Assembly: GCA_002269645.1 (NCBI GenBank)
Contig: NIVC01000420.1
Span: 248,001 to 312,000, forward strand
Source: Macrostomum lignano
Taxonomy: Eukaryota
Length of the DNA stretch: 64,000 nucleotides
Direction of reading: 5' to 3'
Positions within the stretch are counted from its first letter, which is position 1; the number at the start of each line of letters is the position of its first letter. Position numbers and translations under genes: made by a program. This document shows, one piece after another, positions 1 to 64,000 of the stretch. Under the pieces are notes generated by a model, which was not told the DNA's origin, did not search any database, and saw nothing but the letters and a program-made list of their open reading frames with translations.

Positions 1-1380
1 TTGATTTGCCGCAGTTCTCAAACCACCACTCCACAACTAATAAGGTCTATTATGCGATACGGTCGTAGAATATATTAAAGTAAAAGTCCAAATGGGATGA
101 AATAACGGGTGAATGAAGCTGATTTACGATCTGATTCTACAATAGTTTCTTTCGCGACATATAAGCTCTTAAGCAATCTCAGTCAAGCATCAATAGGTCA
201 GATTCCTCAACTGCTAGTTAGCTTCATCATCTATCTAGCAACCGGAAATGACGCACTGTCTCCCTTCTATACGATAATGACAAGTAGAAAGTATGCAGAA
301 AAATATTACGGTTCTCAGTCATGAAAATCTCCAATATTCACAAGAAAGCCCATTCCAGATTTTGCAATCAGGCACGCTCTTAGCTGTGCGCAAGAGCTCT
401 CTGATAGAGTAATAATTCTACGCAAAGCCTTGTAAGTCCAGCAATTAACAGATTGACATCTCGTTCACTGCAGAGCCAGATCTGGCCGAACACAAGATAA
501 CTAGATGTGGTTGCACTCAACTACAAATAGAAAAAGCCTTCAAAGTGCGAGTCTGCACCAGACTCTACTACATCTTCTAGCTGTACCCACAGTCAACAGC
601 TGATATAAATCACAATCGCAAAATTTATTAATTAGCAATAAAAGCTTAACTAAAAAGAGGGAGCTGAAAAAATGCTGAATAACAAAATTCTAGATAGCCA
701 AGTGCACGTGATCAACCCATTCTTTATTACTAAGCGGACCTAACTAAAAATAGCATTTGAATAGAAAGGACCTTCCTTTTTCACGGTCAGCTTTCTGTAT
801 GAGTTCAGCAGGTGCAAGCACGAAGATGCTTGGACATAGAGAAAAGAGACAGTCTTATTCTAAAAATTCTTAGTCTAACTTCTACTTTTTCAAGTCGACA
901 GAATAGGAAAAAATGTCAAACATCAAAAGACAGACGACGCCGAACGACTGTACTTGCGAGATAAAGATGAAGGAGAAAGATTTCCTGCTATCAATGGGGC
1001 TTCTGATCTGAGGGCTCACCGACCGGACAGGCCTAGCTATATGCGGATGGTAAAATGGAAAATAGAATGACAGAAGAAGGATGTGAGAGAAAAGCCAGGG
1101 GGGAAGACCTATAAGCGACCAGACGCCAGATTCCAATAGGGATTACTGGGCGCCAAGCTAAGCTGGCAGGGGGTGCGGGCGATATGAGGAGATGGGAAAG
1201 GACTGGGGCGAAACCCGGTCAGCCAATAGACGTGTGTGGGAGACCAGTAAGCCCAAGAGTATAAAATATGCAACATAAGCGGCTGCTATCGCGAAATCAA
1301 ACACTAAAATGTGATTGGAAAAAGTCCAATATCAAGAACTAGGAATTCTAGACTTGACTACATATTTTTATTCAACAGAA

Positions 1381-2910
1381 ATGAACAACGATAGTAATAA
1401 TAATAGCCAATGGACAAGGCCTCGGGACATGATAGTGGACACGGCCGCGTTAACGGGCATCGCACTAATCGGCGTATTCGGCAACGCATTAATCATCATG
1501 TGCGTCATCGTTCACAAGAAGCTAAAGAATGTCACATCGCTATTCGTAGCCAATTTGGCCGGAGCGGACCTGTTATTAGCTGGCTTAGTAACGCCCGGCT
1601 CAATGCGCCTGCTGTGGCGTCAGCGCGGCCTGCCATTTAGCCCGCTGTGCCAGCTATTCGGCGCGGCGCTCTACTTCAGCTGCGCCGCTGTGGTAAATTT
1701 TAGCGCACTGATAGCGCTAACTCGCTATATAGTAATCTGCAAGCCGCACCTCGTTGTTGGCCTATTTAGGCACAAACGAGCCGCTTGCTGGTGCATCGCA
1801 TTATGGAGCTACACTGTACTGCAGGTAGTAGCGCCTTCGGCTGGTCAGTTATTCCAGTACGCCTACAATCCGGCTATCGAGGTGTGCCATTTGAACTATA
1901 CGAAACACCCGGTGGCAATAGCCATATACATCAACTGTTTCTGCTTTCTGCCCTGTTTGACTGCCTGCATTGTTTGCTACGCGCTAATATTCTACGCTTT
2001 GCGTCGGAACAGGCGAAAGCTGACTAGGCACATGTCGTCAACAATGAGCGCAAAATTTCTTGCCAAGAAGTTGACTAGAGAGCGTCGAGCAACTCTGCCA
2101 CTTTTTGTATCGTTATTGTCATTCTTTGTACACTGGCTACCCGTGATGATCATGTTCGGCTTGGATCCAAACTTTGAAAAATACAATCCGCAGATCTACC
2201 GCTATTTAGGCGTGTTTAGCATAGCCAGCGCCTGCGACAATTGGATAATCTACGGCCTGTTGAATAAGAACTTTGCCAACGGCTATAAATCTGTATTAAG
2301 CTACTGCTGCTGCTGTCAGTCTAGCAACGATGGCGGCCCAACAGCGCCGCAAGAGTCGATCAAAATGCGCCGAGCACCTGGTAGAGGCGGCGGACGTCGG
2401 CAGTCTAGTAGCGGACGGGTGCACTGTCAGCACCTGTCGGCTGGCAGTTTGCTGCGCAACAGTCAGCGATTGCAGCAGCATCGCTACAGGCAGAGCAACA
2501 TTGCTACCGTAGCTGTGGCAAACGCTGCTCCGCTAGTAAGCGAATTAGAAGACTACAGCGACTTGGAGAGCTGGAACAGCGGCGGTAGGCGGTTTCCAGT
2601 TCAACTGCTAGAAGCCTGCCACGCCTGTAACCGAGAAGACAACTATGGAAATCAAGTGTCAATTAATGAGAACATGGCGAATCACGATTACAAGGACGAC
2701 GAGGACGACTACGAAAGCGAAACGGACGATATTGATCGAATCAATGAGAAGTGCTGCGGCGCAAGGCACCGAGCTGAGGCTCTGCAGCAGCAGCAGCAAC
2801 AAAGACTATCATCTGGCGACCAGACGAATACACCAACGCGTCAATCGCTTGTTGTTGTCCTGGCGGTGCGAGACGGCTGCGACAATGACGGGAAAATTGC
2901 CCAGCTGTGA
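1381..2910 (+). CDS. Intronless rhodopsin-like (class A) GPCR with a long low-complexity C-terminal tail
   Basis: The ORF track start at 1315 is a TTG; the first ATG is at 1381 (MNNDSNNNSQW, with an N-terminal N-D-S sequon). Seven hydrophobic segments: TM1 GN (GVFGNALII), TM2 LAxAD (NLAGADL), TM3 C...LTRY, TM6 HWLP, TM7 DNWIIY, then a CCCC cluster after helix 8. Melatonin/Moody-Tre1-like appearance, but subfamily not established. Confidence 0.93.
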   Translation: MNNDSNNNSQWTRPRDMIVDTAALTGIALIGVFGNALIIMCVIVHKKLKNVTSLFVANLAGADLLLAGLVTPGSMRLLWRQRGLPFSPLCQLFGAALYFSCAAVVNFSALIALTRYIVICKPHLVVGLFRHKRAACWCIALWSYTVLQVVAPSAGQLFQYAYNPAIEVCHLNYTKHPVAIAIYINCFCFLPCLTACIVCYALIFYALRRNRRKLTRHMSSTMSAKFLAKKLTRERRATLPLFVSLLSFFVHWLPVMIMFGLDPNFEKYNPQIYRYLGVFSIASACDNWIIYGLLNKNFANGYKSVLSYCCCCQSSNDGGPTAPQESIKMRRAPGRGGGRRQSSSGRVHCQHLSAGSLLRNSQRLQQHRYRQSNIATVAVANAAPLVSELEDYSDLESWNSGGRRFPVQLLEACHACNREDNYGNQVSINENMANHDYKDDEDDYESETDDIDRINEKCCGARHRAEALQQQQQQRLSSGDQTNTPTRQSLVVVLAVRDGCDNDGKIAQL

Positions 2911-4309
2911 CGCTTTTTACCATTCTATTCATATATAGCTTCTTAAGTCGATGATTAATCTTTCTCCTCGATTGAAAAGGCTTCTGTCCCCATCAAAATC
3001 AAAACATGGAAAGCAATAAGTAAACACGCGTTGCCGATTCCCTTTTTTATGCTTAAGCCAATAGGCTTAACAGGCGACTGACCCTCCAGTCTAGACCGAT
3101 TCCACTCGTCTTCACCAGCTAAGAACTATGCTGCTGGTCCTGCAGAGCGGCACTTTGCACCGTTACCTCGGAATGCGTGCAGACAGTGGCGGTCAGAACA
3201 CTTTAAAAAGGACAGGACAGACCGGGAACGGCGGTTCTAGGCAAATAAGATCGGTTCAAGAAAGCCAGCCAGACTGAGATTAGAGCCTACACACTGAAAG
3301 GGACCGCGAGGAACAGGCGCTACGCTGCAGCGTTCAGCTTCATCAACCCCTCTTTCTTTCTCGCTGCCCCTCACGCCTGTCTCCTACAGATACGGCGTCA
3401 TTCGAACCCAAGCCTCAGAACACAGTTCCCCTCCTAGAAGCAGATACAGAACGCCCTAATCAATTCAGCGAAATGTGTTATCCTCCCACTCTACCGCGAG
3501 TGCCCAATTTTAGCTTAACTGAACTGGACCTACCTGTGAGTCAAGCAGTTATGCACCTTCGGCTACAATAAGATTGTAAAACCTTTACCAAATTTTGTTT
3601 CTCTTCTGCACTCCGATTTGCAATATTGATTTCTTTATGTTGCTTTACAATCATTTGTCATAATGAAATATATGAAATTTACCTCAGTGCACTCAGTCAA
3701 TATTACAAAGCAATCATACCATACAGCTTTTTTTTTAATGTCAATTACCTGTAAATACTAGAAGAAAAAGATAAATGGGAATAAAATAAAGCATGACAGT
3801 TCGCATACTACAATAAAAACATGCACACTTTCATACTTATTATTAGAATTTAAACATAGCATAAATAGCCAGGCCCAACATTCTAAAAACTTTTTATCTC
3901 AACAATGCTACTAAAAGTAGCAATAGAAGCTAGTAAGACATACTTTTGCTTGAATATGAATGCAATTTAGACAGTAAGATAGCAGTAAGATGTAGTGTCA
4001 TATTGAAAATAAGTATATTAAACTTGCCTTTTCAAATTACTAAGATCTTTTAATAATAAGATAATGCAAAATAGCAACAACTAGCAATCTAGCGCCCCCC
4101 TTCGGGGTGGCCAATAAGCAAGGGACGAATCCTTTAAAATGAAAAAAAATTCTTAGGGAGGGGGGCTAGGAATCGAATTCTCATTTTAATTCCAGGCTTA
4201 TGTACCAATAAAACATGTTTGTGCAGAATTTTATAACAGACATTGAAATTCAACCATACTTGCCTTCTTTCAGAGCTACTTCTACCAGTATGCTTCAGTA
4301 CGCTACCAG

Positions 4310-5280
4310 TACCCTTGCAAGCCTTGACATGTCAGCAATCCCCCCCCACAAGCCTTAACATATCAACTCCCCCCTTGACATCTCAGCGATGCTCCCATAA
4401 GCCTTGAAATCTTAAAAAATCTATCTACTTTCTAACCCTAACCCTAACCCTAACCCTAACCCTAACCCTAAAGCATTGAAATTTCAGTAATTCTCTCTAA
4501 GAGTCATTATAGCACTACTACAGCATTATAGCGATTCCCTGCAAGCCTCGACATCGTAGGGATTCCCAAATGAATCTCTTAACTTCGACATGAAGCTTCT
4601 TTTTTTTACATTACGCTTTTTCTATCAGCGATCCCTCCCGTGAGGAGCCAACAAATAATGTAATAACTTTTTTCCAATAAACTACATGTAGCTTCTGACA
4701 TTAGCCTTGACATCTCATTTATTCCCCCGTGAGCCTTGACATCTCAGCTATAGATAGATAGATAGATAGATTCCCCTCGTAAGCCTTGACATGTCAGCGA
4801 TGCCCCCCCATAAACCTTGAAATCTAAAAAATCCCCTGTTAACCTTGAAACGCGCTAAAATCTAACCCTCAACCCAAACCTGACGTAAACCTAACTTTCA
4901 CCCAACCTAAAGCCTTGAAATCACAGCAATTCTTCTTCCCTAAGCCTTGGCATTTAAGTGATTCCTTCTTTAAGAATCACAGCACTATAACGATTCCCTC
5001 CAAGCTTTGACATCGTAGCAATTCCCAAATGAATCTTTTAACTTTGACATGACTTTTATTTTATGTATACATAGTGCTCCTTTTATTTTTACATGACTCT
5101 TCTTCTATCAGCGCCCCCCCCACCGTGGCAAGCCAACAAAGAATGCAATAAAAAAACTTAAGTAAAGTACATGAACTTTGAAGTAGCTTCTGACTTTTGC
5201 TTTAACATCTCAGAAACCCCCCTGTAATCTCAGTTATTCTCTGTGAGCCTTGACGTCTCAGTGATTCTCCCCAGCACAGC
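4310..5280. repeat. Degenerate GCCTTGACATCTCAGC-type repeat region with a diverged internal duplication
   Basis: Recurrent gccttgacat/gccttgaaat motif; 4380-4720 resembles 4800-5210. Confidence 0.6.
4432..4471. repeat. Interstitial telomeric repeat (CCCTAA)6
   Basis: ctaa followed by six perfect ccctaa units; a degenerate copy lies at ~4861-4910. Confidence 0.9.
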
Positions 5281-5439
5281 ACTATAGCTTCATTTAATTT
5301 TTATGACACTTGTTTCATGTCTGACATGACGCTTCTTTTGATTTTTACGTTACGCTTCTTTTATTCTTCCATGATGCTTCTTAATTTTTTAAATGACACA
5401 CTTTCATTAGTTTTTATAGGAGGCTTCTATGATTTTTTC

Positions 5440-5630
5440 ATGACGCTTCTATGTTAACATGACGCTTCTATGCTTGTTTACATGACGCTTTTATGATTGT
5501 TTACATGACGCTTCTATGATTGTTTACATGACGCTTGTATGATGGTTTACATGACGCTTCTATGATTTTTTACATGACGCTTCTATGATTTTTACATGAC
5601 GCTTCTATGATTTTTACATGACGCTTCCAT
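5440..5630. repeat. ~22-23 bp tandem repeat TTACATGACGCTTCTATGATT(G/T)T
   Basis: About 8 directly visible copies. Confidence 0.85.
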
Positions 5631-5689
5631 AATTTTTTTTTGTCTTGGCGTTAAAAAGCTTTAATTAAAAAAACTCTACTCTCTAAAAA

Positions 5690-5748
5690 TTCGAACCATC
5701 GTCCCTGCATTTAGCAGTTTAGTCTGTTTACCTCTAGGCTAGCTCTCA
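5690..5748 (-). mobile_element. tRNA-like (SINE head or tRNA pseudogene) element, more decayed copy
   Basis: Homologous to 7201-7262; the minus strand retains GGTTCGAA (B box) and TAGCCTAGAG (A-box-like). Confidence 0.5.
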
Positions 5749-5784
5749 TGAATTTTAGTCATTATCCCTAAATAGAAAATATTC

Positions 5785-6010
5785 CCAAGACAGCAAGCAT
5801 CCCCCAGTAGCAAGCATCCCCTAATACTCCTAGCAAGCATCCACCCAGATAGCAAGCATCTGCAGATAGCAAGCATCTGCAGATAGCAAGCATCTTGCAG
5901 ATAGCAAGCATCTTGCAGATAGCAAGCATACCCCAAATAATGTAGAAGCATCCTTCCAGATAGCAAGCATCCTGCACATAGCAAGAATCCCTAAATAGCA
6001 AGCATCCCTG
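5785..6010. repeat. ~18-19 bp tandem repeat GATAGCAAGCATC...
   Basis: About 12 diverged copies. Confidence 0.8.
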
Positions 6011-6039
6011 GATAGAAATAATCCTATACATGTAGCCAA

Positions 6040-7140
6040 GCTTATCAAGCGCAGTAATCCTTGGCTATCGAGTGCAGTAATTCTTGGTTTGCCAAGTGCA
6101 GTAAGTAATCCTTGGTTTATTAATAGCAATAATCCATGGCTTATGAGTGCAGTAATCCTTGGTTTATTAATAGCAATAATCCTTGGCTTATCGAGTGCAG
6201 TAATCCTTGGTTTATTAATAGCAATAATCCTTGGCTTATCGAGTGCAGTAATCCTTGGTTTATTAATAGCAATAATCCATGCCTTATCGAGTGCAGTAAT
6301 CCTTGGTTTATTAATAGCAATAATCCTTGGCTTATCGAGTGCAGTAATCCTTGGTTTATTAATAGCAATAATCATTGGCTTATCGAGTGCAGTAATCCTT
6401 GGTTTGTTAATAGCAATAATCCTTGATTAATCAAGTGCAGTAATCCTTGGTTTGCCAAGAGCAATAGTCCTTGGTTTATTGAGTGCAGTAATCCTTGGTT
6501 TATTAATAGCAATAATCCTTGGCTTATCGAGTGCAGTAATCCTTGGTTTGCCAAGTGCATAATCCTTGGTTTATTAATAGCAATAATCCTTGGTTTATCG
6601 AGTGCAGTAATCCTTGGTTTATTAATAGCAATAATCCTTGGCTTATCGAGTGCAGTAATCCTTGGTTTATTAATAGCAATAATCCATGGCTTATCGAGTG
6701 CAGTAATCCTTGGTTTATTAATAGCAATAATCCTTGGCTTATCGAGTGCAGTAATCCTTGGTTTATTAATAGCAATAATCCATGGCTTATCGAGTGCAGT
6801 AATTCATGGTTTATTAATAGCAATAATCCTTGGTTTATCGAGTGCAGTAATCCTTGGTTTATTAATAGCAATAATCCTTGGCTTATCGAGTGCAGTAATC
6901 CTTGGTTTATTAATAGCAATAATCCATGGCTTATCGAGTGCAGTAATTCATGGTTTATTAATAGCAATAATCCTTGGCTTATCGAGTGCAGTAATCCTTG
7001 GTTTATTAATAGCAATAATCCTTGGCTTATCGAGTGCAGTAATCCTTGGTTTATTAATAGCAATAATCCTTGGCTTATCGAGTGCAGTATTCCTTGGTTT
7101 GCCAAGAGCAATAATCCTTAGCTTATCGAGTGCAGTAATC
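6040..7140. repeat. 48-bp minisatellite (two related 24-bp halves) ATCGAGTGCAGTAATCCTTGGTTTATTAATAGCAATAATCCTTGGCTT
   Basis: About 22 near-identical copies; source of the spurious IECSNPWFINSNNPWL ORFs. Confidence 0.95.
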
Positions 7141-7200
7141 TAAGTGTTTTTATTTAGTCCTTTAATAAAAGCTTTTAATAAAAAATTTTACACTACTACT

Positions 7201-7262
7201 TAGATTCGAACCCAGGTCGCTGCATTAGCAGTCTGGTCTGTTCTGCTCTAGGCTAGCTCTCA
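7201..7262 (-). mobile_element. tRNA-like (SINE head or tRNA pseudogene) element
   Basis: The minus strand reads GAGCTAGCCTAGAGCAGAACAGACCAGACTGCTAATGCAGCGACCTGGGTTCGAATCTA: A-box-like, a CTGCTAA loop and B box GGTTCGAATC at tRNA spacing, but the stems do not pair well. Confidence 0.55.
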
Positions 7263-7499
7263 TCGAAGTTATCAGTGAATTTGTACCACTTATATAATTC
7301 AACACTCACACCAAGTCAGGTAGAGTAAAAAGTCACGCGAAGCAGTTATGACATAATCAATTTCTTAGGCAAGTCAGTACCAGTGTCTATGAAAGCTAAC
7401 AATATGGTTACGTAATATAAATTCAGTACTGCACTATGCTTTCACACTCAAAGCTGTGACGCAATTCAATTGAGTGTCAAATTCAGCCAGTACACAGAC

Positions 7500-7815
7500 G
7501 ATAAATAAAGTGTATTGTGATGCAATCTATTTCAGAATCACAATTCAACCAGTCAGTTTTTTCTCTAGCATTTTTACAGTGCGTTTCAAGTCGAAATAGC
7601 TGCTTGACCTTTGCAAAAAAGCATGTTTTTCGAATATTTAATCCCTTTAGCATCGAGCAATTTCTTAGCCACGATGCATGTACCGTCACGGAAAAATTTC
7701 TGATCGAATGGTGCAAGTTTGAAGAAAATCGGTTGAGCCATTTTTGCTAAAATCGATCACACACACACACATACACACACACACATACCGACAGACCATT
7801 TTTAGTATATGGATG
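7500..7815 (+). mobile_element. Possible non-autonomous Helitron/Helentron-type interspersed element
   Basis: aagtttgaagaaaatcggttgagcc, then a (CA)n microsatellite, then ttttagtatatggat; this layout resembles DINE-1/HINE-like elements. Pattern recognition only. Confidence 0.4.
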
Positions 7816-8321
7816 TTTCTGCTAGCTGCAGTATATAGACAAAATTCTAATAGACTCTCTAATATTAGAATTCTAATATTAAAATTCTAATAGACTCATA
7901 ACTGTTAATTTGCCATAGGCATTTTAGCTATCCTGTTCACTATATAAGTATAAATACAAGTTCAACTTGCAGCTTTGGCCCTTCACCTCTTTTTTGCCCT
8001 ACTAATCAATTACAATAAACTTGCTTCTATTAGTTAATTGTCAACTTCAACAAATTGGTAACAGAGCATTAGCATTACCATGGTCATTATGCAATCAATA
8101 ACTGACCTATCTAGTGACCAGATCTAGTAGTCCCAGAATGACCATAGCACATACTCTGCTAAAATAGCCATTGCCACAGAGTAGTCGCATATTGAAGCTA
8201 GTGACCCACCACTAGCTGCTTTAGCAACTACGATATCTTCTCTTTTTGCTGCTTATTCCATAACTACGATCCTTGCAGCAGCTCCCACTACCTCTGTTGA
8301 CATCAATGCCTCCTGACCACA

Positions 8322-8996
8322 ATGACTGCCATGATACAACAAAACCAACTGCTCATACAATAGCTTGATGCTAATGCCCATCTTGCCCCAACATCAACAT
8401 CATTGTCTATTACTAGCAACTGCAATCTAATTGCTCTCATCTGCTTTATTGTTCTTTCAAAGGTTTATCTTCCAACATTCAATGGTATAGACCTAGCTAC
8501 ATTCCCTAGATTCTAGGAGACATTCTTTCACCATGTCAACAGCATTGCAGTCAAAAACATTGATAAGTTTGAGGCATTCCACAGTCTTCTCTCTGGCTTG
8601 GCACTAGAAGCTTGGCACCCTTGATGCTTGCTAGCCCAATGCCTATGCAGAAGCCTGCTGCATCCTCCTGGGCAAATATATTGATGCCCAAGAGCAGAAA
8701 AAATGCCATTCTAGTGCATTTTTGCTCTCCATTGCAGCTCCACCTCCAACCTAGATAAGCTCAATAATTTTACCAACACCCTTTGTCTCATTACCAGCTA
8801 GCTATTCTGCCTAAGTGAGCTTGTTTGCACCATGGACAGCCACATCTATGCACTTTGGAACTGCCTCCTGCTCAAGTACTAGACCAAAATCTGGAATATC
8901 CACATTGCCAATGGGCTGCCCCTTATGTTTACCATGGCCTAGCTCCAAGGCCACCTCGACTGCAAGCTGAAGATGCTCAAAGCCACTTTCTTTTAA
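8322..8996 (+). pseudogene. Decayed BEL/Pao LTR-retrotransposon gag (DUF1759-like)
   Basis: Translates as ...SKVYLPTFNGIDLATFPRF*ETFFHHVNSIAVKNIDKFEAFHSLLSGLALEA...NAYAEACCILLGKY..., matching the LP.F.G...F.E.F...DKF..L...L.G.A..A...Y.EA..IL..KY pattern; two compensating frameshifts and six in-frame TAG stops. Confidence 0.72.
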
Positions 8997-11900
8997 ACTG
9001 ATTTAAATGAACTACACAAGATAAATTGAACTATGAAATTGAAACTTTGAAGTTGCTTAATTCTATCACTCTTTTGAGCCTTAGTTTGACAATATAGAGT
9101 TTTCTAAGTTCTAAGTTTTTTTTTAATGTTAAAAAGGTCTAAAAAACCTACTTTAATCATTTTATAATATCATTTCATATTGTAACTATTTTATTTCAAA
9201 TGAAAATATAATTTAGCAAACAAAAGAGGAAAATTACTTGCCTATTTGACTAGCAAAAGAATTAGATATAAGCTAGCTAATTACTAGAGCTAGAGTACAA
9301 CTAAACCAATATTAGCCAAACAAACAAGCCTTTAGCTTTAGAATAGACTTAATTAGTATCATATAAAGACCTTTCAATAAAATTTAACTAAAATTTGACA
9401 AACAAATAACCTAAAAATTATGGTAATTTGTTAATCTTTAGAAATTTCAAGACATTTAAAATAGAATTTCTAATTACATTTTGTTCATATTTCTGTTGTT
9501 AGTAAGTAAGCTACTAAGACCACTCAATGAGTAACTTTTTCAAACTTTTAAACTATAATAAAGAAGGTAGACTAGGCCTATACCATAGAAAACTCCAATA
9601 TACACTAGGGATTCCTAATGCACTTAGCACATAATCAAAGTATAAGTAGATATTGAACAAAGGCCATAGTCTAGAAGAAGGCATATTTACCAAAAATTTC
9701 CAAGGTACACTCAAGAAATTAGGTATATATGTTGACATACAAAAATTGATTTTAGGCTTTTGGTATATACATTTAATATTTTGGTGTGATATGCACCAAA
9801 AATAAAAAATAATTTTATTAATAACATTAATAGTCACAATAATCATCTATGCATTGTAATTGTAAAATTTGATAACTATATAACACAAAACTAAGAAATC
9901 ATCTAGTTTTGTATGTTTAATTATATTTTGAAAAATAGTGACTTTGTTAGTTACCACAAGTAAATATTTGAACTTTTCCAGGTGTAAAATTTAGTAGTGA
10001 TATGGCAGACATCAATGTCTATGTTTACTAGGCCTAGTTTGAGATGGCTAAATGCTATCTATGGTGAAAACCTGCAATTGCTCCCTGTTTTTTTAAATGG
10101 ACTGAGATGGGAAGGACTGGGATTCTAATGAATATCTTGCTTGGCTTGCTTTCCTAAACAATCTTGATTGTCACTCTTGATTGTGATTGTTAAAATTTTT
10201 AGATTTTAACTTTATCTATCTAAGTCTAACTGAAGTTTTTAAATTATAAAAATCACTGACATTAGTACTAGGCCTAAAATAGTAGTACCGTTATAAAACT
10301 GACAATTTGAAGCTTTGCATAATATAATATATTTGGCATACATTGGAATACAGAAAAAATGTCTTTTTGTGGGGTACATTTATAGACTAGGGCCAAAGGT
10401 CCCTAATACATAGGCCTAGGCCTATGATATACAACTGCAAATTGTTATAGGCCAAAAACAATTTATTCCAAATCAAAACTGCCTTTTTCTAATATTCAAT
10501 TCCAATAGAATGTTTCAAAGAATGGGTCACACAAGGACCACAGTAGTAGGGTTGGTAGTATAAATCCTATTTTTTTGCCTTCTTAACATTATTCATGATA
10601 ACTTATATGATGACTATGAGTATGATGTAGTCATAAAAATACAATATATCTAATAGCTATCATGCACGAGAGAAAAAAATAGGGCTTATGTCTTATGAAA
10701 GACTAGGGCCCAAGGCTTGTAAGCCAATGCAAGTCTAAGATTAGGCCTGCACTGCACAACATTATAAAGCATAGGCGAATATGACTAGCCTACTACTCAG
10801 AGACTGATCTTGAAAAACAGAAAACTTATGCTTTGCCTTAGTACATAATATTAAAAATACTTCGATTTTATAATAGGCCTAATTTTGCCTTCTTTGAACC
10901 TTTAATACGCTAGTAGCTAGCAGTAAATAACAATAAGATCATGAACGTCACATCAATGACCGAGGAGTTCGAATGGTTTTTTAAAAGATCGAGGGTTCCT
11001 AGAATATTCTACGAAGTCCGGTTCTCGTTACACACGCTTTAAGCTCAGCCATTGATAACGAATAATTGATAAAATTAAAGATATGGGATGAAACGCCAGC
11101 TTACTTGATCTTTCTGGGCTGAGTTTAGTCTTTTGATGCTGTTTTTGTTGTTTTTGTTGCTGTTGTTATACATGTTGGTGCTGTTGTTGTAAATCGATGC
11201 TAACGTGTAGCTATATACCAAGCCATGGCCAGGGTTCTTTAATTTTTTACCATAGACAAGACGAATAATAACTTCGACTAAAAAGTTGACAACAGAGAGG
11301 CTAAGAGGATACTCAACTCGATGTCGTCATTTATATTGCTGCCATTAACTACAGTTAGTCTGTACGTTAGCAATCTCAAATATGCTTTGCGCTCTAAATC
11401 TAACATCAGGTTTGTAATTTCGTTTCCTCTTTCGACTTTTTATAGCTGTTGAATAGATGAAGTTAAATTAATTGCTGTCAAAAACGAAAATAGCCAGAGC
11501 CAGAATAGCAATCCATTCTATTCATTCATCCATGTTCCTAGTCACTTTTTGATCTGCCATTTCGTCATTTTCAGGGGCTTCTATCGCCCCATTATAATTC
11601 TGCAGTAACTCTCTGGCCATCTCCCTACCAAAGGGTTCTATGGTGAGAATTGAGTAATTTCACCGTCAACAATCATGCCAGTTGAAGTCGAATTCATTTC
11701 GGATTTGGTCACTTTGTCTAAATTTGCGTTAACATTTTTACTCTATTTAATGCAGAAACACATGGTCATTCAGCACCAAAAAACTATATATTAATCTAGC
11801 TAGATTATTTTTGCCATGACTTGCCCCCTCTCGGTTGTTCTGCGAACGCGTCCGCGCAAAGTCTAGCTAGACCAAAAAACTGATTACTACATTTACGTGA

Positions 11901-13641
11901 GTTCAAAATCTATCAAACACCCGCATTTAAAGGTACATGTAAAAGTGGAATAGACCTGCACATTCGAGGAGCGTTTGATGACGAACTATTTAGTTTTTTT
12001 CATTTAAATATTGGTCACTTTGTTATACAAGGCATATAAAGCTTCCATCTTCTTGGTCAGTTCGTATTTCAAAATGAAGAACTATAACATGTGACGAATA
12101 AAGCGGAAGACTTTGTGTAGCGGATAATTGGGATTAATCTACGATCCAGCAGATCAGCAGCCGATTTTATCCTTAGCGTGAATTTGCAGATTTAGTATAT
12201 TTGGATTGGTACTTAATTTGATGCGCCTAGCAAGGGCCGGTCAGGATTCAGTTGATTGGTGGGTGGGCTGAGGCAGGCGGTAGAGGGTTAAGGTAAAGAG
12301 GCCAGACAGCTAAGGGACCCGCAAGCTTAGAGCGAGAAGCGAAGCGACGAAGCAAAAGGAGAGAGCGGCCGCTGACTGCAAGTGTATTTTTATAATTGGT
12401 GAGTAAACAAGATAACAACAAGCTTAATCCAAAAACCAGACAAACCCCACTCAGGCGAAATGTACATGTACAAATTAATCGATAAATATATCATACAAGA
12501 ATAACATACGTCAGTACATGTACATAGGTAGGACTACTTTACGATAAATAATTAATAATAACGATATGAATGAAATACAAATAATAGAATAAATACATAA
12601 GAGGCTACAAAAAACAAAGCAATTAACAGTAAAAATAGCGCGATAATAATACGTACGAATATTGTTAAAATAAATGAAAGAATACGGTATGCATATGAAA
12701 ATAAAGAAATACGATACACGCGATTCTACGAATCACACTGTCACAAACAGATGACAATCTATCCAGCAACCAATTGTCTTTTGAAAAACGCTAAAAGCCA
12801 TTTTAACGCAAAATTGAGTGAAATGATCTTTTTCGCCTCCGGATATCTACCCCATTTAGGCTAAAATTAGGCCATAGGTCGGCCATCTCCGGCCCGCAAA
12901 GCCTCTCTATTTGGCCCTTGGGTCATTTGAAACTGCAAAATAGCAATCCAGCCCCATCAAGGTTTGTGTCTCTGAGCTCGACTCTTCTATCTTATCTTCT
13001 CTCTCTCTCTCCTCTTCCCTCTCTCTCTCTCTCTCTCTCGTCTCATCTCTCATCTCCTCGTTCCTTTTCCCTTCTATTCTCTCTCTTACCCCCCTCTCAT
13101 CTGGCCCTAAGCTGGATCTGGCCATTTAGGGGTAAAAAAAATTTGCCGATCCCTGCCATAGACGGTAATAAATATAGCTTTCTGATAAACGTGTATAAGT
13201 GCATCTAATTATGTCAATAGACTATGGAACATCACTTTTCATTGTAACACAAATACAGAATGATAAGACTTCGAATTTGACTATCTACGCTCGTAGAGCT
13301 TCAGGCGCGAAGATGTATGTTTGTGGCTGTGCGCTTAGTTAGAAAGAAGTATCTATACTACCTTAAAATCATCCGTGCTTTTTCAACGTCTCCATGCAGA
13401 AGTTACCGTAAAACTACCGCGTAGAAACAGCAGTACTGAAAGCCCAATAATTTGCCCGTCTCTGTCCATAACCTTGATTCATAATTAACTAGCATAGTTT
13501 CATCTTGCCTGTAATTATCCGCCTAATTCATCTTTCTGCCCCCGGCTTCTTCTGTCCATTTTTGCCATTCTTCTTTCTTGTAAAATGCTACATAATAGAC
13601 ATATATCATATTGACTGGTTGTGTGCATAACTAAATATCAA

Positions 13642-14221
<580 letters not shown>

Positions 14222-15045
14222 GATTTATAAAACTGAAGAAGGAATGGGTTCTTAAGAAAATGTGCATTGTTAACAATTTAATGATAATGGATTTGCGTAA
14301 ATAATTTCGAGGTGCTGAGATGTCATTTATGTCAAAGCTTACTTGGCGAATTGCTGAGATGCCAATAGGATATATATATTTTATTTAATTTTTTTTCATT
14401 CTTTGAACAATTTTATTCGAATAAGCAGATTTATTAAACTGAAGTAGGAATGCTTTTAAGAAAATATGCTTTCATTTCAAAGGATTCTCACAAATAATTT
14501 TCGGGGCGCCCCAAAGGGGGGCAATATAGATTGCTAGTCGAATACTCAGAATATTAATCTGTCTATCAGTGACCTTTGCTTGCCTCTTTGCTGCTTCCCT
14601 CCTAAAAAATTGAAAATTCATTAAAAACAGCACGCCCCAACAGATTCTAATCCAATAGGCGGCATACTTTGAATCAGTCTGGCAGTTCATTAGCCGTCCA
14701 ACTGTTATTAGCGACCTCACTTTGAGCTCCTCTTCGCCAAGATGACACTTGATCAACACTAATGGAAGTAATGATGATTCTGGATAATTCTCAGCTTTCA
14801 TGGAAAGCTTTTTCTCAGCAAGATTAAAAATCTTAAGGCTGATATTTGCCCGAATAAAATTTTTCAACTGCAACTTGACTATAACTAAGGTCATCTCGTG
14901 CAAACTCAAAGATGACTTTTAGTCTAAGGTTTTTACTTGGGTGTCACTCTATCCATTCCTGCGTTACTTTATCCATCTTTTAGGACTCTTTCTCTAGACA
15001 AAATTCTAAGAATTCATGTTTTCACGCTTTTATAACCAACTGCTT

Positions 15046-15738
15046 CTAAATCTGCCTCTCCCTCAGTGCCTGAGAATCTGCCTCTCCCTCAGTGCCTGAG
15101 AATCTGCCTCTCCCTCAGTGCCTGAGAATCTGCCTCTCCGCTCTCCCTCAGTGCTTGAGAATCTGCCTCTCCGCTCTCCCTCAGTACTTGAGAATCTGCC
15201 TCTCCGCTCTCCCTCAGTACTTGAGAATCTGCCTCTCCGCTCTCCCTCAGTACTTGAGAATCTGCCTCTCCCTCAGTGCCTGAGAATCTGCCTCTCCGCT
15301 CTCCCTCAGTGCTTGAGAATCTGCCTCTCCCTCAGTGCCTGAGAATCTGCCTCTCCGTTCTCCCTCAGTGCTTGAGAATCTGCCTCTCCGCTCTCCCTCA
15401 GTACTTGAGAATCTGCCTCTCCCTCAGTGCCTGAGAATCTGCCTCTCCCTCAGTGCCTGAGAATCTGCCTCTCCTTCAGTGCCTGAGAATCTGCCTCTCC
15501 GCTCTCCCTCAGTGCCTGAGAATCTGCCTCTCCCTCAGTGCCTGAGAGTCTGCCTCTCCACCCCCCCTCAGTGCTTGAGAATCTGCCTCTCCCTCAGTGC
15601 CCGAGAATCTGCCTCTCCACCCCCCTCAGTGCTTGAGAATCTGCCTCTCCCTCAGTGCCTGAGAATCTGCCGCTCCGCTCACCCTCAGTGCCTGAGAATC
15701 TGCCTCTCCGCTCTCCCTCAGTGCCTGAGAATCTGCCT
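15046..15738 (+). repeat. 26/33-bp minisatellite CTCAGTGCCTGAGAATCTGCCTCTCC(GCTCTCC)
   Basis: More than 20 copies; the same family occurs inverted at 62530-62905. Confidence 0.95.
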
Positions 15739-16010
15739 TATCAGCTTATTTGATTGACTATCTTAGATAGTTTCGCAGTTGTTAGTCAATGCACAGGATG
15801 CAGATAGTTATTCCCCAGCCCGAATATCCGATTAGATGCAATCTCTAAGGCCCACTGGCTATCAAGCAAAACCCAGCCAATCCCAGACGGCCGATGTAGC
15901 TTTGCACCTGGAGGCTTTAAAGACTGTGTCTGTCTGAGCACCTTTCACACCGCCTCGCTTTGCTCCTTATCCCACACTGACCTGCATTCTCGTTTCCGCT
16001 CATCTCATCC

Positions 16011-16456
16011 ATGCCACCCAGCGGTTCCGCCCATCGAGTCCAGCTGCTGGAAAATCCGCCACAGAACTTCAGCAGTTTCCAGCCCTGCTTCAGTGTCTGG
16101 TCTGAACTTCTCGATTCCTTTGATGCGGATTTTAACTTGAGCAGCTCCTACCGGTACCAGCCTGAGCACTTGGGCCGCTTCCTTAGTCTCAGCGTTGAGA
16201 TCGAGCCGAGCCAGAGTAACAGCAGCGCCAATGCGACTTTCGTTGGAGGCTGTCGGATCTCCGCTCTGCCGTTTAAACCGTTTGCCTTTGTTTTTTTGCT
16301 GGCTGTGGCGGCAGTGTCTGCGGTGGCTAACAGCGCCGTACTTGTCAAACTGCTGGGCTGCTGCCCCAGTCAAAGGCGCCGCTTCTGCTGCCGCCGAAGA
16401 AGAGCTGCTGCTGCGGCTGGAAGTACCTCTGCTCGGGGAATCGGCTCAAAGGTATT

Positions 16457-16506
<50 letters not shown>

Positions 16507-19500
16507 CAGCAGCAGCAGTATTAGCAGCAGCAGCAGTATTAGCAGCAGTAGCAGCAGCAGCAGTATTAGTAGCAGTAGCAGCAGCAGCAGTATTAGTAGC
16601 AGCAGCAGCAGTAGCAGTATTAGTAGCAGTAGCAGCAGCAGCAGTATTAGTAGCAGTAGCAGTAGCAGTAGCAGTAGCAGCAGCAGTAGCAGTAGCAGTA
16701 GCAGCAGCAGTAGCAGTAGCAGCAGCAGTAGCAGTGGCAGTGGCAGTAGCAGTAGCAGTAGCAGCAGCAGTAGCAGTAGCAGTAGCAGCAGCAGTAGCAG
16801 TAGCAGTAGCAGCAGCAGTAGCAGTAGCAGTAGCAGTAGCAGTAGCAGTAGCAGTAGCAGCAGCAGCAGCAGTAGCAGTAGCAGTAGCAGTAGCAGTAGC
16901 AGTAGCAGTAGCAGTAGCAGTAGCAGTAGCAGTAGCAGTAGCAGTAGCAGTAGCAGTAGCAGTAGCAGTAGCAGCAGCAGCAGCAGTAGCAGTAGCAGTA
17001 GCAGTAGCAGCAGCAGTAGCAGTAGCAGTAGCAGTAGCAGTGGCAGTGGCAGTAGCAGTAGCAGTAGCAGTAGCAGTAGCAGTAGCAGCAGCAGTAGCAG
17101 TAGCAGCAGCAGCAGCAGTAGCAGTAGCAGTAGCAGTAGCAGTAGCAGTAGCAGCAGTATCAGCAGCAGTAGCAATAGCAGTGGCAGTAGCAGTAGCAGT
17201 AGCAGTGGCAGTAGCAGTAGCAGCAGCAGTAGCAGTAGCAGTAGCAGTAGCAGTAGCAGTAGCAGTAGCAGTAGCAGTAGCAGTAGCAGTAGCAGTAGCA
17301 GTAGCAGTAGCAGTAGCAGTAGCAGTAGCAGTAGCAGCAGCAGTAGCAGTAGCAGCAGCAGCAGCAGTAGCAGTAGCAGCAGCAGCAGCAGTAGCAGTAG
17401 CAGTAGCAGTAGCAGTAGCAGTAGCAGCAGTATCAGCAGCAGTAGCAATAGCAGTGGCAGTAGCAGTAGCAGTAGCAGTGGCAGTGGCAGTAGCAGTAGC
17501 AGTAGCAGTAGCAGTAGCAGTAGCAGTAGCAGTGGCAGTAGCAGTAGCAGTAGCAGTAGCAGTAGCAGTAGCAGTGGCAGTGGCAGTAGCAGTAGCAGTG
17601 GCAGTAGCAGTAGCAGTAGCAGTGGCAGTACAAGAAAAACTGGGACAAGTGTGTTTGCATGTCGGAAAACTGACAGTTACATGTTCTTTTAATATGAGCC
17701 ACGGGCATAAACTCGACGGACTTTAGACTTGCTGCTATTTTAATTAGCACTCACTGTTGCCCATACACCGCATCCGACATCAGCTCAAGGACTGCTCAAC
17801 CCGCCTCTCATGCAGATGAGTTTCTTCATCCTACACCTGGCAGCGGCTGACCTAGTGGTCTTGCTTACTCCTGTGGTTGAGCTCGTTAATATCTGGTCTG
17901 GCAGCTGGTACGGCGGCCGGTACCTGTGCAAAATCTACAGGATTCTGTCAACATTCGGCCTGTACCTGTCCTCATTTATTGTGGTTGCCATTGCGGCTGA
18001 CAGGTGCGCGGTGATCACGAGACCGTTCAGCATCGCCACGGCTGGACGGCGAGCGCGGCTTCTGCTGATCGGTTGCGTGCTGACGGCCGTGGCCTGCAGC
18101 CTGCCGCAGGTGCTGGGCAAGGAATTTGAGAGCTGGGAACTCCGGGTGCCAATTGGGTTGCTGGGGTCTACGGAGGCTGGACTAGGAAGCAAGTAGTCAT
18201 GCCCATTCCGCTGACCCCACCTCACTCCCTGCCCCTACAGTAACCACCACCTCACTCCCTGTCCCTTCAGTAGCCGCCACCTCACTCCCTGTCCCTTCAG
18301 TAGCCACCACCTCACTCCCTGCCTCTCCAGTAGCCGCCACCTCACCTCTTTTCGAAACCATCTAGATACCTCAAAAATTAACAGGCAGCTGTCTTCGACA
18401 TATTCGAGAGCAGCTTCTTCCAAAGCCACAATCTGGTGTGCATGGAGACATTCGCCGCCGAGCTGGAGAACTCCTACAAACGCCGACTGTACAACATATT
18501 TGCATTCGCTATGATGTACGGTCTGCCACTAATTGTCATTACTGTCTGCTACAGTCGGATTTTGCGCGTTCTAACAGCCAAGTCGCGTAAGTGCAGCACG
18601 CTTTGAATATTTAACAATGCTGAACGATAACTTAACAAATATTTTACTGATAAATGTTGCACAAATTTTAGAGTCTTCCCAGCAACTACAGCAACAGCAG
18701 CAGCATCAGCAGCAGCCAGCAGCCGAGATCAATTACCTACGCGATGACGACAACATATCGCTCCGGCGTAACGACGATGCCAGGGCAATGCGAAGGGCCC
18801 GCAGTTCTACACTGAAGATGTCGGCTATTATTGGTGAGAGAAAGGCCTTCCAGTCCATCCACCTCACTCCCTGCCCCGATAGGCACACCCACCTCACTCC
18901 CTGCCCTTATAGGCACACCCACCTCACTCCATTCCCGATAGACGCACGCACCTCACTCCATTGCCCCGATAGACACACCCATCTCACTCCCTGCCCTGAT
19001 AGGCACGGCATACCCACCTCACTCCTTGCCCCGATAGACATACCTACCTCACTCCCTGCCCCGATAAGCACACCCACCTCACTCTATTCTCTTTCGAGCC
19101 CATTTTCGCTCGTAACCCTCGCATTTCTATGCTTAAATTCTCTAATTCATCTATGTCTATGAGATATACCGGTATATCCAGGTATTAAAATCACTTTGCT
19201 CGGGTTGAACTTCGCAGTATTGGCTTTCCTACTCTGTTGGGCACCTCACTGGTCGGCTACCCTGTGGATCACCTTTACTGGTGGGAGCCATCAGTGAGTT
19301 CAATTTTATCATGCAGAAAACATAGTTTATTGGCTAAACGGTCCAATATTGATCTGTGTATCCTGAGTTCTTTTATATTTACATTGAGAGGCCCTCCGTG
19401 CCTTCTTTTAGAACAGCGCAGAGCGACTCGGACATAATTTATATGTGCCTCACATTTGCTTTTTTCAACTCAGCACTTAATCCACTCATTTATGGTGAGT

Positions 19501-20053
19501 AAAACTTATGCTCCAGAGAGTGAGGTGGATGTGCCTAACGGGGCAGGGAGTGGGGAGGCTGTCTCAATCGGGACAGGGAGTGAGGTTGGTGTGTCAATCG
19601 GGGCAGGAAGTGAAGTTGTTGTGTCAATCGGGGCAGGGAGTGAGGTGGGTGTATCTATCGGGGCAATGGAGTGAAGTGGGTGTGCCTGGGAGTGAGGTGA
19701 GTGTGCTTATCGGGGCAGGGAGTGAGGTGGGTGTGCCTATCAGGGCAGGGAGTGAGGTGGGTGTGCCTATCGGTTCAGGGAGTGAGGTGGGGTATGTCTC
19801 GGGGCATGGGGTGAGGTGGTTGAATATCGGGGCATAGAAAGGCAGGAGTGCATCGTACTTTACAATTAGCTCGTAGGCGCGATTTTCCTATCTCAAATCA
19901 AGGTGAAAAGCGCTAACTGACCAATCAAATTTAGGTGTGTTCACAAACCAGTGTCGCGCCATCTGCGAGCGAGTCTGTCAACGCCGAGATCCGAGTCCTC
20001 CTCTGGGAGATCACATTCCGATGCAACGGGTGCAAATCAGAGACAGAGAGTGA
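16011..20053 (+). CDS. 7-exon neuropeptide GPCR of the GnRH/AKH/corazonin receptor type. Exons: 16011-16451, 17816-18109, 18385-18586, 18672-18833, 19218-19293, 19412-19494, 19935-20053
   Basis: All junctions are GT-AG with compatible phases (0,0,1,1,2,1). The spliced protein has TM1 (VSAVANSAV), MSFFILHLAAADL, W.GG..LCK..R.L..FGLYLSSFIVVAIAADRC, CSLPQ, YGLPLIVITVCYSRI, RRARSSTLKM, CWAP and NSALNPLIYG. Confidence 0.88.
16452..17630 (+). repeat. (GCA/GTA)n triplet/hexamer repeat filling intron 1 of the neuropeptide receptor
   Basis: Begins at the donor AAG|GTATTA; mixture of GCA, GTA and occasional GTG triplets. Confidence 0.95.
18215..18345 (+). repeat. Intron 2 tandem repeat CACCTCACTCCCTG...
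   Basis: About 5 copies of ~30 bp. Confidence 0.8.
18850..19085 (+). repeat. Intron 4 ~30-bp repeat CACCTCACTCCCTGCCCCGATAGGCACACC
   Basis: About 7 copies. Confidence 0.9.
19515..19835 (-). repeat. Intron 6 repeat, the reverse complement of the intron 4 repeat
   Basis: GGGGCAGGGAGTGAGGTGGGTGTGCCTATC is the exact reverse complement of GATAGGCACACCCACCTCACTCCCTGCCCC; about 10 copies. Confidence 0.9.
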
Positions 20054-20504
20054 GATGTGCAATCATCAAGTCTCATACATGGAGCTGTACGAGTAATTGA
20101 CTGATAACAATGTGGATGAATTTCTTGGTGATTATTATTTGTTTAATGAAAATAATTTATTTAGATTGATTTTCAGCTTTACAGTCTTGGAATTCATTGT
20201 CTTATACATGTATTTTTTGGGGATTTGCACTAGTCTTACAATTGTTTTCTCATATCTATCACTGTGTTCGATAATTTTTCAAAATCGAAAATTTTTATTT
20301 CAATGTTGACCCCTGTCAATCGATCTGCACTTTTTGAGACAGCTTTACAGATTTCATAGCAGCATTTGTGTGTCGTCAGTGGACTGTTGCCCTTACCTTA
20401 TGCGCCATCTACCGTATTGTAATTACATTCTTCTATCGACATGACTGTCTAACGCACCACTTCACCGCAACACGCTTCTTTCGAGTACTTAGATTAAGAT
20501 TAGT

Positions 20505-20700
20505 CTGACATTGCTGTGCACTGTAGCGCCTGAGACTACTGTCTCTCTTTGTCTGACACTTCATTGTAGCGCCTGACACTGCTGTCTCCCATTCTTCTGA
20601 CACTTCATTGTAGCGTATCACACTAGCACTGTCTCGACTATTCTTCTGACACTATCGTCTCCATGCTTCTGACAATTCCCTGCACTGCCTGACACTACTA
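20505..20700 (+). repeat. CTGACACTTCA(C/T)TGTAGCGCCTGACAC-family tandem repeat, copy 1
   Basis: Same unit family as 21810-22130. Confidence 0.8.
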
Positions 20701-21099
20701 CAATGCAGCACTAATTTTGCTAAATTCCGACAGCCCGACATCAATTGCAATTATATACGAGAATCATGTTTTTGAGCATTTAATCTTACGAGCGTAGAGT
20801 ACACCTTCGAATCGCTCGATTCTTCATCAACAGCAAACTATACGAGTGTAGTATTGCATTTTGAAGGAACTGAGAATAATAAAGCTCCTGGCCTCATCAG
20901 ATGAAAGAGGAAACTACGACGGACAAGCTCCCCTGACAAAAATAATTTCTTTTCCTGAAGCTTTACTTTTAGAAAAATGTTCTGCTTCCGAAAAAATGAT
21001 TTTCGCTCGATGCAATGCAGAATGCTGGAAATTTCAAATTGCAAATCCGGTCAAATGTGGATGGGAAAAATTATTGTCGTACCCAGATACATCTACACC

Positions 21100-21556
21100 A
21101 TAGATACTAAAATAACTAGATGGGCCACTCCGGCATTTATCACAGAATTTACATATATTCTGTGGGCATATTTACTTAGTAAAACAGCTTAATACTTTCG
21201 GTTCAGTTCAGTAGCAAAGAATACATAAACTATTTTATAAAAATAAACGCAGCTGAAATGATAAGTTTAGAAGCCCAATGCTTGCTAATTGTTTCACCAA
21301 TAATGTACATTGGCCAGTCCACTGAAATGTACATAGCAGCTTTATGCTGGAATTCCGAGAAAGGCAATAAAAATTGGGGCGGGGGGTAGTGTGTAGAGGC
21401 TCGGTTGGGGGTTTAAGCTGGGGGTAAGAGCCAATAAATGATCATTGGCTTTAAAAATACATTAAAAAGCTTCTGTTTAACTCACTACTGAACTGAAAGT
21501 AGTTTACAAGCAAATGTGCTGAGTGGCCCATCTAGATAGTTATTCTAGTATCTGTG
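21100..21556. mobile_element. Possible MITE with ~40-bp imperfect terminal inverted repeats
   Basis: AGATACTAAAATAACTAGATGGGCCACTC (~21102-21130) versus GAGTGGCCCATCTAGATAGTTATTCTAGTATCT (~21520-21552). No target-site duplication identified. Confidence 0.45.
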
Positions 21557-21809
21557 TCTACACCGAAGTTGCTTAATAAGTTTTCTTCATTGGTTTACAG
21601 TGAAAAATGTTTATTTAATTGCACCTGTAATTTGCAAATTTATTAGCACTGAGCAGAGCACCGTAGAACACGTACCGGTAGTTACATGATTATACATATA
21701 AAACATACTCACAATTTGGCAAAAGGTACGCAACATACAGACAATGACCAGAAAATATGTTATTGACACATGATTTTAGCAACTGCACCTGCTAATCCAT
21801 TCTCAGCAT

Positions 21810-22130
21810 TCTGACACTTCACTGTAGCGCCTGACACAACTGTCTCCCCTTCTGACACTTCACTGTAGCACCTGACGCAACTGTCTCCCCTTCTTCTGAC
21901 ACTTCACTGTAGCACCTGACACTACTGTCTCCCCTTCCTCTGACACAAGTGTAGCGTCTGACACTCTACTGTCCCTCCTGACACTTCACTGTAGCGTCTG
22001 ACACTCTACTGTCATTGTCTGACACTTCACTGTAGCGTCTGACACTCTACTGTCATTGTCTGACACTTCACTGTAGCGCCCGACACTCTACTGTCCCTTT
22101 CTGACACTTCACTGTAGCGCTTGACACTAT
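21810..22130 (+). repeat. CTGACACTTCACTGTAGCG-family tandem repeat, copy 2
   Basis: About 8 copies of ~38-42 bp, directly downstream of the CS-domain gene stop codon. Confidence 0.85.
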
Positions 22131-22225
22131 CGGCATACCCCGACAATCTGAAGTTCTGACAGCAGATATTTCCAATGATAAAAAAATTATACAAAAAAGT
22201 TACGCGAAATAAGAACTCGTTTTTT

Positions 22226-23371
22226 TCATTTTCCTTTCAACGAGTCCAGAGTCAGGATGGGGTTCTCTGCAGCCTTCAAGTCGAACTCGGCCCACGCTGG
22301 GTCTCCTGTATCCCTCACCAGGTAGACTTTGACGAAACCATCTCCAACTTCATGGGTGCTCTTTGCCTGGTCAATTCTGGCGCACAGCTTCGGGATGCTG
22401 CACCCATGAGGGATGGCGCCAGGCTGCCTGGTGAACTGCACCATCAGCGACTCCGGCTCCAGCCGCACCGTCAGGTCGCCTTCGGCCACTTCAGCCGAAG
22501 TCCAACGACTTGGCCGGCGAAGAAAGTTCGAATGAAGATCCAACTTCGGCTTGATGCCTTCGATGGTCAGGCAGATGCGGATGGTGTTGGCTCGCTTCCG
22601 GTGCAGTTGAACTCAAGACGGACAGGTGTACGGCTCGATGGCGAACGCCGCCGCTGCTGCTCCTACTGCTGCTTCGGTTGTTGAAGCTGGCGGCTGCAGT
22701 GTGGCTGCTGAGGACGAATAATAGAAAGTCTTGGTGGAGGGCGATTCTCTGGGAGAATCACAGTGAGGTAAGCGGCGATTCTCTGGGAGATTCTCAGAGA
22801 GGTGAGGGGTGATTTTCTGGGAGATTCTCAGAGAGGTGAGGGGTGATTTTCTGGGAGATTCTCAGAGAGGTGAGGGGTGATTCTTTCGGAGATTTTCAGT
22901 GAAGGGCCGTTATCTAGGAAATTCTTTTTGATAGGCGATTCTATGAGTTTTTTAATTTAGTAGAATCACCAGAATAGACGGAGCTAATTTATGCGTATCC
23001 TACTTAAAGTAGATGATCGTAAAACAAAATGGGCGCTTACAAAGAACTGTTTTGTCGTGAAATTTGTCAGCAGTGATCACATCACTCAGTCTGAAATAAT
23101 TAAATTTCTCACCGCTAGCTGAAGCACCACCGGCAGTAGCTGTAGCTCCTCCAGCTGGTGCTTCCTCGCCTTCCTCTTCTTCAGCATCCGCTTCTGCTGC
23201 CGCCGGATTTTTCTGGGCTTCTTCATCGCCTCCTCCATTGGCATTTTCACTATCGCTCCCCTCATCGTCGCTTTCCTTTTGTTCTTCTTTTGTTGCTGCG
23301 GCGTCTTTTGGCGGCTGTTCTGGCTCCGGTTCCTGCCGCGGCTCCGTCTCTTCTAGCTGCGGCTGCTCCAT
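22226..23371 (-). CDS. Two-exon gene (23371-23113, 22707-22226): acidic N-terminus plus CS (p23/HSP20-like) domain, with one in-frame TGA at 22615-22613
   Basis: ATG at 23371, donor AGCG|GTGAGA, acceptor TCCTCAG|CA (phase 1). The frame runs ...FAIEPYTCPS*VQLHRKRANTIRICLTIEG...DLTVRLEPESLMVQF...KLCARIDQAKSTHEVGDGFVKVYLVR...W; the L...ID...S...V....V.V.L.R...W pattern is typical of CS domains. It may be a pseudogene or a recoded gene. Confidence 0.6.
22760..22895. repeat. 34-bp intronic repeat GATTTTCTGGGAGATTCTCAGAGAGGTGAGGGGT
   Basis: 3-4 copies in the intron of the CS-domain gene. Confidence 0.8.
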
Positions 23372-24572
23372 ACTTCCGTCTTCCGTGTCGTTTGTTTAAG
23401 AAATCGGGCTTGATAAGTTGGAGGACTGGGAGTCCGGGACCACTGGGTGAGCGGAGAATCGGGAGCTTTAGGCTACAAAGACCTGTGGTGGAGGGGTGGC
23501 TGGGCCATCTTTCTTCTCTCTCCTCTTTCCCTTACCCTACCCCACCATCCCGATCTGAACCGAATTCCTTCACCCGTCCCCCGCCTGAATGTAGACATAC
23601 GGGTGCGCAATCTATTTTTAGAATACGCAGTCACCACACCACCCCTCCCCTGGAGGGGCTTTCATATCGGGCTCCCACACTTAGTTCTACTTCTGAAATA
23701 CCCCCCCAGGCGCCATGACGTGTACACTGGAATTGGAACCCCAATTTGACTAATTACGAGAATATGTTGGGGCTTCTGCGTTTATCGATTTTTCTCTCCT
23801 CCCCAGTTTATAGTAAAGGAAATGTCGGAACTCGGAATCCAAGGTGAACACACACAGCACCCACCCAATAACCACAAATACGATAGTTAATCAGTGATGT
23901 AATTCTATGAGTAAGCCAATTTCTTTTAATCCTCTTTAATTCTGTGACATTAATAGACCAAAGGAGGCAAGAATTTCATGACAATAAACTCCCACCAGAC
24001 CAAAATATCGTTGTTTGGCCACCTTAAATGCTAGTACGTGACTGGGGGCTAAATGAGTCTTAAGGCCCTAAATTTTGCAAAAACGCAGTTTTGTCAGTGA
24101 CAAAATATCACTCGATTTATTTAACGAGAGGTTGAGAAATTCCCGAAACAGTACAAGGTTAATAGTATATTAATACACATGCCTTAAGCATTTTTATCGT
24201 TTATTTAAATGCAAAGCCGTATAGGTAAAATCGTAGAAACATGAAAGCTAGTGCACCGAAATGCATTGCAAATGCAGCACGTACAAGCATTGGCAGTAAC
24301 TCAGTAAGTATACGGTACACATAGTCTCGCTTCTTGTAATACAACAACTTAATTAAGTGGCAAATCGAAGCATAACGGAGGCGAAATACGAAACAACGAA
24401 TAAAATAATAGACTTATAAATTAAACTTTGAAGCCATTGTAACTTGGCACTTAAAAGCAATATTGATAAAGCTTCGAAACTTTAATTGCAATTGCAGTAC
24501 AGCTCTGTCACTTTTCTGTCTTTATCATAGGCTTTTTGCCAAAGTGCCCAGGTGCCTAGGCTAGGTGACCTG

Positions 24573-25070
24573 CTATGGCGGCTGCTGCTGTGCCGACTGT
24601 GGCTGTGACGGTGCTACAAGGTCGTTTACGTTGATACCAGCATCCTCGTGCTCGTCGACAAACTTGCGCCACTCAGCTTGGTCAGTTGGATACAGGTGTA
24701 CAACCACAAAGTTGGTGAATATCTCGTGATAGCTTCTAGCTGTGTCGATGTGAATACTCAGTCTCGGACTCGGAATGGTGAACTCGAATTCGGGGTTCTG
24801 CTGCTGCGCCTCTTTGAAGTATTTCAGGCTAAGGCTCTGGACTTCGTTTTTTACGACAAAAACAGCCGGAGTTGCCACTTCGGAGAAGCCCCGGATCAGG
24901 CCTCTGGTCCTCAGGGGAGACAAAATCGAATGATGCCTCTTCGGTCTGATGCCAGGCATGCCCAGCGTCAACTTGAGTCCTACCGGTCTGAATCGGCCCA
25001 AATATTTGAATTTCCATTGAATATCTCTCGAAGAAACCTCGTCTAAATGCACTTCTTCTTGTTGGGCCAT
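24573..25070 (-). CDS. Single ORF of 165 aa, unknown function
   Basis: ATG start, non-repetitive, GC/CpG-rich relative to the flanks, protein-like composition with a Q/P-rich tail; no family recognised. Confidence 0.45.
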   Translation of the reverse strand: MAQQEEVHLDEVSSRDIQWKFKYLGRFRPVGLKLTLGMPGIRPKRHHSILSPLRTRGLIRGFSEVATPAVFVVKNEVQSLSLKYFKEAQQQNPEFEFTIPSPRLSIHIDTARSYHEIFTNFVVVHLYPTDQAEWRKFVDEHEDAGINVNDLVAPSQPQSAQQQPP

Positions 25071-25639
25071 CTACGAGCGTATCTACTAGTTTAAAGACGC
25101 ACTGGCGTTATAGCTGTCCTTCAGAACAATGAGGTTTTGGGTTTAGGTCCTTTTCTTAACGCGCTGGTTTGTTCACTTTTAAATAGTCTGACTTCAACTA
25201 GAACCCTTCATATGCAATGCATGTACATTGTGCAGATGGGAGTTTAGTACAAAAGCGCTTGAGGGGTTTTGGTTTTGGGGGGGGGGTGCCGAGAGTTTCA
25301 TCGATTTTTCTAACCCCCACCATACCCTCTCTATTGTTAACCAAACCGAACGCCGCCGCCTGGGGATGGGTGGCCGAGGCGTCTGATCCCCCACTGACTA
25401 ATTCCCCACTATGCCGAAAGCAGTCCAGTAGCCAGTTCAGATGGAACCGAGAGGGATCATTGTGTTGTGACTCAGTGACTCCCACATAAACCCGAACACT
25501 TCTGTTCTGAAATAGTGGGCCAGAATGAGGTTGGGCCGCTTCACAGGACAGGAAATTCACATCCTAAACAAAACATTATCCGCAAAATATGCCAAAATCT
25601 AATCTGAAGTTTTTTGGATTCAGCCTCAGTCTGACCTAC

Positions 25640-25910
25640 TAGATCTAATCTGGCGCTTATTAAATCCAATCTGGAGCTTGTTAGATCCAATGTGGCGCTT
25701 ATATTAGATCCAATTTGGCGCTTATTAAATCCAATCTGGAGCTTATTAGATCCAATGTGGCGCTTATTAGATCAAATGCGGTGCTTATTAGATCCAATCT
25801 GGCGCTTATGAGATCCAATCTGGATCTGGCGTCAGTTAGATCAAATCTGGCGCTTATTAGATCAAATCTGGCGCTTATTAGATCCAATCTGGTGCTTATT
25901 AGATCCAATC
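25640..25910. repeat. 21-bp tandem repeat TTATTAGATCCAATCTGGCGC
   Basis: About 12 copies. Confidence 0.9.
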
Positions 25911-27818
25911 ATGAGAGACAATTTAGAGAGGTTGATCAAGCTTGATCACGAATGACCAACTGTACTAGCTCGAATGGCTATTTTATGAAAGCCACAAAAA
26001 TTGCATGAAAAAAATTACGCATCCAATTTCGTTATCGGATTTTTGAGTTTAAAATCACTTTATTGTTACTTACAGTAGAGTAGCGTGATTGCACTACTGC
26101 GACTTTTTGGTGGTGAAACTGCGTGGCTCCAGATTACAAAGGTAGTTTAGTTCTGCAGGAAAGACTTTAATATCTGACTTTCAGTTGGATTGTAGTGAAA
26201 AGGGGGTGGCATGGGAGGCTGTTTTGGGTTGCATGTGGTTACTGTGGTTACTGTAGGTAAATTTCTGATAAAATTTGTACATTGAGGGAAAGAATTAGGA
26301 GAATTTGGGATAGCATTAGGAGAATTTATAGGGGCATTTATTGATATATTGATAGCTTTATTGATAAAGCTTTGAAAGCTTTGACATCTCTGCCAAGTGT
26401 CCACCTTCTGTACGTCGCATTGTTCTCAAACAATCAAAATCTTCTATTCCTTTCCTTCGATACTCGACGTGCTCACAGCAGGATTTCGTGACTCATCGGA
26501 CAATATCCACATCATCATCATATGATGACCGAGACGTACCTGAGCGATAGGAGCTCGGCCATCGGAGCGTACGTGCTGCAGCATATACTGTATGGGACAG
26601 TCCATCTGTTCGTTTAATCCCACATCCTATGACTGGCTTCAATATGTCGCGGGGAACGCGGCCTATTTCGGGAAAATGTTTACCCATTCTCGCCCTCTCT
26701 TGCCCACTCGCTCGTTCATTGCGAAATCCAAGATGATTTTGCAATCGAACCGGGAATTCATTCCCTGAGCTGAAGCTCTCCATGGCTTGATTCTGTGGAG
26801 GAGACAGAAGTCCCTGCGAGAGAGCTGTTCAGGGCCGCACTCAAGGACGTAACTGATCTCGTGTTTTGTGGAAAATTATTTGAAGGCTCACGAATACATT
26901 TTGATCTAAGATATTATAGACGAATTCCTGTGGAAAATTTGTCAATTGGCATTTGTTATTTGTCACCTGGATACAAAAAATACTCAAAAGATTACTTTGA
27001 AATTTTATGTCGCATTTCATGTAACAATTTATGCCCAATGTTTTAATACAGCATCATTTACACCAGTTAATTTTAGGCAACGGATCCGGAGTTTAATGAA
27101 TTCGTTGTGGAAGACAATCAATCAGTGTACGAGCTCGTTTGTCAGGGTGCCCGCAGCCCTCCTGAAGTTATTAAATTATCACTGTACTAAACCCTCCACC
27201 TCCATCTGGCTTTTTATGCCTTACTCTTCCTCCACTTTTACCCTATACCACTCTGTATACGTTTCCGCCATTCTCTGTGCCCCTAATTCAGGCATACGAC
27301 TTTAATATTTTTAATGCACTAAATACCAGCTAAAATCCGCATAAAATTCGTGCACTTTTAACGACTGAACTGCCGAAAACCAGCATAATCGGCTCACAAA
27401 ACCCTGTAACTTTCAGATGCGAGCATCCACAGCGCCCATCAATTTTTATAAAATAATTAAACAATGTCAGAGTTAACTCTCTGCCTTGGGGATTAACTTG
27501 GGGATTAGGAGAGGCAGAATTTAGCCAGGATTTTCTATATTAGATGGCTCAGCTTCCTTGACGCTCGTGTACGAGTATGATTTTATTTACGACAAACTGC
27601 AGAGAAGATTACTTTTGAGCTGTAAAAAAACAAAAACCTTAATCCAGCGACTTGGCGAGCGTCTGGCATGGATTAATATGACTTACTGCTGCCTCCCTGC
27701 CCTCACTTCCTGATCAGGAAGAGAGCGGGATCTGCCCTCACTTCCTCACTTTGTTGCACCCCCTGACTTCTCACTTCCAGTCTAGATTTCCATCATACTA
27801 TCACGAAAAATGAAAAAC

Positions 27819-28186
27819 CAGTGGCGTATACAAAGCGGGGCACAACAAAATACAACAACATATGACAGGGGCGCCATACAAGAGACAGGGCCGCCCACCA
27901 AGAGGCAGGGGCCGCCCACCAAGAGGCAGGGGGCGCTCACCAAGATACAGGGGTGCCCACCAAGAGACCGGGGCGCTCACCAAGAGGCAGGGGCCCCCAC
28001 AAAAGACAGGGGCGCCCAACAAGAGACAGAGGGTGCCCATTAAGAGACAGGGGCTACCATTTACAGGGGCGCCCACCAAGAGACCGGGGCGCTTACCAAG
28101 AGGCGGGGGCGCCCAACAAGAGACCAAATATTGGCGCCCCTTACGGCTTCGGCCCCCTCTTGTTAAAATTCCCATGTACGCCACTT
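27819..28186. mobile_element. Possible MITE with short TIRs (CAGTGGCGTA / TACGCCACTT) and internal GGGGCGCCC subrepeats
   Basis: 9-bp perfect inverted match at the ends; internal ~20-bp AAGAGACAGGGGCGCCCACC repeats; no TSD seen. Confidence 0.45.
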
Positions 28187-28471
28187 TAATACGTTTGTAA
28201 ATGTATTTTTATCCGGTTTTAAGAAAAATTTTCCAACAGAAACAGAGCGGATTCTGAAGAATTTTTTGCCGGAACAATAATTATTTGAAGGCTGGCAAAG
28301 GAAATCGATTTCAGATAATGAGTAGTGCTCAAGCTACCTTGCTATATACTACAGTACGTATACGTACATTCATGGACTTCAAGTGCGACCATTCCCTCCT
28401 CCAACTCTGGAGGTGTGACCATTATTCGTCGTTTGAAAATAAATAAATATCCATCCGCCCAACTAGTGACT

Positions 28472-28700
28472 ATGGCCCTCTCGGGTCATGGCTGTTTTCC
28501 AGGCATCGTCACCTCCAAGGGAAATTCCGTAGGGAGGAATGCCCATTCTGCCTCTCCGATGTTGAGAGTGGGGAGCAATTTATCTTTACTCAGGACAGGC
28601 TCACACCTACCTCGGCCCAAACCCGGACCTCTCCGACGTTTTCAGGCCCCAGAATATCTGCCAGCTCGTCCGCTACCTAAGGACCACCGGGCGGGCGATC
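28472..28700 (+). mobile_element. 5'-truncated non-LTR retrotransposon (LINE) ORF2 C-terminal zinc-knuckle fragment
   Basis: With one frameshift: [38 protein letters not shown], and later [21 protein letters not shown]. This matches the L(T/S)GHG.F...C..C...E...H.IF.C...L..FL..TG end of R1/I-type ORF2. Confidence 0.7.
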
Positions 28701-28964
28701 ATCCACCTCCTGGCCTCTCCGGAGGGGGACCTCGCTGCGGACACCGGCACCACCGGATCTCCCAGCGCGACACCGCAGCACCAGCTGCCCGAGGTCGCCA
28801 GGCGTTAGCGGAATGGACGGCAACGCTTCCCCGCGGAATCCGGATGCCTGGAACCCCTGCAGCTGAGTCAAAGTAAGTCAAACTTTCGTCCCAGCACACT
28901 CCGCGGCTTCTTACTTTTAGTAACTACAGTATACAAAGTAACTTGATGCTATATGTATAATTGA

Positions 28965-31900
28965 TGTGTCAGGAGAGGGTTGAGGTGTCAGGAGAGGGTT
29001 GAGGTGTCAGGAGAGGGCTGAGGTGTCAGGAGAGGGTTGAGGTGTCAGGAGAGGGTTGAGGTGTCAGAGAGGGTTGAGGTGTCAGGAGAGGGTTGAGGTG
29101 TCAGGAGAGGGTTGAGGCGTCAGGAGAGGGTTGAGGCGTCAGGAGAGGGTTGAGGTGTCAGGAGAGTATGAGTGACAGGAGAATATGGGTATCAGGAGAG
29201 TATGATTGTCAGGAGAGTATGGTTGTCAGGAGAGTATGGTTGTCAGGAGAGTATGGGTGTCAGGAGAATATGGGTGTCAGGAGAGTACGGGTGTCAGGAG
29301 AGTATGGTTGTCATGAGAGTATGGGTGTCAAGAGAATATGGGTGTCAGGAGAGTACGGGTGTCAGGAGAGTATGGGTGTCAGGAGAGTACGGGTGTCAGG
29401 AGAGTATGGTTGTCAGGAGAGTATGGGTGTCAAGAGAATATGGGTGTCAGGAGAGTACGGGTGTCAGGAGAGTATGGTTGTCAGGAGAGTATGGGTGTCA
29501 GGAGAGTATGGTTGTCAGGAGAGTATGGGTGTCGGGAGAATATGGGTGTCAGGAGAGTACGGGTGTCAGGAGAGTATGGGTGTCAGGAGAGTATGGGTGT
29601 CAGGAGTGTACGGGTGTCAGGAGAGTATGGTTGTCAGGAGAGTATGGGTGTCAGGAGAATATGGGTGTCAGGAGAGTACGGGTGTCAGGAGAGTATGGGT
29701 GTCAGGAGAATATGGGTGTCAGGAGAGTACGGGTGTCAGGAGAGTATGGTTGTCAGGAGAGTACGGGTGTAAGGAGAGTATGGTAGTCAGGAGAGTACGG
29801 GTGTCAGGAGAATATGGGTGTCAGGAGAGTATGGGTGTCAGGAGAATATGGGTGTCAGGAGAGTACGGGTGTCAGGAGAGTATGGTTGTCAGGAGAGTAT
29901 GGGTGTCAGGAGAATATGGGTGTCAGGAGAGTACGGGTGTCAGGAGAGTATGGTTGTCATGAGAGTATGGGTGTCAAGAGAATATGGGTGTCAGGAGAGT
30001 ACGGGTGTCAGGAGAGTATGGTTGTCAGGAGAGTACGGGTGTCAGGAGAGTATGGTTGTCAGGAGAGTATGGGTGTCAGGAGAATATGGGTGTCAGGAGA
30101 GTACGGGTGTCAGGAGAGTATGGGTGTCAGGAGAGTATGGGTGTCAGGAGAGTATGGTTGTCAGGAGAGTATGGGTGTCGGAGAATATGGGTGTCAGGAG
30201 AGTACGGGTGTCAGGAGAGTATGGTTGTCATGAGAGTATGGGTGTCAAGAGAATATGGGTGTCGGGTGTCAGGAGAGTATGGTTGTCAGGAGAGTATGGT
30301 TGTCAGGAGAGTATGGGTGTCAGGAGAGTATGGGTGTCAGGAGAGTACGGGTGTCAGGAGAGTATGGTTGTCAGGAGAGTATGGGTGTCAGGAGAATATG
30401 GGTGTCAGGAGAGTACGGGTGTCAGGAGAGTATGGGTGTCAGGAGAATATGGGTGTCAGGAGAGTACGGGTGTCAGGAGAGTATGGTTGTCAGGAGAGTA
30501 CGGGTGTCAGGAGAGTATGGTAGTCAGGAGAGTACGGGTGTCAGGAGAATATGGGTGTCAGGAGAGTATGGGTGTCAGGAGAATATGGGTGTCAGGAGAG
30601 TACGGGTGTCAGGAGAGTATGGTTGTCAGGAGAGTATGGGTGTCAGGAGAATATGGGTGTCAGGAGAGTACGGGTGTCAGGAGAGTATGGTTGTCATGAG
30701 AGTATGGGTGTCAAGAGAATATGGGTGTCAGGAGAGTACGGGTGTCAGGAGAGTATGGTTGTCAGGAGAGTACGGGTGTCAGGAGAGTATGGTTGTCAGG
30801 AGAGTATGGGTGTCAGGAGAATATGGGTGTCAGGAGAGTACGGGTGTCAGGAGAGTATGGGTGTCAGGAGAGTATGGGTGTCAGGAGAGTATGGTTGTCA
30901 GGAGAGTATGGGTGTCAGGAGAATATGGGTGTCAGGAGAGTATGGATGTCAGGAGAATATGGGTGTCAGGAGAGTACGGGTGTCAGGAGAGTATGGTTGT
31001 CAGGAGAGTATGGGTGTCAGGAGAATATGGGTGTCAGGAGAGTACGGGTGTCAGGAGAGTATGGTTGTCATGAGAGTATGGGTGTCAAGAGAATATGGGT
31101 GTCGGGTGTCAGGAGAGTATGGTTGTCAGGAGAGTATGGTTGTCATGAGAGTATGGGTGTCAGGAGAGTATGGGTGTCAGGAGAGTACGGGTGTCAGGAG
31201 AGTATGGTTGTCAGGAGAGTATGGGTGTCAGGAGAATATGGGTGTCAGGAGAGTACGGGTGTCAGGAGAGTATGGGTGTCAGGAGAATATGGGTGTCAGG
31301 AGAGTACGGGTGTCAGGAGAGTATGGTTGTCAGGAGAGTACGGGTGTCAGGAGAGTATGGTAGTCAGGAGAGTACGGGTGTCAGGAGAATATGGGTGTCA
31401 GGAGAGTATGGGTGTCAGGAGAGTACGGGTGTCAGGAGAGTATGGTTGTCAGGAGAGTATGGGTGTCAGGAGAATATGGGTGTCAGGAGAGTATGGATGT
31501 CAGGAGAATATGGGTGTCAGGAGAGTACGGGTGTCAGGAGAGTATGGTTGTCAGGAGAGTATGGGTGTCAGGAGAATATGGGTGTCAGGAGAGTATGGTT
31601 GTCAGGAGAGTATGGTTGTCAGGAGAGTATGGGTGTCAGGAGAGTATGGGTGTCAGGAGAATATGGGTGTCAGGAGAGTACGGGTGTCAGGAGAGTATGG
31701 TTGTCAGGAGAGTACGGGTGTCAGGAGAGTATGGTAGTCAGGAGAGTACGGGTGTCAGGAGAGTATGGTTGTCAGGAGAGTATGGGTGTCAAGAGAATAT
31801 GGGTGTCAGGAGAGTATGGTTGTCAGGAGAGTATGGGTGTCAGGAGAATATGGTTGTCAGGAGAGTATGGTTGTCAGGAGAATATGGGTGTCAGGAGAGT

Positions 31901-34900
31901 ACGGGTGTCAGGAGAGTATGGTTGTCAGGAGAGTATGGGTGTCAGGAGAATATGGGTGTCAGGAGAGTATGGTTGTCAGGAGAGTACGGGTGTCAGGAGA
32001 GTATGGGTGTCAGGAGAGTATGGGTGTCAGGAGAATATGGGTGTCAGGAGAGTACGGGTGTCAGGAGAGTATGGTTGTCAGGAGAGTATGGGTGTCAGGA
32101 GAATATGGGTGTCAGGAGAGTATGGTTGTCAGGAGAGTATGGGTGTCAGGAGAATATGGGTGTCAGGAGAGTATGGGTGTCAGGAGAATATGGGTGTCAG
32201 GAGAGTATGGGTGTCAGGAGAATATGGGTGTCAGGAGAGTACGGGTGTCAGGAGAGTATGGTTGTCAGGAGAGTATGGGTGTCAGGAGAATATGGGTGTC
32301 AGGAGAGTACGGGTGTCAGGAGAGAACTGAGGTGTCAGGAGGAACTGAGGTGTCAGGAGATATGGGTGTCAGGAGAGAACTGAGGTGTCAGCTGAGTATG
32401 GGTGTCAGGAGAGAACTGAGGTGTCAGGAAAGTATGGGTGTCAGGAGAGTATGGGTGTCAGGAGAGAGTATGGGTGTCTGGAGAGTACGTGTGTCAGAAG
32501 ATAGTACGGGTGTCAGGAGAGTATGGGTGTCAGGAGAGAACTAAGTTGTCAGGAGAGTACGGCTGTCAGGAGAGTACCGGTGTCAGGAGAGTTCGGGTGT
32601 CAGGAGAGTACGGGTGTCAGGAGAGTACGGGTGTCAGGAGAGTATGGGTGTCAGGAGAGTATGGTTGTCAGGAGAGTATGGGTGTCAGGAGAATATGGGT
32701 GTCAGGAGAGTATGGATGTCAGGAGAATATGGGTGTCAGGAGAGTACGGGTGTCAGGAGAGTATGGTTGTCAGGAGAGTATGGGTGTCAGGAGAATATGG
32801 TGTCAGGAGAGTACGGGTGTCAGGAGAGTATGGTTGTCATGAGAGTATGGGTGTCAAGAGAATATGGGTGTCGGGTGTCAGGAGAGTATGGTTGTCAGGA
32901 GAGTATGGTTGTCAGGAGAGTATGGGTGTCAGGAGAGTATGGGTGTCAGGAGAGTACGGGTGTCAGGAGAGTATGGTTGTCAGGAGAGTATGGGTGTCAG
33001 GAGAATATGGGTGTCAGGAGAGTACGGGTGTCAGGAGAGTATGGGTGTCAGGAGAATATGGGTGTCAGGAGAGTACGGGTGTCAGGAGAGTATGGTTGTC
33101 AGGAGAGTACGGGTGTCAGGAGAGTATGGTAGTCAGGAGAGTACGGGTGTCAGGAGAATATGGGTGTCAGGAGAATATGGGTGTCAGGAGAGTACGGGTG
33201 TCAGGAGAGTATGGGTGTCAGGAGAGTATGGGTGTCAGGAGAATATGGGTGTCAGGAGAGTATGGATGTCAGGAGAATATGGGTGTCAGGAGAGTACGGG
33301 TGTCAGGAGAGTATGGTTGTCAGGAGAGTATGGGTGTCAGGAGAATATGGGTGTCAGGAGAGTATGGTTGTCAGGAGAGTATGGTTGTCAGGAGAGTATG
33401 GGTGTCAGGAGAGTATGGTTGTCAGGAGAGTATGGTAGTCAGGAGAGTATGGGTGTCAGGAGAATATGGGTGTCAGGAGAGTACGGGTGTCAGGAGAGTA
33501 TGGTTGTCAGGAGAGTACGGGTGTCAGGAGAGTATGGTAGTCAGGAGAGTACGGGTGTCAGGAGAGTATGGTTGTCAGGAGAGTATGGGTGTCAAGAGAA
33601 TATGGGTGTCAGGAGAGTATGGTTGTCAGGAGAGTATGGGTGTCAGGAGAATATGGGTGTCAGGAGAGTATGGTTGTCAGGAGAATATGGGTGTCAGGAG
33701 AGTACGGGTGTCAGGAGAGTATGGTTGTCAGGAGAGTATGGGTGTCAGGAGAATATGGGTGTCAGGAGAGTATGGTTGTCAGGAGAGTACGGGTGTCAGG
33801 AGAGTATGGGTGTCAGGAGAGTATGGGTGTCAGGAGAATATGGGTGTCAGGAGAGTACGGGTGTCAGGAGAGTATGGTTGTCAGGAGAGTATGGGTGTCA
33901 GGAGAATATGGGTGTCAGGAGAGTATGGTTGTCAGGAGAGTATGGGTGTCAGGAGAATATGGGTGTCAGGAGAGTATGGGTGTCAGGAGAATATGGGTGT
34001 CAGGAGAGTATGGGTGTCAGGAGAATATGGGTGTCAGGAGAGTACGGGTGTCAGGAGAGTATGGTTGTCAGGAGAGTATGGGTGTCAGGAGAATATGGGT
34101 GTCAGGAGAGTACGGGTGTCAGGAGAGAACTGAGGTGTCAGGAGGAACTGAGGTGTCAGGAGATATGGGTGTCAGGAGAGAACTGAGGTGTCAGGAAAGT
34201 ATGGGTGTCAGGAGAGTATGGGTGTCAGGAGAGAGTATGGGTGTCTGGAGAGTACGTGTGTCAGAAGATAGTACGGGTGTCAGGAGAGTATGGGTGTCAG
34301 GAGAGAACTAAGTTGTCAGGAGAGTACGGCTGTCAGGAGAGTACCGGTGTCAGGAGAGTTCGGGTGTCAGGAGAGTACGGGTGTCAGGAGAGTACGGGTG
34401 TCAGGAGAGTATGGGTGTCAGGAGAGTATGGTTGTCAGGAGAGTATGGGTGTCAGGAGAATATGGGTGTCAGGAGAGTATGGATGTCAGGAGAATATGGG
34501 TGTCAGGAGAGTACGGGTGTCAGGAGAGTATGGTTGTCAGGAGAGTATGGGTGTCAGGAGAATATGGGTGTCAGGAGAGTACGGGTGTCAGGAGAGTATG
34601 GTTGTCATGAGAGTATGGGTGTCAAGAGAATATGGGTGTCGGGTGTCAGGAGAGTATGGTTGTCAGGAGAGTATGGTTGTCAGGAGAGTATGGGTGTCAG
34701 GAGAGTATGGGTGTCAGGAGAGTACGGGTGTCAGGAGAGTATGGTGTTCAGGAGAGTATGGGTGTCAGGAGAATATGGGTGTCAGGAGAGTACGGGTGTC
34801 AGGAGAGTATGGTTGTCAGGAGAGTACGGGTGTCAGGAGAGTATGGTAGTCAGGAGAGTACGGGTGTCAGGAGAATATGGGTGTCAGGAGAGTATGGGTG

Positions 34901-37900
34901 TCAGGAGAGTACGGGTGTCAGGAGAGTATGGTTGTCAGGAGAGTATGGGTGTCAGGAGAATATGGGTGTCAGGAGAGTATGGATGTCAGGAGAATATGGG
35001 TGTCAGGAGAGTACGGGTGTCAGGAGAGTATGGTTGTCAGGAGAGTATGGGTGTCAGGAGAATATGGGTGTCAGGAGAGTATGGTTGTCAGGAGAGTATG
35101 GTTGTCAGGAGAGTATGGGTGTCAGGAGAGTATGGGTGTCAGGAGAATATGGGTGTCAGGAGAGTACGGGTGTCAGGAGAGTATGGTTGTCAGGAGAGTA
35201 CGGGTGTCAGGAGAGTATGGTAGTCAGGAGAGTACGAGTGTCAGGAGAGTATGGTTGTCAGGAGAGTATGGGTGTCAAGAGAATATGGGTGTCAGGAGAG
35301 TATGGTTGTCAGGAGAGTATGGGTGTCAGGAGAATATGGGTGTCAGGAGAGTATGGTTGTCAGGAGAATATGGGTGTCAGGAGAGTACGGTTGTCAGGAG
35401 AGTATGGTTGTCAGGAGAGTATGGGTGTCAGGAGAATATGGGTGTCAGGAGAGTATGTTTGTCAGGAGAGTACGGGTGTCAGGAGAGTATGGTTGTCATG
35501 AGAGTATGGGTGTCAAGAGAATATGGGTGTCAGGAGAGTACGGGTGTCAGGAGAGTATGGTTGTCAGGAGAGTACGGGTGTCAGGAGAGTATGGTTGTCA
35601 GGAGAGTATGGGTGTCAGGAGAATATGGGTGTCAGGAGAGTACGGGTGTCAGGAGAGTATGGGTGTCAGGAGAGTATGGGTGTCAGGAGAGTATGGTTGT
35701 CAGGAGAGTATGGGTGTCAGGAGAATATGGGTGTCAGGAGAGTACGGGTGTCAGGAGAGTATGGTTGTGAGGAGAGTATGGGTGTCAGGAGAATATGGGT
35801 GTCAGGAGAGTACGGGTGTCAGGAGAGTATGGTTGTCAGGAGAATATGGGTGTCAGGAGAGTACGGGTGTCAGGAGAGTATGGTTGTCATGAGAGTATGG
35901 GTGTCAAGAGAATATGGGTGTCAGGAGAGTACGGGTGTCAGGAGAGTATGGGTGTCAGGAGAGTACGGGTGTCAGGAGAGTATGGTTGTCAGGAGAGTAT
36001 GGGTGTCAAGAGAATATGGGTGTCAGGAGAGTACGGGTGTCAGGAGAGTATGGTTGTCAGGAGAGTATGGGTGTCAGGAGAGTATGGTTGTCAGGAGAGT
36101 ATGGGTGTCGGGAGAATATGGGTGTCAGGAGAGTACGGGTGTCAGGAGAGTATGGTTGTCATGAGAGTATGGGTGTCAAGAGAATATGGGTGTCGGGTGT
36201 CAGGAGAGTATGGTTGTCAGGAGAGTATGGTTGTCAGGAGAGTATGGGTGTCAGGAGAGTATGGGTGTCAGGAGAGTACGGGTGTCAGGAGAGTATGGTT
36301 GTCAGGAGAGTATGGGTGTCAGGAGAATATGGGTGTCAGGAGAGTACGGGTGTCAGGAGAGTATGGGTGTCAGGAGAATATGGGTGTCAGGAGAGTACGG
36401 GTGTCAGGAGAGTATGGTTGTCAGGAGAGTACGGGTGTCAGGAGAGTATGGTAGTCAGGAGAGTACGGGTGTCAGGAGAATATGGGTGTCAGGAGAGTAT
36501 GGGTGTCAGGAGAATATGGGTGTCAGGAGAGTACGGGTGTCAGGAGAGTATGGTTGTCAGGAGAGTATGGGTGTCAGGAGAATATGGGTGTCAGGAGAGT
36601 ACGGGTGTCAGGAGAGTATGGTTGTCATGAGAGTATGGGTGTCAAGAGAATATGGGTGTCAGGAGAGTACGGGTGTCAGGAGAGTATGGTTGTCAGGAGA
36701 GTACGGGTGTCAGGAGAGTATGGTTGTCAGGAGAGTACGGGTGTCAGGAGAGTATGGTTGTCAGGAGAGTACGGGTGTCAGGAGAGTATGGTAGTCAGGA
36801 GAGTACGGGTGTCAGGAGAATATGGGTGTCAGGAGAGTATGGGTGTCAGGAGAGTACGGGTGTCAGGAGAGTATGGTTGTCAGGAGAGTATGGGTGTCAG
36901 GAGAATATGGGTGTCAGGAGAGTATGGATGTCAGGAGAATATGGGTGTCAGGAGAGTACGGGTGTCAGGAGAGTATGGGTGTCAGGAGAGTATGGGTGTC
37001 AGGAGAATATGGGTGTCAGGAGAGTATGGTTGTCAGGAGAGTATGGTTGTCAGGAGAGTATGGTAGTCAGGAGAGTATGGGTGTCAGGAGAATATGGGTG
37101 TCAGGAGAGTACGGGTGTCAGGAGAGTATGGTTGTCAGGAGAGTACGGGTGTCAGGAGAGTATGGGTGTCAGGAGAGTACGGGTGTCAGGAGAGTATGGT
37201 TGTCAGGAGAGTATGGGTGTCAAGAGAATATGGGTGTCAGGAGAGTATGGTTGTCAGGAGAGTATGGGTGTCAGGAGAATATGGGTGTCAGGAGAGTATG
37301 GTTGTCAGGAGAATATGGGTGTCAGGAGAGTACGGGTGTCAGGAGAGTATGGTTGTCAGGAGAGTATGGGTGTCAGGAGAATATGGGTGTCAGGAGAGTA
37401 TGGTTGTCAGGAGAGTACGGGTGTCAGGAGAGTATGGGTGTCAGGAGAGTATGGGTGTCAGGAGAATATGGGTGTCAGGAGAGTACGGGTGTCAGGAGAG
37501 TATGGTTGTCAGGAGAGTATGGGTGTCAGGAGAATATGGGTGTCAGGAGAGTATGGTTGTCAGGAGAGTATGGGTGTCAGGAGAATATGGTTGTCAGGAG
37601 AGTATGGGTGTCAGGAGAATATGGGTGTCAGGAGAGTATGGGTGTCAGGAGAATATGGGTGTCAGGAGAGTACGGGTGTCAGGAGAGTATGGTTGTCAGG
37701 AGAGTATGGGTGTCAGGAGAATATGGGTGTCAGGAGAGTACGGGTGTCAGGAGAGAACTGAGGTGTCAGGAGGAACTGAGGTGTCAGGAGATATGGGTGT
37801 CAGGAGAGAACTGAGGTGTCAGCTGAGTATGGGTGTCAGGAGAGAACTGAGGTGTCAGGAAAGTATGGGTGTCAGGAGAGTATGGGTGTCAGGAGAGAGT

Positions 37901-38215
37901 ATGGGTGTCAGGAGAGAACTGAGGTGTCAGGAAAGTATGGGTGTCAGGAGAGTATGGGTGTCAGGAGAGAGTATGGGTGTCTGGAGAGTACGTGTGTCAG
38001 AAGATAGTACGGGTGTCAGGAGAGTATGGGTGTCAGGAGAGTACTAAGTTGTCAGGAGAGTACGGCTGTCAGGAGAGTACCGGTGTCAGGAGAGTTCGGG
38101 TGTCAGGAGAGTACGGGTGTCAGGAGAGTACGGGTGTCAGGAGAGTACGAGTGTCAGGAGAGTACGGGTGTCAGGAGAGTATGGTTGTCAGGAGAGTACG
38201 GGTGTCAGGAGAGTA
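28965..38215 (+). repeat. ~9.2 kb 17-bp minisatellite TGTCAGGAGAGTATGGG with variant units and higher-order repeats
   Basis: More than 500 units; variants end in TATGGT, TACGGG or AATATGGG; 19-bp GAGGGTTGAGG units at the left edge. Confidence 0.98.
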
Positions 38216-39693
38216 CTGGCTGGGCTTCAAGTCAGATGTATAAGATGCAGCGAAGTCAGCTATTTTTTCCATTTCAACTAGGAGGCCAATCTTTTATCTA
38301 TTTCCGTTTTAAAAGGTTTGTTTATTTAAAGTTAAACAGTAGAAGGATTCAACGAGTTGGTCGGATTAGTCTTTAAAGGAAATATAGATAACAAAACTCG
38401 CTATAGGCTGCAGCGCTCAGAATGGAATAAAATTTTCCGGACTAAAAAACGATTAAAAGTTTTTGTTTTACTGTCTGCTGGGGTCGGGTTAAACAAAACA
38501 TAACAGTGCACAATAACGCACAGAGTCTAAAATGTTAAAGGGGCTTTTAGAGAGAATGAGAGAGAAGTCTGCGAGTTAAACTAAATATTTCTCTACTCAA
38601 GCAATCCGTGCTCAGCTGCTAATTAAGATAATTAGCTCGATTATTTTGTCTCTCATTTTCTCTCCTGATTGCCATATATAGAAACATAATTCCGCGAATG
38701 AAACGATAGCAAAAATGTCGAAACATCGAAAGAACAAGAACAGCTTTTTGTCTTTTTTAAATAGCTATTGCTCCTTAGTCAAGGTGGGATTTTGATAACA
38801 GCTTCAAAGGAATATTGCTTAATAATAGGCCGCACTTATTACCGGTTTCCAGAGAGCAGTTATAACAAATTACTTACTTTGGTCGGTCTTAGATAATTAA
38901 TAATAAAATCTAAAGCCTAAAACGGCACACTTATTGGGCATGGCTTCGCAATGAAAGATAAAAGCGGGTTGCATGAAAGCGTGTTTCGAAACGCTGCACA
39001 AGTGGTACAAAAATTGGATTGTGCCAATTTAAAAGCGGCTTGGTCTACAGAACTTTGGACAAATAAAAAACAACATTAGCGTGATTTTACTATCGAAAGA
39101 GTTTCGCTTACAACAGAATTAATAATTAATTAAGCTTATCGTTAGCTGAGCAGTGCGCATTAGAAAGCAAAAAAACTAAAGCTGTTTGACTTGACACTGC
39201 CATCAAGCTGAACGCGTGAACAGATTTTTTATCATAATTTTTTTAAATAGATTCCTAATAATATAGTATTTTGAAAGCTACACAACACAATTCTGGCGGA
39301 GACAATTAAAAAGCTGACAGAGATTAACATGCATACAGAGAAGTTCTATAAAGTACACGAGATAATTGGAGCATCCGGACAGGAAGGAGCTTTTAGGGCC
39401 ATATCTAAACTTTTTAAATGTACATGTAGCTTTGCTTTTATGTACGAGCGTGAAATTCGACTAAGCTATTTTAAGACTGCTTTTGTCAGATTTACTGGTA
39501 TCACACGGGCTCTGTACATTCTGGCTGCGTACTCAGCCCCCTCTGTGGGGGGAGGCAAAGTGAATTAACTCCAACCAATCAGAGTCCAGCCCAGCCTAAA
39601 CCAAGGGGACGAAATTAAAGCACCCCACCCCAAGCACAGCGCAGCAAAACGCGGTAATAAATATGGGCATTTAGCTTAGCTTGAAGGGAACAT

Positions 39694-39930
39694 TCAGTCA
39701 AACCGTTGATCTGGCTTGTCGTGACTTTCCGCCATAAACTCTGCCGCCTGTTTGTCCATGTCCGTCTGGATGACTGCCGGAGGCTGGGCGCCCTCCTGCC
39801 ACACGGACACGAGTCGCTGCTTGTCAATCACCAGACGTTGCTCCGGCCGTCTGGGATTAACATAGTACCGAGTTCGCTGTTCGAGACGCATTACCAGACT
39901 GTCAACACGGAGAATGGTAATTGCTGCTTG
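39694..39930 (-). CDS. Probable terminal coding exon of the giant ankyrin
   Basis: CTGAC branch-like motif and CAAGCAG acceptor, then AITILRVDSLVMRLEQRTRYYVNPRRPEQRLVIDKQRLVSVWQEG...DQRFD*; GC-rich island on the same strand as ankyrin. Linkage to ankyrin is inferred. Confidence 0.45.
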   Translation of the reverse strand, partial: QAAITILRVDSLVMRLEQRTRYYVNPRRPEQRLVIDKQRLVSVWQEGAQPPAVIQTDMDKQAAEFMAESHDKPDQRFD

Positions 39931-41204
39931 TCAGTCACTTCTGTTCGGTTTTGCGATTATTATTGATAGGCCAAAGATGCGCTCACTAGAAGAAAAGAAA
40001 GAGTGAACTAGAAACCTTTCTAGAGGATTTTAATGGCTCAAAATTTCAAAGAAATTTTCCCTTCAAATCAGAGCAAAGATCAAAAGAGCTGGACAGGACA
40101 TGATTTGAGACCCCGAACCCGAACTAACCCCCGTGGCACGTCAATGTAGCATGCACTTGGGAAAGTTATGCGGGAATGTCATGCACACAGCAATTGAGCC
40201 CCAGTTTTGTAGCGAGGCACATACGAAGTACAAAATTTACTAATTTGTATTCTTGATATTTAGACTTCTATCAGTTGTCAAATTTAGTAAATTGACTGGT
40301 GCCAGCTGGTATCTTGGTCTTCAGTTTAACATCCTGAATCTGAAGGTCCCAACCAATTCTGCCAATTCTTAAATCTATTATTGAGAAGCAATTCATACTC
40401 ACTAGATTGTCCAGGACAGGACGATCCTCTCTCATCCTCATCTCCATGGTTGATGATGCAGGCATGTATAAATATAGCTATTTTTCGGAGAGAATTGCAG
40501 ACAGAACAGGGAAACGAAAAAGCACAAACAAAGGCTTGCGAAATATGCGGAATACAAATAAGGAACACAGCAAAGCAGCAAAAATGTTATTGAGGACTGA
40601 AAAGCTTCAATCGGTTTTCAATTTGGGATTGTCTTTTGAAAAAAATATGAAAAAAATATTTTCAAGAGCGATCCTCGAGTCAGTTATTAATATTTTTGCA
40701 CGGCACAGCAGATAAAAAGCAAAATCCTGTTGTTGCTATCAGCGTCTCTTTTGTGTCATCCTTTTTCTCTACCTCGCCGAACTGTTGTCGCCATGTTCAT
40801 CTAAAATGATTGAGCAAGGAATTGCGAATAAGATTGATTGATTGATTAAAGTTAATTAATTAAACAGATACTGGGATCCTGCTGTCACCCTGAGCCAGAT
40901 TAAAACTAAAAGCAATATATAATCTGAGAAATTGCACTCAGCTATACGGAACCAACTAAATCTGGACTGCTTTATTGGAGGTTCGAATACAACCATGCTC
41001 TATTTTGAGTTAGCTAGCTTACCCGAAACTAAGTAATATTCTCATATGACGTCAGTTACTCCATTACCCTGATTAACTAAGCCCCTCCACTACAGTCGAT
41101 AAGCCCCATTTCGATATTGAATATGATTTAAAGGATTGGAAAAATTTAGACTCTTTATAGATAACTTAATGAACTGATAAAGCCATGAGGTGCTTCTATC
41201 CTAG

Positions 41205-41447
41205 TCTGCTTTATTCACCTCTTGATCCCTCTATCCTCAGTCTGCTTTACTCATCTCTTGATCCCTCTATCCTAGCCTGCTTTACTCATCTCTTGATTCC
41301 TCTATCCTAGTCTGCTTTACTCATCTCTTGATCCCTCTATCCTAGCCTGCTTTACTCATCTCTTGATTCCTCTATCCTAGTCTGCTTTACTCATCTCTTG
41401 ATTCCTCTATCCTAGCCTGCTTTACTCATCTCTTGATTCCTCTATCA
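41205..41447. repeat. 35-bp intronic repeat CCTAG(T/C)CTGCTTTACTCATCTCTTGAT(C/T)CCTCTAT
   Basis: About 7 copies next to the donor at 41459. Confidence 0.9.
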
Positions 41448-41458
41448 CAGTATAGTAC

Positions 41459-41810
41459 CATCGGCGCCTCCGTGGCCTTCCCGGTCGGGCAACCGCAGGC
41501 CCTCCCGGTCGAAGATATGATCGTGCTCTCTGGGGTCCACTTCCACGGCGTAGTCGTCGTCCATGCTGATGGAGGAAGCCAAGTCAGCCTCGGCTGCAGA
41601 TTTCCAGCCGAAGGCCGCGCCGCAGCGTTTTCCCTGGCTCTGCCGCTTCTGCTGCTCTCCAGTTGTCTGCGATGCGTCGGACTGTTCCGAGACTTCAGAC
41701 GTTGCTGACTCGGATCCATCCGATTGATGGCTTTCCTCCATGTGAAACAGCTGCTGACTCTCATCCGCTGATGCTGCTGCTGCCGCTTCGTCTTCCATTG
41801 TTTCGCTCAT
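41459..41810 (-). CDS. Probable ankyrin exon downstream of the giant exon (acceptor position uncertain)
   Basis: Open frame MSETMEDEAAAA...DDDYAVEVDPREHDHIFDREG...GGADG ending at donor GATG|GTACTA; composition similar to the giant exon. Confidence 0.55.
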
Positions 41811-42313
41811 TTTTATTGTCTTATATGTGCATCTGCCACTCCAACTCAAAGACTTATTGCGGAGGCTAACTACGCTCGTAACTGATTCACGCTGTGTACC
41901 CTCTCTGAGCTAGCTTAAAGCCTACCTGCTCTTAAATTTCGCCAGCCAATGACGTAAATCTTTGTCACTATTGGCTAGCTATACTATGGCTAATGCAAAG
42001 TTCGATGACTACTAACAGTAGCTTTGAAGCAGTTAGGGTATTGAAATGATTAATTATCAAGAGAGTTCAAATCGACGCAGAAGAGAAAATAGGAGTCTTA
42101 AACCCGAACTATTGGCTGTAAAATTAATCTTTTTAGAAAAATGATTGCATTGTTAGCGTATGCTAATGAGGATAAACTGGACTGCGACAGGCGAGGATTA
42201 GCACACCACAAGACTACATACATCATGCAAGCAAGCTCATACGGTACTAACTTCTACGAAATTAAATGAATGCTAATGGTTTGAAAACAAAATAGCATTC
42301 GAAAAAACCGCAC

Positions 42314-45300
42314 CAGCCTCCGCTGACTCTGCCGTGTGCGCCATCGTGCCTGCAGTCGAATTCGCAACGTCTAAACTATCTGTGGACGCTTCCATAGCCG
42401 ACTGTTCTCGAACAACACGGACGCCCTCGCTGGGCATGGAATAGGCCAGGGCCCAGCCACTGCCGGATGCTTCTTCGTTGCGCAATCCCTCGATGCTGTC
42501 AACACTAGCTACCATCATCTGGGCGGCGTCGGCTGAAGACAGGGAGTCGGCCTCGCTTGGTGCAAGCAGCGAGGATGTCATGCTGGCTCCCATAGCAGCC
42601 CCAGGCTGCTGCTGCTGTGGCGCTGCCAGCACAGACGGCTGACGCACGGAAGACAAGTCGTCGTCGTCGTCCTCCTCCGCACTTTCATTTTCTTCCGTCT
42701 GCTGTTTCTCCCCGACGGGTTCTCTTTCGCGTTTCAATTCTTCCTCTGGAGCGGCTTCGTGACCGCTCAAACTGTCCGCATCGATGCGCTCCTCTTGGGA
42801 CGAGCCGTGCACCAGAATCTCTTGTATGCGTTGGTAGCTATCGCCTGTCACGTCTGCCGCAGCTGCTGATGCGGTCGCAGAATTTGCAGCCTCATCTTCC
42901 GGAGACATCTCCCCGACTGTGGGCAGCTGACCAGCTTCCAGTGCCTCGGCAATCTTCGATGCTTCACTGAAGAGCTCCTCATCTACGGCCGACTTTTCAA
43001 GCTGCTCAAACTCATCTAACGAGGACGATTTTGAGTCCGCGGCAAGCCGCCCTTCGCTGTCCTTCTCACCTTCTTCCGCTTCCTCCAGAGGACTCTCGTC
43101 CAGAGGTGTTTGGCGCCAAAAATCACCTGGTGAGCCTGTGGTCGTCGCAGCTGCAGCCTCGCACTCGCGTTCGAGCCTTTCAAATTCCACCAGTGACGAG
43201 CTGACGGATCGGCCCCCGCCGGAGGCAGCCGCTTCACCACTGGACGAAGATTTTTTCAGTGAACCCGTGCTGCTGATCTGCTGAGCGATCTCCTGTTCTA
43301 ATCGCTCAAACTCAGACAGTGACGATGGTATAGAAGATGACGCTGAACGGCTGTCAACTGAGTGCGACTGCCCGCAGCTAGGGCTCCCACTGACGCCTGT
43401 CGCTGCGCGTGGAACCACCTGCTGCCGCTTGGCGAGCCGCACTGGGTCAGAGGATTGACCTGGCACAGTCGTTAATCCTGCAGTCGCTGGCGAACCTGCG
43501 GACGCAGCACTTGGCGAGGACACCAGCTCGTAGTCCTCCAACGAATCGCGAGATGCCGATAACTCCGACAGCAATTGATCCTGCGCTGTTGTTGCATCCG
43601 AGCTGCATGACTCAGCCATGAGCTCAGGAAATCTGTCCTGCTGTTGCTGGTGATGCCGCAGCACCACTGTTGACTGGCTTGATAGGCTCGACGCTTCAGA
43701 TATCTCAACAGACATTTCCTCTTCGATCTCGAAACCGATGATTTTCGGAGCAGTTCCAGTCGGACGAGGAATCTGCGAAGTCCGAACTGACTGTTGGACT
43801 GTTGACTTTTGAGAAGCCGCGGTAACTGTCACCGTTGATGCAGAAGGCTGATCTTGGTTCTGATCTTGTTGCTGCTCTGGTGAACTCTCTGGAGTCTCTT
43901 TCAGCTCAATGATCGGCGAAAGGACGCTCTCGTCAATAACCACCGGCTCCTGATCCGGCTTCTCTACTTCCGAATCTTCTTCTTCAACTTCTCCTCCTTC
44001 GAGCAGATCACCTCCGAGCTCCATGAGGTGACGTTCAGCGAGCATCTCAGCGGCCAGAGCTCTCTGCTCAAGCTCCGGTGTATCCAGTGGCATCGACTCT
44101 ACTTCGGGCTGTTCTGCTGATCCCGACAACTCGAGAGCATCGTATGCACTTGCCAGAGCTGACAGCACCAGCTGTGCTGCTACAGACTCTACTTCTGATT
44201 CGGCCACCTCAGCGCCGTCCTCACCAGTGGGCTCCAGTATTGTCGGCACAGTTATCTCTTCGAAGGATTCACTGGTGTCATTATCTGTTTTGTTTTCCTC
44301 TCGCGCGGGCAGTGACGGCAGCTGAACTGTCGTAGCTCTCAACGCTCCTATTGCCGGCCCGAGAGCATCTGGGGTATCAAGCGGCTCGGCTGTCTCGTCA
44401 ACATCGTCTTCGCCATCACCACCTTCGCCTGGGAATTCAGCCTCGTCGCACTCGGAGTTTTGAACGGTGTCCGGCCCGGCTAGGGTGGAGGCAGCCTCAC
44501 TTGCCAGCGACATCGAGATGTCTGTGGCGTCTTCGTCTCTTCCCGCTGGCTGCCGTGCCTGCTCCGTATCGCTGTCACACGTATCGGCGCCCGCCTCCGC
44601 AGCGCTAACCAGAATGAAGCCGCTATCGTCTTGGCAGGCAGCGCTACCGAAGTGTTCCGAGGTAGCGGAAGTCCCCATTCCCGCGCCTTCACCGCTGCCG
44701 GCGGCACCGCCTCCCCCGGTTACGCTGATTCCCGAGCTAGGCATTTCGCTAGACCTGGATGCATCCTGGCTGAACGAGGACGTATTGAGAGGTAATTCGC
44801 TCGCCGCCGCTGACTCCATCATTTCGGCTGCTTCAGCCTCCATTTCAAACTGATCCTCTTCCTCCTTGATTGGAGAGCGGTCGTCAGGACTAAAACTAGC
44901 CTTGTCATTCCCCTTGTCCTCTTCTGCGATCTTTGATGTTTTTTCGTCCTCCTCGTCAGCTTCCAGTGACTGCGAAGTAGTAGCAGAAGCGGTTGCCATC
45001 TGCACTTTCGCATCTGGTGGGAGGGAGCGGCGGATGACTGAGTCAAATGACTCTGGCGTTGGCGACGGAGGCGCAGAACCAGGAGATGCAGGCGATGCGG
45101 CGATGTTGGCTGCTGCAGCCGCAACAGCTGGGAGTTGCGGCGACGCTTGTGGCTGCATCGACTGCTGCGTCTCTGTCGGTGCAGCCTCCTCAGACTTAGC
45201 CAGTGGGAATGCCTCGATGCCATGGTAGACTCTAGTTTGCGGCTGAGAAACAAGCATAGACTCCTCCGATGCAGGCAGCTGGTCCTTGTTCCAAACAATC

Positions 45301-48300
45301 CAATCGGCTGTCTCGTCGTCTTTTCCAGCAATGTCGTCTCTCGTAGCATCGTCTGGTTTTGGAACAGTGCTGGGCGCTTTTAGCTCCTCTGGTCTAACTC
45401 CAGAGCTTACACTGCCAGCACCTACAGTTTCATTTTCCTTGCTAGGCAGGGTTTTCGGTAATGTATCTGCTTCCTTGTACACCAAGATTTTCTCCTCTTC
45501 TAGAACTTCTTCAAGCGCAGCCTCGGGTAGCTCAGCAGACTCCCCAAAAAAGTCCATATCCTTCGCACTGGCGTCAGGGCCCAGTGATTTACCCGATTGC
45601 TCTTCAAACGTTGGCATTTCAAACCTCTCAGGCTCCAAAGGCTGTTCGACTTCTTGAGGCTTGCAGCTCGGCTTCTCTGCCTCTTCAGGCTCCAAAGGCT
45701 GTTCGACTTCTTGAGGCTTGCAGCTCGGCTTCTCTGCCTCTTCAGGCTCCATGTGAGTCGGTTTTTCCACCTCTTCAGGGTCCTTGTAGGCCGGCTTCTC
45801 TGCCTCTTCAGGCGCCATGTGAGTCGGTTTTTCCACCTCTTCAGGGTCCTTGTAGGCCGGCTTCTCTGCCTCTTCAGGCGCCATGTGAGTCGGTTTTTCC
45901 ACCTCTTCAGGGTCCTTGTAGGCCGGCTTCTCTGCCTCTTCAGGCGCCATGTGAGTCGGTTTTTCCACCTCTTCAGGGTCCTTGTAGGCCGGCTTCTCTG
46001 CCTCTTCAGGCGCCATGTGAGTCGGTTTTTCCACCTCTTCAGGGTCCTTGTAGGTCGGCTTCTCTGCCTCTTCAGGCTCCTTTTGAGTTGGCTCCTCGAC
46101 CACCTCGAGTTCTTCATAGGCTGGCTTTTCAGTTTTTTCAAGTTCATTGTAAGTTAACTCATCGACCTCTTCAGGCTCTTCGTAGGTCAGCTTGTCGATC
46201 TCTTCAGGCTCCTTCAGAGTTGGCTTTTCCTCCTCAGGTTCATTTTTAGTCGGTTTCTCGACCTTCTCAGACTTTTCATGCTGATGTTCGACTACTGACT
46301 CAAAACTCTCTTTTTGAATAGAAACCGCTTCCTGATTGGTCAGGCAGTGCTTACTCTGAAGCGCGCGCATTTCCTGAGCTTCCTCCACTCGACTATTAGA
46401 TTCGCTGCTATCCCACGAACGAAAAGATACGCTGTGAACTGAACCAGCTACTTGTCGAAAGCTACTTTCCTGGTGAATTTCAGTTTTATTCAACGTGCTC
46501 GAACTCTGAACTGTGCTTTCCTCAAAATGAAGGGACTGTGAATGAGTCTCCGAAAAATATTGTTGCTGCTCTGAAACTCCAGCTGTTCTCGAAGTCACCT
46601 CGGTCAGCAATGAGGTCGAAGTGTCTCCGATAGCTGAGTCCTCAGGCACCCGGAGCTGCACAGCTAGGATTTCAAATTCATCCAAAACTTCTGACTTAGA
46701 TTTCAAAGCAGTCTCGAAATTCGAATTGATTTCTGAATGAGCTTTCTCGGTTGAATAACCAGCCGTGTCATGAATTGGCTCATCAAGAGGATTCTCTTCA
46801 GTGTGAACAAGCTCATCCCGAAACTTAGAAACTTCTTCTTCGGCACGAATTGATTCTTCTTGACTGTCAAGAACCTTCTCTTCAGTGTTGAGTGCCTTAT
46901 CGTGAATTGTCTCTTCAGCATGAGCTGGCTCATCGTGCACTTCTGTAACCTTCTTATCAGTGTGTGCCGGCTCTACATGCACTTCAGGAATCTTCTCTTC
47001 GGCATGAGCAGGTTCTGCATGCACTTCAGGAACCTTTTCTTTGGCATGAGCAGGTTCTTCATGCGAAACTTCAGGAACCTTTTCTTCGGCATGAGCTGGC
47101 TCTTCCTGCACTTCAGGAACCTTCTCTTTGGCATGAGCTGGCTCTTCCTGCACTTCACGAACCTTCTCTTCGGCATGAGCAGGCTCTTCATGCGAAACTT
47201 CAGTAACCTTCTCTTCGGCATGAGCAGGCTCTTCATGCGAAACTTCAGTAACCTTCTCTTCGGCATGAGCAGGCTCTTCATGCGAAACTTCAGTAACCTT
47301 CTCTTCGGCGTGAGCTGGCTCTTCATGCACTTCAGGAATCTTCTCTTCGGCATGAGCTGGCTCTTCATGCAACACTTCAGTAACCTTCTCTTCGGCGTAA
47401 GCTGGCTCTTCATGCACTTCAGGAATCTTCTCTTCGGCATGAGGTGGCTCTTTATGCACTTCAGGAGTTTTCTCTTCGGTATGAGGTGGCTCTTTATGCA
47501 CTTCAGGAGTTTTCTCTTCGGCATGAGCTGGCTCTTCATGCAAAACTTCAGTAACCTTCTCTTCGGCGTGAGCTGGCTCTTCATGCAAAACTTCAGTAAC
47601 CTTCTCTTCGGCGTGAGCTGCCTCTTCATGCAAAACTTCAGTAACCTCTTCGGCGTGAGCTGGCTTTTCATGCGAAACTTCAGTAACCTTCTCTTCGGCA
47701 TGAGCAGGCTCTTCATGCAACACTTCAGTAACCTTTTCTTCGGCGTGAGCTGCCTCTTCGTGCGAAACTTCCGTAACCTTCTCTTCGGCGTGAGCTGGCT
47801 CTTCATGCACTTCAGGAGTTTTCTCTTCGGTGTGAGCTGGCTCTTCATGCACTTCAGTAACCTTCTCTTCGGCGTGAGCTGGCTCTTCATGCACTTCAGG
47901 AGTTTTCTGTTCGGCGTGAGCTGGCTCTTCATGCACTTCAGGAGTTTTCTCTTCGGCATGAGGTGGCTCTTTATGCACTTCAGGAGTTTTCTCTTCGGCA
48001 TGAGCTGGCTCTTCATGCGAAACTTCAGTAACCTTCTCTTCGGCGTGAGCTGGCTCTTCATGCGAAACTTCAGTAACCTTCTCTTCGGCATGAGCTGGCT
48101 CTTCATGCGAAACTTCAGTAACCTTCTCTTCGGCGTGAGCTGGCTCTTCATGCGCTTCAGTAACCTTCTCTTCGGCATGAGCTGGCTCTTCATGCACTTC
48201 AGGAATCTTCTCTTCGGCATGAGGTGGCTCTTTATGCACTTCAGGAGTTTTCTCTTTGGCGTGAGCTGGCTCTTCATGCGAAACTTCAGTAACCTTCTCT

Positions 48301-51300
48301 TCGGTATGAGCTGGCTCTTCATGCACTTCAGTAACCTTCTCTTCGGCGTGAGCTGGCTCTTCATGCACTTCAGTAACCTTCTCTTCGGCGTGAGCTGGCT
48401 CTTCATGCGAAACTTCAGTAACCTTCTCTTCGGCGTGAGCTGGCTCTTCATGCGAAACTTCAGTAACCTTCTCTTCGGCGTGAGCTGCCTCTTCGTGCGA
48501 AACTTCAGTAACCTTCTCTTCGGCGTGAGCTGGCTCTTCATGCGAAACTTCAGTAACCTTCTCTTCGGCATGAGGTGGCTCTTTATGCACTTCAGGAGTT
48601 TTCTCTTCGGCATGAGCTGGCTCTTCATGCGAAACTTCAGTAACCTCTTCGGCGTGAGCTGGCTCTTCATGCGAAACTTCAGTAACCTTCTCTTCGGCAT
48701 GAGCAGGCTCTTCATGCAACACTTCAGTAACCTTCTCTTTGGCGTGAGCTGGCTCTTCATGCGAAACTTCAGTAACCTTCTCTTCGGCGTGAGCTGGCTC
48801 TTCATGCACTTCAGTAACCTTCTCTTCGGCATGAGCTGGCTCTTCATGCACTTCAGTAACCTTCTCTTCGGCGTGAGCTGGCTCTTCATGCACTTCAGGA
48901 ACCTTCTCTTCGGCATGAGCTGGCTCTTCATGCGAAACTTCAGTAACCTTCTCTTCGGCGTGAGCTGGCTCTTCATGCGCTTCAGTAACCTTCTCTTCGG
49001 CATGAGCTGGCTCTTCATGCACTTCAGGAATCTTCTCTTCGGCATGAGGTGGCTCTTTATGCACTTCAGGAGTTTTCTCTTTGGCGTGAGCTGGCTCTTC
49101 ATGCGAAACTTCAGTAACCTTCTCTTCGGCATGAGCTGGCTCTTCATGCACTTCAGTAACCTTCTCTTCGGCGTGAGCTGGCTCTTCATGCACTTCAGTA
49201 ACCTTCTCTTCGGCGTGAGCTGGCTCTTCATGCGAAACTTCAGTAACGTTCTCTTCGGCGTGAGCTGGCTCTTCATGCAAAACTTCAGTAACCTTCTCTT
49301 CGGCGTGAGCTGCCTCTTCGTGCGAAACTTCAGTAACCTTCTCTTCGGCGTGAGCTGGCTCTTCATGCGAAACTTCAGTAACCTTCTCTTCGGCATGAGG
49401 TGGCTCTTTATGCACTTCAGGAGTTTTCTCTTCGGCATGAGCTGGCTCTTCATGCGAAACTTCAGTAACCTCTTCGGCGTGAGCTGGCTCTTCATGCGAA
49501 ACTTCAGTAACCTTCTCTTCGGCATGAGCAGGCTCTTCATGCAACACTTCAGTAACCTTCTCTTTGGCGTGAGCTGGCTCTTCATGCGAAACTTCAGTAA
49601 CCTCTTCGGCGTGAGCTGGCTCTTCATGCGAAACTTCAGTAACCTTCTCTTCTGCATGAGCAGGCTCTTCATGCAAAACTTCAGTAACCTTCTCTTCGGC
49701 ATGAGCAGGCTCTTCATGCAACAGTTCAGTAACCTTCTCTTCGGCGTGAGCTGGCTCTTCATGCGAAACTTCAGTAACCTTCTCTTCGGCGTGAGCTGGC
49801 TCTTCATGCACTTCAGGAATCTTCTCTTCGGCATGAGCTGGCTCTTCATGCAACACTTCAGTAACCTTCTCCTCGGCGTAAGCTGGCTCTTCATGCACTT
49901 CAGGAATCTTCTCTTCGGCATGAGGTGGCTCTTTATGCACTTCAGGAGTTTTCTCTTCGGTATGAGGTGGCTCTTTATGCACTTCAGGAGTTTTCTCTTC
50001 GGCATGAGCTGGCTCTTCATGCGAAACTTCAGTAACCTTCTCTTCGGCGTGAGCTGGCTCTTCATGCAAAAATTCAGTAACCTTCTCTTCGGCGTGAGCT
50101 GCCTCTTCATGCAAAACTTCAGTAACCTCTTCGGCGTGAGCTGGCTTTTCATGCGAAACTTCAGTAACCTTCTCTTCGGCATGAGCAGGCTCTTCATGCA
50201 ACACTTCAGTAACCTTCTCTTCGGCGTGAGCTGGCTCTTCATGCACTTCAGGAATCTTCTCTTCGGCATGAGCTGGCTCTTCATGCACTTCAGGAATCTT
50301 CTCTTCGGCATGAGGTGGCTCTTTATGCACTTCAGGAGTTTTCTCTTCGGCATGAGCTGGCTTTTCATGCGAAACTTCAGTAACCTTCTCTTCGGCGTGA
50401 GCTGGCTCTTCATGCACTTCAGGAATCTTCTCTTCGGCATGAGGTGGCTCTTTATGCACTTCAGGAGTTTTCTCTTCGGTGTGAGCTGGCTCTTCATGCA
50501 AAACTTCAGTAACCTTCTCTTCGGCGTGAGCTGGCTCTTCATGCACTTCAGTAACCTTCTCTTCGGCATGAGCTGGCTCTTCATGCACTTCAGTAACCTT
50601 CTCTTCGGCGTGAGCTGGCTCTTCATGCACTTCAGGAACCTTCTCTTCGGCATGAGGTGGCTCTTTATGCACTTCAGGAGTTTTCTCTTCGGCATGAGCT
50701 GGCTCTTCATGCGAAACTTCAGTAACCTCTTCGGCGTGAGCTGGCTCTTCATGCGAAACTTCAGTAACCTTCTCTTCGGCATGAGCAGGCTCTTCATGCA
50801 ACACTTCAGTAACCTTCTCTTCAGCGTGAGCTGGCTCTTCGTTCAACACTTCAGTAACCTTCTCTTCGGCGTGAGCTGGCTCTTCATGCAACACTTCAGG
50901 AACCTTCTCTTCGGCGTGAGCTGGCTCTTCATGCGAAACTTCAGTAACCTTCTCTTCGGCATGAGGTGGCTCTTTATGCACTTCAGGAGTTTTCTCTTCG
51001 GCATGAGCTGGCTCTTCATGCGAAACTTCAGTAACCTCTTCGGCGTGAGCTGGCTCTTCATGCGAAACTTCAGTAACCTTCTCTTCGGCATGAGCAGGCT
51101 CTTCATGCAACACTTCAGTAACCTTCTCTTTGGCGTGAGCTGACTCTTCATGCGAAACTTCAGTAACCTCTTCGGCGTGAGCTGGCTCTTCATGCGAAAC
51201 TTCAGTAACCTTCTCTTCTGCATGAGCAGGCTCTTCATGCAAAACTTCAGTAACCTTCTCTTCGGCATGAGGTGGCTCTTTATGCACTTCAGGAGTTTTC

Positions 51301-53698
51301 TCTTCGGCATGAGCTGGCTCTTCATGCGAAACTTCAGTAACCTCTTCGGCGTGAGCTGGCTCTTCATGCGAAACTTCAGTAACCTTCTCTTCGGCATGAG
51401 CAGGCTCTTCATGCAACACTTCAGTAACCTTCTCTTTGGCGTGAGCTGACTCTTCATGCGAAACTTCAGTAACCTCTTCGGCGTGAGCTGGCTCTTCATG
51501 CGAAACTTCAGTAACCTTCTCTTCTGCATGAGCAGGCTCTTCATGCAAAACTTCAGTAACCTTCTTTTCAGCGTGAGCAGGCTCTTCATGCACTTCAGGA
51601 ATCTTTTCTTCGGCATGAGCTGGCTCTTCATGCACTTCAGTAACCTTCTCTTCGGCGTGAGCTGGCTCTTCATGCGAAACTTCAGTAACCTTCTCTTCGG
51701 CGTGAGCTGGCTCTTCATGCGAAACTTCAGTAACCTTCTCTTCGGCGTGAGCTGCCTCTTCGTGCGAAACTTCAGTAACCTTCTCTTCGGCGTGAGCTGG
51801 CTCTTCATGCGAAACTTCAGTAACCTTCTCTTCGGCATGAGGTGGCTCTTTATGCACTTCAGGAGTTTTCTGTTCGGTGTGAGCTGGCTCTTCATGCGAA
51901 ACTTCAGTAACCTTCTCTTCGGCGTGAGCTGGCTCTTCATGCAAAACTTCAGTAACCTTCTCTTCGGCGTGAGCTGGCTCTTCATGCACTTCAGTAACCT
52001 TCTCTTCGGCATGAGCTGGCTCTTCATGCGAAACTTCAGTAACCTTCTCTTCGGCGTGAGCTGGCTCTTTATGCACTTCAAGAGTTTTCTGTTCGGCATG
52101 AGCTGGCTCTTCATGCACTTCAGTAACCTTCTCTTCGGCGTGAGCTGGCTCTTCATGCACTTCAAGAGTTTTCTCTTCGGCATGAGCTGGCTCTTCATGC
52201 ACTTCAGTAACCTTCTCTTCGGCGTAAGCTGGCTCTTCATGCACTTCAGGAACCTTCTCTTCGGCGTGAGCTGGCTCTTCGTGCAACACTTCAGAAACCT
52301 TCTCTTCGGTGTGAGCTGGCTCTTCATGCACTTCAGGAGTTTTCTCTTCGGCATGAGCAGGCTCTTCATGCACTTCAGGAACCTTCTCTTTGGCGTGAGC
52401 TGGCTCTTCATGCAACACTTCAGAAACCTTCTCTTCGGCGTGAGCTGGCTCTTCGTGCACGCCAGGAACCAGTTTAGGAAGATCTGGCTCTACGTGCATT
52501 TCTAGAGTCTTCTCTTTAGCTGACTCCTCGTGAAGTTCAGGAGCCTTGTCAGCTTGTAGTGCTTCGTCCTGAAGCTTCTCATTATTTTCTTCTGCATAAT
52601 CTGGATGAGTTTGGCTAAGCTCTGTGCTTCTCTTTCTTAGCTGAACTGCAAGAACATTTATTTCCTCTTCCCTTTCGATGTGACCGTGCATTGGCTCAGA
52701 TACAGAATCACTTTGGACCGTCGCTTTCTCGTGTTGAATCCTCTCATCAAGAACCGTCTTCTGATCCAGCCGATCTTGTTCAGTCGGAACAGTCGGTTCG
52801 GATGCTTTTTCCTTTTCATGAGTAGTCTGCTCATCTTGAGCAGGAGTCTGCACCTCCTTCGTCTTAGCCTTCAGCTCTATCGACTCCTCCTCGGTGATTT
52901 GCGTCATGCGCTCAGCCAGAGGCGATGCTGCCACTGCACCTGCAGCAGCGCTGTTGCCACCAGCTCCCGGAAACTTCTTGTAGGCGTCAACGGGACTCTG
53001 CACCGGGCTGTCCAGCTTCTCCTCGATGCGAGAGTACGCGTACTCAGCGGAGACTAGTCGGGAAAATGCCGCGGCGCCAGCTTGTTGGGCACTCGTCAAA
53101 TCGTCTTTAGCCGGGCTGACCAGCTCTTCTGGTCGAATTCCGCCCTCATGGAACAGGCCGCGCCCGATCGGCAGCTCCTCGGGCCTGAAGAAGGCGGGCT
53201 TTCCAGCAGATGGCGTTTCCTCATCGTCTTCCTCCTCGCCCTCCGTGGCCGAAGCCGACGTGTAGGATGCCGATGAGGCGCTTTCCAAAAAGACGTCCTC
53301 CGAAGCGTCTGCAACCTCTGCATCGGCTGCCTGTTGGAAACTGATGATTGCGGACGGCGTCTCCTCTACTGGCGTCGGCGCCTCGGAGCCGGTATCAGCG
53401 CCAGATATGGAGCGCGTTAGCTCGGAGATCGATTTCTCCTCCACCTGGGGCGTCGCATCAGGCGCGTTTAGCGCGTCATCGATGCTGACATGCCGCATCT
53501 CGCTGCGAAGGCTCTCTTCGAACTCCATGCTGCGCAGCATAAGCGAGTTCAACGAATGCCGCCGCGTAGCATCGCCTGGTGATTCTGCAGGCGCCGGCAC
53601 GACGTCGGCTGCCCTGTCGGAAGCTTCCTCGATCGCGGACGCTACGGGAAGTTGCGTCGGTGGTTGAGCCTGTCGTCTCTGGGCGTCTCGTTGTGTCT
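42314..53698 (-). CDS. Giant exon of ankyrin (~11.4 kb, ~3795 codons), acidic and predicted disordered
   Basis: Acceptor AATCTACAG|AG at 53698 (phase 1, matching the upstream exon); uninterrupted frame of more than 3770 codons; donor GCTG|GTGCGG at 42314 (an alternative GA|GTCAGC at 42328 cannot be excluded). Confidence 0.9.
45600..46090 (-). repeat. Coding repeat: 22-aa KPTHMAPEEAEKPAYKDPEEVE x~5, plus two 19-aa variants
   Basis: 66-bp units visible in the DNA and in the giant-exon translation. Confidence 0.9.
46900..52480 (-). repeat. Coding repeat: 15/16-aa EEPAHAEEKVTEV(S/L)H x~120
   Basis: 45/48-bp units; all length variants are multiples of 3. Confidence 0.97.
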
Positions 53699-53934
53699 CT
53701 GTAGATTTCGACGGCGGAGAGTAGGGCAGGGTCGGGTTTAGTGGGAAGCGGAGGGGTTAGTGTGTTAAGAGCGGCACAGCAAAAACTTGTTCGTGTTAGC
53801 ATGCAAGTTTCAACCCATAAAAACTATACTATAAGTAGCGCCCACCCCTCTCCATTCTGTGCATGCAGATCAGGCAAGAGGTTCGGCAACTGGAGAACAC
53901 ACGGCAAGACCAGAGCTGCAAGCTTTGCGGGTAC

Positions 53935-54279
53935 CGCTGTCAGTTGCCCTCGGCCTGGAGAGCTCATCTGGAGTAGAGGAAGACGTTACAGTCGCCGTGC
54001 CCGATGCCGACGCCGATGCCGCCTCCATGAGGGCCTCCCGCCAGGCCTCATCGGATGAAGACGGATCGTCGGCACCCAACAGGGTGTCCTCGCTGGCCCC
54101 GGTTGTGATGTCGGTGAAGTCGGCTGAAACAGCCGACGAGGCCGTGGTGGATCGGTCAGCGGAGCTATCCGTCCGCTCGCGTCGTCGGCGGAGTCGCGGA
54201 CGTTGCGAGTCCGGCGTGGCCCAGGTGCCGGAGTCCTCGCGGGCCTCCGAGGCAGCGGACCTCTGGGACCGACTGTCTG
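53935..54279 (-). CDS. Ankyrin exon immediately upstream of the giant exon
   Basis: Acceptor CTCAAG|CA or CAAGCAG|AC (phase 1), open frame DSRSQRSAASEARED...RPRATDS, donor AGCG|GTACCC (phase 1). Confidence 0.7.
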
Positions 54280-54660
54280 CTTGAGCAGCAGTGATTTGCT
54301 AGCAAGCTTCAGTCTCAGCCTAAGTGTGTAACTAGCGACTTACCGTACTGAACCATTAGAAAATTAATCTTGCCAAAATAGGACATATCAGTTAATGCAC
54401 AAATAAGATATCTGGAATGCATACTCAATTAGCTAAGATGCATGGAGCTTCTGAATGGTTCAAGATTATTTGGTAGGTAATAAATGTACTAAAAATGGAT
54501 GGATAATTTTCCTGACCAAGACCTTCCAAAGTACGGACTGCTCAAGGATCATCAAGGATGGAAGCGAACGCAGATTTTGCATGACGCCGCTGTCCCAAAC
54601 CACGCTGATCAAGTTTGATTTTCTATACAAAAAAATTTAGCAGGGTCTGCGTGTCCTTAC

Positions 54661-55875
54661 TGTCTTCCGCATCTGCAGCATCATCTGGCTCTTCTGCGGC
54701 AGCTGGAATAAAATCGATAAAAATCAGTGAAAATATGTTTCTCACGGATGTGTCAATGCACAATATCGAAGCAGAAAGTGGAAATCTCTCACCTTCATCA
54801 GCAACGCTGGAGGATCTGCGCTGTTCTGCGTGTGCAATCCCAACAATTTTCGGTACCTCGACAACTGGAATGGAACACAGCATTCGATTTACGAGGCATG
54901 CTTTCGATGTTCTCTATATTCTCTCTTTGTTTAACTGAACTAGGGACTAATGAACCAATCGCGCGTTCTTTCACCTTCCTCCGGTGTTCCCGCCTCAGGG
55001 GCCATGGACTGGTCCTGATGAACGTCCAACTTGTGTAGAGTCTCTTCAACTGAAATGTTTCAATATTCCATTGACAAGTAAATACGAATGTACTAATGGT
55101 AAAAAACCATGACGAACAGGGAATAAAGTACATTAGCGTTCAGTCAACGGTTTTAAGGGATATTAAATTTTCTTCAGAAACAGCCACCCGTAATTTATTT
55201 CTACTTATTCAAGCGTAAAATTCAATTTAATTTCATTTATCAAGTCCATTTGAAGCGTGACTATAATGATGCATTGCAAAAAATGATGAAGCTATACTGG
55301 CTTGTTGAAAATTACCATCAGCTGTGGCCTTTGGCAGTGCTTGCGCCTGCGTAACCGTCTTTGGCACCTCGACCACTGCAAATTTTTATTTGACAGTTTG
55401 CGCTTAGTTAGAAAAAATTGGTTGGATCGTAATCTTTCGACTATAAATACTAGTTTTGTTGTATTAATATCAATTACCTTCTTCCGGTGTTACAGCTTCC
55501 GGCGCCATGGACTGGTCCTGAATTGCATCCCGCTTCTCCAATTTCTCTTCAATAGGAACTGAAAAATTATATCGTTATTAACAGTATAATACTACTAACC
55601 CAATATAAGTAGTCTAACATGTAAAATTGCTAAAAAAATTCACGAACCCCCAGCAGCTGTCTCTGGAGGCGTGTGCACCTGGGCTTGCACTTGGCTGATA
55701 GACTTTGGTACATCAACAACTTCTTCTGGCGTTCCAGCCTCCGGCGCCATCGACTGATCGGGACGAGCGTCCAGCCTGGCCAGCAGCTCCTCCACCGCGT
55801 TGAGTCCCTCCTTTGCTCGCTTCTCCGGCGAGCCGGGTGCTTTGCTCGGCTCCACTACAGCCTCATCTACAGACT
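54661..55875 (-). CDS. Ankyrin cassette of six short symmetric exons: 55875-55648, 55558-55478, 55375-55316, 55049-54975, 54864-54793, 54702-54661
   Basis: Each has an AG acceptor and GT donor, phase 1-1; lengths 228, 81, 60, 75, 72 and 42 nt. Repeated peptides DQSMAPEA(G/V)TPEE and VV(E/D)VPK. Confidence 0.78.
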
Positions 55876-56131
55876 CTGGAGTTGAGGTGTTGGGGATGAT
55901 GCGTCAAGTCCGCTAGTTATCACTGGGAACTATTTTGATTGTCATATACAGCCATCCTAGTTGACGTAATCTCTATAAAGCAAAACGGTACAGCAATCCG
56001 ACGTCGATGACAGATATGTACTCTTACACTATCTGTCAATGCAATGTAGAAGCACATATTTTTCATCGTCCCCAGGTTACTGCACGAGAAACTAAAAACG
56101 ATTCGCATCTACCATCCCCCAAAGCACTAAC

Positions 56132-58631
56132 CTTTGTCTTCAAACTCTGAGGTCGTAGCCAACGGCTTCGGCTCAGGTGTCTGTTCCTCCAACGTGCGAA
56201 CCAACTCCAGATAGGCCTCTGTCTTGGCGCGCCGTGCGGCTGCCTCCTCGTCGGCGGTGTACGATCGAGCTACGCCGTGCGTCGGATCCACGGCCGCAAC
56301 CAGTTCGGGCTCATCTGCGGACTCCGCTGGCGCAGCAACATCCGATGCTGCCCGCGGCGCCGGCCTTGCAGCCTTTGAAATCGGAGGTCCGCTGTAGTCC
56401 GGCAGGGCCAATTCCAGAGTGCAGATTGCCGCAGTCGTCGCGGAGGTCGTCTGCGGCTCGGCCAGGAAGGCGACGCGTCCAGCGGCCGGCTGGTCGGCGT
56501 CGCGGGGTCGAGCGCCGCAGGTGAGGCGGTTTTCTCGGAAAGCACGGACGGTGAAGAACGGCGGCTGCTGTAGCTGGTGCTGCTGCTGGTGATCGAACAG
56601 ACCGCGAGGCTCGGCCGCCACATGGAAGGCGGTCAGATTGTCTAAACCTTCTATCCACAACGGCCGACCGTCGAGGATTTCAACTTCGCGCGATTCCGCC
56701 TTCCGCTCGAAGCCCTGCGCCGTCTCCAGAGTTTTGTCCGCCTGTTGATTGTTGCGAGTCGCGGCCGTGCATCGATTTTGGTTTGCACTTGAAAGCTAAG
56801 CACATTTGGCTAGGTTAGATACTAGATAGAAAGGATATCCTTCAACGATTACATGTAGAATTATGTCAGGGCCGCTGTACACCCCTTGGCTCCGTAGCTA
56901 AATCTCCTTCACAAATTCTTTTTCAAGAAAACGAAACTACTAATTTTCACCTTAGTATCAATTGCTAAATCATGTTTGAATCCCTTAGGTTTTATCCCTT
57001 CTAATAATCTCTCCCCTTACCCGGTCATCCGTGATGCAGAGGCAGCGAAGTCGAGCCTCATCCGGGTGAGTCCTCTTGGCGTAGACCACAAAGCGGCCCA
57101 TGTAGGGCACGGCAGCGGCCTCCCTGTACAGCTTGCCGGCCATCTCGGCGGCTTCGGCCGGGTTCTGACAGTCGACTAGCCAAAATCTGGCGCTCACCGT
57201 TGTAGTGAAAGACACGCTGTCCTTGACGTGGGACAGCGCTGTAGAACCGGTGATGTCTTCCCAGGTGGCCGGCTGAGCGCCACCAGTGATGCTGCATAGC
57301 AGGCGAAGCGTCTGCGACGCGCCCAACCCTGACGCCGACGCGGCCGACGGCAGCGGCAGGGTGAGAGTGATCGGCTTGTGAAATTTACGCCGACGCGGCT
57401 CGATGGTCACCACCGGGGAGGCGGCGATTCGACGCTGGCCAGCGCCGCCGAACAGGCGGGCAGCCGCCTCCGACGGGATCGGGAATACCTGTAAACGGTT
57501 TTGAATATCCGTTGTACTTTTAGGGACTCTTCTTTGTACTATTAAGGACTCTCTGTTGTACTTTTAAGGACTCTGTTGTACTTTAAGGGACTCTCTGTTG
57601 TACTTTTAAGGACTTTCTTTTGTACTTTAGAGACTCCCTGTTGTACTATTAGGGACTCTCTATTGTACTTTTAATGACCTCACTCTTGTACTTTTAGGGA
57701 CTCTCTGTTGTACTTTTAGTGACTCTCTAAAGCACACACGACAAGCCAGAAGCACTCATTTAAAGACTAAGTATAGGTCAAGTCAGTGCAAGCGCACTCT
57801 GGAAAAGGATTAAAAACGCAAGTTGACAGACTCCATGGTCCAAAAAAGCTTGACAGAAAAGTGGCACCAATTCAGACGCCAGTTCAAACCTGAACTCCAA
57901 CTCGAATCTTCTTGGTCAAGGCGCCGTCCGGGAACACAGACTGGACGCGTCCGTTGGCCAGGCTGGCGCCAATAACGCCGCCCTCCGGACCGATCAGGGC
58001 CGCCTCCTGTCGGAGCCGCGTCACCAAGGCGAAGTACTGCGGCAGGCTGGCAGTCAGGATGCGTACGATGCGCCTCTGGCGCAGCTCTTCGTTGCTCTCC
58101 AACGGGCTGCCAAAGAAGCCGCCAATGACGTCTAGCACAGCCTGCTCGGAGGCCTCAAGAGCGTGCTCTTTCCAGGTTTCACCTGTGTCCGATCTGACAG
58201 GTACGGGATGTGATGTCTGCACTGTTATGTCTATGGCCTAACTTTGACAGAGCGAGAGCGAGCACAGTACCCGCAAAGCAGCCGACTATTTAAAATTCAT
58301 CTTTCTTACTTGAATTTCGTTGGAGATTCGCTCTCACCTGTAGACCACAATCTCCCTCTCAGAGTTCCTCAGCGCGGCCATGTGCGGCACCTCGAGCAGC
58401 ACGGGACTGGCGAAGCTCCGGCAGCTGCAGCCGAACTCCAGGATCCGGCAGGCGAGGCCTTCGCCGTCGTTCAGCTGCGGCGGCCGGCTCACCCGGCCGG
58501 GGCGGAGCAGGCGGCACGTGACTCGGGTTGGCCCGGTGGCCGCGTTCGGCGGCACCACGATGCGCAGGCCCGGACAGCGGGCGCCGGTCATGGCGCCGCC
58601 TCGGGCGTCAACCAGGAATGAGACCAGGAAC
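56132..58631 (-). CDS. ank: Ankyrin spectrin-binding supramodule ZU5-ZU5-UPA: exons 58631-58338, 58193-57890, 57488-57021, 56741-56132
   Basis: GFLVSFLVDARGG, PVLLEVPHMAALR..EREIVVYRSDTGETWKEH, LPQYFALVTRLRQE..IGPEGG, VFPDGALTKKIRVGVQ, SPVVTIEPRRRKFHKPITLTLP, LRLLCSITGG..PATWEDITGST, FTTTVSARFWLVDC, PYMGRFVV, ARLRCLCITDD..DKTLE; all splice phases are consistent. Confidence 0.97.
57515..57725. repeat. ~22-bp intronic repeat TTGTACTTTTAGGGACTCTCTG
   Basis: About 9 copies in an ankyrin intron. Confidence 0.85.
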
Positions 58632-60224
58632 CTGGAGGCGTTGGGGACGCCATGGTACATTGGAATTGGATTTGACACAATTGGACAATAGGACACAAGC
58701 CTCGAGGTTTATATTCATCAACGTTCATTGTCATTCAGTTTGGACGTGTTTTCAATAAACATTAGTTAGACAAAGCTTTTGGCACTGCTGACACCTGACC
58801 CTGAGCACGCACACTTCTCATGTACATTGAGACATGTTGATTTATATACCGGTAGTAAAATTGCTCAGATGAGTCCGAAAAATGTTGTCATAAAGGAAAT
58901 GAGTGATGGGAGAGGATGGCCTGTGCCTATGGCCCACTGACGAAGGCGAACAACCAGAAATGTTTCGTGGTTTTACCGCAAATATTGATCCATAACAAAT
59001 GCGAAAACTACGAGCACTAAGGACCAGCAAGTGACCACTTGGCATTAGGAAATGGGATGACGAGGCAAGAGAGTGATGAAGGCAGTGCTCATCAGCTTCG
59101 GCTGCTGTGAAGTGGCAGTTAAGAGAACTCATTGTCAACCCAACCCCACAAAAAGTTTCCTGGCCGCCGGCTATGCACGCTCGTAGGCTACGCCTGAAGA
59201 TTTTAACTTTCTGCCTGTCAATCAGCAATATTGTGAGATAAATATTTGGTAGCAATGTCCATTTAAAGTACAAATAATTAGTGATATATACTATGTCAGA
59301 TCGTAGTTTGAAAAAATATCTTACAATTTCCCAGTCGCAGAGGCTTCGCCATCGGTCGGTGGCTGGCACTTCACTGCAGTGACTGTCATCCCGAGCAGTT
59401 TCCTAGAAATACAAGGCCACCCTCCCGGCCACGGTTTCTCGGGTTCTGTCAAGTAATACTTGTGATTCTAGAGCGTAGTTACTGGGTCCCGTTCGATTCG
59501 ATCAAAGATCTGATTGACATTGTCCCAAAAAGGTCTCTGGTTGAAATACGTCTTGTGCAGTCCGTTCCTCTCCTCCCCAACTCAATCGCTACTCTTCCCC
59601 AATCTATGGGAGAGCGGCATTGGCTGAGAAGCGAGGAATTCAGGCGAGGGGGGGGGAGTTATGAGCGCATCCCAGCTTTTCCCGTCCCTGCCTACTGTAA
59701 CTCTAAAGAAGTATTTTGGTCTGCAGCGGACGTGGATCGGCTCGTGCGTACACTCGAGATTCAGGACACGCGGCCTTAAAGCAGAGGACAGTCCCGTATT
59801 CTCCTGCACTTGGCGCAGAAATCCAGGCCGGAGTATGAGGGAGGAGACGGGTTGTTGCCATGCGCTGTTCAACCTTCCCTTGTTTCGCCTCTGTATATGC
59901 TATTGCGTGCGACACATTACATTGACTCGTCTAGACTCATCTCTCAATTGAGGCCTTCTGTTTGTTCTCCAGCCTCCTCTCTTCCTCATCATGGCATTAT
60001 ACGTACGATAAAGTTTCTAAAATTAGAATACTATATATTCCTATATACGTCTACGGGTACTAGCAAGTGCTCAAGTTTGATTGACACGTTAACTGCTTGG
60101 TTTGTACTTTAAAGTTGTGTCTGGCCGCCTCTTAGTCAGTAAGAATTGAGTGTAGTTGAAACATAGAAAAATTTAACATGGAGGCAACTTCATTTCCTGG
60201 AAAATAACGGAAACAGGAGGGGGA

Positions 60225-60490
60225 GAGAAGGGAGAGGGTGAGAAGGGAGAGGGTAAGAAGGGAGAGGGTGAGAAGGGAGAGGGTGAGAAGGGAGAGGGTG
60301 AGAAGGGAGAGGTGAGAAGGGAGAGGGTGAGAAGGGAGAGGGTGAGAAGGGAGAGGGTGAGAAGGGAGAGGGTGAGAAGGGAGAGAGTGAGAAGGGAGAC
60401 GGTGAGAAGGGAGAGGGTGAGAAGGGAGAGGGTGAGAAGGGAGAGGGTGAGAAGGAAGAGGGCGAGAGTGAGAGAGGAGAGAGATAGGAA
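60225..60490. repeat. 15-bp purine-rich repeat GAGAAGGGAGAGGGT
   Basis: About 15 copies. Confidence 0.9.
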
Positions 60491-60959
60491 GAGATAGGAG
60501 AGGCAGGGTGAACCAGGGACAGGAAGGCAAGGAAGATCTCTCTGACTCAGCCAGCAGACCCGCATGCATTTTATTCTCAAACATTAGACTGCCTTCTCGC
60601 TGGGTCCGCAGTCAGACCACACTTTCGCCTTCTCTCTAAGTCTGTCTGACTACTCTGGATTTGCATTTTTTGTTATGAGTCACGCGTGCTGAGAAAAATC
60701 ATTCGCCAGAGGCCAACTTAAAACTAAATTGAGTCATTTGGCTTTTCCTGTTCCACACTTTTAATTTGCTGAAACTGCTCTTGGCGAAGTTAAAAAATGG
60801 GAGTAGCTCTCAGAAAATTCCAGCTTTGCACGCATTCCAAACGAGCTCAATAAAACAAATTCTCCAGTTTGGAATATGAATCATATTTTATCTATTTTAA
60901 ATTAAGTTTGAGTTAGGGCTAGGGTTCCGCGGTCACTTCTTGTCAGTCAGGTTGTTGGC

Positions 60960-61985
60960 CTGTCTCAATCACACTCCCTGTTTCAATCTCATTTCCTATC
61001 TCAATCTCACTCCCTGTTTCAATCTCACTCGCTATCTCAATCTCACTCCCTATCTCAATCTCAAACTCATTCCCTGTCTCAATCTCAATCTCTATATCAA
61101 TCTCACTCCCTATCTCAATCTCACTCCCTATCTCAATCTCACTCCCTATCTCAATCTCACTCCCTGTTTCAATCTCACTCGCTATCTCAATCTCACTCCC
61201 TATCTCAATCTCACTCGCTATCTCAATCTCACTCCCTATCTCAATCTCACTCCCTATCTCAATCTCACTCCCTGTTTCAATCTCACTCGCTATCTCAATC
61301 TCACTCCCTATCTCAATCTCAAACTCATTCCCTGTCTCAATCTCAATCTCTATATCAATCTCACTCCCTATCTCAATCTCACTCGCTATCTCAATCTCAA
61401 TCTCCATCTCACTCCCTGTTTCAATCTCACTGCCTGTTTCCATCTCATTTCCTATCTCAATCTCACTCCCTGTTTCAATCTCACTCGCTATCTCAATCTC
61501 ACTCGCTATCTCAATCTCAATCTCCATCTCATTCCCTGTCTCAATCTCAATCTCAATCTCAATCTCACTCCCTATCTCAATCTCACTCCCTATCTCAATC
61601 TCACTCCCTATCTCAATCTCACTCCCTATCTCAATCTCACTCCCTATCTCAAGCTCACTCATTATCTCAATCTCACGTCCTATCTAATCTCACTCCCTGT
61701 TTCCATCTCATTTCCTATCTCAATCTCACTCGCTATCTCAATCTCAATCTCCATCTCATTCCCTGTCTCAATCTCACTCCCTGTCTCAATCTCACTCCCT
61801 ATCTCAATCTCACTCCCTATCTCAATCTCACTCCCTATCTCAATCTCACTCCCTATCTCAATCTCACTCCCTATCTCAATCTCACTCCCTATCTCAAGCT
61901 CACTCATTATCTCAATCTCACGTCCTATCTAATCTCACTCCCTGTTTCCATCTCATTTCCTATCTAATCTCACTCTCTATCTCAA
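60960..61985. repeat. 18-bp repeat CTCACTCCCTATCTCAAT built on a 6-bp TCTCAA-like core
   Basis: About 55 units; 60960-61330 is partly duplicated downstream. Confidence 0.93.
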
Positions 61986-62529
61986 TCATTTCTCATAGCT
62001 TCTATTCAGCAGGCATCCATCTCCGCAGAGTCCAATTTAAAAAAAGGACAGCTGCAGCCTTTGCAGATTTCTACTAGGAGAGAGAAATTCTAGTGAAGTC
62101 ACTGTGCATGCTGTGTATATCCACGGTTTGGAAGGCCTAAGCTCGAGCTCGCCTGGGAGGCTGGCAGACTCGGATGAAGGAAGAAAACGAAACGAGACGC
62201 AATTTCCCTTCGTCAATCGAATAAACTCTGAGGACCGCCTGCTGCCTGGGCGGGCATGAGCGACCGTTGTCCCCCGAGGGCAGTGGGAACGGAACTACTT
62301 TATCCAGTTTTCTTAGAAACCGCGGAGCAGTGTTGATGCGGCAAGAGCAGTTGGAGTTCCTCAAAGGCTCAAAAAGGGAGATGTGGAGCTTGGGAAAAAT
62401 GGAGGGCTCCGCTCGCTTTGAAGTTCGGCGGCTTTTGGGGATGCAGATTCACGCGAGGTGTACAAGAAAGTTCTGTATGTTGAACTGGACACAGCGGTTG
62501 AGGTCTGTGAATTTTCTGTGTTTGTAGAT

Positions 62530-62905
62530 GTAGCAGATTCTCAGGCACTGAGGGAGAGGCAGATTCTCAGGCACTGAGGGAGAGGCAGATTCTCAGGCAC
62601 TGAGGGAGAGGCAGATTCTCAGGCACTGAGGGAGAGGCAGATTCTCAGGCACTGAGGGAGAGGCAGATTCTCAGGCACTGAGGGAGAGGCAGATTCTCAG
62701 GCACTGAGGGAGAGGCAGATTCTCAAGCACTGAGGGAGAGGCAGATTCTCAGGCACTGAGGGAGAGGCAGATTCTCAAGCACCGATGGAGCGGAGAGGCA
62801 GATTCTCAGGCACCGATGGAGCGGAGAGGCAGATTCTCAGGCACCGATGGAGCGGAGAGGCAGATTCTCAGGCACCGATGGAGCGGAGAGGCAGATCTCC
62901 AAGCA
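62530..62905 (-). repeat. Inverted copy of the 15046-15738 minisatellite family
   Basis: GCAGATTCTCAGGCACTGAGGGAGAG is the reverse complement of CTCTCCCTCAGTGCCTGAGAATCTGC. Confidence 0.95.
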
Positions 62906-62960
62906 CCGAGGAAGTGTGAAAATTCGCTTCAAATGTACACCCGAAGGCAGCGCAACTCAC

Positions 62961-63130
62961 CCGGACACAACGGGCAGCCGCTCCGTCGGTGTGTTGTCCT
63001 TCCCGGCGGTTACAGCGGCTGCGGCGGCGGCCTTCGAGCTGCCCGTCAGAGTCAGCGGACTCAGCTGCTCAGGCTCCTTGTACTGGCTGGCATAGGAGCT
63101 GGGCTCCACCATGTCCAGGACGGCCGCGTC
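62961..63130 (-). CDS. ank: Ankyrin exon encoding the linker before ZU5
   Basis: Acceptor CCCACAG|GAC, DAAVLDMVEPSSY...ERLPVVSG, donor GG|GTGAGT (phase 2). Joining to 58631 gives PVVSG-FLVSFLVDARGG, the canonical ankyrin junction. Confidence 0.88.
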
Positions 63131-63149
63131 CTGTGGGTTGGGAATCGGC

Positions 63150-64000
63150 TTTGTACACCTATCTGAGAGTCTGTACACCTATCTGAGAGTCTGTACACCT
63201 ATCTGAGAGTCTGTACACCTATCTGAGAGTCTGTACACCTATCTGAGAGTCTGTACACCTATCTGAGTGTCTGTTTACCTATCTGAGTGTCTGTTTACCT
63301 ATCTGAGTTTCTGTACACCTATCTGAGTTTCTGTACACCTATCTGAGTTTCTGTACACCTATCTGAGTGTCTGTACACCTATCTGAGTTTCTGTTTACCT
63401 ATCTGAGTGTCTGTACACTTATCTGAGTTTCTGTACACCTATCTGAATTTCTGTACACCTATCTGAGTGTCTGTTTACCTATTTGAGTGTCTGTAAACCT
63501 ATCTGAGTGTCTGTACACCTATCTGAGTTTCTGTACACCTATCTGAGTTTCTGTACACCTATCTGAGTTTCTGTACACCTATCTGAGTTTCTGTACACCT
63601 ATCTGAGTTTCTGTACACCTATCTGAGTTTCTCTACACCTATCTGAGTGTCTGTTTGCCTATCTGAGTGTCTGTTTACCTATCTGAGAGTCTGTACACCT
63701 ATCTGAGTGTCTGTTTGCCTATCTGAGTGTCTGTAAACCTATCTGAGAGTCTGTACACCTATCTGAGAGTCTGTACACCTATCTGAGAGTCTGTACACCT
63801 ATCTGAGAGTCTGTACTGTACACCTATCTGAGTGTCTGTTTACCTATCTGAGTGTCTGTTTACCTATCTGAGTGTCTGTACACCTATCTGAGTTTCTGTA
63901 CACCTATCTGAGTTTCTGTACACCTATCTGAGTGTCTGTACACCTATCTGAGTTTCTGTTTACCTATCTGAGTGTCTGTACACTTATCTGAGTTTCTGTA
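63150..64000. repeat. 20-bp minisatellite GTACACCTATCTGAG(A/T)(G/T)TCT, running off the window
   Basis: More than 40 copies. Confidence 0.96.

Follow-up and report, generated by a model that had tools for sequence, protein, structure and literature searches.

A giant open frame beside Macrostomum lignano ankyrin exons is probably a long, optionally included exon with a paralog-specific repeat spacer

Introduction

What is encoded by an 11.4 kb open frame that lies next to ZU5-ZU5-UPA exons in the flatworm Macrostomum lignano, and what role might the histidine- and glutamate-rich array inside it have? Long exons in ankyrin genes are known from vertebrates (AnkG 480, AnkB 440), Ciona (Ank), Drosophila (Ank2-L/XL), C. 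elegans (UNC-44), Branchiostoma and others, with a reported mean size of 8103 ± 4850 bp (Jegla et al. 2016, PMC5135030). The arrays listed in that study, whose sampling left out flatworms, comprise 5 to >160 copies of units of 12–76 aa, including >160 × 16 aa in Branchiostoma and 15 × 12 aa in human AnkB, and long exons of protostomes are reported to lie downstream of the death domain (PMC5135030).

We analysed a 64,000-nucleotide stretch of contig NIVC01000420.1, referred to as the window, for its open frames, array anatomy, domain context, splice phases and homology to an annotated giant-ankyrin paralog. We regard the interval as, quite probably, a long and optionally included exon of a Macrostomum giant ankyrin, carrying a repeat spacer specific to this paralog.

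Results

The minus strand of the window contains a stop-free frame at 42276–53756, which at 3,827 codons matches the approximately 3,800 claimed in an earlier note on this DNA, in which the strand was left unstated; the runner-up in the window has 581 codons. The non-repetitive flanks of the array (412 + 1,527 codons) have no stops in this frame, where any one of the other five has 9–114, so its openness is more than a by-product of the repeat. As proposed, the exon spans 53698..42314 (minus strand), which is 11,385 nt or 3 × 3,795; both of its splice junctions fall after the first position of a codon, as the note had stated. It has 3,795 codons, its acceptor (ctacag| before 53698) is phase 1, and it shows homology to two M. 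lignano protein models and to the locus of one of them (below). Glu and Ser make up 31.6% of the encoded residues, and Ser, Glu, Thr, Asp and Lys together with Pro 55.2%. GC3 is 0.54–0.56 in the exon, against 0.53 in the UPA exon and 0.74–0.89 in the other two core ZU5/UPA exons measured; we counted this shortfall relative to two of the three core exons against our reading.

The giant frame begins 2.4 kb downstream of the ZU5-ZU5-UPA exons, to which ankyrins of many phyla align (58.7–56.1 kb). On the minus strand, the exon-bearing open frame at 58337..58708 carries the first ZU5 (Pfam ZU5, E=4.5e-23; tblastn with ankyrins aligns 58645–57902), and that at 57887..58237, crossed by the tblastn alignments of ten ankyrins, carries its end and the start of the second. 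The second ZU5 and the start of UPA fall within 56988..57563 (UPA_2, E=4.6e-12, with a weak ZU5 match; tblastn 57515–57018), followed by the UPA exon with an acidic linker tail at 56132..56795 (UPA_2, E=3.8e-19). The donor after 56132 (AAG|GTTAGT) is phase 1 and fits the phase-1 acceptor at 53698, in keeping with the placement of the exon downstream of ZU5-ZU5-UPA on the same strand. Between the two lie linker mini-exons (54793..55903, minus strand), including a fused linker copy in the open frame 55643–55903, candidate phase 1-1 cassettes at 55546–55478 (69 nt) and 54864–54793 (72 nt), and three diverged copies of a 77-nt linker core. The ankyrin-repeat exons would lie beyond the window, and it is the paralog that supplies the link to them. 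No death domain, which is canonical in ankyrins, was detectable in the window or at the paralog locus.

This paralog is PAA50710.1 (BOX15_Mlig013172g1), annotated as a hypothetical protein of M. lignano and encoded at NIVC01003580.1. Its ANK repeats are followed by ZU5-ZU5-UPA, by phase-1 mini-exons and by a long exon whose N- and C-terminal islands are conserved, and its exons are all phase 1-1 from UPA onward; the linker mini-exons of the window are homologous to its locus's exons 22190–22324 and 23234–23395. It is an old paralog, with 65% identity over the whole ZU5-UPA stretch and 44–60% in the long-exon islands. At the corresponding place, flanked by conserved blocks, it carries a 45-nt repeat array, EEPSQQHLRESPVPT × 14.7 (15-aa unit), where the window gene has 128 units, so that the repeat, held by the earlier note to be lineage-specific, is indeed paralog-specific. 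The loci also differ in that the block matching the start of the window exon (TRRDAQ...) sits on the small separate exon 23234–23395 of the paralog locus, followed by a 36-nt exon and a ~10.5 kb intron (24120–34680) before the long exon. That locus also has another array, 4.2 kb of 60/75-nt units, in a second long open frame that one annotated model uses in place of the homologous long exon. Strand, phase and an annotated paralog of the same architecture thus uphold the identification as a giant-ankyrin long exon, and a homologous exon with a different repeat suggests that the spacer is paralog-specific. A second M. lignano model (UniRef A0A1I8JMR8) matches the window at 97–99% identity in collinear blocks and covers the C-terminal 1 kb of the exon; by an exhaustive HMMER search, the window belongs to M. 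lignano or a very close relative.

Outside the array, the exon contains several conserved islands. Its non-repetitive N-terminal block (52461..53696, minus strand; 412 aa, pI 4.5) includes RRHSLN...VEEKSIS and LFHEGGIRPEEL, both kept in the paralog; tblastn gives 54–60% identity to 34749–35552 of the paralog locus, the N-terminal islands are 49–60% identical to the paralog long exon, and the last 570 aa are 48% identical to the paralog long exon. A second, short array at 45624..46101 (minus strand) consists of a 66-nt (22-aa) unit, PEEAEKPAYKDPEEVEKPTHMA, × 5.5 and a 57-nt unit × 2.3. A motif scan found a candidate EB-protein binding site of the SxIP type (RTSQIPRP; 43767..43778, minus strand) in a basic, acid-free context, retained in the paralog as ARTSQIPRP. 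The conserved C-terminal module (42993..43313, minus strand) repeats S(S/T)SLxEFExLExE three times before VDEELFSEASKIAEALEAGQLP, with invariant columns in the alignment; PAA50710.1 shares the triple module, and phmmer against the whole library gave E=2.5e-8 and 2e-4. AlphaFold2 (AF2) predicted helices on the SSLxEFExLE motifs (pLDDT 70–88) and disorder in the remainder of the chain. The triple module was also observed in giant ORFs of two metagenome contigs.

Tandem Repeats Finder reports the His/Glu array as one, at 46910–52459 with a period of 42 (also 87), 127.7 copies and 87% matches. Read in register from 52457 to 46896 (minus strand), it comprises 128 units of HEEPAHAEEKVTEV(S/L). Of these, 62 have 15 aa; the other 66 have 14 aa, being short of either the final Ser/Leu or Lys. 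Every unit is therefore 42 or 45 nt and all indels keep the frame. The earlier description of a ~5.6 kb array with in-frame indels thus holds (5.56 kb, with length changes all of 3 nt), while its figures of 15–16 aa and ~120 copies are corrected to 14–15 aa and 128. Within the consensus H-E-E-P-A-H-A-E-E-K-V-T-E-V-(S/L), each of the two His columns is His in 125 of the 128 units, Pro is kept in 120 and Glu, at four of its five positions, in 123–127; at the fifth (unit column 2), a subfamily of 16 units has Lys. Among the 1,854 residues are 251 His (13.5%) and 32.5% Glu, giving a computed net charge of about −434 at pH 7. Pfam has no family for this repeat or for that of the paralog, and AF2 gave no confident fold for ten units (mean pLDDT 57, pTM 0.26).

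Our preferred reading of the array as a spacer competes with a plausible, though on balance doubtful, alternative: a coding minisatellite, grown by unequal crossing-over, that has no sequence-specific role and is tolerated because it keeps the frame of a disordered tail, its bulk alone, or nothing, being what matters. Non-coding tandem arrays abound in the window (among them a 17-bp unit × 539 and a 48-bp unit × 23), so expansion may be largely mutational; duplications of 300–720 bp at 97–99% identity within the array are recent, GC3 in the array is low (0.37), and in the paralog 14.7 units of another sequence suffice. Drosophila, too, is described as needing just a fraction of its Ank2-XL array, as far as the summary in PMC5135030 goes. 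Against this, all 128 units vary in length by 3 nt only, the His, Pro and four Glu columns are kept as described above, and the frequent codon variants (CAC/CAT, GTG/GTT, AAG/AAA, CCA/CCT) are synonymous. Counting against our own reading, the repeat shows no more than a modest trace of selection: synonymous and non-synonymous differences stand at ~13:31 by variant types and 179:184 by cells, which are not independent events.

How the exon ends bears on whether it is a cassette. The earlier note called it skippable in frame, which is indirectly supported: paralog exons are phase 1-1, a paralog model bypasses the homologous long exon, and a phase-1 acceptor (cattttag|) lies at 40800. The donor at 42314 (CTG|GTGCGG, minus strand) is the weak part of that claim, matching the consensus at 3 of 6 positions. 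If it is unused, translation would run 13 codons further to a TAG at 42273..42275 (minus strand), and the giant exon would be a terminal coding exon, an alternative 3′ end instead of a cassette. We consider this possible but somewhat unlikely. Besides the poor donor, it is favoured by an AATAAA 458 nt past the stop, by tblastx, which finds no block downstream of the exon conserved with the paralog locus, by the lack of a death domain or other recognizable coding exon downstream, and by the likeness to protostome long exons, which are sited on the gene's 3′ side. Conservation in both paralogs, however, ends at ...A-G, with a phase-1 GCTG|GT just ahead of the early stop; the equivalent point in the paralog reads GCTG|GTCAG. 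The paralog model that bypasses the long exon splices a phase-1 donor (GAAG|GTCAG) to a 17-nt terminal exon. The acceptor at 40800 opens a candidate terminal mini-exon (40769..40800, minus strand) analogous to it, encoding (D)EHGDNSSAR and then TAG, and EHGDNSSAR is the C-terminus of A0A1I8JMR8. We retain the cassette reading, in which the exon may be included or skipped.

The two His per unit in a poly-Glu background could also, as the earlier note suggested, make the spacer pH- or Zn-responsive: its charge or its compaction might vary with pH, or it might bind Zn2+ or other divalent ions, acting as an ion-sensitive spring or a high-capacity buffer. Repeats that are acidic and rich in His, with the sarcoplasmic histidine-rich Ca-binding protein as an example, are low-affinity, high-capacity binders of divalent cations, and the near-invariance of both His columns, with a computed net charge that halves to −219 at pH 5.5, would suit such a role. 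However, the cytosol seldom approaches pH 5.5, the His spacing (i/i+5 and i+9/10) does not correspond to a known Zn motif (HExxH, for example), and the AF2 prediction shows no structure pre-organizing a site. Nor do such exons share a richness in His, given that the paralog unit has one His and the 22-aa repeat likewise one per unit, and we think this role improbable.

Very improbable, finally, is that misassembly produced the length of the array or the entire frame, or that the frame is a separate gene nested beside the ankyrin: near-identical long tandem arrays are difficult to assemble, and the first in-frame ATG, ~85 codons into the proposed exon (~105 into the open frame), would permit an independent start, but the window has no Ns, the units are non-identical (~40 distinct protein variants) and diverge towards the 3′ edge (4.75 versus 1.7–3.2 mismatches per unit), the internal duplicates are 97–99% and not 100% identical, the independent A0A1I8JMR8 model spans the C-terminal 1 kb, and the annotated paralog protein joins the homologous frame to UPA.

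Discussion

We propose that the gene runs, on the minus strand, from ankyrin-repeat exons beyond the window through the ZU5-ZU5-UPA exons and a few small phase-1 cassettes to the 11.4 kb exon. If transcribed and included, as we infer, this exon would add ~3,800 acidic, mostly disordered residues in which conserved islands alternate with paralog-specific tandem repeats. If 480-kDa ankyrin-G and Drosophila Ank2-XL are apt analogues, the ANK and ZU5-UPA core would tether the protein to spectrin and to proteins of the membrane, and the long exon would form a highly charged, extended tail reaching into the axoplasm, presumably in neurons. The 1,854-residue array may then set length and charge as a spacer, an entropic polyelectrolyte bristle, while the islands may dock partners, for example EB proteins on microtubules. 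The array would have grown by unequal recombination of 42/45-nt units, constrained to stay in frame and to keep H, E and P.

The exon resembles bilaterian giant-ankyrin exons in being a multi-kilobase single frame after ZU5-ZU5-UPA in an ankyrin locus, in a size (11,385 bp) inside the reported range, in its acidic S/E/T/D/K/P bias and in its array of short lineage-specific units, an optional feature of such exons. Long exons with lineage-specific repeats being known from other phyla, the flatworm exon is a new example and not a new kind. The unit itself is new and unusually rich in His, Ala and Val. In contrast to the position reported for protostomes, the exon follows UPA and linker exons, in a gene that, like its paralog, has no detectable death domain.

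The closest parallel for the array is Drosophila Ank2-XL, whose repeat region of 93 × 76 aa (Stephan et al. 2015) is, in the summary given by PMC5135030, proposed as a molecular spacer between the membrane skeleton and microtubules. Both are very long tandem arrays in a giant-ankyrin exon. They share no sequence similarity, however, the unit here is five times shorter, the fly exons sit after the death domain, and function was tested in flies, whereas the flatworm array is a putative spacer. In the tail of 480-kDa ankyrin-G, about ten SxIP motifs bind EB1/EB3 (Freal et al. 2016; PMC6839619). The flatworm exon has one clear, candidate SxIP, also in a basic, Ser/Pro-rich, acid-free context and kept in both paralogs, but its surrounding sequence is not homologous.

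Entropic-spring or polyelectrolyte segments occur in other proteins, among them titin (PEVK and poly-E) and the neurofilament-M/H side arms. The resemblance is one of analogy only: the array differs in family and cell context, has no homology to these segments and no phospho-KSP, and has an unusual His content, but it too is built of long runs of proline-punctuated, E/K/V/A-rich units that are predicted to be unfolded, many of which contain PEV(H)K.

A long open frame with an in-frame repeat array

Scanning the 64 kb window for open frames, we found 3827 stop-free codons on the minus strand (53756-42276), the second-longest frame having 581. As random sequence carries about one stop per 21 codons, a frame of this length would not be attributable to chance. 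Its openness is also no side effect of the repeat it contains, given that the non-repetitive parts (412 + 1527 codons) have no stops, compared with 9-114 in each of the other five frames.

Tandem Repeats Finder identified a single array within this frame (46910-52459; period 42 nt, also 87; 127.7 copies; 87% matches). Cut in protein register, the array comprises 128 units running from 52457 to 46896, 62 of them 15 aa and 66 of them 14 aa long, the shorter ones being without the final S/L or without Lys. Both the frame and the array described in the earlier note are therefore real, although its estimate of about 120 units of 15-16 aa has to be corrected to 128 units of 14-15 aa. Its observation that every indel in the array keeps frame holds; all units measure either 42 or 45 nt, so that changes in array length are never frame-breaking. 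The consensus unit is HEEPAHAEEKVTEV(S/L), with His at both His positions in 125 of the 128 units, and the array as a whole contains 251 His (13.5%) and 32.5% Glu. A second, small array of 5.5 copies of a 22-aa unit is found at 45624-46101 on the same strand.

Across the exon, Glu (24.0%) and Ser (7.6%) together make up 31.6% of residues, and S, E, T, D, K and P 55.2%, a bias that comes mostly from Glu; the array also raises the proportions of Ala, Val and His. At third codon positions, GC stands at 0.54-0.56 over the exon's unique parts and at 0.37 within the array (42315-53696, minus strand), compared with 0.74-0.89 in the ZU5 exons and 0.53 in the UPA exon (56133-58645, minus strand), indicating that codon usage in the long exon is unlike that of most of the ankyrin core.

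The frame is splice-compatible with an ankyrin core

Using Pfam, we identified ZU5 and UPA domains in four open frames lying upstream on the same strand, from 58708 to 56130 (ZU5, E=4.5e-23; UPA_2, E=3.8e-19 and 4.6e-12). These form the tandem ZU5-ZU5-UPA supramodule of canonical ankyrins (the ANK1-3 / Ank2 / UNC-44 family), and the DAR motif of the first ZU5 is present as FLVSFLVDARGG. A protein search with the ZU5-UPA region returned 326 ankyrin matches with E<=1e-10, the top ones being 56-62% identical, and by tBLASTn ankyrins from many phyla align to the same region. The closest database ankyrins over ZU5-UPA are those of flatworms and a leech (54-62% identity). No ANK-repeat exon was found in 59-64 kb of the window, which places the 5' part of the ankyrin gene beyond it; the 24 N-terminal ankyrin repeats expected of a canonical ankyrin would lie there, and the M. 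lignano paralog described below does have ankyrin repeats.

The long uninterrupted frame shares the strand of this core and can be spliced to it. The UPA exon ends after 56132 in a donor that matches the consensus well (AAG|GTTAGT, phase 1), and the acceptor before 53698 (ctacag|, also phase 1) is preceded by a pyrimidine-rich stretch. Between the two lie candidate phase 1-1 cassette exons at 55546-55478 and 54864-54793 on the minus strand. The same linker contains three diverged copies (70-75% identity) of a 77-nt mini-exon core encoding ..DQSMAPEA(G/V)TPEE, at 54973-55049, 55476-55552 and 55718-55794 (minus strand), each with a (V)VxVPK.. segment after it, and the candidate cassettes are built on this core. 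G|GT donors accompany copies 2 and 3, whereas copy 1 has been fused into a single open frame (55643-55903); the arrangement resembles a set of duplicated phase-1 cassette exons in the linker between UPA and the long exon.

A homologous long exon in an M. lignano paralog

Searching 1.84 billion representative sequences exhaustively by phmmer with non-repetitive sequence of the exon, we found five proteins. In contrast, a word-indexed protein search gave no match for either end of the exon (C-terminal 1542 aa; N-terminal 412 aa). As this search missed proteins of 44-97% identity present in the same collection, its 'no homolog' result is unreliable for low-complexity acidic queries, which appear to swamp its list of 8000 candidates. 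Among the five, the M. lignano gene model A0A1I8JMR8 is patchy, with 97-99% identity to the window within collinear blocks; on this one model, the window derives from M. lignano itself, from a different haplotype or homeolog, or from a species very close to it. Another protein, P0122, clusters with PAA50710.1, an annotated M. lignano protein of 2938 aa that contains ankyrin repeats, two ZU5 domains and UPA, followed by sequence homologous to the window exon. Identity between PAA50710.1 and the window exon is 49-60% in N-terminal islands (RRHSLN..., VEEKSIS, LFHEGGIRPEEL) and 48% across the final 570 residues. The ZU5-UPA regions of the two genes are 65% identical, which makes them old paralogs.

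We mapped the PAA50710.1 model to its locus on contig NIVC01003580.1, where the UPA exon is followed by exons of 135, 162 and 36 nt and then by the long exon from 34681, with one base carried into each and phase 1-1 throughout. At the level of the deposited gene model, this is direct evidence for a homologous long exon within an ankyrin gene. It supports the claim of the earlier note that the frame is a giant-ankyrin exon downstream of ZU5-ZU5-UPA, as the annotated paralog carries the homologous exon joined to UPA.

In the paralog, the same interval between islands is occupied by an array of other sequence (45 nt x 14.7, unit EEPSQQHLRESPVPT). The proposal that the repeat is lineage-specific thus stands and can be narrowed, as comparison of the two sequences shows that the repeat is not only lineage-specific but also paralog-specific. 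A second long open frame at the paralog locus (26625-33131) contains 4.2 kb of 60/75-nt units (EVTETSETDIQVCPGVTTEL..) and lies within an intron of the PAA50710.1 model. Another annotated model uses this frame and skips the long exon homologous to that of the window, which suggests that this locus has alternative or mutually exclusive long exons. The two paralogs constitute a natural experiment, with common islands and different spacers (128 units of 14/15 aa in one; 15 units of 15 aa plus a 20/25-aa array in the other). Together with the phase-1 cassettes, this allows the effects of spacer length and chemistry to be examined apart from the docking motifs. Transgenesis and RNAi are practicable in M. 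lignano.

Comparison with known giant ankyrins

A survey by Jegla et al. (2016) detected long exons in the ankyrin genes of all bilaterian groups sampled, namely tunicates, cephalochordates, echinoderms, molluscs, annelids, arthropods, nematodes and vertebrates, with a mean size of 8103 +/- 4850 bp, and argued for a single bilaterian origin (PMC5135030). A subset of these exons contains arrays in which a unit of 12-76 aa is repeated 5 to >160 times, with repeat homology between close relatives only (PMC5135030). Their most conserved property is a composition bias, with Ser+Glu at ~25% and S, E, T, D, K and P at >55% (PMC5135030), and the window exon, at 31.6% and 55.2%, shares it. [quoted passage not shown] Flatworms are not mentioned in that survey (PMC5135030), and a literature search found no paper on Macrostomum ankyrins. 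The window exon extends giant ankyrins to the Platyhelminthes, a phylum missing from the single-origin survey.

Absence of a detectable death domain

The death domain that follows UPA in canonical ankyrins was not found at the window locus. None was detected in the window by tBLASTn with ten death-domain-bearing ankyrins, nor at 53690-56400 by Pfam in all three frames, and a custom UPA plus death-domain HMM run against every open frame of >=20 aa in the window recovered the UPA exons only. The same custom profile found none at the paralog locus, and Pfam found none in PAA50710.1. Among other flatworm ankyrins, a monogenean protein has a Pfam-detectable death domain directly after UPA, while a Fasciola protein has no Pfam death domain and a C-terminal tail that is death-domain-like by eye. 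The simplest reading of these searches, which cover the window, the paralog locus and PAA50710.1, is that the death domain was lost in these Macrostomum genes.

The long exon directly follows UPA and the linker exons, as it does in chordates, and no death domain was found downstream within 42 kb. On the opposite (plus) strand are two GPCR genes of the rhodopsin family, at 1381-2907 (7tm_1, E=9e-33) and ~17744-18603 (7tm_1, E=9e-18), suggesting that the ankyrin gene ends inside the window. Upstream of the second, a (TAGCAG)n microsatellite of 197 copies (16456-17630) sits in an open frame at 15981-17723.

The 3' end of the long exon and in-frame skipping

Taken alone, the window sequence could be read as showing that the long exon is the terminal exon, as the donor at 42314 (CTG|GTGCGG) is a poor consensus match and an in-frame TAG lies 13 codons past it. 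However, three observations favour a real phase-1 donor at 42314. First, conservation with the paralog stops at the same ...A-G, where the paralog has GCTG|GTCAG in phase 1, two codons ahead of its stop. Second, the other gene annotated at the paralog locus, with a product of 636 aa, could be rebuilt exactly as 31203-33096 + 42742-42758 of that contig; this model uses a different repeat-filled frame, a phase-1 donor (GAAG|GTCAG) at 33096 and a 17-nt terminal exon (DGASN-stop). Third, a phase-1 acceptor in the window at 40800 (cattttag|) leads to (D)EHGDNSSAR-stop, and the M. lignano model A0A1I8JMR8 ends in EHGDNSSAR.

The 636-aa model skips the exon homologous to that of the window. With the whole 3' half of the gene built of phase-1 cassettes, in-frame skipping of the long exon, proposed in the earlier note, is plausible on the basis of deposited gene models. 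The phase-1 cassettes and the paralog model speak for that proposal, and the poor match of the 42314 donor speaks against it.

The 40800 candidate surfaced only in a relaxed acceptor scan. A search of the window for a downstream partner exon, using phase-1 acceptors with >=25 open codons, gave no convincing match; tBLASTx against the 8.8 kb downstream of the paralog exon gave none, nor did a search of the window for the paralog terminal-exon sequence with up to 3 mismatches. We also considered as a possible ankyrin exon a 154-codon open frame at 41448-41909 (minus strand; ATG at ~41808, directly after AATAAA), which encodes an acidic, Ser-rich peptide (MSETMEDEAAAAASADESQQ...); it is without a Pfam family, paralog-locus conservation or a good phase-matched acceptor. 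Parts of this frame, in two frames, are included in A0A1I8JMR8, and a 35-bp x 7.2 tandem repeat follows it at 41195-41446.

Evolution of the array

Exact 60-mers recur within the array at offsets including 825, 306, 1566 and 2481 nt, all multiples of 3, and there are duplicated segments, 300-720 nt long, whose copies share 97-99% identity. Unit divergence rises toward the 3' edge of the array (4.75 versus 1.7-3.2 mismatches). This pattern of duplication and divergence is what unequal recombination produces. It also argues against a naive assembly duplication, the array length being that of the assembly.

Common variants among the units are synonymous (CAC/CAT 66:59, GTG/GTT 66:57, AAG/AAA 95:21, CCA/CCT 101:18), while non-synonymous variants define a sub-family, HKEPPHAEEK(T/I)PEV. 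By variant types the ratio of synonymous to non-synonymous is ~13:31, suggesting no more than modest purifying selection on the array sequence. Non-coding tandem arrays abound in the window, so a mutational propensity surely plays a part as well. The 9.2 kb minisatellite at 28966-38215 consists of ~539 copies of a 17-bp unit, GTGTCAGGAGAGTATGG (88% matches; GC skew ~+0.7), and lies ~2.5 kb past the candidate last ankyrin exon.

An SxIP motif and a conserved C-terminal module

The exon encodes an SxIP motif, VRTSQIPRPTGTAPK (RTSQIPRP; 43778-43767, minus strand), with four K/R and no D/E within +/-12 residues. Lying in this basic, Ser/Pro-rich and acid-free context, the motif fits the pattern [S/T]-x-[I/L]-P, is kept in the paralog and is a candidate EB-binding +TIP site. 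In 480-kDa ankyrin-G, SxIP motifs bind EB proteins and recruit microtubules (PMC6839619). Further towards the C-terminus (42369-43313, minus strand) lie three copies of S(S/T)SLxEFExLExE, then VDEELFSEASKIAEALEAGQLP; in our alignment neither paralog departs from them, nor do two ENA metagenome proteins, P0123 and P0125. Also part of this module are VDEEL..EA.K.A..LE.G.LP, Y..I..I and S.DSLE motifs.

By phmmer over the whole library, the triple-motif module ends both P0123 (E=2.5e-8) and P0125 (E=2e-4), and in each case a giant Glu-rich open frame immediately precedes the protein on a contig that is eukaryote-like. The module maps to 9595-11997 of one contig (ERZ25333528 ctg14999; GC 32%), which has a giant Glu-rich frame of at least 9 kb, and to 9428-11407 of the other (ERZ28675667 ctg1541; GC 38%), which has a 10,855-aa call with a 309-nt (103-aa) unit in at least 25 copies. 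The two are compositionally very different eukaryotic contigs.

AlphaFold2 modelled the C-terminal 393 residues, from an input alignment without the translated paralog-locus row, at a mean pLDDT of 48.7, with short helices on the conserved motifs (pLDDT 70-88). The core of the LIR/AIM motif, which interacts with Atg8/GABARAP, [W/F/Y]-x-x-[L/I/V] after acidic or phosphorylatable residues, is bound as an extended strand (PMC7615515). This pattern occurs three times in the module (S-S-L-x-E-F-E-x-L), yet the AlphaFold2 helices described above, which are amphipathic, lie on these segments. SSLxEFExLE had no sequence match in the PDB, and such strings were absent from the supplements of Jegla et al. 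(2016) and from the literature searched.

Could the C-terminal ~350 residues, comprising the SxIP, the three helical motifs and the VDEEL.. and S.DSLE repeats, be an ancient, overlooked docking module of giant ankyrins? On the sequence comparisons, we regard this as possible but rather unlikely. Should the two metagenome contigs prove to be ankyrin loci of other phyla, there would be real homology between long exons at the sequence level, in conflict with the published conclusion that none can be detected. There would then also be a shared partner-binding core (for EB proteins, and for Atg8/GABARAP or another helix-binding partner), and the repeat arrays, the His/Glu one included, would be interchangeable spacers. 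Current ankyrin biology is unchanged unless the conserved module proves widespread. The apparent absence of the death domain, together with the conserved SxIP and triple-helix module, bears on the ancestral role of the giant tail.

Properties and possible function of the tail

The exon product is acidic throughout (computed pI 4.2-4.7), and the array alone carries ~-434 charges at pH 7. AlphaFold2 gave no confident fold for ten array units (mean pLDDT 57, pTM 0.26). From the anatomy and conservation observed, we infer a function in which the tail would be membrane-anchored, the array would act as an entropic or polyelectrolyte spacer that determines the tail's reach and charge, as proposed for Drosophila Ank2-XL, and the islands may dock microtubule-associated or other partners.

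The His residues of the array are clearly maintained, and simple charge arithmetic indicates that its net charge halves from pH 7 to 5.5. That the array acts as a pH or Zn sensor, an idea raised in the earlier note, nevertheless seems to us improbable on this basis. An HExxH-type zinc site is ruled out by the His spacing (i/i+5, then i+9/10), which corresponds to no known Zn site. Both the paralog repeat and the 22-aa repeat have one His per unit.
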